Assembly (NCBI RefSeq): GCF_026626665.1 | Contig: NZ_JAPNKE010000002.1 | Coordinates: forward strand, 3,501,168-3,565,167 | Direction of reading: 5' to 3' | Source of the DNA: Nannocystis pusilla | GTDB lineage: Bacteria > Myxococcota_A > Polyangia > Nannocystales > Nannocystaceae | Length of the DNA: 64,000 bases | Shown here: piece by piece, positions 1-64,000 of the stretch | Numbering within the stretch: the first letter of the stretch is position 1 | Layout: each line of letters opens with the position of its first letter | Made by a program: the position numbers and the translations under genes | Notes under the pieces: model-generated | Told to the model about the DNA's origin: nothing | Database searches by the model: none | What the model saw: the letters and a program-made list of their open reading frames with translations, nothing else

Positions 1-1287
1 CGGCGGTACAGCGCGCAGCAATTGAGGCCGCCGAAGCCGAACGAGTTCTTGACCATCAGGTCGATGCGGTGCTCGACCGCCTTGTTGGCGCACACGTCGA
101 CGTCGACCTCGGGGTCGAGCTCGTCGATGTTGATCGACGGGTGCAGCACGCCGCCGCGCATCTGCAGCATCGCCGCCACGGTCTCGACCGCCGGCGCCGA
201 CCAGCAGGTGTGGCCGAGCATCGACTTCGGCGCGTTGATCTTGAGCTTCTTGGCGTGGTCGCCGAAGACCTTGCGGATCGCGTTGAGCTCGGACAGGTCG
301 CCGAGCGGCGTGCTGGTCGCGTGGGCGCAGACGAAGTCGATCTCGTCGGGCCGCACCTGCGCGCGCCGCAGCAGCCGCTCGAGCGTGCGCGCCTGGCCCT
401 CGGTCGACGGCGACGGCAGGTGGCAGCCGTCCGACGTCGAGGTGCAGCCGAGCACCTCGGCGTAGATCGTCGCGCCGCGCTTCAGCGCGTGGCCGAGCTC
501 CTCGAGCACCAGCGCGCCGGCGCCGTGCGACGGCACGAAGCCCTCGCGCCGCGAGTCGTAGGGCCGGCTGGCCAGCTCGGGCGTGTCGTTGAAGCTCTCG
601 AAGGTGATGGCGCCGAGCAGCGCCATCGCGTGCACGCCCATCTGCGAGAAGTCGAGCACCGCGCCGACCACCATCGCCATGTCGTGGTCGTGGTGGCGGA
701 TCTCGTCGATCGCGTTGCGCAGGGCCACGTTCGCGCTGGCGCACGCGCCCCCGAGCGTGTAGCAGGCGCCCTTCCAGCCGAGCATCTCGCTCACCGAGCC
801 GGCGTGGTCGGTGTCGAGCATGTGCAGCGCCGCCATCGAGTCGATGTAGTCGGGGTCCTCCGTCTGGAAGGTGACGTAGTTGTCGGCGAAGTAGCGCTCG
901 TTGAGGTTGTGGCCGCCGACCAGCACCGCGCAGCGGGTCGGGTCCGCGACCTCGACCATGCCCGCGTCGCGCCAGGCATCGGCCGCGCACAGCACCGACA
1001 GCGACGTCGAGAACGGCGCCTTGTTGCCGCTGGCGGGCCCGCTTGTGCACCTCGGCCGGCAGCACGTCGCGCAGGCGCGCCAGCTTGGCCTTGACGTCGT
1101 ACTCCGACAGATCGCCGCCGATCTTCGAGTACACGCCGTCGTTGTTGTGCCACTTCCAGCGCGTGATCGCCGACTTGCCGGCGACCAGGTTGGCGTAGAA
1201 GGTGTCGAGATCGTCGCCCAGGGGCGTGTTGATGCCGAGGCCGGTGATGACCACGCGGCGGGGCGATTGTGCCTGCGATGAGACCAT
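1..1287 (-). CDS. beta-ketoacyl-ACP synthase (FabF/FabB-like KAS), 3' end runs off window start; apparent frame change near 1020-1060
   Basis: Minus-strand translation from ATG at 1287 gives MVSSQAQSPRRVVITGLGINTPLGDDLDTFYANLVAGKS. Downstream it has the TLGGACASANVAL active-site Cys region, HATSTPLGD and the C-terminal NSFGFGGLNCCALYR. The N-terminal and core segments lie in different frames. Confidence 0.8.
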   Translation of the reverse strand, partial: MVSSQAQSPRRVVITGLGINTPLGDDLDTFYANLVAGKSAITRWKWHNNDGVYSKIGGDLSEYDVKAKLARLRDVLPAEVHKRARQRQQGAVLDVAVGAVRGRCLARRGHGRGRGPDPLRGAGRRPQPQRALLRRQLRHLPDGGPRLHRLDGGAAHARHRPRRLGERDARLEGRLLHARGRVRQRERGPAQRDRRDPPPRPRHGDGGRRGARLLADGRARDGAARRHHLRELQRHARAGQPALRLAARGLRAVARRRRAGARGARPRAEARRDDLRRGARLHLDVGRLPPAVAVDRGPGAHARAAAAARAGAARRDRLRLRPRDQHAARRPVRAQRDPQGLRRPRQEAQDQRAEVDARPHLLVGAGGRDRGGDAADARRRAAPVDQHRRARPRGRRRRVRQQGGRAPHRPDGQELVRLRRPQLLRAVPP

Positions 1288-1306
1288 GCGTGCTCTTCTG
1301 GGGGAG

Positions 1307-1864
1307 TCAGTCCATCAAGTAGACCTCGAACACCGCGAGGGCCTGGACCTCCTCGCCGCGGAGGGCCTGGCCGACGCAGGTCGAGACGTAGTCGCTGTGC
1401 TCGAGCGAGCGGGCGAGCAGCGTCAGCCGGTCGCCCGGGCGGACGCCGCCCTGGAACAGGGCGTGGTGGACCTTGAGCAGCCGCAGGCGCGCCGGCGCGT
1501 CCGCGGCGTCGATGCTGGCTGTCCCTTTGGCCATGAGGTGCAAGAGACAGATCCCGAGCTGCCCGATCGCCTCGACCAGCAGCACGCCCGGGTACACCGG
1601 GTCGCCGGGGAAGTGGCCGGCGAACACGGCGTCGCCGGCGTCGATCGTCCGCACGCCGCGGATCATGCCCGGGTCCTCGGGCGTGCGCGGCAGCTCGACC
1701 GCGTCGATCGCGTCGACGAACAGGAACGGGTCGCGGTGCGGCAGCATGCGCTCGATCGCGGCGCGGCCGAACTCGACCGGCGTGCTGCCCTCGCCGGGCA
1801 CGAACACGGGCCGCCGGCGGTGCTGCTTGATCAGCGCGTCGAGGCCGCTCAGCTCGTCCACGAC
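1307..1864 (-). CDS. 3-hydroxyacyl-ACP dehydratase, FabZ/FabA-like hotdog fold
   Basis: ORF 1307..2089(-) contains HRDPFLFVD...AGHFPGDPVYPGVLLVEAIGQLG. Likely GTG start near 1864, overlapping the stop of the upstream acyltransferase gene. Confidence 0.8.
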   Translation of the reverse strand, partial: VVDELSGLDALIKQHRRRPVFVPGEGSTPVEFGRAAIERMLPHRDPFLFVDAIDAVELPRTPEDPGMIRGVRTIDAGDAVFAGHFPGDPVYPGVLLVEAIGQLGICLLHLMAKGTASIDAADAPARLRLLKVHHALFQGGVRPGDRLTLLARSLEHSDYVSTCVGQALRGEEVQALAVFEVYLMD

Positions 1865-2859
1865 GCCTCCTGGGCCACGTCCTTGCGCGGGGTCGGCGGC
1901 AGGTGCTGGCGCAGCGCCGCGAGCACGCCGGCCAGGTGTGAGGCGGCGTCGTCGCGGTTGTCGGTGGCGTACTTCGGCCGCGACGACCACTTGCGATCGA
2001 GCAGGTTGTGCAGCACCTGGCGCGGGCCGACCTCGACGAACACCGCGCCCGGGTGGCGCTCGGTGACGCGGTCGATCGACTTGCGCCACAGCACCGGCGT
2101 GTGCACGTGCTCCTCGAGCAGGTCGACGAACACGCCCGGCCCCGGCGCCGGCATGAACTCGCCGCGGCGGTTCGGCAGGTACGGCAGCCGCGGGGCCTTG
2201 AAGCGCGCGCGCTGCAGGTGCGGGCGCAGGGCCGCGCCGACCGGCTCGAACAGCGACGAGTGCATCGGCACCTGGCGCTCGATGATCGTCGGCACCACGT
2301 AGTGCTCGTCCTCCAGCAGCGCGACCGCGGCCTCGACCGCGGCGGCGTCGCCCGACAGCACGTGCTGCTTCGGCGAGTTGAGGTTGACGATCTCGAGCAC
2401 CCCGAGGCCCTGGCCGCGGATCTGCTCGACCACCTCCTCGAGCGTCTCGAGGTCGAGCGGCTGGACCGAGGCCATCATCCCGCGCGGGCCGGCGTCGTAG
2501 GCCTCGCCGCGGGCCTGGACCAGGCGCAGCGCCTCCGGCAGCTCGAGCGCGCCGATGTGGACGAGGTGGTTGTACTCGCCGAGCGACAGCCCCAGCGACA
2601 GCTCGGCGTCGACGCCCTCGGCCTGCAGGATGCTGAGCATCATGTGGTTGGCGACGAACACGCCGACCTGGACGTCGACGTTGCGATCGAACGCCGTCGG
2701 GTTGTCCTCGCTGGTGTGCGCGTCGAGGTCGCGGCCGAGCACGTCGCTGCAGCGCGCCAGCACCTCGGCGGCCCGGCGGTGCAGCCGGGCCAGCTTGCCG
2801 AGCATCCCCGGGTAGCGCGAGCTCTGCCCTGGGAACATGAACACCAGCGTCGTCTTCAT
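1849..2859 (-). CDS. malonyl-CoA:ACP transacylase-like acyltransferase (FabD family)
   Basis: 336-aa ORF starting MKTTLVFMFPGQSS with the GLSLGEY (GxSxG) acyltransferase motif. Confidence 0.85.
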   Translation of the reverse strand: MKTTLVFMFPGQSSRYPGMLGKLARLHRRAAEVLARCSDVLGRDLDAHTSEDNPTAFDRNVDVQVGVFVANHMMLSILQAEGVDAELSLGLSLGEYNHLVHIGALELPEALRLVQARGEAYDAGPRGMMASVQPLDLETLEEVVEQIRGQGLGVLEIVNLNSPKQHVLSGDAAAVEAAVALLEDEHYVVPTIIERQVPMHSSLFEPVGAALRPHLQRARFKAPRLPYLPNRRGEFMPAPGPGVFVDLLEEHVHTPVLWRKSIDRVTERHPGAVFVEVGPRQVLHNLLDRKWSSRPKYATDNRDDAASHLAGVLAALRQHLPPTPRKDVAQEASWTS

Positions 2860-2881
2860 CGTGCCCCCTACCCTGTCCCGC

Positions 2882-4150
2882 TCACTCGGCCGCCCCGTCG
2901 ACGCGGCCGCGGATGATCGTGTCCTCGAGGATCTCGAGCGCGCGGTCGAGGTCGGCGCGCGTGTGCGCGGCCGTGATCGCGACGCGGAAGCGCAGCCCGT
3001 CCTCGGGCACCGAGGGGTAGTCGACCGGCGCGAGGAACAGCCCGCGACGGTGGAGCGTGCGCGTCAACTCATACAGCCGGCGGCGATCCGATCCGACCAT
3101 GATCGGCACGACCTGACTCGAGCCATGCCCGAGGTCGAGGCCGATCTGCTGCGCCTTCTCGCGGAAGTAGCGGGTGTTGGCCCACAGCGTCTCGCGCAGC
3201 GAGTTGTCGCGGGTCGCCACCTCGAGCGCCTTGCGGAGCCCGGCCACCACCGCCGGCGGCAGCGCGCTGAAGCCGTAGGCGTTGATGTAGTAGCGCATGT
3301 ACTGCAGCAGCGCGCGGCCGACGGTGAAGCCGCCGCAGCCGGCGAACGCCTTGCTGAAGGTCGCGAACTGCAGGCCGATCGACTTCTCGGCGCCGTAGTG
3401 CTCGACCACGCCGCGGCCGTTGGCCCCGTACACGAGGATCGAGTGGGCCTCGTCGATCAGCACGCCGACGCCGTGCTTCTCGGCGACCGGCAGCAGCTTC
3501 GGCAGATCGGCCGTGTCGCCGTCCATCGAGTACACGCCCTCGACCACCACCAGCCGGCGCGCGCCCTCGCTGTCGGTCAGCGCCTGGTCGAGCGAGTCGG
3601 GGTCGTTGTGGTCGAAGAACACCAGCTTGGCGCGCGACAGCTTGGCGCCGTCGATCGAGCACAGGTGGGTCTTGGCGTCGAGGATGGCCACGTCGCCCTT
3701 GCGCAACACGCCGGCCAGCGTGCCCATTCCCCCGGCGAAGCCGCTGTTGAAGAGGATGCAGTCCTCCTGGCCGAGGAACGCCGCCAGCTCCTGCTCGAGC
3801 CCGCGGTGCAGATCCGACAGCCCCGACAGCAGCGGCGATCCGCAGGCCCCGGTGCCGTAGGTGCGCAGGGCCTCCTGCGCCGCCTCGACGACCTCCGGGT
3901 GCGTTGCGAGCCCGAGGTAGTTGTACGAGCTGAGGTTGATGACGTCGCTGCGTTCGCCGGCGCGTTCGATCGCCATGCGCGGTGCGACGGCCCCCAACAT
4001 GTGGGGCTCGTACATCGACATCGCCCAGGAGCCGGCCTCGGCCCACTGCACGAAGCCCTCGGGCGGACGGAGCGGATCGTCGCTGTCCGAGAAGTAGAAG
4101 TCGGCCAAACTGTGCTCGGCTTCGCGGCCCATCACGGAACTCCCCGGCAT
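2882..4150 (-). CDS. alpha-oxoamine synthase family PLP enzyme, serine palmitoyltransferase-like (could alternatively be BioF/Kbl-like)
   Basis: 422-aa ORF with NLSSYNYLGLATHPEVVEAAQEALRTYGTGACGS and SFSKAFAGCGGF (PLP-lysine region), class I/II aminotransferase fold. It is first in an operon with the acyltransferase, dehydratase and KAS. Confidence 0.8.
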   Translation of the reverse strand: MPGSSVMGREAEHSLADFYFSDSDDPLRPPEGFVQWAEAGSWAMSMYEPHMLGAVAPRMAIERAGERSDVINLSSYNYLGLATHPEVVEAAQEALRTYGTGACGSPLLSGLSDLHRGLEQELAAFLGQEDCILFNSGFAGGMGTLAGVLRKGDVAILDAKTHLCSIDGAKLSRAKLVFFDHNDPDSLDQALTDSEGARRLVVVEGVYSMDGDTADLPKLLPVAEKHGVGVLIDEAHSILVYGANGRGVVEHYGAEKSIGLQFATFSKAFAGCGGFTVGRALLQYMRYYINAYGFSALPPAVVAGLRKALEVATRDNSLRETLWANTRYFREKAQQIGLDLGHGSSQVVPIMVGSDRRRLYELTRTLHRRGLFLAPVDYPSVPEDGLRFRVAITAAHTRADLDRALEILEDTIIRGRVDGAAE

Positions 4151-4579
4151 GTCGGGGCCCGGGCGTAGTTACAGCGAAAGTATCGCGGCTGTCACGGAAA
4201 TTCTGTTCCTCAGCGCATGCGGATCCACGTGCAGCGCGCGCTGTCGCCTCGTTGCACATGTTGCAGATTGCGACGCGCTGGCCTTATCGGCGAACTATTT
4301 AAACCGGTGCATAAAATGATGCGCCGCGATACGGCCGCATGCGGCTGCATCGGCCGCTGGTAGTTAATCTCGAGTGCAACAATCTCCACGCCCTGCAGCG
4401 AACTCGACGGCCGAGTCGCGCTCGCGCTCGCGTGTGGACTGCGAAATGCGTCGCACACTGGCTGTATGTCACGCATGCTGCGGACAGGAGACCGCGATCG
4501 AAGCGGCGCGTGGTGAAGCTCTCGGGTCCTGTGTCACAGCCTTGACGTCGACGCGTCGCGGTAGGTAATCCCCCGCTTC

Positions 4580-5673
4580 GTGCGCACGAAGGTCCTCGTC
4601 ACCGGCGCGAACGGCTTCATCGGCAGTCACCTCGTCGATCGTCTGCTCGCGGGCGGCGACGCGGTGCGGGCGATGGTCCGCGCCAGCGCCAACCTCGACA
4701 ACCTCGCCGACGCGCTCGCGCGGACCGACGCGCAGCCCGAGCTCGTGCGCGCGTCGCTGTCCGACGTCGACGCGATGGCGGCCGCGTTCGACGGCGTCGA
4801 CACCGTCTATCACGTGGCCGGCCTGACCGCCGCGTTCACCCGCGACGAGTTCGCGCGGGCCAACGCGGCCGGCGTGGCGAACGTGCTCGCGGCGATCCGC
4901 CAGGCCCGCGACGGCCGCGGCGGCTGGTCTACGTGTCGTCGCTGATGGCCGCCGGCCCCTCGCACCCGGAGGTCGCGCGGCGCGAGCACCACGCCCCGCG
5001 CGTCGGCTACACGCTCTACGGCGACAGCAAGCTCGACGGCGAACGGCTGGTCTTCGCGGCCGCGCGCGCCGGCGACGTCGAGGCCGTGATCGTGCGCCCG
5101 CCCGCGGTCTACGGCCCGCGCGACCTCGACATGTTGCAGATGATCCGCTCGGCCAAGTTCGGGGTCATCGCCCAGCCCGGCCTGCGCCCCGCGTGGATGT
5201 CCTTCATCCACGCCTTCGACCTCGTCGAGGGCATCGCCCGTGCCGGCGCTCGCGGTTGCCCGATCCCCCGCGACGGCGAGCACGTGCTCGCCGATCAAGG
5301 CAGCCCCTTCGACCATGTCCCCGAGGACATCTCCCACCCCGCCGGCGCCGGCATCTACTACTTGACCGACGGCCAGCGCAGCACCGTCGTCGAGTTCGGC
5401 CGGGCCGCCGCCGCCGCGCTCGGCCGGCGGGCGATCGCGCTGCCGATGCCTCAGGCCGCGGTGTGGACCGTCGCCGGCATCAACCACGCGATCGGCCGCC
5501 TGCGCGGCAAGGCCCCCGCGCTGACGCTCGACAAGGCCCGCGGCAGCATGGCCCCGGGCTGGTGGTGCGACGACAGCCGGGCCGTGCGGGAGCTCGAGTA
5601 CGCCCCGCAGTGGCCGCTCGCGCGAGGCCTCGAGCACACCGTCGCGTGGGCCCGCGGCGTCGGTCGCCTGTGA
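4580..5673 (+). CDS. NAD-dependent epimerase/dehydratase family (SDR) protein, apparent frameshift near 4925
   Basis: GTG start gives MRTKVLVTGANGFIGSHLVDRL (Rossmann GxxGxxG). It continues in a second frame (ORF 4933..5673) with YTLYGDSKLDGERL, a YxxxK-like motif. A GC run lies at the junction. Confidence 0.7.
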
Positions 5674-5974
5674 TCCCGCGCGTCCGCCTCGACGCGTGAC
5701 GCTGGCGTCCGCGACGACGGCGTCCACGACGAGGGTCGTTCCGGGCGGCGAGGTCCGGTGCGACCACGCGGCTCGGACCTCGCGCGCCGCGTCGCCAGGG
5801 CACCGGCTCCTGGCGCTCCCGAGGGTGCGCTCTTGCGGTGATTCCGCAGTCGACGGCGTGCGTCGGCGAGGCGTCGCGAGCATGTCGTCCGCCCGTCACC
5901 CGCGGGCGCTTTCGCCGGGTCTTCGGGCCCTCGGGTTCGACCGCGCGGCCGACGTGGAGTAAGACGAGCGCGTC

Positions 5975-7102
5975 ATGCTCCGCCCTTCGGTCGCCGACAT
6001 CGCCTTCGACGCCGCCCTCTTCGACGAGCTCCGCAGCGCCCTCGCCCGCGGCGAGCTCAGCCCTACCCGGGCCCGGCTGACCGCCCCGCCGCGGCCGCTC
6101 GGCGACGACGTCCTGCTCGACCTCGGCCGCGCCGACGCCCGGTCCCGCTGGCGCGCGCGCGGTCAGGAAGCCCTCGCCGCGCGCAAGGTCGCCGCCTTGA
6201 TCTTGAACGGCGGCATGGCCACGCGCTTCGGCGGCGTCGTCAAGGGCGTCGTCCCCGTCTTGCCCGATCGACCTGACCTCTCGTTCCTGGCCGTCAAGCT
6301 CGCCGGCGTCCGCGCGGCCGGCGTCCCGGCCGTCGTCATGCACAGCTTCGCCACCGCGGCCGCCTCGGGCGATCACCTCGCCACCATCGGTTGGTCCGGC
6401 GTCCCTGCCGACGATCGCCTCGAGTTCTTGCAGTCCTTGATGCCGCGCGTCTTGCCGGACGGCACCCCGCTCGTCAGCCTGCCCGGCGCCGACGCCTTGC
6501 CCGACACCACCGTCTACGCCGCGCCCGGCCACGGCGACACCCTCCGGCGCGTGCGCGACAGCGGCGTCGTCGCCGAGCTGCGCCGCAGCGGCGTCGAGCA
6601 CCTCCTCGTCTCCAACGTCGACAACCTCGGCGCCTCCCTCGATCCCACCGTCCTCGGCGCCCACCTCGACGCAGTCGACGGCGGCGCCGAGCTCAGCGTC
6701 GAGGTCGTCGCGCGCGCCCCCGACGACGCCGGCGGCTGCGTCGCCGAGGTCGACGGCCGCGCCACCATCATCGAGTCCTTCCGCCTGCCCCCCGGCGTCT
6801 CCCTGGCCCAGTATCCGCACTTCAACACCAACACCCTGTGGATCTCCCTGGCCGCCCTCGAGCGCCCCTACCCGCTCACCTGGTTCCCCGTCCAGCGCTC
6901 CGTCGAGTGGCCCGGCCGCGACGACCTGCCCGTCATCCAGTTCGAACAGCTCATCGGCCAGATCACCGAATTCGCCCGGACCGCCTGCCTGCGGGTCGAT
7001 CGCGCCCGCTTCCTCCCGATCAAGACCCGCGACGACCTCGCCGCCGCCCGCCCCGCGATGACCGAGATCGTCCGCGGCGTCGGCCTCGATCCCGGCTGAA
7101 GC
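5975..7102 (+). CDS. UDPGP-family sugar-nucleotide pyrophosphorylase (UTP--glucose-1-phosphate uridylyltransferase-like)
   Basis: 374-aa ORF with LNGGMATRFGG, VSNVDNLG and related UDPGP motifs. Confidence 0.8.
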
Positions 7103-7156
7103 CTGCGCCTTCGCACCGCCGCCGGCCCTCCGTCTCCGTCGAGCAGGCCCACGCCG

Positions 7157-7240
7157 ATCGGCATGCCCGCAAGGACATGCCCGTTGCGACATGTCCTCCT
7201 CACCATGTTCCAGACAACATGCCACGAAGGACATGTCCGG
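7157..7240. repeat. phased array of 6 CATG-centred palindromic units at exactly 14-bp spacing (consensus rrGGACATGyCCnn)
   Basis: CATG tetramers at 7162, 7176, 7190, 7204, 7218 and 7232. Units read atcggCATGcccgc, aaggaCATGcccgt, tgcgaCATGtcctc, ctcacCATGttcca, gacaaCATGccacg, aaggaCATGtccgg. Intergenic between the UDPGP gene and pgi. Confidence 0.85.
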
Positions 7241-7691
7241 TAGTTTCCCCAGTCCTCCCCGCCCTCGCCCGCCCCGAGACGTTCCCCGCGCCACCCGTCG
7301 CCGCGCACCGACGAGCGCCGGATAGCTCTCCAGGAGGTCCGAGCGATGGGCGGCCGGCCGGCCGTCCATCGCTCGGAGAGCCTCCCCGCGTCGCGCCCTC
7401 CCGCCACCGGAGCCGACGACCGGCGCTCGGGCCACCCACGAGGCGGGCCGTGCAGCGGTCGGGGACGCGGGTCGGCGCCCATCCGCAGCGAGATGCGCCC
7501 GACGAAGGAGGGTGCATCCGCGAGGACTGGGCGCCGGCCCGCGTCCCCGACCGCCCGCGAGGCGGCCTCGGCAGTTCGCGAACCGAGAGACCCGCAGCAA
7601 GCGCGACGAACCTCCGAAGCAAGGCCGCCCGCCCGAGGCCTGGCGTCCCCAGGCCCCCGCGAGCGCCGACGCTGCTATAAAGCGCGCCGAC

Positions 7692-9321
7692 ATGGCCGAC
7701 GCACTCGACCACTATCTCACCTGGCGCCTTTACCGTGCCGAACTCGACATCGAGCTCGACTTCGCCGACGCCCAGCTCGACGAGCCCGCGCTGACCGCCA
7801 ACGCCCCGCGGCTCGAGGCTGCGCTGGACGCCCTCCACCGGATCGAGGGCGGCGCCGTCGCCAACGCCGACGAGGGCCGCATGGTCGGGCACTACTGGTT
7901 GCGCGACCCGGAGCGCGCCCCCGATCCCGCGATCGCCCAGGCCATCCACGACAGCGGCGGCAGATCGAGGCCTTCGCCGACGGCGTGCGCGGCGGCCAGA
8001 TCCTCGCCGACGACGGTCGGCCGTTCACCGGCGCCATCCTCGTCGGGATCGGCGGCAGCGCTCTCGGCCCGCAGCTGCTCGAGGCCGCCCTGACCGCGCG
8101 CGACAGCGGCCCCGGCTTCAGCCTGCGCGTCCTCGACAACACCGACCCGGCCGGCATCGCCGACCTGCTCGCAGAGACAGGTACGCTCGCGCAGACCTTG
8201 ATCCTCGTCGTCTCCAAGTCGGGCTCCACCGTCGAGACGCGCAACGGCATGCTCGAGCTGCGGGCCGCCTGCGCCCGGCAGGCGATCGAGTTCCCCAGGC
8301 GGGCGATCGCCATCACCCTCGCGGGCAGCGCGCTCGATGAACTGGCGCAGCGCGAGGGCTGGCTGGCGCGCTTCCCGATGTGGGACTGGGTCGGCGGGCG
8401 CACCAGCGTGCTCTCGCCGGTCGGCCTGCTGCCGGCGGCGCTGCTCGGGCACGACTGGCGCGGCCTCCTGCGCGGCGCCGCGGCGATGGACCAGTGGGGC
8501 CGCGTGCGGCCGGCGCGGCGCAACCCGGCCGCCCTGCTCGCCTGGTTGTGGCACCAGCAGGGCTCGGACATGGCCTTCGGGACATGGTCATTTTGCCATA
8601 CAAAGATCGCCTGTCGCTGCTGTCGCGCTACCTGCAGCAGCTGGTGATGGAGTCGCTCGGCAAGCGGCTCGACCGCCAGGGCCGCGAGGTGTGGCAGGGG
8701 CTCGCGGTCTACGGCAACAAGGGCTCGACCGACCAGCACGCCTACGTGCAGCAGCTGCGCGACGGCCTGCACAACTTCTTCGCGGTGTTCGTGCGGGTGC
8801 TCCGCGACCTCGACGGTCAGGTCACGGGCCCGGGCATGGTCGAGGTCGAGCCGCAGGTGAGCTCGGGCGACTGCCTCGACGGCTTCTATCAGGGCACCCG
8901 CGCCGCGCTCGCCGAGCGCGGTCGGGCCAGCGCGACCATCGTCCTGCGCCAGGTCGACGCTGCCGCCGTCGGCGCCTTGATCGCGCTGTTCGAGCGCGCG
9001 GTCGGGATCTACGCCGAGCTCATCGACGTCAACGCCTACCACCAGCCCGGCGTCGAGGCCGGCAAGCAGGCGGCGAAGGGCGTGCTCACGCTGCAGGCCG
9101 CGGTGCTCGCCGCGCTGACGGGCGGCTCGGGAAGCAAGACCGCGCGCGAGCTCGCCGAATCGCTCGGCGCCGACCCGGTGGCGGTGTGGCAGGTGCTGCG
9201 TCACCTCGCCAGCAACGGCCGCGTGAGCGTCGACAGCCTCGTCGATCCGGCGGCTGCACAGTTCACGCGCGCCTTGACGCGCGAGACGTCGCGGGCGAAG
9301 GGCGAGTATCCTCCCGCGCCC
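7692..9321 (+). CDS. pgi: glucose-6-phosphate isomerase, with two apparent frame changes (~7961 and ~8585) and no in-frame stop before the downstream MATE gene
   Basis: ATG at 7692 gives [13 protein letters not shown]...AIHDSGG. Frame 2 continues [12 protein letters not shown]...[13 protein letters not shown]...[14 protein letters not shown]...[16 protein letters not shown]. Frame 3 continues [27 protein letters not shown]. Confidence 0.75.
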
Positions 9322-10740
9322 ATGGCCTCGGTCCCCGGACTCCGCGCGCTCATCACCCTCGCCTGGCCGATCGTGCTCGCACGCTCGGCGCAGTCGGTGA
9401 TCAGCTTCAGCGACGCGGCCATGGTCGCCCCGCTCGGCGATGACGCGCTCGCGGCCGCGACCACGGGCGCCATGAACGCGCTGGGGATCCTCGTGCTGCC
9501 GATGGGCATCACGTTCATCGTCCAGAGCTACGCGGCCCAGCTCGCCGGACGCGGCGACCTCGCCAGCGCGCGCCGCTACGCCTGGTACGGCGTGTGCCTG
9601 GCCGCGCTGGCGATGCTCGCCACCATCGCCGCCATCCCGGCGATAGGCCCGCTGCTGTCGCTCACCGGCCACGAGCCGGCGGTGCGCGAGGTGATGGCCG
9701 AGTACATGGCGATCCGCATGCTCAGCACCGGCGTGGTCGTCGGCACCGAGGCGCTCGGCAACTGGTTCGCCGGCCTCGGCGACACCCAGGTGTCGATGCG
9801 GGCCAGCCTGGTCGCCATGGTCGTCAACATCGGCCTCAACTGGGTCCTGATCTACGGCAACCTCGGCGCCCCCGCGCTCGGCGTCCAGGGGGCCGCGTGG
9901 GCCAGCGTGTTCGCCAGCGTGGCCGGCTTCGCGGTGTGCTGCCACGCCTTCTGGCGCGCGCGCGACCGGCGGACCATCGACCCGGCGGCGCTCGGCCACG
10001 TCGAGCACCCGGTACCTGACCTTCCGGACAGCTCGGACGGCCGCCTCGACCTGCGCGAGTTCTCGCGGATGATGCGGTTCGGCCTGCCGAACGGCCTCAA
10101 CTGGTTCCTCGAGTTCGCGGCCTTCTTGATCTTCATCAACCTCGTGGTCGCCGAGCTCGGGACCGTCGCCGTCGCGGCGCTGATGGCCGTGGTGGCCGTC
10201 AACTCGGTCTCGTTCATGCCCGCCTTCGGCCTCGGCTCGGCCGGCGCGGTGCTGGTCGGCCAGGCGATCGGCGCCGGCCGCCACGACCACGTGCCGCGGA
10301 TCGTGATGCGCACCTTCTCGGTCGCCGCCGCGTGGCAAGGCCTGGTCGGGCTGCTCTACTTCGCGATCCCGGTGCCGCTGATGACGATCTTCGCCCGCGA
10401 CGAGCTCGAGACGTCCAGCGAGGTCGTGCACCTCGGCGCCCAGCTGCTGGCGATCAGCGCCGTGTGGCAGCTGCTCGACGCCTCGGTGATCACCTTCAGC
10501 GAGGCGCTGCGCGCCGCCGGCGACACCGCCTGGCCGCTGGTCCTCCGGATCGCGCTCGCCTGGGCGATCTGGCTGCCCCTGGCCTGGCTGACCGTGTTCG
10601 TCTGGGACGGCGGCGCGACCGCGGCGATGTGGAGCATGTGCGTGTACATGGTGTTCCTGGCCCTGGCGATGGTGCTCCGCTTCCGCACCGGCGCCTGGCG
10701 CCGCATCGACATCACCGGCCGCGGCGCGACCGGCTGATCG
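9322..10740 (+). CDS. MATE family efflux transporter
   Basis: [45 protein letters not shown] followed by about 12 predicted TM segments, a typical MATE N-terminus and topology. Confidence 0.8.
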
Positions 10741-10806
10741 AGCATGCCCTCGAGGGCATGTTCTCGAGCATGTCCTCACGGACATGCTCCCCGGACATGC
10801 GCTTCA
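10738..10806. repeat. array of 5 CATG-centred units (spacings 14, 12, 14, 13 bp)
   Basis: gagCATGccctcgagggCATGttctcgagCATGtcctcacggaCATGctccccggaCATGcg, lying between the convergent 3' ends of the MATE and DUF1963 genes. Confidence 0.8.
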
Positions 10807-12292
10807 GTGGCACTGCAGCGCCCCGCGCGCCTGCGACCAGTCGTGGACGGCCAGGGCGTCGGCGGGGATCCAGAAGTAGAAGAAGCCGCCGTCCTGGTTG
10901 AGCAGCAGCTCGTCCCGCTCCGTGGCGTCGATCTGCAGCAGCAGCCGCCAACGCAGCGCTCGCCGGCGGATCGCCAGCGCCTCGGGGCTGCCGTCGTCCC
11001 ACCCGTCCCAGCCCTGGGGGCGAGTGTCGATCTCGACGTCGAGGTACGGATCGCCCTGGATCGAGGCCGGGTGGCCGAGCAGGCGGTGGTACGGCCGCTC
11101 GTGGTCGTCGAGCTCGCCGGACTCGGCGATGAAGTACTCGAGCGGGTTGAACGGGACGAGCTCGCCCCCTCGCCCCGCTGACGCTGACGATGGACCGCGA
11201 GGATGCGCGCCTCGGGCAGCAAGGACTCGTAGAAGAAGTAGCTGTCGACGCACGGGTACAGCCGCTCGTCGGCGACGTCGATGTCGTAGGCGCTCAGCGG
11301 CTCGACCCCGGAGGCACCGGACGGCGCGCGAGCGCGTCGAGGTCGGTGAAGTGGAGCACCCGCACCGGATGGCCGCGCACGCCGTCGGGCGGGATGGGGG
11401 CGTAGAAGAAGCTCAGGAGGCCGTGCGCGGGCAGCTCGCGCGCGGCGGGATGGCCCGCGAGCCCGGCGAGGTCGAACTGGGCGACGAAGGTCAGCAAGAC
11501 GCCGTCGACCTCGGGCCACGGCAGGTCGCGCGGCAAGTCGGGAGCGCCGCCCAGGCGCGTCTGGCCGGGCTTATAGGTGGCCTCTGCGTCCTCGTCGTCG
11601 TCGTCGTCGACCTCGGCATCTCCGCCCTCGTCTTCGTCGCCGTCGTCTTCGTCGACCTCGGCATCGTCGTCATCGTCCTCGTCCTCTCCGCCCTCGTCTT
11701 CGTCGACCTCGGCATCGTCGTCATCGTCTTCGTCCTCGTCGAGCTCTTCGCTGCGAGACAGGTGCAGGCGGATCGACGCGCGCGCCATGGCCCGCACCTC
11801 GTCGACGTGATCGGCGAGACCGAGCGGCTCGAGGCGCTCGCGCCACTCGGCCTGGCGCGCGGCCTCGTCCATGGTCGCGATGCGAACCGGATCGCGGAGC
11901 GCCGCGGCGAAGTCGTCGGCCCGCTGCAGCGCCTCGTCGGCGAGCACGGCCTCGTAGACGAACAGGTCGCACGGCATCATCGCGTCGGGTTCGTCGAAAT
12001 GCGCGAGGATCGCGGGCATCGCCCGCAGGTGGCCCTCGACGTACGCCAGCCAGCGCTCGGGTGCGTGCTTGCGATCGTCGCCGATGAAAACCTCCTGCTC
12101 GCGGACGTCGAGCGGGATGACGCCGTCGACCGGATCGAAGGTCGTCAGCCGCAGGGCCACGATGAAATAACCCGCCTCGGTGCGCCACACCGGCGCGTCG
12201 TAGCCGGAGGCGAACGCGAGCTCGACGGAACCTTCGCGCAGCGGGAGGTGACGGCGGAACAACTCGAGCAACCGGTCGGGATCGACGCTCAC
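10804..12292 (-). CDS. DUF1963 (YwqG-like) domain protein with poly-Asp/Glu tandem-repeat linker; apparent frameshift near 11270
   Basis: The N-terminal part (GTG ~12292) reads VSVDPDRLLELFRRHLPL and then the acidic tract DEDEDDDDDAEVDEDEGGEDEDDDDD. The C-terminal part in another frame carries GELVPFNPLEYFIAESGELDDHERPYHRLLGHP...LLLQIDATERDELLLNQDGGFFYFWIP, the DUF1963 signature. Confidence 0.6.
11590..11750. repeat. about 3 tandem copies of a ~57-60 bp unit encoding the acidic tract
   Basis: Repeated cgtcttcgtcgacctcggcatcgtcgtcatcgtcctcgtcctctccgccctcgt units inside the DUF1963 protein CDS. Confidence 0.6.
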
Positions 12293-12378
12293 GGGCGCAT
12301 CATAGCGACCGGCCGGATTCCGCGCTCGCCCCGCGCAACGCTTCGCCCCCGAACCGACGATGCGCGCGAGGATCTGCC

Positions 12379-13404
12379 CTACCGCCCCGCCGGCCCGGCG
12401 AACGCGGCCAGCAGCTCGGCAGCGGCGTGGTCGGGGCTGAGCCGCCCGGCGCGGACGGCCGCCTCGAGCGCGGGCCGGCGCGCGAGCACCTCGGGATCGG
12501 CGGCGAAGCGGCGCATCAACTCGGCCTCGATCGCGCGCCACAGCCAGTACACGTGCTGGGCCTCGCGCTGGGCCTGCCAGGCGGGGCCGGCCTGGAGGGC
12601 CTCGCGGTGACGCTCGACGGTCTGCCACAGCGCCGCGAGGCCGGCGCCGGTGACGGAAGAGGTGGTGACGACGGGGACCGACCAGCCGGCGTGCTTGGGC
12701 CGGATGAGGCGCATCGCCAGGGCGTACTCGGCGCGGGCGCGCTCGGCGGCGGCGAGGTTGTCACCGTCGGCCTTGGTGATGGCGAGGATGTCGGCGAGCT
12801 CGAGGATCCCGCGCTTGATGCCCTGCAGCTCGTCGCCGGCGCCGGCGAGCATGAGGACGAGGAAGCAGTCGACGAGCTGCGCGACCATCACCTCCGACTG
12901 GCCGACGCCGACGGTCTCGACCAGCACGACGTCGAAGCCGGCGGCCTCGCACAGCAGCACGGTCTCGCGGGTGTGGCGGGCGACGCCGCCGAGCTCGCCG
13001 AGCGACGGCGACGGGCGGATGAAGGCGCGCGGCTCCCGGGCCAGCTCCTGCATGCGGGTCTTGTCGCCGAGGATGCTGCCGCCGCTGCGCACGGAGCTCG
13101 GATCGACCGCGAGCACGGCGACGCGCCGGCCGAGGTCTCGCACCAGATGCAGGCCGAGCGCCTCGATCAGCGTGCTCTTGCCCGCCCCCGGGCTGCCGGT
13201 GATGCCGACGCGCAGCGCCCCGCCTGCCCGTGAATCGCCCGTCTGCAGCGCGGCCACCAGCTCGCGCGCCAGCACCTGATCGTCGGCCCGCTGGCTCTCG
13301 ACCAGGGTGATCGCTCGCGCCAGCACCGCCCGATCGCCGGCCTGCACCCCCGCTGCGTACGCCTCGACGCTGAGCCGCCCTCGTGCCATCGCCGGGCGCA
13401 CCAT
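12379..13404 (-). CDS. MeaB/ArgK family methylmalonyl-CoA mutase-associated GTPase
   Basis: 341-aa ORF with the P-loop GITGSPGAGKSTLIEAL plus VDPSS and ETVGVGQSE motifs. Confidence 0.85.
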   Translation of the reverse strand: MVRPAMARGRLSVEAYAAGVQAGDRAVLARAITLVESQRADDQVLARELVAALQTGDSRAGGALRVGITGSPGAGKSTLIEALGLHLVRDLGRRVAVLAVDPSSVRSGGSILGDKTRMQELAREPRAFIRPSPSLGELGGVARHTRETVLLCEAAGFDVVLVETVGVGQSEVMVAQLVDCFLVLMLAGAGDELQGIKRGILELADILAITKADGDNLAAAERARAEYALAMRLIRPKHAGWSVPVVTTSSVTGAGLAALWQTVERHREALQAGPAWQAQREAQHVYWLWRAIEAELMRRFAADPEVLARRPALEAAVRAGRLSPDHAAAELLAAFAGPAGR

Positions 13405-13605
13405 ACCCGCTGGCCAGGCTGCGCGACAAGCGGCGCCACCAGATGTCCCAGGGGACCTGTCCCGAAGGTCAGACGTACTTCGGGCCGCGTCCCTCGCGCT
13501 CTCGACGGGGCACGACGCGAACCGCCGAGACAGCGCGACCCTCGACGCGACAGGCGCCGGGGCACGAGGAGAAAGCTCGACTCGGACTGCGGGCCGCGAC
13601 CGGCG

Positions 13606-13833
13606 TCAGGGCGCCGCGGACGCCTGGGCGTGGGCACCACGGCTGGTCGGGCGGCTGTAGAACAGGGTGATGGTCAGGCAGTGGAACTCGCTGTCGGAAC
13701 TCTGGGTGACCACCTTGTCGACGATCTCGACGCCGGGATTGGCCTCGAGCCACTCGTTGATGCGGTCGCTGATCTGCTCGCGCTCCCAAGCCTTGGTCGC
13801 CGAGAACACCTTGACTCCCGTAAATGCCACCAT
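13606..13833 (-). CDS. small hypothetical protein (~75 aa)
   Basis: MVAFTGVKVFSATKAWEREQISDRINEWLEANPGVEIVDKVVTQSSDSEFHCLTITLFY has a protein-like composition. No family was recognised with confidence. Confidence 0.4.
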   Translation of the reverse strand: MVAFTGVKVFSATKAWEREQISDRINEWLEANPGVEIVDKVVTQSSDSEFHCLTITLFYSRPTSRGAHAQASAAP

Positions 13834-13989
13834 GTGCCTCTCCCTCTGCAGCGCCCGGGGGATGATGCGTCGCGGCCAACCCCTCATGGGTCGCCGTCGC
13901 CGGAGGCGCCGCCCAGATCTGGCCCTGAGGTATGGCAGAGGCCACGGGGCGAATAAAGTTAAAGTGCGCACGGGCCCGCGGGCCGCAGG

Positions 13990-14073
13990 TCACGGGCTGT
14001 TAGAGCCTTTTTTGTAATTGAGCATGCATGTGATCCGTCGATATTGTGACGAACTCGCCTATATTGCCGCGCC
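13990..14073 (+). promoter_or_regulatory. AT-rich island with sigma70-like hexamers (TTGAGC-N17-ATATTG) immediately upstream of prmA
   Basis: Local AT-rich sequence ttgtaattgagcatgcatgtgatccgtcgatattgtgacgaactcgcctatattgccgcgcc ATG in a ~70% GC background. It is preceded by a GC-rich inverted repeat plus a T6 run (13960-14015). Confidence 0.3.
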
Positions 14074-15039
14074 ATGCGTGAGACAGCAGAGACGACCGCC
14101 GAACCGTGGGCGACGCTTTTGGTCCAGCTCCGCGGCCGGTCCGACGACGGCGAGGGCCTCGACCTCGGCGAGCTGACCGAGGCGTCGGAGCGGCTCGAGG
14201 CGCTGGCGACGCTGATCGCCGAGGACCCGCGCGCTGCGGGTGTGGAGACGCGGGACGCGTCGACGCTCGGCAGTCGGTGCGAGATCCCCGAGCTGACGAT
14301 TTACACCACCCCCGACGGCCTCGAAGGCCTCATCGCCGAGGTCGAGCGGCTCGGCGCCGACCTGCGCCTGCCGCTGCGGCTGACCCCGGCGGTGCGCACC
14401 GACGACGACTGGCGCGACACGTGGAAGCAGTTCTACGCGCCGCTGGTGTTCTCGGCCGCGACGACGACGCTGCTGGTGCGGCCGAGCTGGATCGATCGCC
14501 GGCCCGGCGACCCGGAGATGGAGCTGGTCCTCGACCCCGGCCGCGCCTTCGGCACCGGCCAGCACGAGACCACGCGGCTGTGCCTGGAGCTGCTGGTCGC
14601 CCTCGCCGAGGCCGGCGCGCGCCCCGACCGCGTGCTCGACCTCGGCTGCGGCTCCGGCATCCTCGCCCTCGCGGCGGCGCGGCTGTTCCCGCAGGCCGCG
14701 GTGGTCGCCGCCGACAACGACCCCGAGGCCGCCGACACCACCGCCGAGAACGCCGCCGCCAACAAGCTGGAGGACCGGCTCGAGATCCGGGCCGCGACCG
14801 TCTTGGAACTTTCGGACAGCTTCGATCTGATCCTCGCCAACATCCGCCCCGGCGTGCTGATCCCGATCGCCGGCGACCTCGCGCGCCGCCTCGCCCCCGG
14901 CGGCGCGGTCGTCCTCAGCGGCGTGCTCGGCGAGGAGGCCGAGGACGTGCTGGCCGCCTACACCGCGGCCGGGCTGGCGCTGGCCGACCGCCGCGACCTC
15001 GCCGAGTGGTGCGCGCTGGTCCTGCGAGCGGCCGGATGA
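14074..15039 (+). CDS. prmA: ribosomal protein L11 methyltransferase
   Basis: 321-aa ORF with the SAM motif VLDLGCGSGILALAA and a PrmA-like N-terminal domain. Confidence 0.85.
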   Translation: MRETAETTAEPWATLLVQLRGRSDDGEGLDLGELTEASERLEALATLIAEDPRAAGVETRDASTLGSRCEIPELTIYTTPDGLEGLIAEVERLGADLRLPLRLTPAVRTDDDWRDTWKQFYAPLVFSAATTTLLVRPSWIDRRPGDPEMELVLDPGRAFGTGQHETTRLCLELLVALAEAGARPDRVLDLGCGSGILALAAARLFPQAAVVAADNDPEAADTTAENAAANKLEDRLEIRAATVLELSDSFDLILANIRPGVLIPIAGDLARRLAPGGAVVLSGVLGEEAEDVLAAYTAAGLALADRRDLAEWCALVLRAAG

Positions 15040-15728
15040 GCACGCGGGTGTTCGTGGGCGCGCCGGCCGACCCGGCGCGCGTCGACCTCGACGCCGCCGA
15101 GTCGCACTACCTCCGGCGGGTCCGTCGGGTCGGCGACGGCGCGCGCATCGAGGCGATCGACGACCACGGCGCGCTGTGGCTGGCCGAGGTCGTCGGCGGC
15201 GACGCGCGCGGCACCACCGTGAAGTTGCTCGAGCAACGAACGGTGCCGGTCCCCGCGCGCGAGGTCGTGGTCCTGCTCGGCATGCCCGAGCCGGCCACCG
15301 TGCTGGACGTGCTGCCGGCGCTGTGCGAGATCGGCGTCGCCGAGGTCGTGCTGGTCCGCTGCGCCCGCAGCCAGGGCGCGGCGCCCGGCGGCGAACGGAT
15401 CGCGCGGGTGCTGCGAGCGGCGCAGCGGCAGTGCGGCAGGCCGCGCGCGCCCGCGATCTCGGGACCCGTCGATCTCCGCGAGGCCACGTACCGGCGCACC
15501 GACCTCCCCGGCTTGTTCGCGTGGGAGGAGCTGCGCGCGACATCGAGCGACGCGCCGGCGGTCGCCGCGGGTGCTCGCGTGTGCGTCGGGCCCGAGGGTG
15601 GGTTTACCCCCGAGGAGGCGGCGCTGCTGCGCGCCGCGGGCTTCCGCGCGCTCGGCCTCGGGCCCTACACGCTGCGCACCGAGACGGCGGCGCTGGTCGC
15701 CGTCGCTCGCGTGATGTTCGCCTGAGCG
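15036..15728 (+). CDS. rsmE: 16S rRNA (uracil1498-N3)-methyltransferase RsmE family
   Basis: ATG at 15036 overlaps the prmA stop (ATGA). MSTRVFVGAPADPARVDLDAAESHYLRRVRRV...GPEGGFTPEEAALL...LGPYTLRTETAALVAV. Confidence 0.8.
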
Positions 15729-15797
15729 CCGGCGGGGACCGGCCGCGCCGCGCGGGGACGGGCCGGGAGGCCCGGGGCCGTGTTATGGTGCGCGCCG

Positions 15798-16382
15798 ATG
15801 GCGTTTTGGTCCCGCAAGGAGCGACCCGCACCGTGTCCGAGCTGCGACGCAGCGCTGGACATCGGCCTCGTCAAGGACGGGCGACCGACGTGCCCGGCGT
15901 GCGGGCAAGCGCTGGTGCCGGTGCGCGTCGCCGGCTTCTGGCGTCGCCTCGCCGCCGCGCTGGTCGACGCCGCGATCCTGCTCGTCACCGCCGGCCCGCT
16001 GCACCTCGGTCTTCAGCGCGTGATCGGCGAGGCGAGCCCGGTGCGCGGCGCCTTCTCGTGGGCCGGCCTGCTCCAGCTCCTGACCGTCGACCCGCTCGAG
16101 ATCCTCGTGTGGCTGGCGCCGCTCCTGGTGATGGTCGCGATCTACTTCGTGCTCTTCATCGCCCTGTCCGGAAGGACACCCGGGCAGAAGCTCACCGGGA
16201 TCCGCGTGGTCCACCGCGCCGGCGGCAAGGTCGGCCCGGTGCGCGCGACGGTGCGGTTCGCGGGCACCGCCGTCGGCCTGGTGCCCGGCGGCCTCGGCTC
16301 GCTGTGGATGGCCTTCGACCGCGAGAAGCGGGCCTTCCACGACTACCTGACAGGCACCTACGTCGTGAGGGAACATTGAGCC
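15798..16382 (+). CDS. RDD family membrane protein with N-terminal zinc-ribbon
   Basis: CPSCDAALD...CPACGQAL zinc ribbon, then TM helices and RDD-domain features (FHDYLTGTYVV). Confidence 0.7.
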
Positions 16383-19300
16383 TCCTCCTGCGCCACCTCG
16401 AAGCCAACGGCCCGCTGTCGCGCGCCGATCTCGAGGCCGCGACCCGGCGGCAGCAGCTCGCCGGCGGCAGCCTCGACACCGCGATCCTCGAGCTCGGGTT
16501 GATGACCCCGATGCAGCTCGACGCCCTGCTGCAGAGCGCCTGCGGCCTGCCCGGCGCGCCGGTGCGGCTGCTCGAGCGCGGGGCGAGCCGTCCCTGGGAA
16601 CACGTCCCGAGAGACCTGGTCGACATCGGCTGGGCCATGCCGCTCGCGCAGGAGGACGGCCGGCTGATCGTCGCCGTCCACCCCGACCTGCCCGACGCCA
16701 AGCTCGGCCAGCTCTACCGCATGGTCCGCGGCTTCTACCCGGTCGTCGCGCCCGAGTGCTGCCTGGCCAAGATCGCCGCCGAGCGCACCGGCTCGATCCT
16801 CGCCCCGCGCTACGCGCTGATCCTGCTCGACTACCTCGAGGCGCTGCGCACCGCCTCGATCACGATCAGCCTGGTGCCGGGCGCCGCCGAGCCGCGGCCG
16901 AGCGAAGCGGCTGGCTCTGCGGACAGGCGGGCGGCGGAAGCAGCTGTCCCGGCGGACAGGCAGCCGGCGGAGGCCCGCGCCGAGTCAGCTGTTCCCGCGA
17001 GCAGGCAGGCGACGGAGTCACCTGCCCCGGCGGACAGACAGCCGGCGGAGGCTCGCGCCGAGGCAGCTGTCCCTTCGGGCAGGCATCCAGCAGAAGCCCG
17101 CGCCGAGGCAGCTGCCCCCGCGGACAGGCAGGCGACGGAGGCTCGCTCCGAAGCAGCTGTCCCTTCGGGCAGGCAGCCGACCGAGGCCCGCGCCGAGGCA
17201 GCTGTCCCCGCGGACAGCCGGCCGGCGGATGCACGCGCCGAGGCAGCTGTCCCTGCGGACAGCCGGCCGGCCGGCGACCGCGCGACGGAAGCGGCTGTCC
17301 CCGCGGACAGGTCGCACGCCGACGCCCGACGGGAGCCGTCCGGCGCGGACACGCCGGTCGACGCTCGAATCGCCGACGCAGCGAACGCCGGCGCCGAACG
17401 AGCGGCCCGCCCGGACGGGAGCACGACGTCCAGCGCTCCGGCCCCTCGCACCGATGCGCCCGCCGCCACCCATGGCCTGGAGGTCGAGGCCGGGGGCCCT
17501 GCCCGTGGTTCGTCGCGGACCGACGGCGCTGCGGTCGACCAGACCGCCGGCGCCGCGCAGCGATCGGCGCCCGCCGCTGGCCCCCCGGATGCTCCTGTCT
17601 CCGGGGACAGCTCCGTCGACGCGACGGTAGAAAGCGCCGAGGCCGGGCCTGCCGCCGGCGCCGCGAGCTCGAGCGGCGCGGCAGACCCGCGGACTGCCCC
17701 TGTCGTGGCGGACGGGACGACCGCTTCGACTGCCGCCGCCCCGGCGTCTTTGGCCGACGCGCTGCAGGCCGACGTACCTGTCCCAGCGGACAGACAGATG
17801 GCCGGCCCGCGACCGGCGGCGATGTCGGGACCGAACACCGCGGCGCGCGCGACGGGGTCACCGTCCAGCGCCGCTCCGCCGCCAGCGGAGGCTGCGACCG
17901 GCTCGCCGCGGACGGGCGCGTCCGCCGACGCCGCCGCAACCGCGCCTGTCCCCGGAGACAGCTCGATCGAACCGCTCGCACCTGCCCTCAAGGACAGCCG
18001 CGACGAGACGGCCGGATCGAGCAGCCGAGCCCGCCCGGGGAACGACCCGGCATCCGCCGCCCCCGCAGCGCCGACTCCCGCCGGCTCGCCGGCGCCCGAC
18101 CGGGATGTCCGTGCCGCCGCGCCCTCACCGCGGACCGGACGGCCGCCTCCGCGAGCGCCACGCCCACGAAACCTGTCCCTGAGGACAGCCAAGGCGCAGC
18201 ATCGGCGTCGTCGGGCGTCACCGGCGCGCCAGCACCTGTCCCCACGGACAGCTCCTCGGCCCCGCCCTCCGGCCGCGCGCCCGCGTCAGACACGACACCT
18301 GTCTCTCCGACCAGGTCACCCCAGCTCGACACCCCGAGCCACGCCGCTGCGGGACGCCGGACCGAGCCCGCCCCCACGCCCGCCGCCGCGGCGAGCCGCC
18401 AGACGGCGGCGTACGACTCCCGCGCGCCCGAGCCCGATTCCGCTGCGGCGGCCAACCGACCCTCGACGCGGCCCTCGCCCGTCCCCGTCGCCCCGGACGC
18501 CCCGCTCATCGACCCGGGCGGCTTCGAGGACGAGAACGCATCGCTGGCGGCGATGGCCATCGCCCCCGACACGCCGCTCATCATCCTGCCGCCGGCGACC
18601 ACGCCGCGACCGGTGACCCCGGCCCTCGGGGTGCCGATCTACTCGGACACCTCGTCTGGCAATTGGGACAGGCGCACCCTCGTCGGCATCCCCGTCGGCG
18701 TGGCGCCCTCCCCGCCCCCGACAAGTCCCCCCCGCGCACGGCTCCAGCAACGGCGTCGCTCGCCCTGCGGCCGCGCCGAATCCACCTGTCTCTTCGGCCA
18801 GTCCCGTCGAGCCCGCGCCGAGCCAGCCTGTCCCTTCGACCAGCTCTGCCGAAGTCGCCACGAGCACCCCGGAGACCGCGTCCGACGAGGATCTGGTCGA
18901 GTCGTCGACGCGCAAGCCGCCGGCCGCGCCGCAGCCGATGGTCATGACTCTGGCGCAGCGCCTCGACGCCGCCCGCGCCACCCTCGCCACCGCGCGCGAG
19001 CGCGACCGGATCACCGAGGCCCTGGTGCGAGCCGCCAGCCTGATCGCCCCGCGCGTGGCCCTGTTCGGGGTCAAGCGCGAGGGCCTGCGCGTCCTGGCCG
19101 CGCCCGGCAGCGCGCTGCGGATGTCCGAAGGCCTCGTCATCCCGCTGCCCGAGGGTGGCTTGCTCGATCGCGCGGTGTCCGGCCAGGGCCCGCTGCACCT
19201 CCTGATCGAGCCGAGCCTGTCGTTCGCCGTCGGCCAGCCGCTGGGGATCCCCTGCATCTTCGAGCCCGTGCTCGCCGGCGGCCGCACCGTGCTGATGCTC

Positions 19301-20716
19301 TACCTCGACCGCTCCGGCGTCGCGTTCGATCCGCGCGAGCGGACCGTCCTGCGCGAGCTGTGCGACACGGCCCGGCAGAGCCTCGAGGCGCTGCTGCGGC
19401 TGCTCGGCTGGGTGGTGCCCGGCGGCACGCCAGGGGCCGGCCCGGCCGACCGCACGCGCCCGTCGATCCGGCCGGCGACCCCGATCGTCACCGTCGACGA
19501 GGCCGACGCGCCGGGCACGACGCCACCTGTCTCTGCGGACAGCTCGGACAGCGAGCCCGAGCCGCCGGTCGCCGAGGCCTCGGACGAGCCCGAAGCGCCG
19601 CCGACCGCGAGCGGCGCCGCGAGTGAACCTGGCTTCGGGGACAGCAACAGCCTCGCCAGCCGGATGCGCAGCCGCGCCAACCGCGGGCGCGCCGTCATCA
19701 CCCTGAAGAACCCGATCCGGCGCGACGACCCGGCGACCGTGACGCCGCTGCCGGTGCGCGCCGAGAGCTCGGCGCTCGTGCGGGCCCAGACGCTCGCCGA
19801 CGAGCCGCCGCCCGCGCCCGCCGACGAGCCGGAGTACGAGGACCTCACCGACGACCCCGACGAGCCCGACAGCCCGCCGCCGCGCCGCGGCGGCCCCGGC
19901 CTCGGCCTCGCGCCGGTCCCGGTGCCCCTCGGCCCCGAGAACGGCCAGGACAGCCCGCTCGTGGCCCGCTTCGCCGCGATGTTCACCAAGCCGCCGCTGC
20001 CGGCGGTGACGATCGACCTGTCCGATCGGCCCAATACCTTCGGACATGCCCGATCGGACAGCCCCGAGCCGCCGCCGGCGAGCCCGCAGCCGGAGATGCC
20101 GGGCTGGATCGCCACCGCCGAGCCGTCGGGCATCGAGGACCCGCTGCCCGTGGCCGCGGCGCTGCGTTCGGCCGCGACCGCCGCCGAGGCCCGCGTCGAT
20201 CACGATCCGGCGGCGACGTTGCCGGGCGCGCCGCGGGTGGTGCTCGAGGAGACCACGCGGGCATCCACGCGCGACGACTTCGACGAGTGGCCGCGCGCCG
20301 CCTCCGACACCCCGACCATGCTCGACCTCTCGCCGCCGCCGACGCACGAGCCGCTGCTGGTCGAGACCCGCGCCGCGCCCGACGCCAAGACCGTCCTCGA
20401 CCTCCCGCGGGTCGACTCCCCGGTCCCGCCCGAGACCTTGATCCCCAACCTCGTCGCCCCGCCCGGCACGCCCGGCGCGGGCCGCCGTCGCCGCGGGAAC
20501 GAGCCGGCCGAGGACGAGCCGGTGCTGGTGATCCCGAAGACGCTGCGGCGCTCGGGCGGCCTCACCGCCACGCCGCACCCGATGGCTCGTCGCAGCGACC
20601 CCGACGAGCTCGAGGGCGGTCCGACGCTGTCGATGCCGACCACGCTGATCGGCCCGCGCAGCGCCGGCGGCGCGGCAAGCACGACCCGCGCCCCGACTCC
20701 TCGTCCAGCGCCCTGA
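16376..20716 (+). CDS. large MshEN (T2SS-E N-terminal-like) domain protein with Ala/Pro/Glu-rich tandem repeats and a C-terminal GAF-like region; apparent frame changes near 18120 and 18730 (could instead be two genes)
   Basis: N-terminus LSLLLRHLEANGPLSRADLEAATRRQQLAGGSLDTAILELGLMTPMQLDALLQ resembles GspE_N/MshEN. It is followed by 20-aa AEARAEAAVPADRQP repeats. After a CCCCCCC run at 18727 the protein-like frame moves and continues MVMTLAQRLDAARATLATARERDRITEALVRAASLIAPRVALFGVKREGLRVL to the stop at 20716. Confidence 0.5.
16900..17345. repeat. about 8 tandem copies of a 60-bp unit (gaggcagctgtcccNgcggacagNcagccggcggaggcccgcgcc) inside the CDS
   Basis: Direct reading of 16900-17345. Each unit carries the CTGTCCC-N-GGACAG inverted repeat. 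Confidence 0.8.
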
Positions 20717-20718
20717 CC

Positions 20719-21858
20719 ATGCCCAAGCTGGTGCGCGAGGCGGAGGCCGACGACGCCTCGGCCCAGTCGACCGCGCGAGGGGCCATCCCTTCGGAACATG
20801 CCCCCGAGGACATGTCTCTGGCGACCGGTTCCAAGGCGCAGGTCGACGCGACTGGCGACGCCGCCGAAGCCAGCGGGTCCGTCGCGGCCCCGCCGGCGGC
20901 CGACCGCCCCGCGGCCGCGCCGGCCGCCGAGCCGCCCGCGAGCGACGAGCCGTCGACCGAGGAGCCGGCCGCGACCGCCGAGGCCGCCTCCGGCGCGGCG
21001 CTCGACGACCGCGAGATCGACGCGGTGATCGAGGACTTCTTGCAGAACCCGGCCGAGTGGACCAGCGTGTCGCGGCTGCGCGCGCTCGACGAGCGCGGTC
21101 TGGCCCGCCTGGCCGCGCGCTTCCCCGGTCCCATCGACCTCGCCAACGCGACCAACTTCCCGCCGCCGAGCGCTCACGGCCCGCTGCTGCGCGCCTGCGT
21201 CGAGCTCGGCCACGCGGTCAGCCCGCACGTGCTCGCCCTGTTCGCCAGCGCACGGCCGCAGATCCGCTTCTACGCCGCGTTCCTGTTCCAGGAGCTGCGC
21301 GACCCGAAGTGCCTGCGGCCGCTCGGCGAGCTGGCGTTCGACCCCGACCCCGACGTGCGGCTGATCGCCACCCGCGTGCTCGAGTCCTACAGCCGCGTGC
21401 CCGACTTCGCGACGGTGGCCGCGGAGATCCGCGGCGAGCTCGAGAGCTCGGACCGCGACCGCCAGCTGCTCGCGGTCGAGGCCGCCGGCACCCTGCGCGA
21501 CACCCTCGCGGTGCCGCGCCTCATCGACCTGCTGGCGGTCCGCGACAAGCACGTCCGCGAGGCCGCGCTCGAGGCCCTGTGCTCGATCACCGCCAAGCAC
21601 CACGGCTACCGCGCCCAGCGCTGGCGGGCCTGGTACGCCGAGCACGGCCAGGAGCCGCGCATCGAGTGGGTCATCGACGGCCTGCGCCACCGCGACGAGG
21701 CCGTGCGCCGCTGGGCCGCCGACGAGCTGGCGCGGATCACCGGCCAGCGGATCCCGTTCCCGGCCGAGGGCGACCGCCGCAGCCGCGACCTGGCCCTGCG
21801 CGCCTGGCAAGCCTGGTGGGACAGCAACCGCGAGGACTTCACCGCCGGTAGCTGAGCG
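20719..21858 (+). CDS. HEAT-repeat (PBS lyase-like) protein
   Basis: ATG 3 bp after the preceding stop. It has repeated ...AAFLFQELRDPKCLRPLGELAFDPDPDVRLIA.../...LIDLLAVRDKHVREAALEAL... HEAT-like units. Confidence 0.7.
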
Positions 21859-21867
21859 CCTGTCGCT

Positions 21868-21937
21868 TCGGGCATGTCCTCGAAGACATGCCCGAAGCAG
21901 CATGGCGTTTCGGGCATGTCCTCTGGACCATGGCCCG
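21868..21937. repeat. array of 5 CATG-centred units at exactly 14-bp spacing
   Basis: CATG at 21873, 21887, 21901, 21915 and 21929. Units are ttcgggCATGtcct, cgaagaCATGcccg, aagcagCATGgcgt, ttcgggCATGtcct, ctggacCATGgccc. They lie between convergent gene ends. Confidence 0.85.
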
Positions 21938-22115
21938 CGCGCCACCCGAGCGGGCGCGAGGCGTGCTCACCGGTACGGCCGCAGGCCCGGCCGTCCGGGC
22001 GCGGCCTTCGCCCATGCCCACGACCGCCGCGGCCACGGCGCCGCACCTGCGCGGCCCGAGCTCGCAAGGGCTCGGCGCAAGCATGACCGTCCGGACATGC
22101 TCCGTCGATCCCCGC

Positions 22116-22961
22116 TCAGCGGTCGCCGACGACCTTCGCGGTGCCGGTCTTGGCCGGGGCGATCCGGCCCATCCGCACCGGCTCGGGCGGCGGCGGCGGG
22201 ATGTCGACGGCGATGTCGCCCATCAGCGGCTCCGATTTGGGCGGCTCGACCACCTTCACCGGCGCCTGGCCCATCTGCGGCGGCGGCGGGGCGAAGCCGG
22301 GCTGCGGGTCGCACGGCTCCTTCACCTCCGGCATCGCCTCGCCCATCTTCGCGTGCTCGACCGGCGCCACCTTGCCCATCAACTCCTCGGTCGGCGGCGG
22401 CGGCGGCGGGTCGGCGGCGATCGGCGCGGCGCCCATCGTCGGCACCGTCACCTCGGGGGTCGTCGGGATCGGCGGCGGCTGAGGCGGACGGATCTGGGCC
22501 CCCAGATCGACGACGTTCTTGCAGACCTCGTGACCCGCGGGGAAGTGCATCGTGGTGAAGGGCCCGGTCTGGACCTCGCAGCCGCCCTCCGGCGAGGGCT
22601 TGGCGTCGCGGGCCATCGCCTCGATGGCGATGTCGCCGATGTCCTGGATCGGCGGGCCGTCGCCGTGCGGGGCGCAGGCGGCGAGCAGCAGCGCCGCGAA
22701 GGCGGTCCGCACCGGGCGGAGGCGAGACAGCGGGACGGTGTCGCGGAACGCGATCTGGCCGTCTTCCTGGTTCGAGTAGCGGACGCACAGGTGCTCGCCC
22801 TTGTGCGCCTGCAGGAGATCGGTGGCGGCCTGCCGCGTCATCGCCGAGAGGTTGTGCACGTGTTTGGCGCAGACATCGCAGAAGCGGCGCTCCGCATCGC
22901 CGTGCATGGCGTCCCACGACTCGTGGCAGGGGCTCTTGATCTCGACGTTGCGACTGTGCAT
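22116..22961 (-). CDS. putative membrane protein with N-terminal cytoplasmic zinc-finger and Pro-rich periplasmic region (anti-sigma-factor-like architecture)
   Basis: MHSRNVEIKSPCHESWDAMHGDAERRFCDVCAKHVHNLSAM, then the TM segment AFAALLLAACA and PPPP-rich repeats. Confidence 0.5.
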   Translation of the reverse strand: MHSRNVEIKSPCHESWDAMHGDAERRFCDVCAKHVHNLSAMTRQAATDLLQAHKGEHLCVRYSNQEDGQIAFRDTVPLSRLRPVRTAFAALLLAACAPHGDGPPIQDIGDIAIEAMARDAKPSPEGGCEVQTGPFTTMHFPAGHEVCKNVVDLGAQIRPPQPPPIPTTPEVTVPTMGAAPIAADPPPPPPTEELMGKVAPVEHAKMGEAMPEVKEPCDPQPGFAPPPPQMGQAPVKVVEPPKSEPLMGDIAVDIPPPPPEPVRMGRIAPAKTGTAKVVGDR

Positions 22962-23023
22962 GGCGGCGGGACAACGCGCGTGGTGGAGGCCGGGTCTCGG
23001 GCGAGAGCTCGGCGTAGCGCGTC

Positions 23024-24070
23024 GTGAGGACCAGCGTATCCCCCGTGCGAGAAGCTTGGTATAGGGCCGGCGTGCCCCACGTCCCTGCCCTCCTCGCGCG
23101 ACTGCGCGACGAGCCGCGCTACCTCGCCGCGCTGGCAGCGCTGCTGGTCGACGAGGTCCTCGCTGCGCCGGCGCGCCGCTTCATCGATCCCGTCCGGCTG
23201 ACCCCGCTGATCGTCACCGGCCTGCAGGCCGTCGCCGCCGCGCCCGGCCACGCGTCGTGGCTGGAGCAGCGCCTCCGCGACGCTCTGGCCCGGATCCGTC
23301 CGCGGCAGGGCACGCTGCGCGCGCGGCTGCCCGGCGACCTGCTGCCGTTGCTTCGCACCGTGGTCCGCAGGCCCTACACGCCGAACCGCGCGCTCGTGCG
23401 AGCCGTCGTCGATCAGGCGACCGTGCGCGACCTGTCGCGCACGATCCTCCACACCACCCTGCTCGACTTCGCCAAGAAGGTCGGCTCGATCTTGCCGGAC
23501 ACCAGCAAGATCCCGGGCGCCGGCGTCACCTCGAAGCTGTTCGGCGTCGCCAAGGGCGTGGCCTCCGTGGTCGGGCTCGACGCCTCGGTCGAGGATCGCG
23601 TGCGCGGCTTCGTCGACGGCGCCGTCGGTCGCGTGATCGACATGATCGTCGACCGCGTCAGCGACCCCAAGCACGCCGGCGAGGGCGCGGCCTTCCGCGC
23701 CGACGTCCTCGCCTCGCTGCTCGACCTGCCGGAGTCGGCCGTCCACGCCAAGCTGGTCAAGCTCGACCCGGCCGTGGTCGCGGCCGACGTCCAGGCCGCG
23801 CTGGTCGCGGTCGCAGCCTGGGACCGCCTGCCCGCCGAGGTCGAAGCCGTCCTCACGGAGGCGGTCGCCGGCCTCGGCGACGTCACGGTCGGCGAGCTGT
23901 TGGCCGGCTCGGGCGAGATCGAGGCGTGGCGCGGCGCGGTCGAGGCCGAGCTGCGCTACCACCTCGGCCACGGGCTCACCGGCCCGCGCTTCGCCGCCTG
24001 GCTCGAGCACCTGGTCGCCGGGACATTGCCCGAAGAGCAGGTCCCTGCGGACAGCAACACGGAGTGAGCT
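23024..24070 (+). CDS. hypothetical protein
   Basis: 347-aa ORF with balanced protein-like composition; start uncertain. Confidence 0.45.
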
Positions 24071-24252
24071 GCGCATGTGCTTCGGGACATGTCCTGAAGC
24101 GCATATTCGCGGACGAGATACTTCCTGCGAGCGTCGCCTCGCGCGAGCCCGGCAGCCCGCGAGTCAGGGCGCCGTGAACGTGCACGCCGACAGGCGTCGC
24201 AGCAGCGGCGTTGCCCCGGCGCCCGCGCCCGGCTGGTTCATGCCCCTGCCGC

Positions 24253-24500
24253 TCACGCGACCTCGCCGAGCGGGCGCGCGCGGCCGATCGCCGCGCCCAT
24301 CTGGTTCACGCCCCATCCGCCTGCGAGACCTCGCCGAGCGGGCGGGCGAGGCCGATCGCAGCGCTCAGCTGCTTCACACCCTGCCGCTTGCGCGACCTCG
24401 CCGGGCGGGCGGGCGAGGCCGATCGCAGCGCTCAGCTGCTTCACACCTGCCGCCTGCGCGACCTCGCCGAGCGGGCGGGCGCGGCCGATCGCCGGGTCGG
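24253..24500. repeat. about 4 tandem copies of a 63-bp unit
   Basis: tgcgcgacctcgccgagcgggcgggcgaggccgatcgcagcgctcagctgcttcacacc repeated. Confidence 0.75.
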
Positions 24501-25077
24501 CGGCGGCCAGGTCCTCGTAGGCCTCCGGGTTGGCCTGCTTGAGCGCCCCGCCGGGGGCTTCGGCCGTGCCGACGAGCTCGCGGATGCCTCGCACCGACCC
24601 GTAGTAGTTGCCGTTGTCGTGGTCCTCGTCGCTGTTGCAGCGGCGGATCAGCGAGCGGGACAGCCGTGGCAGCTGCAGCATGTCGAGCGCCATCTCCCAC
24701 AGGCCGTCGACGAAGTTCTGGTCGGCCGGGAACTCGAGCAGGCCGGCCAGCAGCAGCAGCAGCCCGGCGCGCTGGCCGAGCGGCGTGTCGAGCGGCGGCG
24801 CGTCGGCGAGGTAGCCGAGGTCGATCGCCCGCCACCACGCCTCCGCGGCGACCAGCAAGCGCTTGAGCTCCTGGGCGCTGTGGCTGAGGTGGCTGTGGAA
24901 CAGCACGTCGGCGGTCAGCGCGTCGCCGGCCGGGTCGCGGACGTAGCGGACCACCGCGGGCAAGCGGCCGAGCTCTCCGCGCGGGCCCTTGCCGGCCGGC
25001 ACGTCGCGCGGCGGCTCGGCGCCGCTGAAGAAGCCGCCGGCCCGAAACGCGTAGAGGATCTCGGCCTGACCCGGCAA
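24253..25077 (-). CDS. hypothetical protein with C-terminal 21-aa tandem repeats (AAIGRARPLGEVAQAAGVKQLS)
   Basis: TTG-start ORF. The C-terminus is encoded by the 63-bp tandem repeats at 24253-24500, and the reading frame is disturbed within the repeats. Confidence 0.35.
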   Translation of the reverse strand: MPGQAEILYAFRAGGFFSGAEPPRDVPAGKGPRGELGRLPAVVRYVRDPAGDALTADVLFHSHLSHSAQELKRLLVAAEAWWRAIDLGYLADAPPLDTPLGQRAGLLLLLAGLLEFPADQNFVDGLWEMALDMLQLPRLSRSLIRRCNSDEDHDNGNYYGSVRGIRELVGTAEAPGGALKQANPEAYEDLAAADPAIGRARPLGEVAQAAGVKQLSAAIGLARPPGEVAQAAGCEAAERCDRPRPPARRGLAGGWGVNQMGAAIGRARPLGEVA

Positions 25078-25090
25078 GCTGTCCCAAAGT

Positions 25091-26834
25091 TCAGAGTACT
25101 GCGTGACCCGGTTGAGGCTGCCGGCGGCCAGCCGAGCCGCGCGCCGCCTCGCCGCTGATCTGCGACGGCGACGCGCCGGGGTCGCGCGGCACCGCCGAGT
25201 CCTTGAGGCTCTCGGCGATCTCGACCAGGCGGAAGTCGAGGAAGCCGTCGTAGTAGTCGGCCTTGCCGTCGCGGTTGATGTCCTGGTAGCGCGCCACCAC
25301 CAGCGGGTGGGCCGGGCCGATGAACTGCACGAAGTCGGGCGTGCGGCTCTGGCGGTGGTGCCACTGGGCCTTGCGGATCCGCTGGTCGATGGCCGCGAAG
25401 TCCTCCTCCTCGGCGAGGCCGCGCAGGATCGCCACGAAGCAGTCGATGCCCTCCGAGGCCACCACCTTGTCGCCCTCGCCGGTGCGGAAGTAGGTCGAGT
25501 CCCAGCTCGAGAAGATGTCGGCGTCGGGGAACATGCGGGCGATGGCGAAGCGCGTGGTCAGGCCGGCGCACTGGCAGTTCATCATCAGCTTGTAGCCGAC
25601 CTGCTGGGTCTGGATCGCCGAGGCGCGCATGTCGTAGGCGCCGAGGTTGGCGTGGCGGCTGACGAGCAGGCCGGTGAAGAACTCCTGCGACATCTCGAAG
25701 TTCTCGTCGCGCGGCGAGGCCGAGCGGGCGAACACGAAGAACTCGCGCCCGCCCTTGCCGACGAACGGCGCCTGCAGCACCGCGTAGCCCTCGCCCCACT
25801 GGTTCGGCGGCTTCGGCGTGCCCTCGGGCGCGGCGATCTTGGTGAAGCCGTACTTGGTCTGCAGCAGCTCGACCTCGCCGGGGAAGAACTCGGACGCCGA
25901 GGCCAGAGCGAGCCGCCACGGCCCGTTCAGCGCCGCGTACGGCGGGGCCTGCCGCGACAGCGAGCGCAGCAGCGCCTGCGCGCGCGCCTGCTGCTCGGGC
26001 CGCAGCGCCGGACCGCGCAGCGACAGCAGCGAGATGGCGTGCGCCCGCAGCTCGCTGCGCCCGCCGGGTCCGGCCTCGTCGTCGATCAGCCGGAAGATGC
26101 GAGCGGCGGCCGCGTCGGCGGCGGCGCGGAACTCCGGGTCCTTGAGCACCGTGGCGACCACGTGCGACAGCACCGTCAGCGCCGCCGAGCGCAGCTGCAC
26201 CGCGTCGTCGACCGCCCCGTGCGGACCCGCGGGCGCCGCCGCGGTCAACACCGCCTCGACCTGCTGCAGCAGCGCCCCTGCCTGCGCCGGCGTCAGCCGC
26301 TCGGTCCGCAGCGGCTCGTCGGGGAAGAACGCGCTCGGCGGGAACAGGCACTCGAAGCTCGAGGTCCGCCGCGCGGAGATCCACCGCGCCGCGGCGACGA
26401 ACACCGGCAGCGCCGATATGTCCTTCGGGGCAGGTCCGGCAGCGTCGCCGGCCAGCTCGCCGGACGGCAGCAGGAACAGCGGGGCCGCCCCGTGGATGCC
26501 CGCGGTCAGGTCGAGCGCCGCCGCCCGGGGCTCCGGCCTGTCCTGAAGGCCCTGTCCCGAGAGACCGGCGAGACGCTGGCGGACGGCGCGGCGGCCGGGG
26601 AAGTCGAGCAGGAGCTTGTGCCCGACCGACGACCGCAGCAGCGCCTTGTCGGCCGCCGAGGGCTCGGCGACGAGGGCGACGTGGTAGTCGCGCTCGCCGG
26701 TGAGGTGGAGCTGCACGCCCGGGCCGCTGCGCGCGCTCGAAGCTGCGGGTGGCCGTGCTGCCGGACTTGACAAGGACGGCGGCGAAACGCGTGGCCGCGG
26801 CGCCACGCCCGATCCGAATCTCGATCTCCTTCAT
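25091..26834 (-). CDS. hypothetical protein, apparent frameshift near 26750
   Basis: The N-terminus MKEIEIRIGRGAAATRFAAVLVKSGSTATRSFE is in one frame. The body (...VQLHLTGERDYHVALVAEP...YKLMMNCQCAGLTTRFAIARMF...DINRDGKADYYDGFLDF) is in another. Confidence 0.5.
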
Positions 26835-26997
26835 CGCACCCTCCGAAGGCGCGAGCGTAACACGCTGCCACGACGTCACCGGACGCGCGCTCCACGCGCC
26901 CGGGCGCAGCGGCGCTGGAGCGATACGACATGTCCCTCGGGACAGCCATGGAAGTCGGTGAACCGTGGTCACGCGCCGCGGTTCGATGTTCTGCGCC

Positions 26998-28416
26998 CTA
27001 CTTCAGCGCGCCGCGGTGCGCGTGCGGCTCGGGCGGCACGGGGGGCATCCCCGTCTGCGGAGCGACGCGGTATTCGTTGAGGCGGTACTGAATCTTGCGC
27101 GGCGAGATCCCGAGGATCTTCGCGGCCTTGCTCGTGCTGCCGCCGACGTGCTCGAGCGTCCGCAGGATCGCGTAGCGCTCGATCTCTCGCAGCGACGCGC
27201 CCGGGATCACGGGCGCCGAGTCGTCGCCGCGCATCTTCGACATCAGCTCGCGCGGCAGGTCGCGCGGCTCGATCTCCGCACCGCGCGCGAGCACCACCGC
27301 TCGCTCGACGCTGTTCTCGAGCTGACGGATGTTGCCCGGCCAGTCGCACCCGAGCAGCACCCCGAGCGCCCGCTCGCTGAAGCCGACCACCGGTCGATGT
27401 GCCTGGGCCGCGAACTGCCGCAGGAAGTGCATCGCCAGCAGCGGGATGTCGTCCCGGCGCTCGCGCAGCGACGGCATGCGCAGGCTGACCACGTTGAGGC
27501 GGTAATACAAATCCTCGCGCAGCTTGCTGCCCTTGGCCGCGCCGAGATCCTGGCTGGTCGCCGCGATCACGCGGACATCGGCCTGCAGCGGCTCGCTGTC
27601 GCCGACGCGGCAGAACGCCCGATCCTGCAGGAACCGCAGCAGCGCCGCCTGCACGCCCGGGGGCAGCTCGTCGACGTCGGCGAGGAAGAGCGTGCCGCCG
27701 TCGGCCTCGACGAGTCGGCCCTCGCGCAGCACCGCCTCGCCGTCGCGCACCCCGAACAGCTCGCGGGCGCACGCCTCGTCGGTGAAGCCGCTGCATTGCA
27801 GGCTGACGAACGGGCCGCGGCGGCCGCACCAGTGGTGGATCAGGCGCGCCAGGTGTTGCTTGCCGGTGCCGCGTTCGCCGGTGACGAGCACCGACACCGG
27901 CGAGTCGGCGACCTGGCGCGCGAGGCCGAGGAGGTCGCGGAACACCTTCGACTGACCGATGATGCCGGCGCGCTGGTCGGCGCGCTGGCTAGCGAGCGCC
28001 GAGCGGAGGTGGCGGGCCTCGCGTTGCAGCGCGCGGTGTCGCAGGACCCGTTGCAGCACGATGAGCAGCTGCGGCAGGTCGACGGGCTTGCTGAGGTAAT
28101 CGTCGGCGCCGAGGTGGAGCGCCTCGACGGCGCCCTCGACCGAGCCGAAGGCCGTCATCACGACGACCGCGACGTCAGGGTAGATTTCACGGAGTTTGGA
28201 TATGAGCTCGAGGCCATTGAGGCCGGGCATCTTGACGTCGGTGATGACGACATCCGGCTCCCACTGGTCGATGCGTCCGAGCGCCTTGTATCCGTCGGCG
28301 GCGGACTGGACTTCATAACCTTCCTCGCGCAGCAGCTCGCTGAGTGCAGAGCGTGCGCTTGACTCGTCATCGACCACTAAAATTCGGGTCGGCCTGGTCT
28401 CTTCAAAGTTCGTCAT
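26998..28416 (-). CDS. sigma-54-dependent response regulator (NtrC family: REC + AAA+ + HTH)
   Basis: TRILVVDDE...DVKMPGLNG receiver, [15 protein letters not shown] Walker A, the ESELFG-like GAFTGA region and a C-terminal HTH ([17 protein letters not shown]). GGAGG RBS 8 nt upstream. Confidence 0.85.
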
Positions 28417-28460
28417 AGGCGGTACCTCCGCGGGGCTTCGCCTACTCTGCGGGCGGAAGA

Positions 28461-28478
28461 TGCGCGGGTGTAATGCAT
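28461..28478. promoter_or_regulatory. 8-bp inverted repeat TTTGCGCG-ct-CGCGCAAA in AT-rich island upstream of the NtrC-family gene
   Basis: Perfect 8-bp inverted repeat about 45-60 bp upstream of the start at 28416, next to gtaatgcatac. Confidence 0.3.
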
Positions 28479-28578
28479 ACTTTGCGCGCTCGCGCAAACC
28501 CGCGTCCTCCGCCCACGACGATTCTCCTATCGTTGCGAGATTTTCATGTCTGGCACGGAAGGCGCACTGGCACGGCGT

Positions 28579-29994
28579 TCAGCCAGTCGGCGCGTCATTC
28601 GGCGGCGGCGCCTCGCCCTCGCGGGGCGCCTCGGCCGGCGCCTGGCCGTCCGGCTGGCCTTCGGGCGGGGCCTGACCGTCGCCCTGGCCCTGCCCCTGAC
28701 CACCCTCCGGCTGCTGCACTTCCTCCATCGCCGGCGGCAGCGGCGGCGGCGGCGGCGGCTCCTCCTGCCGCGCCTCGGGCTCCGGCTCGGGCGGCGGCGG
28801 CTGCGTCGACGGCGTCGACGGCGGCTCGGCCGGACGCATCTCGGTGTCCGGCGCCTTCGTCGGCTCGCGGTCGGCCCCGCCGGTCTCGCCCGCCCCGACG
28901 CTCGGCAGCTCCGGCCCGTTGTTGCGCTCGAGCGCGTCCTTCTCCTCGGTCTTCTTCGTCGAACGCGACTTCGTGCGCGCCTTCTTGGCCGCCTCGCGCT
29001 CGGCGTTCTTCTGCCGCCGCTCGAGCATCCGCTCCTCGGCGGTCTTGCTCTTGATGCCCATGAAGCGCGGCTTGCCGACGGTGCCGCGCAGCTTGAAGCC
29101 GAGCCAGCCGTCGTCCGGCGGATCCATCTTCGACGACGGGCCGGCAGTCTGCACCGCGAAGCGCAACGTCTCGCTCTTGTCCTGCAGCGCCTGCGTGACC
29201 AGCAGCTTCATCTGGAACGCGAACTCGGACTTCGAGAACGGATCCTTGAGCGGCATGTCGCCGGTGAGCTCGAGCTCGATGTCGGCGCTCTTGGTCTTGA
29301 AGTCCTCGACGGTGGCCCGGCCCTCCGCGACCTTCAGCTTGCCGACCAGCGTGCCGAGGTCGATCTCGGGGATGGTGATGCCCTTGGCGGTGATGCCCGA
29401 CGAGCCGGGGATGAACAGCAGCTCCTCGCCGTCGCCGATCGAGCACGAGGCGCACTCGAGCGAGATCGACCCCTCGGCCTTCTCGAACAGGTTCTCCGGC
29501 ATCGTCATGTCGACGTGCAGGGCGAACAGACCGCGCAGCGGGGCGCCCAGCGCCTGCTGCAGCTTCGGCACCGAGCCGAGCGGCAGCTCGGTGACCTCGA
29601 TCTTGATGCTCGACTCGCTGCCGCTGCGCGCGTACTCGGCGTGGATCGGCGCCTCGTCGAGCATCGTGTCGACCTCGACGTCGATGTTGCCGAGCAGCAG
29701 GTAGCCGAGGATCGAGAAGTCGACGTCGACCGCGTCGAGCACCATCTGGTGCGGGATCTGGCCCGGGTGCGACGGCGCGTACGTCCACGTGACGTTGTAG
29801 AGCGTCGCGCTGCCCCACGGCCGCACCGACATGTCCTCGATGTCGATGAGGTAGCCGGCCTGGCGCGCCTGGTGGCCGATGCGCCACGCGAGCGCGCGGG
29901 TCGGCAGGCTGATCCAGATGAAGGCGAAGAACACGAACACGGCCAGGAACACCCAGCCGGCGGAGCTGCGGAGGCGCCGCGAGAACAGGCGCAT
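28579..29994 (-). CDS. gspN: type II secretion system protein N with long Pro/Glu-rich C-terminal tail
   Basis: MRLFSRRLRSSAGWVFLAVFVFFAFIW N-terminal TM segment. It is the last gene of the gsp cluster, and the tail is low-complexity (PPPEPEPEARQEEPPPPPP). Confidence 0.6.
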   Translation of the reverse strand: MRLFSRRLRSSAGWVFLAVFVFFAFIWISLPTRALAWRIGHQARQAGYLIDIEDMSVRPWGSATLYNVTWTYAPSHPGQIPHQMVLDAVDVDFSILGYLLLGNIDVEVDTMLDEAPIHAEYARSGSESSIKIEVTELPLGSVPKLQQALGAPLRGLFALHVDMTMPENLFEKAEGSISLECASCSIGDGEELLFIPGSSGITAKGITIPEIDLGTLVGKLKVAEGRATVEDFKTKSADIELELTGDMPLKDPFSKSEFAFQMKLLVTQALQDKSETLRFAVQTAGPSSKMDPPDDGWLGFKLRGTVGKPRFMGIKSKTAEERMLERRQKNAEREAAKKARTKSRSTKKTEEKDALERNNGPELPSVGAGETGGADREPTKAPDTEMRPAEPPSTPSTQPPPPEPEPEARQEEPPPPPPLPPAMEEVQQPEGGQGQGQGDGQAPPEGQPDGQAPAEAPREGEAPPPNDAPTG

Positions 29995-30113
29995 GCGGTC
30001 GCCGAAGCCGCCGATCGGGGCCGCCGGCGCGACGATGGTGCCGCTCGCGGGCGGAGCCGCGGGCAGGTCGCCGCCGCCGCGGCGCAGGTTGGCGAGGTTG
30101 GGCAGGCGGATCT

Positions 30114-30686
30114 TCACGACTCCCCCTCCTCGCCGCCGGGCACCGGCGCCGGCTCTTCGGGCTTCTGCAGCTGCCACGTGGCGAGCTCGACCTCGGCGTT
30201 GAGGCGGTCCTCGAGCGCCGAGGGCGAGCGCAGCATCAGGCGCTCGACGAACAGGATGTTGCCCGGCTGCCCCTCGAGCTTGGCGAGGAAGTTCAGCAGC
30301 TCCTCGAGCGCCACGTTGCGGACCTCGAACGCGACCACGCGCTTGGTCAGGCCCTTCTCCTCGTCGACCACCATCGGCTGCCGCTCTTCCTCGCCGCGCA
30401 GGGTGCCGGTGACCAGGTCCTTCTGCGCCTCTTCGAGGAGGATCGAGAACACGATCGGCTGGGCGCTGGCGATCCTGCCCTCGCGCGCCTCTTTCTCCTT
30501 CTTCTTGGTGTCGTACGCGGTGCCCTTGGTGCGCACGAGGACGAGGGCCTCGCGCAGCTCGGCGATCTCGGCGCGGGCCGTGTCGAACGAGCTCTTGCGC
30601 ATCATGTAGAGCACGCCGACGGCGGTGACGAAGAACACCAGCATCAGCACGCCGAGCAGCGCCCGCTCGCGCTGGTTGAAGCGGGA
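30114..30686 (-). CDS. gspM: type II secretion system protein M
   Basis: 191 aa: MSRFNQRERALLGVLMLVFFVTAVGVLYMM, a single TM plus periplasmic domain, located directly after gspL. Confidence 0.7.
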   Translation of the reverse strand, partial: SRFNQRERALLGVLMLVFFVTAVGVLYMMRKSSFDTARAEIAELREALVLVRTKGTAYDTKKKEKEAREGRIASAQPIVFSILLEEAQKDLVTGTLRGEEERQPMVVDEEKGLTKRVVAFEVRNVALEELLNFLAKLEGQPGNILFVERLMLRSPSALEDRLNAEVELATWQLQKPEEPAPVPGGEEGES

Positions 30687-30718
30687 CATGAACCCGAACA
30701 GGGTGGTTTCGATGGCGC

Positions 30719-32471
30719 TCACGACTCGGTCTCCGTGCTGCTGTAGCAGTCGTGCTCGATGTTGGGGTCGAACACCTTCTTGGTGCCCTCGTCGCGCACC
30801 TTGGCGACCTGGAACGGGATGACGCAGGGCAGCGTCTGCAGCAGCTTGTTCTTGAACCGCTCCTGCGCCGACGAGCGCGTGGCGGAGGCGCGGAACTGGA
30901 TCGCGCGCGGCCGGATCTCGATCAGCGACAGCACGAAGTCGTCGTCCCACACGACGCCCGCCGAGCCCTCGACCGAGGGCAGCTGCACCGGCGCTGTCGG
31001 CGTCGTCGCCGACGCGCTCGGCGTCGGGGCTGGCGCCCTCCTCCGCCACCATCGGCGTCGGCGCCGGCGCCGGCTTCGGGCCGGTCGGCGTGGCCGCCTT
31101 GACGAAGCCGGCGAGCACGTCGAGCGCGCCGCGCTGCGGGATCAGCTTGGTGATGTCGCGGCCGTCGACGGCGTTGAGGCGGTCCTCGATCTCGGCCTTC
31201 GAGGTGAGCGCCTCGCCGAACACCTTGTGGCTGGCCTCGCCGAGCTCCTCCTCGTAGGCCGCGCGCTCCGCCTCGAGCGCGCTCGAGCCGACCACGGTGT
31301 CGACCACGCCGAACGCGAGGATCGCGAACCCGAGCGCGGCGACCGTGGCGATGCGCTCGGCGATCCAGCTGCCGTCGCCGCCGCGCTGGACGGCGGCGTC
31401 CTTGTGCAGCTGGATCAGCGGCCGACGGGCGCAGCCGACGGCGCCGCCGAGCGCCGCCGACATGGCCGTCCAGTCATGTCCCGCGAGACCTTTGAGGCCG
31501 AGGCTCTCGCGCGGGCGGGCGCGCTCGGTCGGCAGGCCGAGCTGCTCGGCCAGGTAGGCGTCGAGGCCGCGGAGGTTGGCGCCGCCGCCGGACAGGCGCA
31601 GCTGCACGACCTCGGCCGAGAACTCGGCCCGCAGCCACATGCGCGTGTGCTCGATCTCCCGCACCACCGGCTCGAGCGCGCGGGCCACGATCGTCGCCGA
31701 CTCGAGCTGCTCCGCCGACAGGTCGCCCTGGCCGCGGTGCGGCAGAAAGGCGTTGTCGCGCTTGGCCGCCTCGGCCTCGGCGTCGCTCAGCTGGTAGCGC
31801 TGCTGCAGCGCGCGGGTGACGTGCACGCCGCCGCGGCGGAGCATGCGGGCCGCGAGCGGGCCCTTGGCGCCGAAGGCCACCAGGTCGGTGGTCGCGTGGC
31901 CGATGTCGAGGCCGAGCACCACCGGCGTGCGCGCCTCGGAGGGCGCCCCCTTGGCCGGCTCGGGCAGGTCGGCGGTGAGCACCTGCGCGGTCGCCAGGAC
32001 GTCGACGGTGATGAGCTTGACGTCGATCGTCGCCGCCTTGAACGCGGCCTGGACCTGGTCGACGGCGGAGCGACGGACCGCGACCGCGAGCGCCTGGCCG
32101 CCGCCGCCGGCGACGGTCGCGGGCACGTGGTCGAGCTCGAGGTTCTCGAGCGGGACGGGGAACTGGCCCTCGGCCTCGAACGCGATCGCCTGGGCGATCC
32201 GTCGCGGGTCGCTGAACGGGAACTTGAACACGCGATAGGCCGCGAAGCTGCCGGGCAGCACCACGCCGATCGGGTAGTGGTTCCAGCCGCGGCGGCGCAG
32301 CACGGCGATGCCGATGTCGAGCGCGGCGGCCAGCGAGGTGTCGCCCTGCGGCGTGAGCGTCACCGGCTCGACGACCGTCTCGAGCACCTGGATGGTGCGC
32401 AGGCCGGCGTTGATGAGCACGGCCTTGACTTCGGAGGTGCCGAGGTCGAGTCCTACGTACTTCTGAGCCAC
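30719..32471 (-). CDS. gspL: type II secretion system protein L (actin-like cytoplasmic domain, TM, periplasmic domain); apparent frameshift near 31030
   Basis: MAQKYVGLDLGTSEVKAVLI...TM IATVAALGFAILAFGVV. The C-terminal periplasmic part is in another frame (PVQLPSVEGSAGVVWDDDFVLSLIEIRPRAIQF...). Confidence 0.7.
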
Positions 32472-32511
32472 GTGCGGCAGTCCTTGCGGTTGAAGATGAG
32501 AGCCATGGAGA

Positions 32512-33882
32512 TCAGTCCTCGCGCAGGTAGAGCCACGCGCCGGTGCCCTTCGCGCCCTCGCTGCGGACGAATTGCATGTCGTAGATCGCGGTGAGGCGCT
32601 TCTTGACCGCGCCGACCTCGGCGATGATCTCGATGCGATAGACCCGCTCGGGGGCGATGGTGGCGATGTCGCTGAGGCCGCCGAGCTGCTCGCCCGAGTC
32701 CTTGTTCTCCTCGCTGTTCTCGCGGATGTTCATGCCCTCGGGGATGCGCGGCAGGTTGGCCCGGTTGAGCGCCTGCCCGGCCGCGCCGCCGCCGCCGAGC
32801 GCGGCCATCGGGTTCATGAGCTTGTCGGGCTTCTCGACGAACTCCTTGAACGCCTTCATGTCGGAGAACAGGCTCATCGTCCGCGTGTCGACCACGTAGC
32901 GGGCCAGCGGCAGCGTCTTGATCAGGAAGTTCTCGCCCTCGGTCTTCCACTTGTCCTCTTCGGTGACCGAGTGGCGCAGCACCAGCGCGATCTGGTCGGC
33001 GCTGGCGAAGTTGAGGTTGACCTTGCAGCCGCCGTAGACGGTGAGGTCGGCGGCGATCGCCGTCATCAGGTCGTCGTCGACGCCCTGGACCAGGTGCAGC
33101 TCCTCGACGCTGTCGATCCGGGCGTTGCGCGGCTGGTACGGGTCGAAGATCTCGGTGTAGCGGTAGCGCTCCTGCGTCGACGACGAGGCCAGCTTGACCA
33201 TGTCCCAGGACTTGTTGTCCTCGTCGATGTAGTCGACGATCGCCTTGATGACGTCGGCCCGGGTGTAGCGCTGGCCGTCGCTCTTCTCCTCGTCGAACAG
33301 CGGGTCGTAGAGCGTCGGCATCAGCATCGCCTCGAGCGTCTCGACGGTGCGCGCCTGCGGGTTGTCCTTGCCCTGCCCGGTCCCCGCCAGGCAGTTGACG
33401 TTGAGCTTGCCGCTCTCGGCCTCGACGCGGATCTCGAAGCCGCCGTGGTCGATGGCGAGGTCCTTGAAGGTCGAGTTGTCGAGGCCGACCAGGCCCGAGA
33501 TGGCCTCGTGGCCGTCCTTCGAGCCGAACGCCGACATCAGGTACGGCGCGACCTGGGTGATGTCCCAGGTGCCGAGCATCTGCCGGAACTGCTTCTGGTT
33601 GAACACCATGCGCTGCAGCTCGAACAGCAGCAGCGACAGGCGCATCCCGCCGCGGGTCAGGTTGCGCGCCGAGATCTCGTCGCGCAGGTTGATCGCGGCC
33701 TGCCAGTCGACGCGCGTGGTGTAGCTGAACGCGGCGGTGAACGGCAGCAGCACCGCGATGCAGGCCAGCACCATCAGCAGCGCGATGCCGTGCTCCTTGC
33801 CGCCGCCGCGCCGACGCGCCGCGCCGGACCTGGCCGGACGGACATGTCGCTTGGGCTTGGCGGTGTCGGGGTGGGCGGTCAC
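32512..33882 (-). CDS. gspK: type II secretion minor pseudopilin K
   Basis: GIALLMVLACIAVLLPF prepilin-like N-terminus, 456 aa, at the position typical for GspK. Confidence 0.8.
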   Translation of the reverse strand: MTAHPDTAKPKRHVRPARSGAARRRGGGKEHGIALLMVLACIAVLLPFTAAFSYTTRVDWQAAINLRDEISARNLTRGGMRLSLLLFELQRMVFNQKQFRQMLGTWDITQVAPYLMSAFGSKDGHEAISGLVGLDNSTFKDLAIDHGGFEIRVEAESGKLNVNCLAGTGQGKDNPQARTVETLEAMLMPTLYDPLFDEEKSDGQRYTRADVIKAIVDYIDEDNKSWDMVKLASSSTQERYRYTEIFDPYQPRNARIDSVEELHLVQGVDDDLMTAIAADLTVYGGCKVNLNFASADQIALVLRHSVTEEDKWKTEGENFLIKTLPLARYVVDTRTMSLFSDMKAFKEFVEKPDKLMNPMAALGGGGAAGQALNRANLPRIPEGMNIRENSEENKDSGEQLGGLSDIATIAPERVYRIEIIAEVGAVKKRLTAIYDMQFVRSEGAKGTGAWLYLRED

Positions 33883-33895
33883 GGGCGGGGGCCTT

Positions 33896-34621
33896 TCAGC
33901 GGGAGAAGTCGATGCGCTCCTGCATCGGGATGAGGGTCTGGGTCACGTACTTGACCTCCTTGCCGAGGTCCGCGTCCCACACGCCGAGGGTGATCTTGAC
34001 GCGCTCGGGCAGGCGGTTGGGCTGCATGTCCTGCTTCATCGTGCGCCACTCGTCGCGCCACTCGATGCGCTTGACGTCCCAGAACTTGACGTCGAACGAC
34101 TTGATGTCCTCGCAGAACACGTAGGCCGGCCACCACTCCTCCATCTTCTCCGGCACGTCGCCCATGAGCCGCCGCGTCTCGCGCTTGAACAGGTGGGTGC
34201 GGTTGGCGTCGTTCGGGTCCTTGGCGAGGAAGTACTGGACGACCGACTGGTCGCTCTCGTTGGCGTCCTTGCGCATGCGGATGTGGGCGAACGCCGAGAA
34301 CGTCAGGCTGTCGGAGTTGAACTGGTCGCGGCCCTCGAACAGCGTGTAGTGCCTGTCGTCGCCGGCCGGGCGGTTGTGCGACAGGTACGCCAGCGAGACC
34401 TCGGTGCCCATGCGCGCCAGGCAGTTGCGCAGCACCGCGTACTTCTGCTGGGTCTTCTCCGCCGAGCGCATGCTCTGCGCCGTGGTGCTGAAGCTGGCGT
34501 AGACCGAGGCGGTCATCATCGTCATCATCGCCACCGCGACGAGGATCTCGATCAGCGACAGGCCGCGCTGGCGGGCTGTCCTGGAGGACATGGTCGGAAC
34601 GACATGGCCGATGGCGCTCAT
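33896..34621 (-). CDS. gspJ: type II secretion minor pseudopilin J
   Basis: MSAIGHVVPTMSSRTARQRGLSLIEILVAVAMM prepilin signal. Start is either ATG 34621 or 34591, and a CATG/GGACAG motif overlaps the start region. Confidence 0.75.
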   Translation of the reverse strand: MSAIGHVVPTMSSRTARQRGLSLIEILVAVAMMTMMTASVYASFSTTAQSMRSAEKTQQKYAVLRNCLARMGTEVSLAYLSHNRPAGDDRHYTLFEGRDQFNSDSLTFSAFAHIRMRKDANESDQSVVQYFLAKDPNDANRTHLFKRETRRLMGDVPEKMEEWWPAYVFCEDIKSFDVKFWDVKRIEWRDEWRTMKQDMQPNRLPERVKITLGVWDADLGKEVKYVTQTLIPMQERIDFSR

Positions 34622-35382
34622 CGCTTCCCTCCCATGCCCATGCTCGCGCCCGGCCCCGTCGCGCCCGTCTGGCGCCCGCCGGCCGGCTGCGCCCCGGTGC
34701 CGGTGCCGGTCCCTGTGCCGGTCCCGGCCCCGCCGCCCTGCGGCTTCTCGTCGCCGAGGTCGCCCTCCTTCGCCTCGCCGCCGAGGCCGGGCAGCTGCTT
34801 GAGCTTCTCCGGGTCGGCCCAGAAGGTGTTGACGATGAACTCCTCGTCGAGGTTGCCGTTCCTCCACTTGACCGTGCACTTGACCTTGCGGATCGAGCGC
34901 TCGATCGCCTGCTTGACCGGGGTCCAGACCATGCCGAGCGCCGTGAACGCCTGATCGGCGGCGCTGCGGTAGTACATGCTGCTCTCGCCGCGGTTGGCCC
35001 GGTCGGTGTCGTCCTTGGCCGCGCGCAGCTCGGTGAACTCCGGCAGCTTGAGGAAGTCGACGATGCACTTGTACTTGACGTCGGGCCAGCCCTGGTCGGC
35101 GAAGGTGCCCTCGTAGAACTTGTCCTCGAGCACCCAGCCGCCCTCCTTGCGGACGATGTACTCGGTCTCGATGAGCTGGTAGTCGGCGAGGAACGCCACC
35201 GAGGTGATGGTCTGGGCGTAGCGAGTAGCCCGCAGGCTGGCCATCTGCGAGGTGAGCATCGAGGTCAACGACAGCGCCAGCACGGCCATGGCGATCATGA
35301 CCTCGAGCAGGGTGAAGCCTGCGGCGGCGTAGCGCTGCTCGGGCGGCCGCAGCCGCGGGCGCTTGGTGTCGGGCGAGGTCAT
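34618..35382 (-). CDS. gspI: type II secretion minor pseudopilin I
   Basis: AAGFTLLEVMIAMAVLAL prepilin signal. Confidence 0.75.
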   Translation of the reverse strand: MTSPDTKRPRLRPPEQRYAAAGFTLLEVMIAMAVLALSLTSMLTSQMASLRATRYAQTITSVAFLADYQLIETEYIVRKEGGWVLEDKFYEGTFADQGWPDVKYKCIVDFLKLPEFTELRAAKDDTDRANRGESSMYYRSAADQAFTALGMVWTPVKQAIERSIRKVKCTVKWRNGNLDEEFIVNTFWADPEKLKQLPGLGGEAKEGDLGDEKPQGGGAGTGTGTGTGTGAQPAGGRQTGATGPGASMGMGGKR

Positions 35383-35383
35383 G

Positions 35384-36377
35384 TCAGAACGCCCTCCGGT
35401 TCATCTTCTTGCCGAGGTCGTCGCGGATCGCCGTCGGGTCCTCCTGCAGCGCCAGGTCGATGTGGCCCTCCTTGACCTCGACGCGGCCGGTCAGCGGCTT
35501 GACGATGATCGTGAACTCGTTCTCCGGGTTGGCGACCTCTTGCACGTGGATGTGCGCCAGCGGTGTGGCCCTGCGGGAAGAAGTAGAGGCTCGCCTCGCC
35601 CTTGGTGATCGGCTTGAGGTCCTCGGCGGTGCGCACGGCGATGACCTTGACCTCGGCCGGGAACTTGAACGGCTTGCGCAGCTCCGACAGGCTGTTGTCG
35701 TCCTCGAAGGCGCCGAAGATCGGCGGCTTGCGCCGCGGGACCTTCTTCGGCGGCGTGATGTACTTGTCGAGCGACGAGCCGGAGGACGGCGTGGTGCCCG
35801 GCTTGGCCGCGCCGGCCGCCGCGGGCTGCCCGGGGGTCGCCGGCGCGCCCGGGGTGCCGGCCTTCGTCGGCTGTCCCGGAGTACCTGTCCCCTGGGCCAC
35901 GCTCGCCATGGGCTGCCCCATCGGGCCCATGGTCTGGCCGGGCTTGCCGACCGGCGCGCCCTTGACGGCGTCGAGGACGCGCGCCTGCAGCGACCGGTTG
36001 TAGTTCTCCTCGGCCCGCTTGTCCCGCTCCTCCTTCTCCTTCACCTTGCCCGGGTCGATGACGACGATCCGGCCGTAGCGGTCGGTCGCGGGCAGGTACA
36101 TGCGGTCGTCGCCGCGCTGCATGGTGAAGGAGTTCTTGTCGATGTCGATGAGGAGGCGGTAGTAGGTGCCGGTGACGCGGGCCTTGTTGTAGGCGAAGCG
36201 GATCGTGTTGGCGAGCTGGTTGGTGACGCGGGCCACCTGCGCCTGCTTGCTGGCGCCGAGGCCGGTGATCACCGAGCCGATCAGCAGCGCGAGGATCCCC
36301 ATGACCACGAGGACCTCGATCAGCGTGAAGCCGAGGCTCCCGCGCCGCGCTGCCGTATGTCGACTCCGCATGGCCAT
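35384..36377 (-). CDS. gspH: type II secretion minor pseudopilin H; apparent frameshift near 35565
   Basis: RRGSLGFTLIEVLVVMGILAL prepilin signal. The C-terminus continues in another frame (ATPLAHIHVQEVANPENEFTIIVKPLTGRVEVKEGHIDLALQEDPTAIRDDLGKKMNRRAF*). Confidence 0.65.
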
Positions 36378-36418
36378 GACGATCCTCGCGGGAGAGAACG
36401 ATCGGGGCTAGCGCCCGA

Positions 36419-36865
36419 TCACTTCTTCTCCTCCTTGGCGGCCTCGATCTCCTTCGGGTCCTCCCAGCTGTTGACGTCGTCGCCGCCGGACGGCTTCTTG
36501 TCGGGGCCGTTGGAGGTGACGTCGACCGGGCCGTGCTGACCGGGGCAGACGATGACGTACTCCTCGCCCCACGGGTCCTTCTTGACGCGCGCCGTGACGC
36601 CGGCGGCCTTGAGGTCCGCCATGCTCTTCGGGCACTTGTCGTTCTTCTGCAGCATGTACTGCTCGCTGAGCTTCTGGATCTCGACCACCTCGTTGTAGGC
36701 GACCTTGACCTTCGAGTCCGAGAGCGCGTTGAAGGCGACGACGCTGACGCCGCCGACGATGAGGCCGATGATCGCCAGCACGACGAGGATCTCGATCAGC
36801 GTCATGCCGCGGCTCTGACGACGGCGGCGGACGGCCTGGCGGACGGTGTGAAGTTGCGGATTCAT
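36419..36865 (-). CDS. gspG: type II secretion major pseudopilin G
   Basis: MNPQLHTVRQAVRRRRQSRGMTLIEILVVLAIIGLIVG, about 149 aa. Confidence 0.85.
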   Translation of the reverse strand: MNPQLHTVRQAVRRRRQSRGMTLIEILVVLAIIGLIVGGVSVVAFNALSDSKVKVAYNEVVEIQKLSEQYMLQKNDKCPKSMADLKAAGVTARVKKDPWGEEYVIVCPGQHGPVDVTSNGPDKKPSGGDDVNSWEDPKEIEAAKEEKK

Positions 36866-36891
36866 GGGTGGTCTCTCCTGAGGTACTCGGG

Positions 36892-38130
36892 CTACTGCGC
36901 GGCCATTTCGTTGAGCATCATGATCGGCTGCATGATCGAGAACACGATAAAGCCGACGCTGCCGCCCATGAACACGATCATGAGGGGCTCCAGCAGCGCG
37001 GTCATGCGCGTGAGCGCGGTGTTGACCTCGCGGTCGTAGGCGTTGGCGACGTCGGTGAGCATCTGCTCGAGCTGGCCGGAGCGCTCGCCGACCGAGATCA
37101 TGTGCGTCACCAGGGCCGGGAACTGGCCGCTGCGCTTGAGCGCCGGGGCGATGCCCTCGCCCTCGCGGATGTTGTCGCGGGCGGTGGCGACGACCTTCTC
37201 GAGCACCCAGTTGCCGAGCAGCGCCCGCACGATGTCGAGCGCCGCGAGCAGCTGCACGCCGCTGGCGAGCATGGTCGCAAGTGTACGGGCGAACCGCGCG
37301 ATCGCCAGCTTGCGCGCGAGGTCGCCGATGATCGGCAGCTTGAGCAGGATGGTGTCGCCGGTCGCGCGGCCGATGTCGGTCTTGCGCCAGCGGCGGAACA
37401 GCCAGCCGGCGGCGAAGAAGCCGACGATGATCATGAACCACCAGGCGGCGATGAAGTCGCTGAGCCAGATCAGGAACGCGGTGTTCCACGGCAGCTGGGC
37501 GTTCATGCCCTCGAACATCTCCGTGATCTGCGGGACCACGTTGAGCATCAGCATCGTGATGATGCCGCCCGACAGCACGGTCATGATCGCCGGGTAGATC
37601 ATCGCCGAGGTGACCTTGCCCTTCAGCTCCTCCTGCTGATCCATGAAGTCGGCGATGCGCAGGAGCACGGTCTCGAGCGAGCCGGACGCCTCGCCCGCGC
37701 GGACCATGTTGATGAACAGCGGCTGGAACACGTCGGGGTAGCGGGCGCAGGCGTCGGCCAGCGAGCTGCCCTCGTTCACCTTGTTGGCGATGTCGCTGAG
37801 GATGCCCTTGAGCCGCCGGCTCTCGCTCTGCTCGGTGATCGCCGACAGCGACTCGGGCAGCGTGACGCCGGCGCACAGCAGCGTGGCCAAGAGCCGCGTG
37901 GTGCGCGAGACCGTCTTCTGCGAGATACGGTCGAACAGCGCCCCGAGGTCCACCTCGCGGCCGCCTGCCCCGCCCGCGGCCGCGACCTGCGCCGTGGTCT
38001 CGCTGACCGCGGTGAGGAAGATGCCGGCGCGCTTGAGGTTGGCCTTGAGCGCGGCGACCGTGTCGGCCGACTCGACGCCCTTGACCGTCTTGCCGTCCTT
38101 GCGCAGGCCCGTGTACGCGTACGCCGGCAT
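36892..38130 (-). CDS. gspF: type II secretion inner-membrane platform protein F
   Basis: 412 aa with full-length GspF/PilC-like repeats and TM topology. Confidence 0.9.
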   Translation of the reverse strand: MPAYAYTGLRKDGKTVKGVESADTVAALKANLKRAGIFLTAVSETTAQVAAAGGAGGREVDLGALFDRISQKTVSRTTRLLATLLCAGVTLPESLSAITEQSESRRLKGILSDIANKVNEGSSLADACARYPDVFQPLFINMVRAGEASGSLETVLLRIADFMDQQEELKGKVTSAMIYPAIMTVLSGGIITMLMLNVVPQITEMFEGMNAQLPWNTAFLIWLSDFIAAWWFMIIVGFFAAGWLFRRWRKTDIGRATGDTILLKLPIIGDLARKLAIARFARTLATMLASGVQLLAALDIVRALLGNWVLEKVVATARDNIREGEGIAPALKRSGQFPALVTHMISVGERSGQLEQMLTDVANAYDREVNTALTRMTALLEPLMIVFMGGSVGFIVFSIMQPIMMLNEMAAQ

Positions 38131-38136
38131 GCTCCG

Positions 38137-39993
38137 TTACGACTCCACCGAGGTCGCGCGCAGGACCTCGTCGAGGGTGCTGATGCCGCAGACGACTTTG
38201 TGCGCGCCGTCGTCGCGGAGCGTGCGCAGGCCCTGAGCCAGCGCCGCCTGCTTGATCTGCATGGCGTCGGCGTTGCGGATCGCCAGGCGGCGGACCTCTT
38301 CGCTGACCATCAAGACCTCGTACACGCCGGTTCGCCCGGAGTAGCCGCTGCCCTGGCACTTGTCGCAGCCGACGGCCCGGTAGACGTGACCGCGCGGCGG
38401 CAGCCGCCGCGGCTCGGGCACCGACAGCGGTATGACCTCGCCGTTCTCGTCGCGCACCGGCACCTTGAGCGCCTGCTCGCCGGCGTAGAAGGCCGCGGGG
38501 ATGATGCCGATCTCCTCGAGCTCCGTGGCGAGCGGCCGGTACGGCTCGCAGCAGTGGACGCAGACGCGGCGGATCAGGCGCTGGGCCTGCAGCGCGACCA
38601 GCGACGAGGCGACCAGGAACGGCTGCACGCCCATGTCGACGAGGCGCGTGATGCCGGTCGCGGCGTCGTTGGTGTGGATGGTGCTGAGCACCAAGTGACC
38701 GGTGAGCGACGCCTGGATCGCGATCTCGGCGGTCTCGACGTCGCGGATCTCGCCGACCATGATCACGTCGGGGTCGTGGCGCAGGAAGGAGCGCAGGCCG
38801 GCCGCGAAGGTCAGGTTGATCTTGCTCTGCACCTGCACCTGCGAGATGCCGGCGAGCTGGTACTCGACCGGGTCCTCGACGGTGAGGATGTTGAGGTCCG
38901 GCGTGTTGATCTCGGTCAGCGCCGAGTACAGCGTGGTCGTCTTGCCCGAGCCGGTCGGGCCGGTGACGAGGAAGATGCCGTGCGGCCGGTTGATGACGTC
39001 GCGGATCATCCGCAGGTGGTCGGCCGCGATGCCGATGTTGTCGAGCTTGAGCGCGACGGCGGACTTGTCGAGGAGACGGACGGTGACGCGCTCGCCGTGG
39101 GCCGTGGGCACGGTGGCGACGCGCATGTCGACCTCCTTGCCGGCGATCTTGCGGCGGATGCGGCCGTCCTGCGGCAGCCGCTTCTCGGCGATGTTGAGGC
39201 CGGCCATGATCTTGACGCGGGCGATGACGCTGGGGAGGTGCGCCTTGGGGGCCCGCTTGACCTCGTGCAGCACGCCGTCGACGCGGTTGCGCACGATGAT
39301 CTCCTTGTCGCCCGGCTCGATGTGGATGTCGCTGGCCTTCTCCTTCGAGGCGTTGAAGATCAGGCTGTTGACGAAGCGGATGATCGGCGCGTCCTCGGCC
39401 GAGGCATGCAGGATGTCCTCGTCCTCCTCCTCGTACTCCTCTTCCTTCTTCTCGAGGTCGACGTCCTTGGTGCGCCGCGCGTAGGTGCGGTTGATGATCT
39501 CGAGGACGTTCGACTCCGGCATCAGCGTGACGTCGACGTCGGCGTCGTAGAGGGTGCCGAGGTCGTCGAGGTCGAGGAGTCGCAGCGGGTCGGCGGCGTA
39601 GACGCTGAGCACGCCGCGCTCGCGGTCGAGGCGGTACGGCAGGACCTTGTTGGCGCGCGCGTACTGGATCGGCAGCTGCTCGACCAGCTCGTCCTGGATG
39701 TCGCTGATCTCGGTGTTCTCGCGGGCGGGCAGGCCGAACTGCCGCGCCAGGCCGCGCGCGAGGTCCCACTCGGAGCAGTGCTTGAGCCGCACCAGCGTCT
39801 CGCCGATCTTCTCGCCCTCGAGGTGCTGCGCCTGCAAGCCCTCGGCGAGCGCCTCGGCGGTGACGCAGCCCATCTCGATCAAGATCTCGCCGAGCGGGCG
39901 CGCGAGCGGACGGACCCCGAGCGGCGCGAAGGTCGAGCCGGCGTTGCGTTCTGCGGTGGTCTTGAGGGCGGTGTCCATGGGCATCTCAGACAA
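38137..39993 (-). CDS. gspE: type II secretion ATPase E
   Basis: N-terminal GspE_N domain, Walker A GPTGSGKTT, Asp box, His box and the tetracysteine CVHCCEPY...CDKCQGSG motif. Confidence 0.9.
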   Translation of the reverse strand: MSEMPMDTALKTTAERNAGSTFAPLGVRPLARPLGEILIEMGCVTAEALAEGLQAQHLEGEKIGETLVRLKHCSEWDLARGLARQFGLPARENTEISDIQDELVEQLPIQYARANKVLPYRLDRERGVLSVYAADPLRLLDLDDLGTLYDADVDVTLMPESNVLEIINRTYARRTKDVDLEKKEEEYEEEDEDILHASAEDAPIIRFVNSLIFNASKEKASDIHIEPGDKEIIVRNRVDGVLHEVKRAPKAHLPSVIARVKIMAGLNIAEKRLPQDGRIRRKIAGKEVDMRVATVPTAHGERVTVRLLDKSAVALKLDNIGIAADHLRMIRDVINRPHGIFLVTGPTGSGKTTTLYSALTEINTPDLNILTVEDPVEYQLAGISQVQVQSKINLTFAAGLRSFLRHDPDVIMVGEIRDVETAEIAIQASLTGHLVLSTIHTNDAATGITRLVDMGVQPFLVASSLVALQAQRLIRRVCVHCCEPYRPLATELEEIGIIPAAFYAGEQALKVPVRDENGEVIPLSVPEPRRLPPRGHVYRAVGCDKCQGSGYSGRTGVYEVLMVSEEVRRLAIRNADAMQIKQAALAQGLRTLRDDGAHKVVCGISTLDEVLRATSVES

Positions 39994-40003
39994 CAGGATA
40001 GCT

Positions 40004-42418
40004 TCAGGGCTCGCGCCGGATCACCGGCGCCGGGTTCACCGTCGCGGGCGGCGCGCCGCCGCCCGCCTTCGCCGCCGACGTTGTCGTCGACCGCGGCCGA
40101 GCGCGGGCTGAGGCCGAGCTCGCCGGTGATGATCTCGCGCCGCATCTCCTCCTCGGCGCGGCGCAGCAGCAGCTCCTCCTGCTCCATGCGCCGGGCCTCC
40201 TTGTCGATCGCGGCCAAGATGCCGGACTTCTTGCGGTAGTTGATGTTGCTCTTGAGCTCGCGCTTGCGGAAGTTGGTCTCGCGCTCGATGAACTCGAGCC
40301 GCTCCTTGTCGCGCCGCTCGTGGATCCGGCGCACGTCGTCGGGGCTGTCGATGATGTGCGGGACCATGACGAGGAGGAGGTTGATCTTCTCCTTCTCCTT
40401 GACGCGGTTCTTGAACAGCCAGCCCAGGAGCGGGATCGAGCCGAGGCCGGGGACCTGCTTGACGTTCTCGCTCTCGCGGTCACGGATGAGGCCGCCGAGC
40501 ACGACCGGCTGGCCGTCGCGGCCGACGATCTTGTCGAGCTTGATGCGCCGCTTGGTGGTGGTGACGCCGAGGACCGGGTCCTTCTCGGTGATGTCGCGGT
40601 CCTCGACCTCGACGTCCATCGTCACGTTGCGCTCGTCGTTGATGTAGGGCTTGACCTTGATGCGCAGGGTGACGTCCTGGCGCTCGACGGACTGCAGCGG
40701 GACCAGGCCGGTGCCGCCGCCGCCACCTGCTCCGAAGGACAGGGCGCCGGGGTCGGGACGTTGCGGCCGACCTCGATGGTGGCCTCCTGGTTGTCGGCCG
40801 CGTACATGTGCGGCTCGCTGACGACGTTGACGTCGCTGTTGCTCTGCAGCGCCTGGATGATGGCGCCGAAGGCCGGCACGTCGCGGCCGGTGCCGAGGAT
40901 GGTGCCGGAGTTGAGCAGCGGGGGACCGATGAGGCCGAGGGTGAAGTTCTTCAGCGAGTCGGGCGAGAGCAGCAGCGAGTTGAGCGCGGGGGTCGGCGCG
41001 CTGCCCACCATGCCGATCGCGGTGCCGGCGGTGCCGCCGAGCTCGGTGCTGATCGGGTAGCCGAAGTGGCCGCCCGCGCCGGCGTCGGTGTTGTGCTTGA
41101 TGCTCACCTCGAGCATGTAGATCTCGATGTAGAGCTGGCGCCGCTCGCGGTCGAGCTTCTCGATCACCGGCTCCAAGTTCTTGTAGTCGGCCGCCGAGGC
41201 GATGATGACCAGCGAGCGCGTCGCCGGGTCGGGCGTGACCTTGACGTCGCCGGAGAACAGGTCGGCGCTGACCGGATTGCCCGCGGGCGGCTTCTGCCCG
41301 CCCTGCTGCGAGGCCTGGGCGGCCTGCTTGGCGCCGGTGGCCAGCTGCGAGAGGACCTGCGCGACCTCGGTGGCGTCGGCGTTCTTGAGCTTGTAGACGT
41401 GGATCCGGCCGCCGCCGCCGGGCAGCTTGACGTCGAGGCGCTCGATCAGCTTGCGGATGACGACGTAGTCGGACTCGGTGGTGACGATGATGAGGGTGCT
41501 GCTGCGCTCGTCGACGATCACGCGGCTGATCGCCGAGTCGGTCTGACCGCCGCCACCGCCGCCACCGCTGGCCCGCCGACCGGCGCGGCCGCCCGTGGCC
41601 CCGCCGCCGCCGCCGCCGCCGCCGCCGCTGGCCTTGGCCTCGCCGAAGATGTCGCGGATGATCTGCGCGACCTCCTCGGCGTTGGCGTACTGCAGCTGGT
41701 AGAAGAAGATCTTCTCGCTGCCCATCGGCTGATCGAGCTCGGCGGCGAAGGTCTCGAGCCGCCGCACCATCGAGCCCTTGTCGGTGATGATGAGGAGGTT
41801 GCCGACCAGGTCGACGCTGCCCGCCTTGCTCTTGAGCTGGCCGAGGACGTCGCTGATCTCCTTGCTGTTGCCGTGCTTGACGCGCATCAGCTTGGTGACG
41901 AAGCGGTCGCTGTTGGGCGCGTTGGCGTCGTCGCCGTAGGTCGGCAGTGTGCGGTTCTTGGCGTCGGTGGTCTCGACGATCTTGAAGTAGCGACCCGAAG
42001 GCTCCACGGTCAGGCCCATCGTCTCGAGCGCGGCGTAGAAGGCCGCGTAGGCCTCCTCGGCCGTGACCGGCTCGGGCGACAGGATGGTCACCTTGCCGGA
42101 CCGCACCTTGCGGTCCCAGATGAACTTCTGACACGTGATCGACATGATCCAGTTGACGAGGTCCTCGAGCTCGGTCTCCTTCGGCAACGTGATCGTGAAC
42201 TTGGCCCCGCGCGGGGTCTTCTTGCACGTGTTGAACGGGATCGGGCCGCCGCCGGGCGTGCCGCCGCCCTCGTCGCCGATCAGCTCGCCGCCGCGGCTGC
42301 CGGTGGTCGGATCCTGCGCGGACGCGGAGACGGTGGTCGGGCCGAGCGTCAGAGCGGCCAGACCGAGAGAGACGAGGCCCAGTGCAGTCGGGCGGACGGG
42401 GTTGCTACGCGCAATCAT
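40004..42418 (-). CDS. gspD: type II secretion secretin D; apparent frameshift near 40700, C-terminal end uncertain
   Basis: Signal peptide MIARSNPVRPTALGLVSLGLAALTLG, N0-N3 domains and a Gly-rich linker. The secretin domain continues in a second frame (...VERQDVTLRIKVKPYINDERNVTMDVEVE...IPLLGWLFKNR...). Confidence 0.8.
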
Positions 42419-43470
42419 TGGATCGTGATGTCCTTGGTGATCGACTCGCCCTTGCGCTCAATCGTGACCTGGAGGTTGCTGGCGCTGCGCATCTTGGTCA
42501 AAAGGCCCATGACCTGGTCGACCGACTTCAGCTCGATGCCGTTGACCGAGGTGAGGAGGTCGCCGTTCTTCATGCCGAGCAGCTTGGGCAGGCTGCCCGG
42601 GCGGATCCCGTAGAACTTGAAGCCCTTGGTCTCGCCGTCCTTGATCGACGGCATCACCCGCGCCTGCTTGGTCAGCGCGGCCGGGTTGGCGAACAGGCTG
42701 TCGATGAACATGCGATCGACGGTGCACGAGTTCTCGCTCTCGCACTTGATCGCGTCCTCGGCCCCGGGGATGGCGCCCGCCGCCGGCGGCGCGTCTTCCT
42801 TCTTCTCCGCCACCTGCAGCGGCTTGGCCGAGGGCTTCGGCGGCTCGACGCCGAGCTCGATGTACTCGAGGGCGCCGCCGTTCTTGACGTGGACGAGGCT
42901 GCGCTCGACGCTGACGAGGTAGACGCCGGAGCGGATGCGATCGCCGGGCCAGTACGGACCGACGCTGCCGTCCTCCTCGTCGCGGATGGTCGCCCACGAG
43001 TACTCGGGCATGTTGGTCTCCATCGTGGCGATGAGCCGCAGCGGCTGCGTGCACGGGCCTTCGCCGGGCTGCTTGCCGCCCGCGACCTGCGGCAGCTCGC
43101 CGGGGCCGAGGTCGGGCGCGACCGCGGGGCCGCCGGGGCCGGTCTCGGGCGTGACGACCTTGGTGCAGGTCGGGCAGAACAGGTTGAGCGAGAGGATGGT
43201 CTGCGTGACCTTGTTGCGGTCGGCCGCGGAGGGGCCGCGCGAGGGGCTCGACATCAGCCGCGGGTTGATGATCGGCTTGTCCTCCTCGTCCTCTTCCTCT
43301 TCCTTGGCGCCGTCAGTGTCGGTGCCGGTCGCCTCGGCCTCGTCGGTCGGGGTCTCGTAGATGTACGAGGTGCCGAGCCAGGTGGTGAACGCCGAGGCGG
43401 CGAACGCAGCGGCGACGCTGAGGCCCAGCGCCTTGACGACCCAGAAGTGCTGCTTGAAGACGGCTTCCAT
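42415..43470 (-). CDS. gspC: type II secretion protein C with PDZ domain
   Basis: N-terminal TM (VVKALGLSVAAAFAASAF), an acidic linker and a C-terminal PDZ-like region (GFKFYGIRPGSLPKLLGMKNGDLLTSVNGIEL). Confidence 0.7.
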   Translation of the reverse strand: MEAVFKQHFWVVKALGLSVAAAFAASAFTTWLGTSYIYETPTDEAEATGTDTDGAKEEEEDEEDKPIINPRLMSSPSRGPSAADRNKVTQTILSLNLFCPTCTKVVTPETGPGGPAVAPDLGPGELPQVAGGKQPGEGPCTQPLRLIATMETNMPEYSWATIRDEEDGSVGPYWPGDRIRSGVYLVSVERSLVHVKNGGALEYIELGVEPPKPSAKPLQVAEKKEDAPPAAGAIPGAEDAIKCESENSCTVDRMFIDSLFANPAALTKQARVMPSIKDGETKGFKFYGIRPGSLPKLLGMKNGDLLTSVNGIELKSVDQVMGLLTKMRSASNLQVTIERKGESITKDITIQ

Positions 43471-43479
43471 CGCTCTCCG

Positions 43480-44918
<1,439 letters not shown>

Positions 44919-44949
44919 TTCGGGGTCCTCGGTGAAAAGCGAATGATTC

Positions 44950-44972
44950 TAAAGCAACTCCTGGAGCCAGAA
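44950..44972 (-). promoter_or_regulatory. possible sigma-54-type promoter (TGGCTC-N6-TTGCTT) upstream of the NtrC-family/gsp operon
   Basis: The minus strand reads ttcTGGCTCcaggagTTGCTTtagaat. GG-to-GC spacing is one nt longer than the consensus, so this is weak. Confidence 0.2.
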
Positions 44973-45057
44973 CGAGGGTGTCACGCGCAATTGTCAGGCC
45001 GTCCGAGGCGGGTTGCCAAAATGGCAAGCGCGGCTCTCGCGCGCAACTCCCGGCGCC

Positions 45058-46785
45058 TCAACCGCCACCCCCCTGCCCCGCCTTGGCTGGGCGGCGGCGG
45101 GGTCGGCCCGGGGAGGACTCGGGGGCTGGCGTTTGGGACAGGTCGAGGAGCGGCAGCTGCGACGGAGGCGAGGCCGAGGCAGTGCGGGGGGCTGTCTCGA
45201 AGGACAGATTGGCGGTGATGGCCCTTGTCGCCGGCGTGGCCGGTGGGCGCTCGGCCTGGGGCGTGCCTGTCTCGACGGACCTATGGGTCCCGGCGGGCGC
45301 TTCGCTCGGGTTGCTGGGTAGGGTCGCAGGTGGCGGTGCACCTGTTTCTTGGGACATCTCCGCTTCGGCGGGCTTCGCGGTCGCGCGGGTGCTCGCGGCC
45401 CTGGCTTGCGCGATCGCCTCGGGCTCCACCGGCGTCTCTGACTTTGACGGACCTGTCCTGGAGGGCGTGGCATCGCCGACAGCGCGCTTGGTGGCGGCTT
45501 TGCTCTGTTCCTTGCTCGGGGCCGCGCCTGTCTCTTCGGTCAGCTTCTCGGGGACGACCGGCTTCGACGGGCCTGTCCTGGAGGACATGTCATCGCCGAC
45601 AGCGCGCTTGGTGGCGACTTTGCGCGGTTTCTTGCTCGGGCCCGCGCCTGTCTCTTCGGGCAGCTTCTCGGGGACGGCCGTGGCCGTCCTCGCGGACATG
45701 TCGGCGCCGGCCGCGAAGTCGCGGACGCTGCGGATCGCCAGGCGGCGCTTCTCGAACACGAGGAAGTAGGAGTGATTCTTGCGCGCGTGGACCTGGGCCT
45801 TGAGCCGGCTGACCCCGGGGCTGTTGGGGCGCACGAGCACGAACAGGTCCTTGCAGTAGAGGCCGAGCGACTCGCCGCCCGTGATCAGCTCGACGTGGGT
45901 GAGGCGCTGCTTGTTGGCGCTGACCTCGTCCTGGCACTTGACGATCAGGACGCCGCCGGGCACGAGCACGCGCGCGGCCTCGCGGCAGGCCTTTTCGTAG
46001 AGGTCGACGACGGCGTCGTGCCACTTGGGGCCCGACTCGGTGACGGCGGCCGCCGAATAGGCGCGGCGGAAGGCGGCGTGGGTGCCGGAGCCGGCCATGT
46101 GGTCGACGCTGCGGCGGTACATGCCCTCCATGTAGGGCGGGTCGAGGACGATGCAGTCGAGGCTGGCGTCGGCGTACGGCAAGGCGCGGCAGTCGACGCC
46201 GCTCGTCAGCTTCGCGCCGGCGCGCGCGGGGACATCCGGCTTGAGGGCGATGTCGCTGGCGAGCAGGGTGTAGGCCCCGTCGGGGACGCGGCGCCAGAAC
46301 ACGCCGAGGCCGTAGGTGACGTCGGCGACGGTGCTGCCCTTCGGGACATGTAACTCGAGGATCTGGGCGAACAGCTCGGCGTTGTCGCCGACCCGCGCGG
46401 ACACGACGACGTCGGCGGTGGCCACCCCACCCTGCACGCGCCGGGCAGGTCGCGGCTCGGTGGGCGCGACCTCGGGGGTACGTTCGTTCTTCGGCGCGGC
46501 TGGGTGCGACTCGGCGGGCGCGGCTTTACGCACGCTCGACCGCGCGGCTCGGCGTGGCTCGGCGCCCGAGGTCTCATGGGCCCGCGCGCGCCGGGGGGTC
46601 GCAGACTGCGACTCGTCCGCAGCGGCCTCCCGGGTCCGCTCGCTACCGCCGGTGCGACGGGGGCGCGGTGTGGGTCGACGCGGCTCGACAGGTGCGCCCG
46701 ACTCGTCCGTGGTGGCCTTGCGCGCCCGTCCGCGTCGGGCGGTCGCGGGGCGCGGCTCGGCGGCGGATCGGGAGCGGGCGGCCAT
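45058..46785 (-). CDS. DNA methyltransferase (DPPY motif; N6-adenine/N4-cytosine type) with Arg/Pro-rich N-terminus and long repetitive disordered C-terminal tail; no restriction partner seen
   Basis: [11 protein letters not shown] (motif I-like), then [10 protein letters not shown] (motif IV) and [12 protein letters not shown]. The tail carries two ~40-aa repeats ...[17 protein letters not shown].... True start uncertain. Confidence 0.65.
45420..45660. repeat. two tandem ~120-bp repeats inside the methyltransferase tail, each carrying a GGACCTGTCCTGGAGG(ACATG) motif
   Basis: ggacctgtcctggagggcgtggcatcgccgacagcgcgcttggtggc... is repeated at 45582 as ggcctgtcctggaggacatgtcatcgccgacagcgcgcttggtggc. 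Confidence 0.7.
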
Positions 46786-46888
46786 GGGGGCCGGACGGTA
46801 CCCGATCTCGCGGCCGCTGGCCCGAAATGCGCGCGCCGGCGCGGCCCGCTCGCGGCAGACCGGCCGGCGCCGACCGGGACCGCGGGGC

Positions 46889-48796
46889 TCAGCGAGCCGA
46901 GGCGGCCTCGTCCTCCTGCTGGTCGCGCAACTGGGCCAGCAGGCGGTCGCCCCGGGTCGTGATCTCCTCGTAGAGGGCGTTGCAGCGCGGTTCGGCGCGC
47001 TCGAGCCAGCGCTCGAGGATGCTGCGGCGCTCCGGGTGCTTGCGCGACTGCTCGAGGAGGATCTCGACGATCGCGGTGTCGGCCATCAGGCGCGTCAGCC
47101 GCTCGGCGTGCAGCATGGCGTAGGAGAAGTCGCGCTTGGGGTCCCAGTTCTGGAAGAACTCCTTGGACCACTCGGTGATCTTGTGCTTGCCGAGGCCGCG
47201 CAGCTTGTCGGCGGCGGTGCGCTGGATCAGGTGCTGCTGGGCGGCGAGCGTCAGCGAAGTGAGGCGAGCGACGCGGCGCTCGAGCGCGTCGAGGGCGGAG
47301 AGGCTGCGCCAGCGGGCCTGCGCCACGCGGGTGAGGAAGCGCTGCGGGTTGCGCATGATGCCGCTCATCGCGTCCTTCATCGCCATGAGCGACTGGATCT
47401 GGCTGGTGCCCTCGTAGATCGGCAGGACCATGGCGTCGCGCAGCAGCTTCTCGGCCCCGTACTCGCGGACGTAGCCGGCGCCGCCGAGGATCTGGATGCA
47501 CTTGCGCGCCATCTCGACGGCCTTCTCGCTGGCGATGTACTTGAGCAGCGGGGTGAGCCGGCGGGCCCGGTTGGCGTGGCGCTTGGCCTGCTTGAGCACG
47601 CGCGCCCGCTCGATGCTGTCGGGGTCGGTGTCGAGCACGCCCTGCATCTTGGTGCGCTGGTGCAGCTCCTCGTGGTAGGCGCACTGCATGGCGAGCGCGC
47701 GCAGGCCGAGGATCTCGGTCTGCATCTCGTCGAGGAAGTCGGCGATCATCTCGTGGCGATCGATCGACTTGCCCATGCTGCGGCGCTCGGCCGCGTAGGC
47801 CTTGGCCTTGCGGTAGGCGGCCTCGCAGGCGCCGATCGACTCGAAGCCGACGCCGACGCGGGCGTTGTTCATCAGCAGCAGCATGAGCTGGAAGCCCTCG
47901 CCCCGCTTGCCGACCAGGCGGCCGGGGGCGCGGTCGAAGCTGACCGCGGCGGTGGCCGAGCCGTGGTGGCCGAGCTTCTCCTCGAGGCGGTCGATCACGG
48001 CGATCCGACGCCGCGTGCCGTCGGGCATGTCCTCGTAGGCCGGGACGTGGAACAGCGACAGGCCGCCGAGGCCGGGCTTGTCGGGCTCGGTGCGGGCGAT
48101 GACGATGTGGTGCTTGCCGTGGCCGGAGGTCAAGAAGATCTTCTGGCCGGTGATGAACCAGTTGCCCTCTTCGTCCTGCTCGGCGCGGGCCTTGAGCGCG
48201 GCCATGTCGCTGCCGGCGTCGGGCTCGGTGATGTCCATGCTGCCCCAGGCGTCGCCGCGCAGGATCTCGGCGATCTCGGGCTGGAAGCGCGTGCCGGTGA
48301 TGACCCGCTGCTCGCGGTCGAAGGTGGTGGAGCCCTCGTGCACCGAGTACAGCAGGAGCATCAGGGCGATGCCGCTGTAGAAGTTGTAGTGCGTCATGAC
48401 GACGTTGTCGGCCCGCGCCAGAAGCTCGCACACCATGAAGTGGACGACGGCGGGGCAGCCGATGCCGCCGAGCTCGCGCGGCAGGGCCAGACCGTGGAGG
48501 TCGAGGCCCTTGATCTGCTCGAACAGGGCGTCGGTCTCGGGCGCGAGGTGGCCCTCGCCGTCCTTCAAGTGGACGCCCTTGGCGTCGATGGCCATCGACT
48601 TCGGCGCGACCTGCTCGGCGGCGAACTCACCGACCATGCCGAGGATGTCGCGATAGGCGGCCCGCGCCTCGTCCAGCGAGGCGTAACCGCCGGGGATGCG
48701 GAAGTCCTGCTCGACGAGCCCGACGATCGGCGCCCAGTCGAGGCCGCGATCCATGTAGAACTGGAGGTCTTCGTTGTCGTCGAAGTAGTTGGCCAC
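46889..48796 (-). CDS. acyl-CoA dehydrogenase (long FadE-type with C-terminal extension)
   Basis: 635-aa ORF with ACAD N, middle and C domains ([17 protein letters not shown]) and a C-terminal extension. Confidence 0.85.
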
Positions 48797-48963
48797 GAGA
48801 CGACACTAGCCGAGGCCGATATGCTGAGCAAGCTCAGGAAAAGTCCGTGCAGGCGGCGGGCTGGAGGCAGTTTGAGCCGTTCGAGGGCCTGCGCGAGCGG
48901 CGCTCTCGCGGTCGAATGTCCGCACTGCGGAGCGCCGCATGGGGGCGTGATAAAAGGAGGACC

Positions 48964-49695
48964 GTGAGCCGAGGCAAGGGGATGCGGAGCCGCGAGCACG
49001 AGTCGTTCCGCCGCGAGGCGACGTTTCACGCGGCGCCCCACGCGCTGACGGAGGCGGTCCTGGAGGCGGACCGCGAGGCGACCGCCCGCCGCGAAGAGGT
49101 GGCGCCGGGGGTGCATGTGCTCCACGGGGTGATGTCGCCGAAAGAGTGCAAGCGACTGATCGCGGCGGCGGAGGCGATCGGCTTCACCCACGCGGGCCTG
49201 GCGATCGGCGACGACACGTACCGGGTCAACCTCGCGGCCCGCAACAACCTGCGGGTGGTGTTCGACGCGCCGGAGCTGGCGGACGGGCTGTGGCAGCGGA
49301 TCCGCGGGGTCGTAGGTCCGCAGCACGAGGGGGCGCCGCTGCGCGGGCTCAACTTCCGCTTCCGCGTGTACCGCTACGAGGTCGGGATGCGCTTCTCACC
49401 GCACGTCGATGTCCGCACCGCGGTGCCGCTCGGCGAGACGCGCGAGTCGCTGGTCATCTTTCTCAACGCGGAGTTCGAGGGCGGCGCGACCCGCTTTTTC
49501 GAGGAGAAGGACAAGTCGCAGCGCCGCGGCCAGGGCCGCGGGCGCAAGTTCGACAACAAGGTGAGGTTCGCGCTGAAGCCCACGGTCGGCGGCGCGGTGG
49601 TGTTCGATCACCTGCTGCTCCACGAGGGCGCGGAGGTGACGGCCGGCGTGAAGTATGCGGTGCGCTCGGACGTGATCTACGGGCCGCGCTGATCC
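48964..49695 (+). CDS. 2OG-Fe(II) oxygenase superfamily protein (prolyl 4-hydroxylase-like)
   Basis: GTG start. RVYRYEVGMRFSPHVD...GGATRFF...FDHLLLHEG matches the HxD...H iron triad pattern. Confidence 0.7.
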
Positions 49696-49706
49696 GGCGA
49701 GGAGAC

Positions 49707-49730
49707 TCGCCTGTCTTTGCGGACAGGCGA
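49707..49730 (+). terminator. stable hairpin TCGCCTGTC-tttgc-GGACAGGCGA immediately after the oxygenase stop (no U-tract)
   Basis: 9-bp perfect stem with a 5-nt loop, 15 nt downstream of the stop codon. It belongs to the CTGTCC/GGACAG motif family, and further partial copies lie at 49745-49800. Confidence 0.35.
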
Positions 49731-50446
49731 GCTGCGCGAGAGATGACCTGTCCCTGGGGACATCCTCGCGGTTTGGGATCGCGGATGTCTGCAAGGACAG
49801 GCGCCCGCTCAGGGCGTGTAGCTCGGCAGCTCGACCACGTAGGCGTCGACGGTCTCGCCGCCGCCCCAGTCGCTGCCGAACAGGATCCGCGTGCCGCTCG
49901 GGCTCGGGACGGCGGTCGGGGCGGCCCAGTACGGCTCGCCGAGGTTGGTGTTGTTCTGCCCCCAGCTGCGATGCCGGCCCACGCGACCCGGGCGCCGCGA
50001 TACATGGCACATGTCCTTCAAGCCATGTTCGACTTCGTCGGGCCGCCCGCGACGTGAGGCTCGCCGACCTCGTAAACCGCCGCAGAACGGCGACTGCAGG
50101 CCGCAGGGCGCGCATTCGCCTGTGCTGCCGAAGCCGATCGACGTGTTAGCGTCGACCTATGACATTCGCTTCGCATCGATGGACCTTCGCGCTCGTCTTC
50201 GCCTGCGGTTGCGGCGGCGGCAGCAACGACGCCAGCGACCCGACTGCGGCGACGACCGAGACCGGGACCACCGGCGAGCCGGTCGACCCGCCCGACCGTC
50301 GGACACGGCGCAATGTCTCGATCGACATGTCACAAGGGCCAGCCGTGAACGGGCGCGGCCGCTCGCGGTCGCAAGACCCAGTCCGGGGCGCGCGTCCGCG
50401 TCCGCGCGAGTTGCGGAGGTCGCCTCGCCGCGTGTACGATCGCGCG

Positions 50447-51010
50447 ATGACCTTGTGTCGCTGCTTAACAAGCTCCGCCGCGCGGTGGTCCGCGGCCCTG
50501 TTGCTCCTGCTCGCTCCGGCCGCGAGCCGCACCGCCCGCGCCGACGCCGTGTCCGAACCGCCGAGCTGTCCCGACGGCTCGAGCCCCAACGGCTGCCACG
50601 GGGGCGAGTACTGCGAGCCGAACGAGTGCACCGACACCTGTCCTTCGGGCAAGGTGTGCAAGGAGGTCGAGCGCTGCGCGGGCACGGTCACGTGCGGCGG
50701 CGGGTGGACCAGCACCGGCGGCGACTTCTCGGTCGACAACATCCTCGGGGACTGCGGCGAGGGCGGTGCGTGCGCTGCGGGCATGTGCAAGTCGTTCAAG
50801 CTGTGCGTGTCGGACACGACCGGCACGACGTCGACGAGCGACGGCTCCGGCACCTCGCAGGGCTCCGACTCCGACGGGGGCAGCGAGGGCACGCCGCCGA
50901 AGAAGGAGGGCTGCGAAGGTTGCCGGACGAGCGACGACGCCGCGCCGGCGCTGCTGGCCCTGGGCGTCCTCGGGCTGGCGATCGGCCGGCGCTCGCGACG
51001 ACGCTGACGG
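50447..51010 (+). CDS. secreted Cys-rich protein with C-terminal MYXO-CTERM sorting signal
   Basis: Signal peptide MTLCRCLTSSAARWSAALLLLLAPAAS, many Cys, a Thr/Ser/Gly linker, and the C-terminus EGCEGCRTSDDAAPALLALGVLGLAIGRRSRRR. Confidence 0.75.
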
Positions 51011-51429
51011 CGGCCCGGCGCGAGCGGGGGAGCGGAGCGTCCCCGGTCTGGCGATCGGCCGGCGCTCGCGGCGACGCTGACACGAGCGGGCGAGCGGAGC
51101 AGCCTCGGGTCCGACCCGAAACGCAGGGGCAGACCGGGCCGCGTGGTGACGCTGCGGCGCAGTGCGCCGGAGGACCCAGCCTCCACCGCACGAGCCGTGC
51201 ACCCTGTCCTGCGCGTCCAGGGCTCCGCGCGGCGGGTGCGGCCGCCGAGCATCACTCGATGCGCGCCCTGCCCTGCGCGCCCGGACTCCGAGCGATGCGA
51301 GGGCCTCGCGCCGGCATGGTCCACCGAGAGACCTGTCCCTTACGCCAGGTGACTCCCTCGGCGCGAAATCGAGCATCCTCGCTCGCATCGACAAGTGCGG
51401 GGTCATTTGCGACTCTGCCTGCTGCCGAC

Positions 51430-52485
51430 ATGCCGATCGAACAGCAGCTCGTCCCCACCTCGCGTCTCCGCGTCCACACCCGCATCGCCGGTCCGGCAGG
51501 GGCGCCGCTCGTCGTCCTCGTGCACGGCAACGCCTCGAGCGGCGGGTTCTTCGAGCCGTTGATGCTGGCGCTCTCCGATCGCTTCCGCGTGATCGCGCCC
51601 GACATGCGCGGCTTCGGCGACACCGAGCCGGCGCCGATCGACGCGACCCGCGGCGTATGCGACTTCGCCGACGACCTGCACGCGCTGCTCGTCGCGCTCG
51701 ACCTGTCCTCGAAGCCAGCCGTGTTCGTCGGCTGGTCGGCGGGCGGCGGCGTGATCATGCAGTACGCGATCGACCACGCCAGCAATGTCGCCGGGCTGGT
51801 GCTCGAGAACCCGATGTCGCCCTACGGCTTCGGCGGCACCCGCGACGCCCGCGGCACCGCGACGACCGCCGACTTCGCCGGCTCGGGCGGCGGCACTGCC
51901 AACCCCGAGTTCGCGCGCCTGATCAAGGCCGGCGACCGCAGCGGCGACAACCAGGTGTCGCCGCGCAACGTCATGAACACCTTCTACTTCAAGCCGCCGT
52001 TCCGGGTCGAGCCGGCCCTCGAGGACGCGTTCGTCGAGGCGGTGGTGAAGACCAAGATCGGCGACGACCACTACCCCGGCGACATGACCGCCTCGGCGAA
52101 CTGGCCGGGAGTCGCGCCCGGCACGCGCGGGATGAACAACGCGATCTCGCCGAAGTACGTCGACCTGTCGCCGTTCGCCGGCGTCGATCCGCGGCCGCCG
52201 GTGCTGTGGATCCGCGGGGCCGACGACCAGATCGTCAGCGACACGTCGGTGTTCGACTTCGGGTTCCTCGGCAAGCTGGGCGCGGTGCCGGGCTGGCCGG
52301 GCGACGAGGTCGCGCCGCCGCAGCCGATGGTCGGGCAGATGCGCGCGGTCCTCGACGCCTACGCCGGCAACGGCGGGCGCTACGAGGAGGTGGTGTTCTT
52401 CGACTGCGGACACTCGCCGCACATCGAGCAGCACGAGCGCTTTCTTGCGGCGCTGCGAAATTTTGCCGCATTGGTGTTCTAGCCG
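51430..52485 (+). CDS. alpha/beta hydrolase fold protein
   Basis: LVVLVHGNASSGGFF, GWSAGG (GxSxG) and a C-terminal HSPHIEQHERF. Confidence 0.75.
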
Positions 52486-52541
52486 CGAAAGCGGGCTCCT
52501 GCGCGCTTTGGCGCCGGCGAGGAATGGGCTAATTGCTGCAC

Positions 52542-54055
52542 ATGCGAACACGCCGTCCCTGGGCCGCCCTCACCCTCCTCCTCGCCTGTACCCCACAAGA
52601 TGGCGGCGACACCGACGCGACGACCGCGGCGGTGACCGACTCCACGCCGGGCACCGATTCGACCGCCTCGAGCGACGCGACCGGCACTGCGACGACGGGG
52701 CCGACATCGACCGGCGACGAGCCGCCGACGGGGACGACGACCGAGCCGCCCGCGACCACCTCGACGACGACCGACGATCCGACCGCGCCCACGGGCACGA
52801 CCACCGAGACCGGCGGCGACGGGCTGCACGGGCTCGTCCTCGAGGACACCTTCGAGGACGGGATCTTGAACGGCTGGGTCCGCGTCGAGCGGTGGTTCGA
52901 CCCCGATCCGTTCTTCATTCAGGAAGATCGCTTCGACCTCGATCAGCGGGCCCACCAGACCGGGCAGCGGCTCGAGTTCTTCGGCAACGACCCGGTCCCG
53001 CACAGCGGGCGCTTCTGCTGTACTACGCGCCCGGCTGGAACAACGGCGCCAAGTCGACGGTGCTGCTGGCGCACGGCGCCAACGACCAGGCCGACCGCGC
53101 GTGGGCCAACCCCGGCGAGAGCGGCGACTTCGGCTGCGGTCAGTCGACCTGCCCCGACATCGGCCTGATGCAGGAGCTGGCGGCCGCGGGCCACCGCGTG
53201 TTCGCGGTCTCGCACGCGCACAGCCAGGGCGACAACGTGTTCTGGGCCCTGCAGATCGCGTGGGCCATCGACATCATCCGTGAGCGCACCGCGGTCGAGA
53301 AGGTCGACGTGATCGGGTGGAGCAAGGGCGTGATGTCGACGCGCATGTACGCGTCGGGCCTCACCGGCGGTCACCTCGAGTACCGCGACGACATCGGCAA
53401 GCTGATCCTGATCGGCGGGCCGAACCTCGGCTTCGACTACATCTTCCGCTACGGCACGGCCCACAACGCCGGCGTCTACGCCGACTTCGGCGGCAAGATC
53501 CACGCGCCCGGGCCGCACGACGAGCTGCTGATCTTCGGCCTGTGGGAGGATCGCTCGGAGTACGCGATCTACAAGTCGGCCGCCGGCGACAACTACCGCG
53601 GGCAGCTGCAGATGCTCGCGGCGTGGGACGACGTGTATCCGTTGACCGGCACGGCCAACAACGGGCTGATGCAGTGGATCGTCGGCGACAGCGAGTCGAC
53701 CTACTACGGTGAGGGCCAGTACAAGGGCGTGTACGCCCGCGGCAAGGGCATCGACTACGCGATCCAGCAAGGCTCGGTGATCGCCGACATGATCGACGCC
53801 GGCATCCCGGCCTCGATCTCGACGCACCTGCTGTGCGGCGACCTGAACCTCGACGACAACAGCGTGCTGATCCCGGGGATCCCCAACGAGATCGCCGGGC
53901 CGAGCGACGGCGTGGTGTTCGTCGACAGCTGCGCGGCGACCGACGGGATCGGGACGCTCACCGACTCGGCTGTCCTGAAGGACATCAACCACCTCAAGCT
54001 GGGCTGGCACCCGACGGCGGCCGCCCAGATCTCGACGTGGCTCGGACAGTGACGC
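52542..54055 (+). CDS. secreted lipase/esterase-like lipoprotein (alpha/beta hydrolase); apparent frameshift near 53000
   Basis: Lipobox LTLLLACTP and a Thr-rich linker. The catalytic domain is in the next frame: LLAHGANDQA...VIGWSKGVMS (GxSxG).... Confidence 0.7.
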
Positions 54056-54073
54056 GAAGGCCCGCCCGGGGCC

Positions 54074-55167
54074 TCACCCGGGCGACAGCGGCTCGCTGTG
54101 CTCGGCGAGCCAGCCGGCGATCTTCGGCCAGATGACCTTGGGGCCCTTGCTCGAGGTCGACAGGCCGATGTGCCCGACCGGGAACCGCAGCAGGGTCTTG
54201 TCGGTCGAGCCGACCGCGCCGAGCAGCGCCTCCGACGAGGGCGGCGGGGCGATGGTGTCGTTGTCGGCGACGAGGACGAGCAGCGGGCCGTGGATCTGGC
54301 GCAGATCGACGCGCCGGCCGCCGACGATCATGCGGCCCTCGAAGAAGTTGTTCTCCTGGTAGCAGTCGCGGATGTACTGCCGGTACACCTCGCCGGGGAA
54401 CGGCACGTTGTCGGCGGCCCAGTGCTCCATGGCGAGGAAGTTGGTGACGAAGTCGCGGTCGTCGAGGCGGCGGAACACCTCGAACCACTTCGAGATCCGC
54501 TGCACCGGGGCCATCATCGAGAAGCCCGACTCCATCAGGTCGATCGGGACGTTGCCGTAGGCGTCGACCATGCTGTCGACGTCGAAGAACTCGGGGTCGG
54601 TCCAGGTGGTGAAGATGCCGCCGTGCTTGAAGTCGACCGGGGTGGCCTGGGCGACGAAGTTGCGCACGCCGTTCGGGTGGAGCGCCGCGGCGGCCAGCGC
54701 CATCGTGCCGCCCATGCAGTAGCCGTACATCGTCAGGTCGTCGGCGCCGGACAGCTTGAAGACCCACCGCTTGGCGGCCTCGACGAAGCCGCCGAGCAGG
54801 TCGTCCCAGGTCATGTCCTGCTCGACCGCGCCGGGCGTGCCCCAGTCGATGGCGTAGACGTCGAAGCCCTGCTGGGTCATGAACTCGATCAGGCTGCGAC
54901 CCGGCAGGAAGTCGAGGATGTAGTAGCGGTTGATCAGCGAGTAGACGAACAGGATCGGGGTGCGGAAGCGACGCACGGCCGGCTCGAAGCGGATCAGCTT
55001 CATGCCGCCGCGCTCGTACACGACCCGCTTCGGCGTCGAGTTGACCGGCGGATCGCCGAGCCCGGTCGCGCGCTTGACCAGCGGCGCCAGGTAGCGGGTC
55101 GGGCTGATCGCGCGGTCGCGCAGCGCCCGCTGCCAGGCGGCGCCGATCGTGGCTGTCCCTTCGGCCA
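54074..55167 (-). CDS. phaC: poly(3-hydroxyalkanoate) synthase, class III/IV-type PhaC
   Basis: MAEGTATIGAAWQRAL..., GYCMGG lipase box, about 365 aa. The start codon sits inside a GCTGTCCCTTCGGCCATGTCC motif. Confidence 0.8.
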
Positions 55168-55215
55168 TGTCCGCGAGCTTGCGCGCGGCGCCCTTGACCC
55201 GCGAAAACGGCGTCG

Positions 55216-55614
55216 TCACGCGGCCCCCCGGACCGAGCGGGCCAGCTCGGCCTGCAGCTTCTCCAGCAGCTGGAGCGCGAGCTCGAGCTGGGTGGTGGTG
55301 ATCTCGAGCCGGTCCTCGGCCCGCCGCAGCTGCGCCCGCACCTCGTTGAAGTCGCCGAGGGTCGGCACGCGCCAGAAGTGCAGGACCTCCTCGGTGAGGT
55401 CGACGACGTCGCGGTGGAGGTGGAACATCTTCTGCAGCCCGCGGCCCGCGAACTTGAGGTAGCGCGGGCTGGTGGCCAGGCGCGTCATGACGCCGGTCGA
55501 GGCGCCCTCGAAGCGCATCCACCACTTGCCGGGGCCGCTCCTGGGGTCGGTGAGGTAGCCGACGAGCCGGAGGATCCGGGCGGTGAGGTTCCTGGGGGCT
55601 GTCTCTTGGGACAT
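55216..55614 (-). CDS. small PHA synthase-associated protein (PhaE/PhaR-subunit-like or phasin-like), putative
   Basis: 132 aa with a coiled-coil C-terminus, located immediately upstream of phaC. The start overlaps a GGGCTGTCTCTTGGGACATGG motif. Confidence 0.45.
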   Translation of the reverse strand: MSQETAPRNLTARILRLVGYLTDPRSGPGKWWMRFEGASTGVMTRLATSPRYLKFAGRGLQKMFHLHRDVVDLTEEVLHFWRVPTLGDFNEVRAQLRRAEDRLEITTTQLELALQLLEKLQAELARSVRGAA

Positions 55615-55626
55615 GGCGAAAAGTTC

Positions 55627-57150
<1,524 letters not shown>

Positions 57151-57288
57151 GCGAAGATCCTCCGCTCCCGAGGCTACCCGAAGGCCCGGCCGTGCTGCAC
57201 CTGCGAAACGGTCTGCCGGGGTCTGCCGGCCGAGGATAGGCCGACGCGGCTCGAGATCAAGACCTGAATTGTGCAGCGCACAAACGGC

Positions 57289-57900
57289 TCAGGAGGCGGG
57301 CCGCCTGCCCTTGCGGGGGGGCTTGCCGTCCTCGACGGTCCGCCGCAGCTCGGCGAGCTCGCGCCGCAACGCGGCCAGCTCGTCGGACATGCCGCCAGGC
57401 TCGGGCGGCGGCGGCTCGTCGGGAAACGGCGGCGGCGCCGGCTCGCCGGCCGCGGGCGGGGCCCCGCCGAACCACCGCTTGAGGATCCCGGGCATCGCCA
57501 GGTCGGCCAGCGGGTTCCACGGGACGACGGCGCGCGCGCCCCCCTTGAGCTGCAGGTAGACCTCGAGGGCCCAGGCGATGTAGCGGCCGAAGAACTCGGC
57601 GAGGGCGTCGTCCCGCATGCGCACGAGCTGCTTGAGCAGGGACACCGGGAGCAGGCGCGCGGCGCCGCGGCTCTCGAGGATGATCTGCGCGAGCGTGATC
57701 TGGGTGAGGTCCTGCCCGCTCTTGGCGTCGACGACCTTGAGGTCCTCGCCCATCCGCACGCGCTCCGCGATCTCCTCGAGGGTGACGTACCGGCTGCCCT
57801 CGGTGTCGTAGAGCCGACGGTTGCCGTACTTCTTGACCTGCAACACGGCGAGAACGGTAGCCGAGGTCGTGCTGCAGGTGCGAGGGGCGATTTCGCGCAA
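57289..57900 (-). CDS. phaR: PHA synthesis repressor PhaR
   Basis: VKKYGNRRLYDTEGSRYVTLEEIA, the PhaR/AniA N-terminal DNA-binding signature. Exact start uncertain. Confidence 0.8.
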   Translation of the reverse strand: MREIAPRTCSTTSATVLAVLQVKKYGNRRLYDTEGSRYVTLEEIAERVRMGEDLKVVDAKSGQDLTQITLAQIILESRGAARLLPVSLLKQLVRMRDDALAEFFGRYIAWALEVYLQLKGGARAVVPWNPLADLAMPGILKRWFGGAPPAAGEPAPPPFPDEPPPPEPGGMSDELAALRRELAELRRTVEDGKPPRKGRRPAS

Positions 57901-58150
57901 ACGGGCGAGCGCCTCGGAGGGGGCGCGAACGAGGGGCTCGTCGCCTCACACGGCCTCGGGCTCGAGGACGGCCGGCTGGCGGGCGGCGAAATCACCGGGC
58001 GGTCGAGCCCGGCACGGAGCCGTCTCGACCGGGTCGGACGGAGGACGGTTCACGCCTGGAGCTTCGGCGGCCGCGAGAGCCGGCGTGACGCGGGCTGGCC
58101 GATGAGACAGGTCCGCCGGGGCAGCCGCAGCCGGCGCCCGAAGGATGCCC

Positions 58151-59100
58151 TTAAGGACATGTCGCGGGGGCCAGCTTGCACTCGCTGAACCAGGCGGCCA
58201 CGTCGCGGCACTGCGGGTCGGCCGGGTCGGCGGCGGCGCAGGCGAGGAAGCCGGCGCGGTCGCGCAGGGAGCACAGGCGCGGCAGCTCCCACTTGCGGTC
58301 GCGGCAGCTGGCGTCGCGCGGGTCGCAGGTGCTGCGCATCCAGGTCGCGGTGCCGTCGCCGCGGAGGAACACGCGGTCGTCGATGTCGCGGGTGCCGACG
58401 AGGCCCTCGACGCGGAGGCTGGCGGCGGCCTCGCCGGCGAGCGCCTGGTAGAGGCAGGCGTCGCCGGCGACCTCGTCGTCGCACGGGCGCGGCGAGGCGC
58501 ACGCGTCGAGCAGCGCGAGGGCGATGTCACCCGGGCAGCGGCCGGCCGCGCACACGCAGGCGCACGCCTCGGGATCCTGCGAGCCGAGGCCGCACTCGGT
58601 CCAGCCCGCAGGATGCTCGGGGCCGGGAATTCGCCGGCCTTGCGACCGACGCGGCGGACGTGGACGACGTCGCCGACCCGCTTGTAGAAGGTGGAGTCGT
58701 AGTCCTCGTCGCCGGTCGAGGCGCTGGCGGTGGCGCAGAAGCCCGCGGCCTCGAAGGCGCAGGTCGAGCGATCGGCGAGGCGCTCGGTGGCGAACCAGAT
58801 GCAACCGGCGGCGTCGCAGTCGGCCTCGACCGCGTGCGACTCGCACGGCTCGACGGGCGCGGGCGGGAGCTCGGGCGCGAGGTCGGGCGGCGGCGTGACG
58901 AGGGCGCCGGTGCCGGTGACCGGCATGCTGGTGGCGGCGTCGCCGGTGCTCGTGCTGCCGGCGGTGCCGGTGGTGCTCCCCTCGCCGGCGGTCGCCACGG
59001 TGCTGCCCTCGCCGTCGGTGCCGCGCGAGGCCGCGTCGGACCGCCCAGGGCTACACCCGGTCGCTACCAGCCACGAGAAGAGAACGGCGACGCCCGCCGG
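58151..59100 (-). CDS. Cys-rich secreted lipoprotein; apparent frameshift near 58650
   Basis: MRLGLGARPAGVAVLFSWLVATGC lipobox and Cys-rich segments in two frames, ending ...FSECKLAPATCP*. Confidence 0.45.
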
Positions 59101-59849
59101 GCGCGCGCCAAGACCTAACCGCACGGTCTCATGCTGCCAGAGCACGCGGAGGAGATCAAGGAAGCGCAGCGCTGGCGGTCCCGGCGCGACGCGACGATCG
59201 CGAGCTCGGGCGGCCCGGGGATGTGGGCGAGCATCGCCGGTGTAAGAAGGTCGCTGCGACACATCGGTGATGCGCGGCACAGGCCCGACGCGATGAAGGA
59301 TGAAGAAGGAACGGCGACGGCCTGGCGTCGGCGCACCGACCGTCGCCCTGCCGTCGCGGCGGCGAGGCCCACGCAGAGGCGCTTTCGCGGGCCCGCGGCG
59401 CCCGGGCGCTGGCGGTGCGAGCCGGAGCCGGCTCATCGGAGCGTCGGTCGCGAGGATGACCCGCGCTCGCGGCTGCACGGTCGATGACGTCGGTCGGCCC
59501 GCCGCCTGTCCCTTCAGGCTCGGTCGACGCGCGCCCGTTCATGGCGCTCGCGCGACCGTTCCTTGCGGCGTCATTCGTGACCCGCGTCGGTGCGTCGATG
59601 GTGAGGCGAGCTGAAACGCGTTGCTCGATCGCGCGGCGGCGCAGGCGACGTCGCCGGGCCGGCGCTGTAGCCGATGGGCGAAGCGCAGTGCGTCGATCGG
59701 CACGAGGTGCTGCGGCGGGAGTACGACTGTCCGGTCCAGCGGGGCTGGAGCCGGAGCGCGAGCGGTGATTCGACGCGCGAGTCAGCGCGACGGCCACGAC
59801 GGCGCTGCGGACCTGCGCGTCGGGATCGGCGGGCGCCGAGAGCAGCGGC

Positions 59850-59990
59850 GTGGTCCCTGCCCCGTTCGCGTCCAACAGCCGAGCGGCCGAGCCAGGGGCG
59901 CGGTCCATGCCCGTTCGCGTCGGACCGCTGCGGCCGAGCCAGACGGCGGAATGCCTGCCTTGTTCGCGTCGAATCGGTGTGGCCGAGCTC
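59850..59990. repeat. 3 degenerate tandem copies of a ~48-bp noncoding unit (tgccYgttcgcgtc...gYggccgagc)
   Basis: tgccccgttcgcgtccaacagccgagcggccgagccag, tgcccgttcgcgtcggaccgctgcggccgagccag and tgccttgttcgcgtcgaatcggtgtggccgagctc. Confidence 0.6.
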
Positions 59991-60079
59991 TGTCTCGCGC
60001 CACGCAAACGCGTCGCCCGAGGCACGTGGCCTCTTGGTCGCCCAGCCTAACCGCGCTCGCTCGCGGCTGCTGCGGGGAG

Positions 60080-60195
60080 TTCGGTGCGCGATCACATGCC
60101 CGAAAGAACATGTCTATCTCGTACGACATGTTTACCGGCAATGCTCCATGAAGCATGTCTTTTCAGCCATGCCTGAAAGAGCATGTCCCTTCGCA
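60080..60195. repeat. array of 8 CATG-centred units (spacings 15, 18, 20, 7, 14, 14, 14)
   Basis: CATG at 60084, 60099, 60117, 60137, 60144, 60158, 60172 and 60186, e.g. aaagaaCATGtcta, aaagagCATGtccc. Confidence 0.8.
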
Positions 60196-60268
60196 CATGG
60201 TGCCCTCGCATCCGAGCGACACGCCAGTCCTTCGCGCCTCGTACGCGCCCTCGCGGGCCTGCGGCGCC

Positions 60269-61351
60269 TCAGCGCGGCCCGGGGATGATGCGGAGGTCGG
60301 TGAGGAAGCGGGCCAGCTCGCGGATGTAGTCGCGGCGGCCGAGCTGCAGGAAGTGGCCGCCGGTGAAGCGAAAGCGGCGCGGGCGCTGCCAGTGGTTCCA
60401 CAGCACGTCGGCGTGGGCCTCGGTGACGAGGCCGTCGCCGCGGGCGGTGACGACGAGCCGGCGCTCCCACGGGACCTTGGGCTCGTACGAGAGGGGGCTG
60501 TGCAGGGCCCACGAGCTGTGGAAGCGCTCGCGGGTCATGCCGAGCGCCTCGGCCTGGCGGCGGAACGAGTCGCCCTCGCCGTGATCCCAGAAGAGGTGCG
60601 CGAACGAGGCGGGGGCCATGATCGGGACGACGAAGGACAGGCGCGGATCGATCGAGGCGACCAGAGCCGAGGTGTAGCCGCCGAGGCTCGATCCCATCAT
60701 GCCGAGCGGCGCCGGGCTGTGGCGCAGGATGGCGGTGATGGCGGCGCGCACGTCCTGGACGGTCTGGATGAAGGCCTCGTTGGTGCGCACCAGATCGGTC
60801 GAGGGGAACAGCTCGCCCGAGAAGCGCGCGGCCGTCGGTTTGCGCAGGCTGTGGAACGGCTGGACGTAGAGGTAGACGTCGAGGCCGAGGTCCCGGTAGA
60901 GGGTGGAGATGCTGAACTCGATCTCGTGCAGGCGGCGGTTGCCGACGCACCAGCCGTGCGCGAGCAAGATCGAGGCGGGCGCGGGCCGGTCGTGCTGCCA
61001 GGCGTGCAGGTGGACGGTGTCGACGCGATCGTAGGTGGCGTACTCGCGGGCGTAGCCAGGGTCGCGCGGGCGGTACGGCGAGGCGAAGCTGAAGTGGGTG
61101 GCGCGGCCGTCGACGAGCGGCCGCACGGCGAGCGGGACGAGCGGCGGCGGGGCCGGCGGCGGCGCGAGCAGGCGATCGGGCTCGGCGAGCACGGCGGGGT
61201 CGGTGTACTGCGCGACGACCTCGAGGCGACGCTCGAGCTCGGCCCGCGCGAGCCGGTCGAGCTCGTTGCGCTGCATGAGGACGCGGCGAAGCCCGTGCCG
61301 CATGACGCGGTCGAAGCGGGCGCAGGCGTGATCGGCGAGGGCGCTGAACAT
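60269..61351 (-). CDS. alpha/beta hydrolase (esterase/lipase or PHA depolymerase-like)
   Basis: HGWCVGN and MMGSSLGG (GxSxG); 376-aa ORF. Confidence 0.7.
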   Translation of the reverse strand: MFSALADHACARFDRVMRHGLRRVLMQRNELDRLARAELERRLEVVAQYTDPAVLAEPDRLLAPPPAPPPLVPLAVRPLVDGRATHFSFASPYRPRDPGYAREYATYDRVDTVHLHAWQHDRPAPASILLAHGWCVGNRRLHEIEFSISTLYRDLGLDVYLYVQPFHSLRKPTAARFSGELFPSTDLVRTNEAFIQTVQDVRAAITAILRHSPAPLGMMGSSLGGYTSALVASIDPRLSFVVPIMAPASFAHLFWDHGEGDSFRRQAEALGMTRERFHSSWALHSPLSYEPKVPWERRLVVTARGDGLVTEAHADVLWNHWQRPRRFRFTGGHFLQLGRRDYIRELARFLTDLRIIPGPR

Positions 61352-61446
61352 GCGGGTCTGATTTTTGTTGTAGGCGCGCGGACGGCGTTTGAGAAGCAAA
61401 ATCCCGCCTTGCGCCGCGGGCCCGGCGGGTGCGAGGCTGGCTTCGC

Positions 61447-62387
61447 ATGCGGGTCGCCGTGGCCGGAGCGAGCGGGTTCATCGGACAGGCGACGGTCCAC
61501 GCGCTGCTGCAGGCCGGTCACGCGGTGGTCGGGCTGTCGCGGGGCCGTCGCGGCCGCTTCGACCGGCCAGGGCTGGTGTGGCGAGAGGTGGACGTGAGCC
61601 GCGGGGGCCCGAGCTGGTGGCCGCATTGGCGGGCTGCGAGGCGGTGGTCAACCTGGTGGGGATCAAGCGGCCCGAGCCGGGGCAGTCGTTCGACTCGGCC
61701 CACGTGGCGACGGTGGCGGCGCTGACGACCGCGATGCAGGCGGCGGCGATCCGGCGGCTCGTCCACGTCAGCGTGGCAGGACCGCGAGCGGAGCCGCCGC
61801 GGCCGACCCAGTACATGGCGACGAAGCGAGAGGCTGAACGTTCGGTCATGTCCTCGGAGACAGACTGGACGGTCCTCCGCCCGGGGCCGGTGGCCGGGCC
61901 GGGCGACGACTTCGTGCGCAACCTGGCGGCGACGCTGCGCCACGCGGCGGTGTTCCCGGCGCCCGACGGCGGCCACGCGCCGCTGCAGCCGGTGCTGGTC
62001 GAGGACGTGGCGCTGGCGATCGCGGCGGCGCTGGAGCGGCCGGCGGCGATCGGGCGCTGCTACGACGTGGTCGGGCCGGAGGTGCTGACGCTGCGCGAGG
62101 TGGTGACGCGGGTGGCCGACGCGCTGGCGCTGCCGGTGACTCTGGTGCCCTGCCCCGCCCCGCTGCTGGCGGTCGCGGTCGCGGGGCTCGAGAGGCTGCC
62201 GGATCCGCTGCTGACGCGGGCGCAGCTCGGGCTGCTCAGCCACGGTCTGGTCGGCGATCCGGGCCCGGCGGCGGCCGAGCTCGGGCTGGTGACGCAGCCG
62301 CTGACCGCGGCCAAGATCGTGGCGCTGTCGGCCGGGGTCGAGCCGTGGCTGGGGCTGTCGCTGCGGCTGCGACGTGGCGACGAGGAC
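61447..62387 (+). CDS. NmrA/NDUFA9-like NAD(P)-binding (atypical SDR) protein; apparent frameshift in a G5 run near 61600; reads through without stop into the CPBP protease
   Basis: MRVAVAGASGFIGQATVHALLQAGHAVVGLSR, then in the next frame ELVAALAGCEAVVNLVGI...YMATKREAERSV. Confidence 0.65.
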
Positions 62388-63017
62388 ATGTTCTTCAGGA
62401 CATGTTCCAAAGGCGCGATCCACGTGGCCTGGCTGGTGCCGCTGGCGGTGGCGCTGATCTGGGCGCTCGGCTCGCTGACGCCGCACGTGTGGTGGCGGAT
62501 GCTGGCGGCCAACCTGGTGCTGGTGCCGCTGTGCCTGCTGACGGTGCGGCTGCCGTGGCCCCAGCTGTGGCGCCCGAGCCTGCGCGGGCTGGTCCAGGGG
62601 GTGATGGCGGCGGCGGTGCTGGTCGCGGCCGGCTGGCTCGGGAGCCAGCTGCTGTTCGCGGTGACGCCGGAGGCGCGAACCGAGGTGGCCGCGGTGTACA
62701 GCTGGGTCCACCTGCTGCCGGCCGGGCTCGCGGCGGTGCTTCTGCCGCTGATCGCGGCGGCGGAGGAGGTGGTGTGGCGCGGGGCGGTGGCGTTCGCGGT
62801 GGCGTCGCGCGCGGGGCCGTGGTGGGGCGCGGCGACGTCCGCGGCGGCCTTCGCGGTGGCGCACGTGAGCCTCGGGGTGCCGGCGCTGGTGGTGGCGGCC
62901 GCGGGCGCGGGCTTCTTCTGGGCCTGGCTCGGGCTCAAGACCCGCAGCCTGTTCGTGGTGCTGGTGTCCCACGTGCTGTGGGACGCGTGCGTGGCGGTGC
63001 TGCGGCTGTACTGAGCA
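62388..63017 (+). CDS. CPBP family intramembrane metalloprotease (CAAX protease-like)
   Basis: MFFRTCSKGAIHVAWLVPLAVAL..., EEVVWRG, FAVAHV and H..WD motifs. The start is embedded in GGACATGTTCTTCAGGACATGTTCC. Confidence 0.7.
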
Positions 63018-63164
63018 GGTGTTCTTCGGGACATGTCCGCAGGGACTTATCGGGGCGAAGGTCCTTCTACCTGTCTTTTCGGTCATAGGAGAGAGCGCCC
63101 ACCGGCGATCCGGACGGCGCTTGCGGACGCGACCCGCGCGCTGCTATCGAGGTCGCACCCCCCA

Positions 63165-64000
63165 TGCGCTGGACCCCGTTTCCCTCGGCCCCGATCGCCC
63201 ACCTCCCCCTGCCCCGCGCGCGCCGTCGCTGCGAATCTTCGCCGGCAAGCCGCACGCGCTGGCGTTCCTCGCCGACGGCTCGCTGGTGGTCGGCGGCAGC
63301 CACGAGATCACGCTGCACGATCCGGCCGCACCGTCGCCGCCGCGGGCCAGGGTCGAGGTCGTCGGCGTGTGGTGGATGCTCGCGCACCCCGACGGCGAGT
63401 CGGTGCTCGCGTGGGCCCTCGGTTCGAGCGGTCGCGTCGTCGTGCGCGTGTGGCCGGCGACCGGGCGCGTGGTCGAGGTGCTGGCGAGCGACCGCTTCGG
63501 CGAGCGCCTGAGCGCCGCGCTCTCGCCCGACGGCTCGCGGCTGGTGTGGCGCCGCGAGGGCACGCCGGTGGCGTTGTGCTCCGTCGATGCGATGACGGGG
63601 GCGCCGCTGGGAGACGTGGCGCTGCCGCCGGAACTCGCGGACGCGAGGTGCCTGGCGGTGCGCCCCGACGGGGTGATTTATCTTCGTGACGACGCGGTCG
63701 CGGCGATTCACCCCGACGGGAGGATCGAGGCGCTCGACGACTCGCCGTTCGTCGCCGGCTTCCAGCCGTTCTTCGCCGACGCGCGCGGACTGATCGGCGA
63801 GGGCGGTGAACGGGCGGCGTTCGTCGACGGGGCGATCGAGCGGCTGGAGAACCTGCCCGAGCGGGCCAACGGCGGGACGATCGCGTACGACCGCAGCCGC
63901 GTCACCCTCTACGCCGAGCTGGGGGCGGTGCAGGTGTGGGACGTCGCGGAGCAGCGGGTGGTGTTCACCGCGCATCTGCAATCCGCCACCGGGCAGATGC
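63165..64000 (+). CDS. hypothetical beta-propeller-like protein, runs off the window end; apparent frameshift near 63225
   Basis: After a C-run the protein-like frame reads PSLRIFAGKPHALAFLADGSLVVGGSHEITLHD...LSPDGSRLVWRREG.... Confidence 0.45.

What the first reader, a model, noticed from the sequence alone, without database searches (positions are those of the whole stretch)
7157..7240. Dispersed family of CATG-centred palindromes organised in strictly 14-bp-phased intergenic arrays
Six CATG tetramers lie at exactly 14-bp spacing here: 7162, 7176, 7190, 7204, 7218 and 7232. Each has purine-rich 5' and CC-rich 3' flanks, giving the consensus rrGGACATGyCC. Equivalent arrays occur at 10738-10806 (5 units), 21868-21937 (5 units, exact 14-bp phase) and 60080-60195 (8 units). 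Shorter 2-unit copies lie at 20797/20811, 24075/24088, 50004-50028, 58145/58159, 62387/62401 and 63034. Perfect GGACATGTCC decamers occur at 7227, 24085 and 63031. In 64 kb of ~70% GC DNA fewer than 0.1 are expected by chance. Fourteen is neither a codon multiple nor a helical repeat. Each array contains overlapping palindromes: GGACA|TGTCC on the CATG and TGTCC-N4-GGACA across the spacer. Most arrays sit between convergent gene ends. The clearest hypothesis is an abundant dimeric DNA-binding protein with cooperative sites, possibly nucleoid-associated. A REP/BIME-like palindromic element is a second possibility. A link to the orphan DNA methyltransferase at 45058-46785 is pure speculation.
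Basis: seen in the sequence. Interest (0 to 1): 0.85.

Follow-up and report, generated by a model that had tools for sequence, protein, structure and literature searches.

The report
Phased CATG palindrome arrays behind genes
Short palindromic DNA modules, repeated exactly every 14 bases just after the ends of genes, occur throughout the myxobacterial genus Nannocystis and are kept intact by selection, pointing to an undescribed REP-like element with a sequence-specific reader.

Summary
CATG pairs 14 bp apart occur 23 times in the window against 0.57 expected. GGRCATGYCC occurs 8 times against 0.40 expected. Other palindromic cores in the same flanks are at chance.

The window is a Nannocystis pusilla-group genome. 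In a truncated scan of 185,579 species genomes, 31 of 108 hits were Nannocystis. All other taxa had plain direct minisatellites.

Array ends show that the repeating unit is TGyCC-N4-GGrCA, and CATG is the junction between units. Arrays lie 2-40 bp after stop codons. Of the intergenic arrays with both flanks known, 34 were convergent, 21 co-directional and 0 divergent.

Across four N. pusilla strains, the CATG positions of the flagged array diverge 1.4%. The RRR/YYY flanks diverge 11% and the N4 spacers 37%. Codon third positions diverge 4.6%. No indels occur inside the array, and one other array differs by exactly one 14-bp unit.

No RNA strand asymmetry was found. No repeated master copy was found. 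Folding is only slightly better than for randomly reassembled units.

Best reading: a genus-specific REP/BIME-like family at gene 3' ends whose CATG core and register are under selection, implying a symmetric sequence-specific reader. The function (terminator, barrier or topology site) is inferred. No description was found in the literature searched.

The parts
7157..7240 (.). Array 1 (the flagged one). Six CATG junctions at 7162-7232 in exact 14-bp phase, 63 bp after the stop (7099) of the UDP-glucose pyrophosphorylase gene and upstream of pgi.
   Evidence: Identical in L001. Present with six slots and no indels in three other N. pusilla strains. Absent from Nannocystis sp. SCPEA4.
10738..10806 (.). 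Array 2. Five CATG junctions that fill the 66-bp gap between the convergent MatE (stop 10737) and DUF1963 (stop 10804) genes.
   Evidence: Sister strains have 4 or 5 units in exact phase, and L198 lacks exactly one 14-bp unit. SCPEA4 has an unrelated hairpin here. L116 has 2 units.
21861..21937 (.). Array 3. Five CATG in exact phase, 18 bp after the stop (21855) of a HEAT-repeat gene. Includes a 14-bp-stem palindrome at 21865-21898.
   Evidence: (fold z = -6.2). All five CATG are kept in strain L201. The stop-proximal 34-bp palindrome is 100% identical there, while the two distal units have diverged.
22077..22104 (.). Two-unit copy 16 bp after the stop (22116) of the convergent minus-strand gene.
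   Evidence: Not conserved in L201.
21980..22019 (-). GC-rich remnant of an array. Strain L201 has three phased CATG here. The window keeps only one, and the differences are A/T in L201 against G/C in the window.
24069..24103 (.). Two-unit palindrome centred on GGACATGTCC (24085), 7 bp after the stop at 24067.
   Evidence: z = -3.4. The central decamer is conserved in L201 and the second CATG is lost there.
20792..20819 (.). Two-unit copy about 80 bp after the stop at 20716. It lies within the 5' extension of my gene call for 20719..21855.
   Evidence: Conserved in L198.
26924..26951 (.). Single unit TGTCCCTCGGGACA plus a neighbouring CATG, about 48 bp downstream of the stop of the minus-strand sigma-54 activator gene (26998).
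34577..34606 (.). Unit plus two phased CATG, 12 bp downstream of the stop of the minus-strand gene 34618..35382 (an operon-internal junction).
49712..49799 (.). Three single TGTCy-N4-GGACA units 37 bp apart, after the stop at 49692. They are not in 14-bp phase.
50003..50027 (.). Short copy with CATG at 50003, 50010 and 50024.
58146..58164 (.). Single high-scoring unit TGCCCTTAAGGACA followed by TGTCG.
60090..60201 (.). Array with eight CATG (60095-60196, spacings 14, 18, 20, 7, 14, 14, 14), about 70 bp downstream of the stop (60269) of a minus-strand hydrolase gene.
   Evidence: (z = -3.5).
63020..63038 (.). Unit TGTTCTTCGGGACA joined to TGTCC, giving the perfect decamer at 63029, 6-15 bp after the stop at 63014.

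Best explanation
This is a Nannocystis-specific family of extragenic palindromic modules.

Anatomy. The repeating unit is the 14-bp dyad TGyCC-N4-GGrCA. Units are joined head to tail, so a CA|TG junction falls every 14 bp, embedded in RRRCATGYYY. Units and arrays sit directly behind stop codons, most often between convergent genes.

How it works. In position and behaviour it resembles a REP/BIME family. The self-complementary modules can give stem-loops or cruciforms at gene 3' ends, and arrays are gained, lost and resized in 14-bp steps between close relatives.

What selection preserves is the CATG core and the exact register, not particular hairpins. This implies that a symmetric, sequence-specific reader recognises RCATGY at fixed spacing. 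The most likely reader is a dimeric DNA-binding protein or DNA enzyme.

Shown: anatomy, location, genus distribution, turnover, and selective constraint on CATG and register.

For: - Enrichment and phase: 23 against 0.57 expected. In 352 kb of Nannocystis DNA, nearest-neighbour CATG spacing in intergenic DNA is 14 bp in 159 cases, 13 bp in 2, 12 bp in 2 and 15 bp in 0.
- Core specificity: only CATG is enriched between GGR and YCC (8 against 0.40). GATC, TCGA, CCGG, CGCG and ACGT are at or below chance.
- Unit definition: the left ends of arrays keep TG-YCC and the right ends keep GGR-CA.
- Location: of the arrays with both flanks known, 34 are stop/stop, 21 stop/start and 0 start/start. In unbiased loci, 27% of genes have a unit within 100 nt after the stop, peaking at 15-30 nt.
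- Taxon: 31 of 108 scan hits are from 7 Nannocystis assemblies. The consensus is the same in 6 species groups.
- Turnover: the array is absent from or replaced in SCPEA4. Unit number differs between strains, including one exact 14-bp indel.
- Selection: window against 3 sister strains gives CATG 1/72, flanks 12/106, spacers 22/60, codon position 3 at 4.6% and aligned intergenic DNA at 5.9%. The four-strain column test of CATG against spacer gives p = 1.7e-5. There are 0 gapped columns among the 80 array columns, against 70 of 153 columns outside the array.
- All five CATG of array 3 are kept in L201.
- Where an array is lost, its A/T positions are replaced by G/C.
- Pairing: arrays fold well (z = -3.5 to -6.2). 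Positions -1 and +18 covary (0.66 against 0.39 in isolated pairs).
Against: - No reader protein was identified, and no functional data exist.
- Real arrays fold only slightly better than arrays rebuilt from randomly drawn family units (mean z = -0.47; array 1 z = -0.11). Hairpins beyond the shared motif are therefore weakly supported.
- There is no T-run after arrays, so they are not canonical intrinsic terminators.
- No sense-strand signature was found: fold energy favours the sense strand in 9 cases and the antisense in 11; G-U-type mismatches 29 against A-C-type 36; UUCG loops 3 against 7.
- The selection test rests on two aligned arrays across four strains, plus two more arrays compared with one strain.
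- Register-preserving exchange of units could mimic part of the CATG conservation.
- Most extra loci were chosen because they carry arrays with 4 or more units.
Confidence: 0.5

Rival explanations
1. Pure protein-binding platform. Each RRRCATGYYY (or each TGyCC-N4-GGrCA dyad) is a site for a dimeric DNA-binding protein that coats the array cooperatively. Three units span 42 bp, about four helical turns. Hairpin potential is only a by-product of palindromic sites. The coated array acts as a roadblock terminator, an insulator, or a supercoil or chromosome-organisation site at convergent gene ends.
For: - CATG and the exact 14-bp spacing are conserved while spacers are free.
- Units within an array are no more alike, directly or inverted, than units of different arrays.
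- Folding is hardly better than for random unit combinations.
- There is full strand symmetry.
- Array 1 contains units that cannot form their own hairpins, yet keeps all CATG.
Against: - The junction hexamers are anti-palindromic within arrays (odds ratio 0.37). Independent symmetric sites would not predict this.
- Positions -1/+18 and 4/13 covary as base pairs.
- About 17% of arrays are clearly more self-complementary than random unit sets.
- In array 3, the perfect stop-proximal hairpin is the fully conserved part.
- Flank positions predicted to be paired are better conserved than unpaired ones (although the structure was derived from the same sequences).
- No protein is known.
Confidence: 0.25
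2. RNA-level element only. The arrays are transcribed 3'-UTR stem-loop clusters that terminate transcription or protect mRNA 3' ends. CATG is merely inherited stem sequence, kept because stems must pair.
For: - Position 2-40 bp after stop codons and absence from divergent regions.
- Strong predicted folds.
- An ordinary hairpin occupies the same place in a relative.
- The three one-sided changes in the array 1 consensus fold are all U-G on the sense strand.
Against: - No sense/antisense asymmetry in fold energy, G-U against A-C mismatches, or tetraloops in co-directional contexts.
- No U-tract.
- Loop length is fixed at exactly 4 nt, although hairpins tolerate 3-8 nt.
- Pairing alone does not explain why only CATG is used genus-wide, or why CATG is kept in units that do not pair well.
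Confidence: 0.12
3. Selfish miniature mobile element (REPIN/RAYT-like or other) that accumulates in the only tolerated sites, with no function for the host.
For: - Presence or absence differs between close relatives.
- The location is a 'safe haven' typical of REPs and MITEs.
- Units start with TG and end with CA.
Against: - There is no repeated master copy. No family 14-mer occurs more than 3 times in 64 kb.
- There are no conserved flanks or terminal repeats beyond the units.
- No recurrent transposase-like gene lies near arrays.
- CATG is conserved at orthologous positions at about one third of the synonymous-site rate. Fossil copies of a selfish element would not show this.
Confidence: 0.08
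4. Methylation-linked clusters. A CATG (or RCATGY) DNA methyltransferase marks the arrays and a methyl-dependent reader acts on them. The first reader linked this to the putative methyltransferase gene at 45058-46785.
For: - CATG is the most conserved part of the unit, and its R/Y context matches known type II specificities (own knowledge: NlaIII CATG, NspI RCATGY).
- CATG is not avoided in the genome: 257 observed against 164 expected.
Against: - The only evidence for the gene is a borderline PF01555 hit (26.8 bits against a cut-off of 26.7).
- No specificity can be inferred, and no methylome data were found.
- Methylation does not explain the 14-bp register.
Confidence: 0.04
5. Chance or assembly artefact.
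For: The window is an error-prone assembly, with 9 small deletions in 7.6 kb against L001.
Against: - 23 observed against 0.57 expected.
- Identical array in an independent assembly.
- Orthologous arrays in three other strains.
- Same family in 7 Nannocystis assemblies.
Confidence: 0.01

Closest known systems
REP elements and BIME clusters of enterobacteria and pseudomonads
   Same: - Abundant, dispersed and extragenic.
- Imperfect palindromes behind stop codons and between convergent genes.
- Clustered in regular arrays in which neighbouring copies tend to be inverted.
- Variable between strains.
- Known to act as 3'-end stem-loops and as protein sites for gyrase and IHF (own knowledge).
   Different: - The unit is 14 bp rather than about 35 bp.
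- Units abut in a strict register with no linker motifs.
- The consensus is short and degenerate (RRRCATGYYY) with free spacers, and there is no GTAG-type foot.
- No repeated master sequence.
- No RAYT link is known.
- No RNA-strand signature.
REPIN/RAYT systems
   Same: Doublets of inverted modules form long hairpins (for example 21865-21898). The family persists across a genus while individual loci turn over.
   Different: REPIN populations are dominated by many identical copies of 20 nt or more. Here units within and between arrays are equally dissimilar. An associated transposase could not be tested.
Tandem phased operator arrays of ribbon-helix-helix proteins (MetJ 8-bp met boxes, omega 7-bp heptads, ParR/ParG centromere repeats; own knowledge)
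   Same: Short units, often palindromic, abut head to tail in an exact register. The core is conserved and cooperative coating by dimers is expected.
   Different: Those arrays are single promoter or centromere sites. Here there are on the order of a thousand arrays or more per genome by extrapolation, all at gene 3' ends and none in divergent promoter regions. The protein is unknown.
Intrinsic terminators, 'cluster hairpin' terminators and lineage-specific terminator motifs (mycobacterial TRIT; inverted DUS/USS pairs; PMC8355165 and own knowledge)
   Same: Position just after stop codons. G+C-rich stems. Bidirectional use between convergent genes. A lineage-specific conserved sequence.
   Different: - No T-run.
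- A fixed 4-nt loop and a fixed 14-bp register.
- The conserved element is a 4-bp palindromic core rather than a long exact word.
- Rare in coding DNA, unlike uptake sequences.

Membership tests
REP/BIME | Extragenic, at 3' ends of transcription units or between convergent genes | tested here: met
   34 convergent, 21 co-directional, 0 divergent. Peak 15-30 nt after stops.
REP/BIME | Imperfect palindrome able to form a stem-loop | tested here: met
   Fold z = -3.5 to -6.2 against shuffles. However, only slightly better than random sets of family units.
REP/BIME | Unit of about 20-40 bp with a conserved sequence including a GTAG-type tetranucleotide at the foot | tested here: not met
   The unit is 14 bp, TGyCC-N4-GGrCA. 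There are no conserved positions outside the units.
REP/BIME | Clusters with copies in alternating orientation | tested here: inconclusive
   T/A-type and C/G-type units tend to alternate (odds ratio 0.37; -1/+18 covariation). Whole-unit comparison shows no inverted or direct similarity.
REP/BIME | Binding by gyrase, IHF or Pol I, or stabilisation of mRNA | not testable with these tools
   Needs experiments.
REPIN/RAYT | Highly repeated near-identical sequence of 20 nt or more (a master copy and its mutant cloud) | tested here: not met
   No family 14- or 16-mer occurs more than 3 times in 64 kb. Units of one array are as different as units of different arrays.
REPIN/RAYT | Single-copy Y1 transposase (RAYT) gene flanked by the repeats | not testable with these tools
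   No whole-genome access. No recurrent transposase-like family was found among 31 array loci.
Intrinsic (Rho-independent) terminator | G+C-rich hairpin directly followed by a T/U run | tested here: not met
   T frequency is 0.24 or below at every position after arrays.
Intrinsic (Rho-independent) terminator | Strand-specific RNA signature (G-U tolerated, stable tetraloops on the sense strand) | tested here: not met
   G-U-type 29 against A-C-type 36. UUCG 3 against CGAA 7. Fold energy 9 against 11.
Phased protein-binding operator or centromere array | Short units abutting in an exact register with a conserved core | tested here: met
   Spacing of 14 bp in 159 of 163 neighbour pairs spaced 12-16 bp. 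CATG 1.4% against spacer 37% divergence.
Phased protein-binding operator or centromere array | Located in a promoter or partition site, with a cognate binding protein | tested here: not met
   Location is never in divergent promoter regions. The protein part is not testable here.
Ordinary minisatellite (VNTR) | Direct head-to-tail copies that resemble each other | tested here: not met
   Adjacent-unit identity is 0.39, the same as the between-array control of 0.39. Hits in other taxa and in viral contigs are plain direct 14-bp tandem repeats of near-identical units.

The most novel reading that the evidence does not exclude
The arrays are loading platforms for an undescribed sequence-specific protein that coats the DNA behind about a quarter of Nannocystis genes. 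Each dimer occupies one 14-bp unit, and three units make four helical turns. The protein would act as a genome-wide, protein-based, bidirectional transcription barrier or terminator, or as a positive-supercoil manager, in a 72% G+C bacterium that lacks U-tract terminators. Under this reading the hairpin potential is incidental.
Probability: 0.2. Interest if true: 0.85.

Novelty: new variant of a known kind. Interest (0 to 1): 0.62.

Why it matters
Extrapolating from the density in the window and in the unbiased loci, Nannocystis genomes of 11-13 Mb would carry on the order of a thousand arrays or more, behind roughly a quarter of their genes. That would make this one of the larger repeat families in any bacterium. 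I found no description of it in 8 million full-text papers.

Unlike classical REPs, the information is reduced to a 4-bp palindromic core in a rigid 14-bp register, with free and fast-changing spacers. This is a clean signature of a sequence-specific reader that can be fished out directly with an array probe.

The family offers a tractable entry to two open questions. The first is how transcription units end in very G+C-rich bacteria that lack canonical terminators. The second is what maintains REP-like families over long times.

Practically, the arrays are strain-variable in 14-bp steps and could serve as typing markers. They will also confuse gene callers, because the ATG inside CATG creates false starts.

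Tried and rejected
1. A 14-bp unit inserted into the pgi coding sequence at 8569-8583. Removing 14 bp restores a reading frame. However, all relatives encode G-x-G-H-G-L-R-D-M there and carry the same pair. The window simply has a 1-bp deletion, so the pair is coding sequence.

2. Rfam. No family reached its gathering score in the whole window. In the relative L110, the conserved block upstream of pgi gave only spurious microRNA-precursor hits.

3. RNA-level selection. Sense against antisense fold energy, G-U against A-C mismatches, and UUCG/GNRA loops in co-directional contexts all showed no asymmetry.

4. A master copy or mobile-element structure. The k-mer spectrum, conservation beyond array ends and recurrent neighbouring genes gave nothing.

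5. Recent tandem duplication. Units within an array are no more alike than units of different arrays.

6. Other palindromic cores in the same flanks are at chance. A core-agnostic two-unit pattern was too strict to be informative.

7. Phage or plasmid origin. The scan of viral contigs gave only ordinary direct repeats.

8. The unit matrix finds many hits inside one large gene (window 16376-18616; L110 19.6-21 kb; L111 17.7-18.3 kb). These encode repeated C-P-x-G-Q peptides and are a coincidence of codons.

9. Four arrays with 3 or more units appeared to lie 'inside genes'. All sit where third-position G+C collapses, so they result from start codons that my gene caller extended too far.

10. 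Literature searches for Nannocystis or myxobacterial repeats, REP/RAYT, hairpins and CATG methylomes found nothing relevant.
Full report
**1. The observation**

The flagged segment reads GGCATGCCCGCAAGGACATGCCCGTTGCGACATGTCCTCCTCACCATGTTCCAGACAACATGCCACGAAGGACATGTCC. CATG lies at 7162, 7176, 7190, 7204, 7218 and 7232.

- In the 64-kb window (71.7% G+C), CATG pairs exactly 14 bp apart occur 23 times. Dinucleotide-preserving shuffles give 0.57 +/- 0.79. No other spacing up to 70 bp exceeds 9.
- GGACATGTCC with at most one mismatch occurs 29 times against 1.9 expected.
- GGRCATGYCC occurs 8 times against 0.40 expected. The same flanks around GATC, TCGA, CCGG, CGCG or ACGT are at or below chance.
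- The window is an error-prone assembly. Against an independent short-read contig of the same strain (L001, Logan ERR2215891) it shows one mismatch and nine small deletions in 7.6 kb. The array itself is identical in both.

**2. The organism and where the family occurs**

- A reconstructed PGI protein is 91% identical to that of Nannocystis sp. SCPEA4.
- The PGI-MatE read-through of the window matches an N. pusilla entry. Three N. pusilla assemblies are 94-97% identical to window positions 1-19,500.
- I scanned one genome per species (185,579 species) for four CATG at 14-bp spacing.
- Of these, 31 come from seven Nannocystis assemblies: exedens DSM 71, punicea, radixulma, bainbridge, sp. RBIL2 and a MAG.
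- No other genus contributes more than two stretches. Those hits, and all 79 hits in viral contigs, are ordinary direct 14-bp tandem repeats of near-identical units.
- The unit consensus is the same in all Nannocystis species groups.
- A Nannocystaceae MAG at 66% PGI identity (L115) has no intergenic array in 21.6 kb; its only phased CATG pair is the conserved pgi coding one.

**3. Anatomy**

I aligned 151 phased pairs on CATG.

| Positions | Composition |
|---|---|
| -3 to -1 | 85-88% purine (G, G, A/G) |
| +4 to +6 | 88-94% pyrimidine (T/C, C, C) |
| Four central positions | Close to free, and A/T-enriched |

- At the left end of arrays, the next slot keeps TG (T 0.44, G 0.76) followed by YCC, but not CA. 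At the right end it keeps GG-CA (C 0.66, A 0.51), but not TG.
- The repeating unit is therefore the 14-bp dyad TGyCC-N4-GGrCA, and CATG is the junction between units. Beyond the half-units nothing is conserved.
- The same unit occurs singly or at other spacings, for example at 49712, 49749 and 49786.
- Within arrays the junction hexamer is preferentially ACATGC or GCATGT rather than ACATGT or GCATGC (odds ratio 0.37, n = 187). Isolated intergenic CATG show the opposite (odds ratio 5.4), and coding CATG are near neutral (1.4).
- Positions -1 and +18 are complementary more often than expected: 0.66 against 0.39 in isolated pairs and 0.51 against 0.41 in longer arrays. T/A-type and C/G-type units therefore tend to alternate, giving inverted neighbours.
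- Whole units within an array are no more alike, directly or as reverse complements, than units of different arrays (0.39 in every comparison).
- No family 14- or 16-mer recurs more than three times in the window.
- As a curiosity from my own knowledge, RRRCATGYYY is also the consensus of a p53 half-site. I regard this as coincidence.

**4. Location**

I called genes from third-position G+C in 275 kb of Nannocystis DNA (87% coding).

- Of the intergenic arrays with both flanks known, 34 lie between two stop codons and 21 lie between a stop and a start, next to the stop. None lies between two starts.
- Distances to the stop are typically 2-40 bp. Some arrays fill the whole gap between convergent genes, for example 10738-10806.
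- Arrays with 3 or more units that appeared to be intragenic all sit where third-position G+C collapses. They are artefacts of over-extended start codons.
- In the loci not chosen for carrying arrays, 27% of genes have a unit within 100 nt after the stop, against 9% before the start. The peak is at 15-30 nt.
- With the unit matrix on 352 kb, intergenic hits are 110 convergent, 79 co-directional and 13 divergent.

**5. Turnover**

- Nannocystis sp. SCPEA4 (PGI 91% identical) lacks array 1, as part of an indel of about 99 bp. In place of array 2 it has an unrelated hairpin of similar length.
- A relative at 84% identity (L116) has two units after matE.
- L114 carries arrays after other genes of the same cluster.
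- Among the N. pusilla strains, array 2 has 4 or 5 units, and L198 differs by exactly one 14-bp unit.
- The 12- and 13-bp spacings of the window's array 2 coincide with gaps relative to all three sister strains. They are probably deletion errors of this assembly.
- Strain L201 has a three-unit array where the window (21980-22019) keeps one CATG and otherwise has G/C where L201 has A/T.
- The pair at 22082/22096 is absent from L201.

**6. Selection**

Array 1 is present in all four N. pusilla strains with six slots.

- In the four-way alignment, 1 of 24 CATG columns varies, 12 of 36 flank columns vary and 13 of 20 spacer columns vary.
- None of the 80 array columns has a gap, while 70 of the 153 surrounding intergenic columns do. 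Fisher's test of CATG against spacer gives p = 1.7e-5.

Divergence of the window against the three strains:

| Class | Divergence |
|---|---|
| Array 1 CATG | 1/72 (1.4%) |
| Array 1 flanks | 12/106 (11%) |
| Array 1 spacers | 22/60 (37%) |
| Codon positions 1, 2, 3 | 1.5%, 1.1%, 4.6% |
| BLAST-aligned intergenic DNA | 5.9% |

- Array 2 gives pairwise divergence of 5.6% for CATG, 13% for flanks and 30% for spacers.
- In array 3 all five CATG are kept in L201. The stop-proximal 34-bp perfect palindrome is identical, loop included, while the two distal units differ at 6 and 3 of 10 positions.
- The CATG core and the register are therefore under constraint. The spacers change several-fold faster than synonymous sites.
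- The cause of the fast spacer change is not resolved. It could be a mutational hot spot, G+C pressure on A/T-rich positions, or small register-preserving exchanges.

**7. Hairpins, and RNA versus DNA**

- The arrays fold into long stem-loops (z = -3.5 to -6.2 against shuffles). One example is GCTTCGGGCATGTC-CTCGAA-GACATGCCCGAAGC at 21865-21898.
- Arrays rebuilt from randomly drawn family units fold almost as well. The mean z of real arrays is -0.47 (p = 0.01 for 3 or more CATG). About 17% fall below -1.64, and array 1 is at -0.11.
- Most of the pairing potential therefore comes from the shared self-complementary module. A minority of arrays carry extra complementarity.
- The consensus fold of array 1 across strains pairs CATG 1 with 2, 3 with 6, and 4 with 5. 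It shows one compensatory change and three sense-strand U-G changes, but its covariation term is zero.
- In co-directional contexts there is no sense-strand signature. Fold energy favours the sense strand 9 times and the antisense 11 times. G-U-type mismatches number 29 against 36 A-C-type, and UUCG loops 3 against 7 CGAA.
- There is no T-run downstream of arrays.
- The loop is fixed at 4 nt: spacing is 14 bp in 159 cases, 13 in 2, 12 in 2 and 15 in none.

**8. Interpretation**

The family has the genomic behaviour of REP/BIME elements. It fails their sequence definition and the REPIN criterion of a repeated master copy.

What is conserved is a palindromic 4-bp core with purine/pyrimidine flanks in a rigid register, symmetric on both strands. 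This is what a symmetric reader of DNA would impose. It is more than base pairing alone requires.

The weak but real inverted-neighbour covariation, and the perfectly conserved stop-proximal palindrome of array 3, indicate that intrastrand pairing also matters in at least some copies.

I therefore favour a REP/BIME-like 3'-end element read by a sequence-specific factor that is probably dimeric (confidence 0.5). Narrower rivals are:
- a pure protein-binding platform (0.25);
- a pure RNA terminator or stabiliser (0.12);
- a selfish mobile mini-element (0.08);
- methylation-linked clusters (0.04).

The function at 3' ends is inferred from position only.

**9. Novelty**

Five full-text searches found no description of such repeats in Nannocystis or other myxobacteria. 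I class the finding as a new variant of a known kind, namely extragenic palindromic repeat families. Three features are unusual: the 14-bp unit, the strict head-to-tail register, and selection focused on a 4-bp core with fast-changing spacers.

Noticed in passing
window 1-7583, and throughout: The window carries frequent 1-3-bp deletions relative to an independent short-read contig of the same strain: 9 gap openings in 7.6 kb, all of them missing bases in the window. These split genes. For example, pgi changes frame near 7955 and near 8566, and pgi and matE read through as one ORF (8584-10737).
   Followed up: yes
window 7300-7560 (L110 9540-9830): A non-coding block upstream of pgi is much better conserved between Nannocystis species than its surroundings (for example CCATCCGCAGCGAGATG.GCCCGACGAAGGAGGGT.CATCCGCGAGGACTGGGCG). 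It has no Pfam hit in any frame tried, and only spurious microRNA-precursor hits in Rfam. It may be a leader or a small RNA.
   Followed up: partly
window 16376-18616 (L110 19650-21000; L111 17727-18288): A large repeat-rich gene (only faint HEAT hits in relatives) contains many copies of TGTCCCTTCGGRCAG-like 14-mers, including 45-bp tandem repeats at 16940-17311. In frame they encode C-P-x-G-Q repeats and mimic the intergenic unit by coincidence of codons.
   Followed up: partly
window 45058-46785 (minus strand), repeat at 45442-45680: This is the putative DNA methyltransferase ORF (PF01555 at 26.8 bits against a cut-off of 26.7). It has a 120-bp tandem duplication and six unit-like TGTCy-N4-GGRCA hits in its 3' third. 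The coding quality of that part is lower (second-position G+C 0.61).
   Followed up: no
window 24223-24494: Four tandem copies of a 67-68-bp repeat (85% matches) inside the ORF 24253..25077 (minus strand), which has no Pfam hit.
   Followed up: no
window 11587-11741: Three copies of a 51-bp tandem repeat rich in CGTCGT, inside the minus-strand DUF1963-family gene. On that strand it probably encodes an acidic low-complexity stretch.
   Followed up: no
window 61626-63014, at 62382-62409: An exact 10-bp direct repeat, GGACATGTTC, recurs 14 bp later, inside an ORF that joins an NAD-binding/epimerase domain to an Rce1-like CAAX protease domain. The third-position G+C frame does not change across it. 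It is unresolved whether this is one fusion protein or two genes separated by a family copy.
   Followed up: partly
L005 3315-3374: The last CATG of a five-unit array supplies the ATG start codon of the downstream gene, whose product begins M-S-Q-E-P-A-V-V-I-V-G-A-G-P-A-G (a dinucleotide-binding motif). Arrays can therefore abut start codons and mislead gene callers.
   Followed up: partly
L023 3846-4044 (N. punicea): Four tandem copies of a larger repeat of about 55-68 bp, each containing two phased CATG units (CATGAAGCATGTCnCTTCCGACATGnCC). Units can therefore also be amplified as parts of longer repeats.
   Followed up: no
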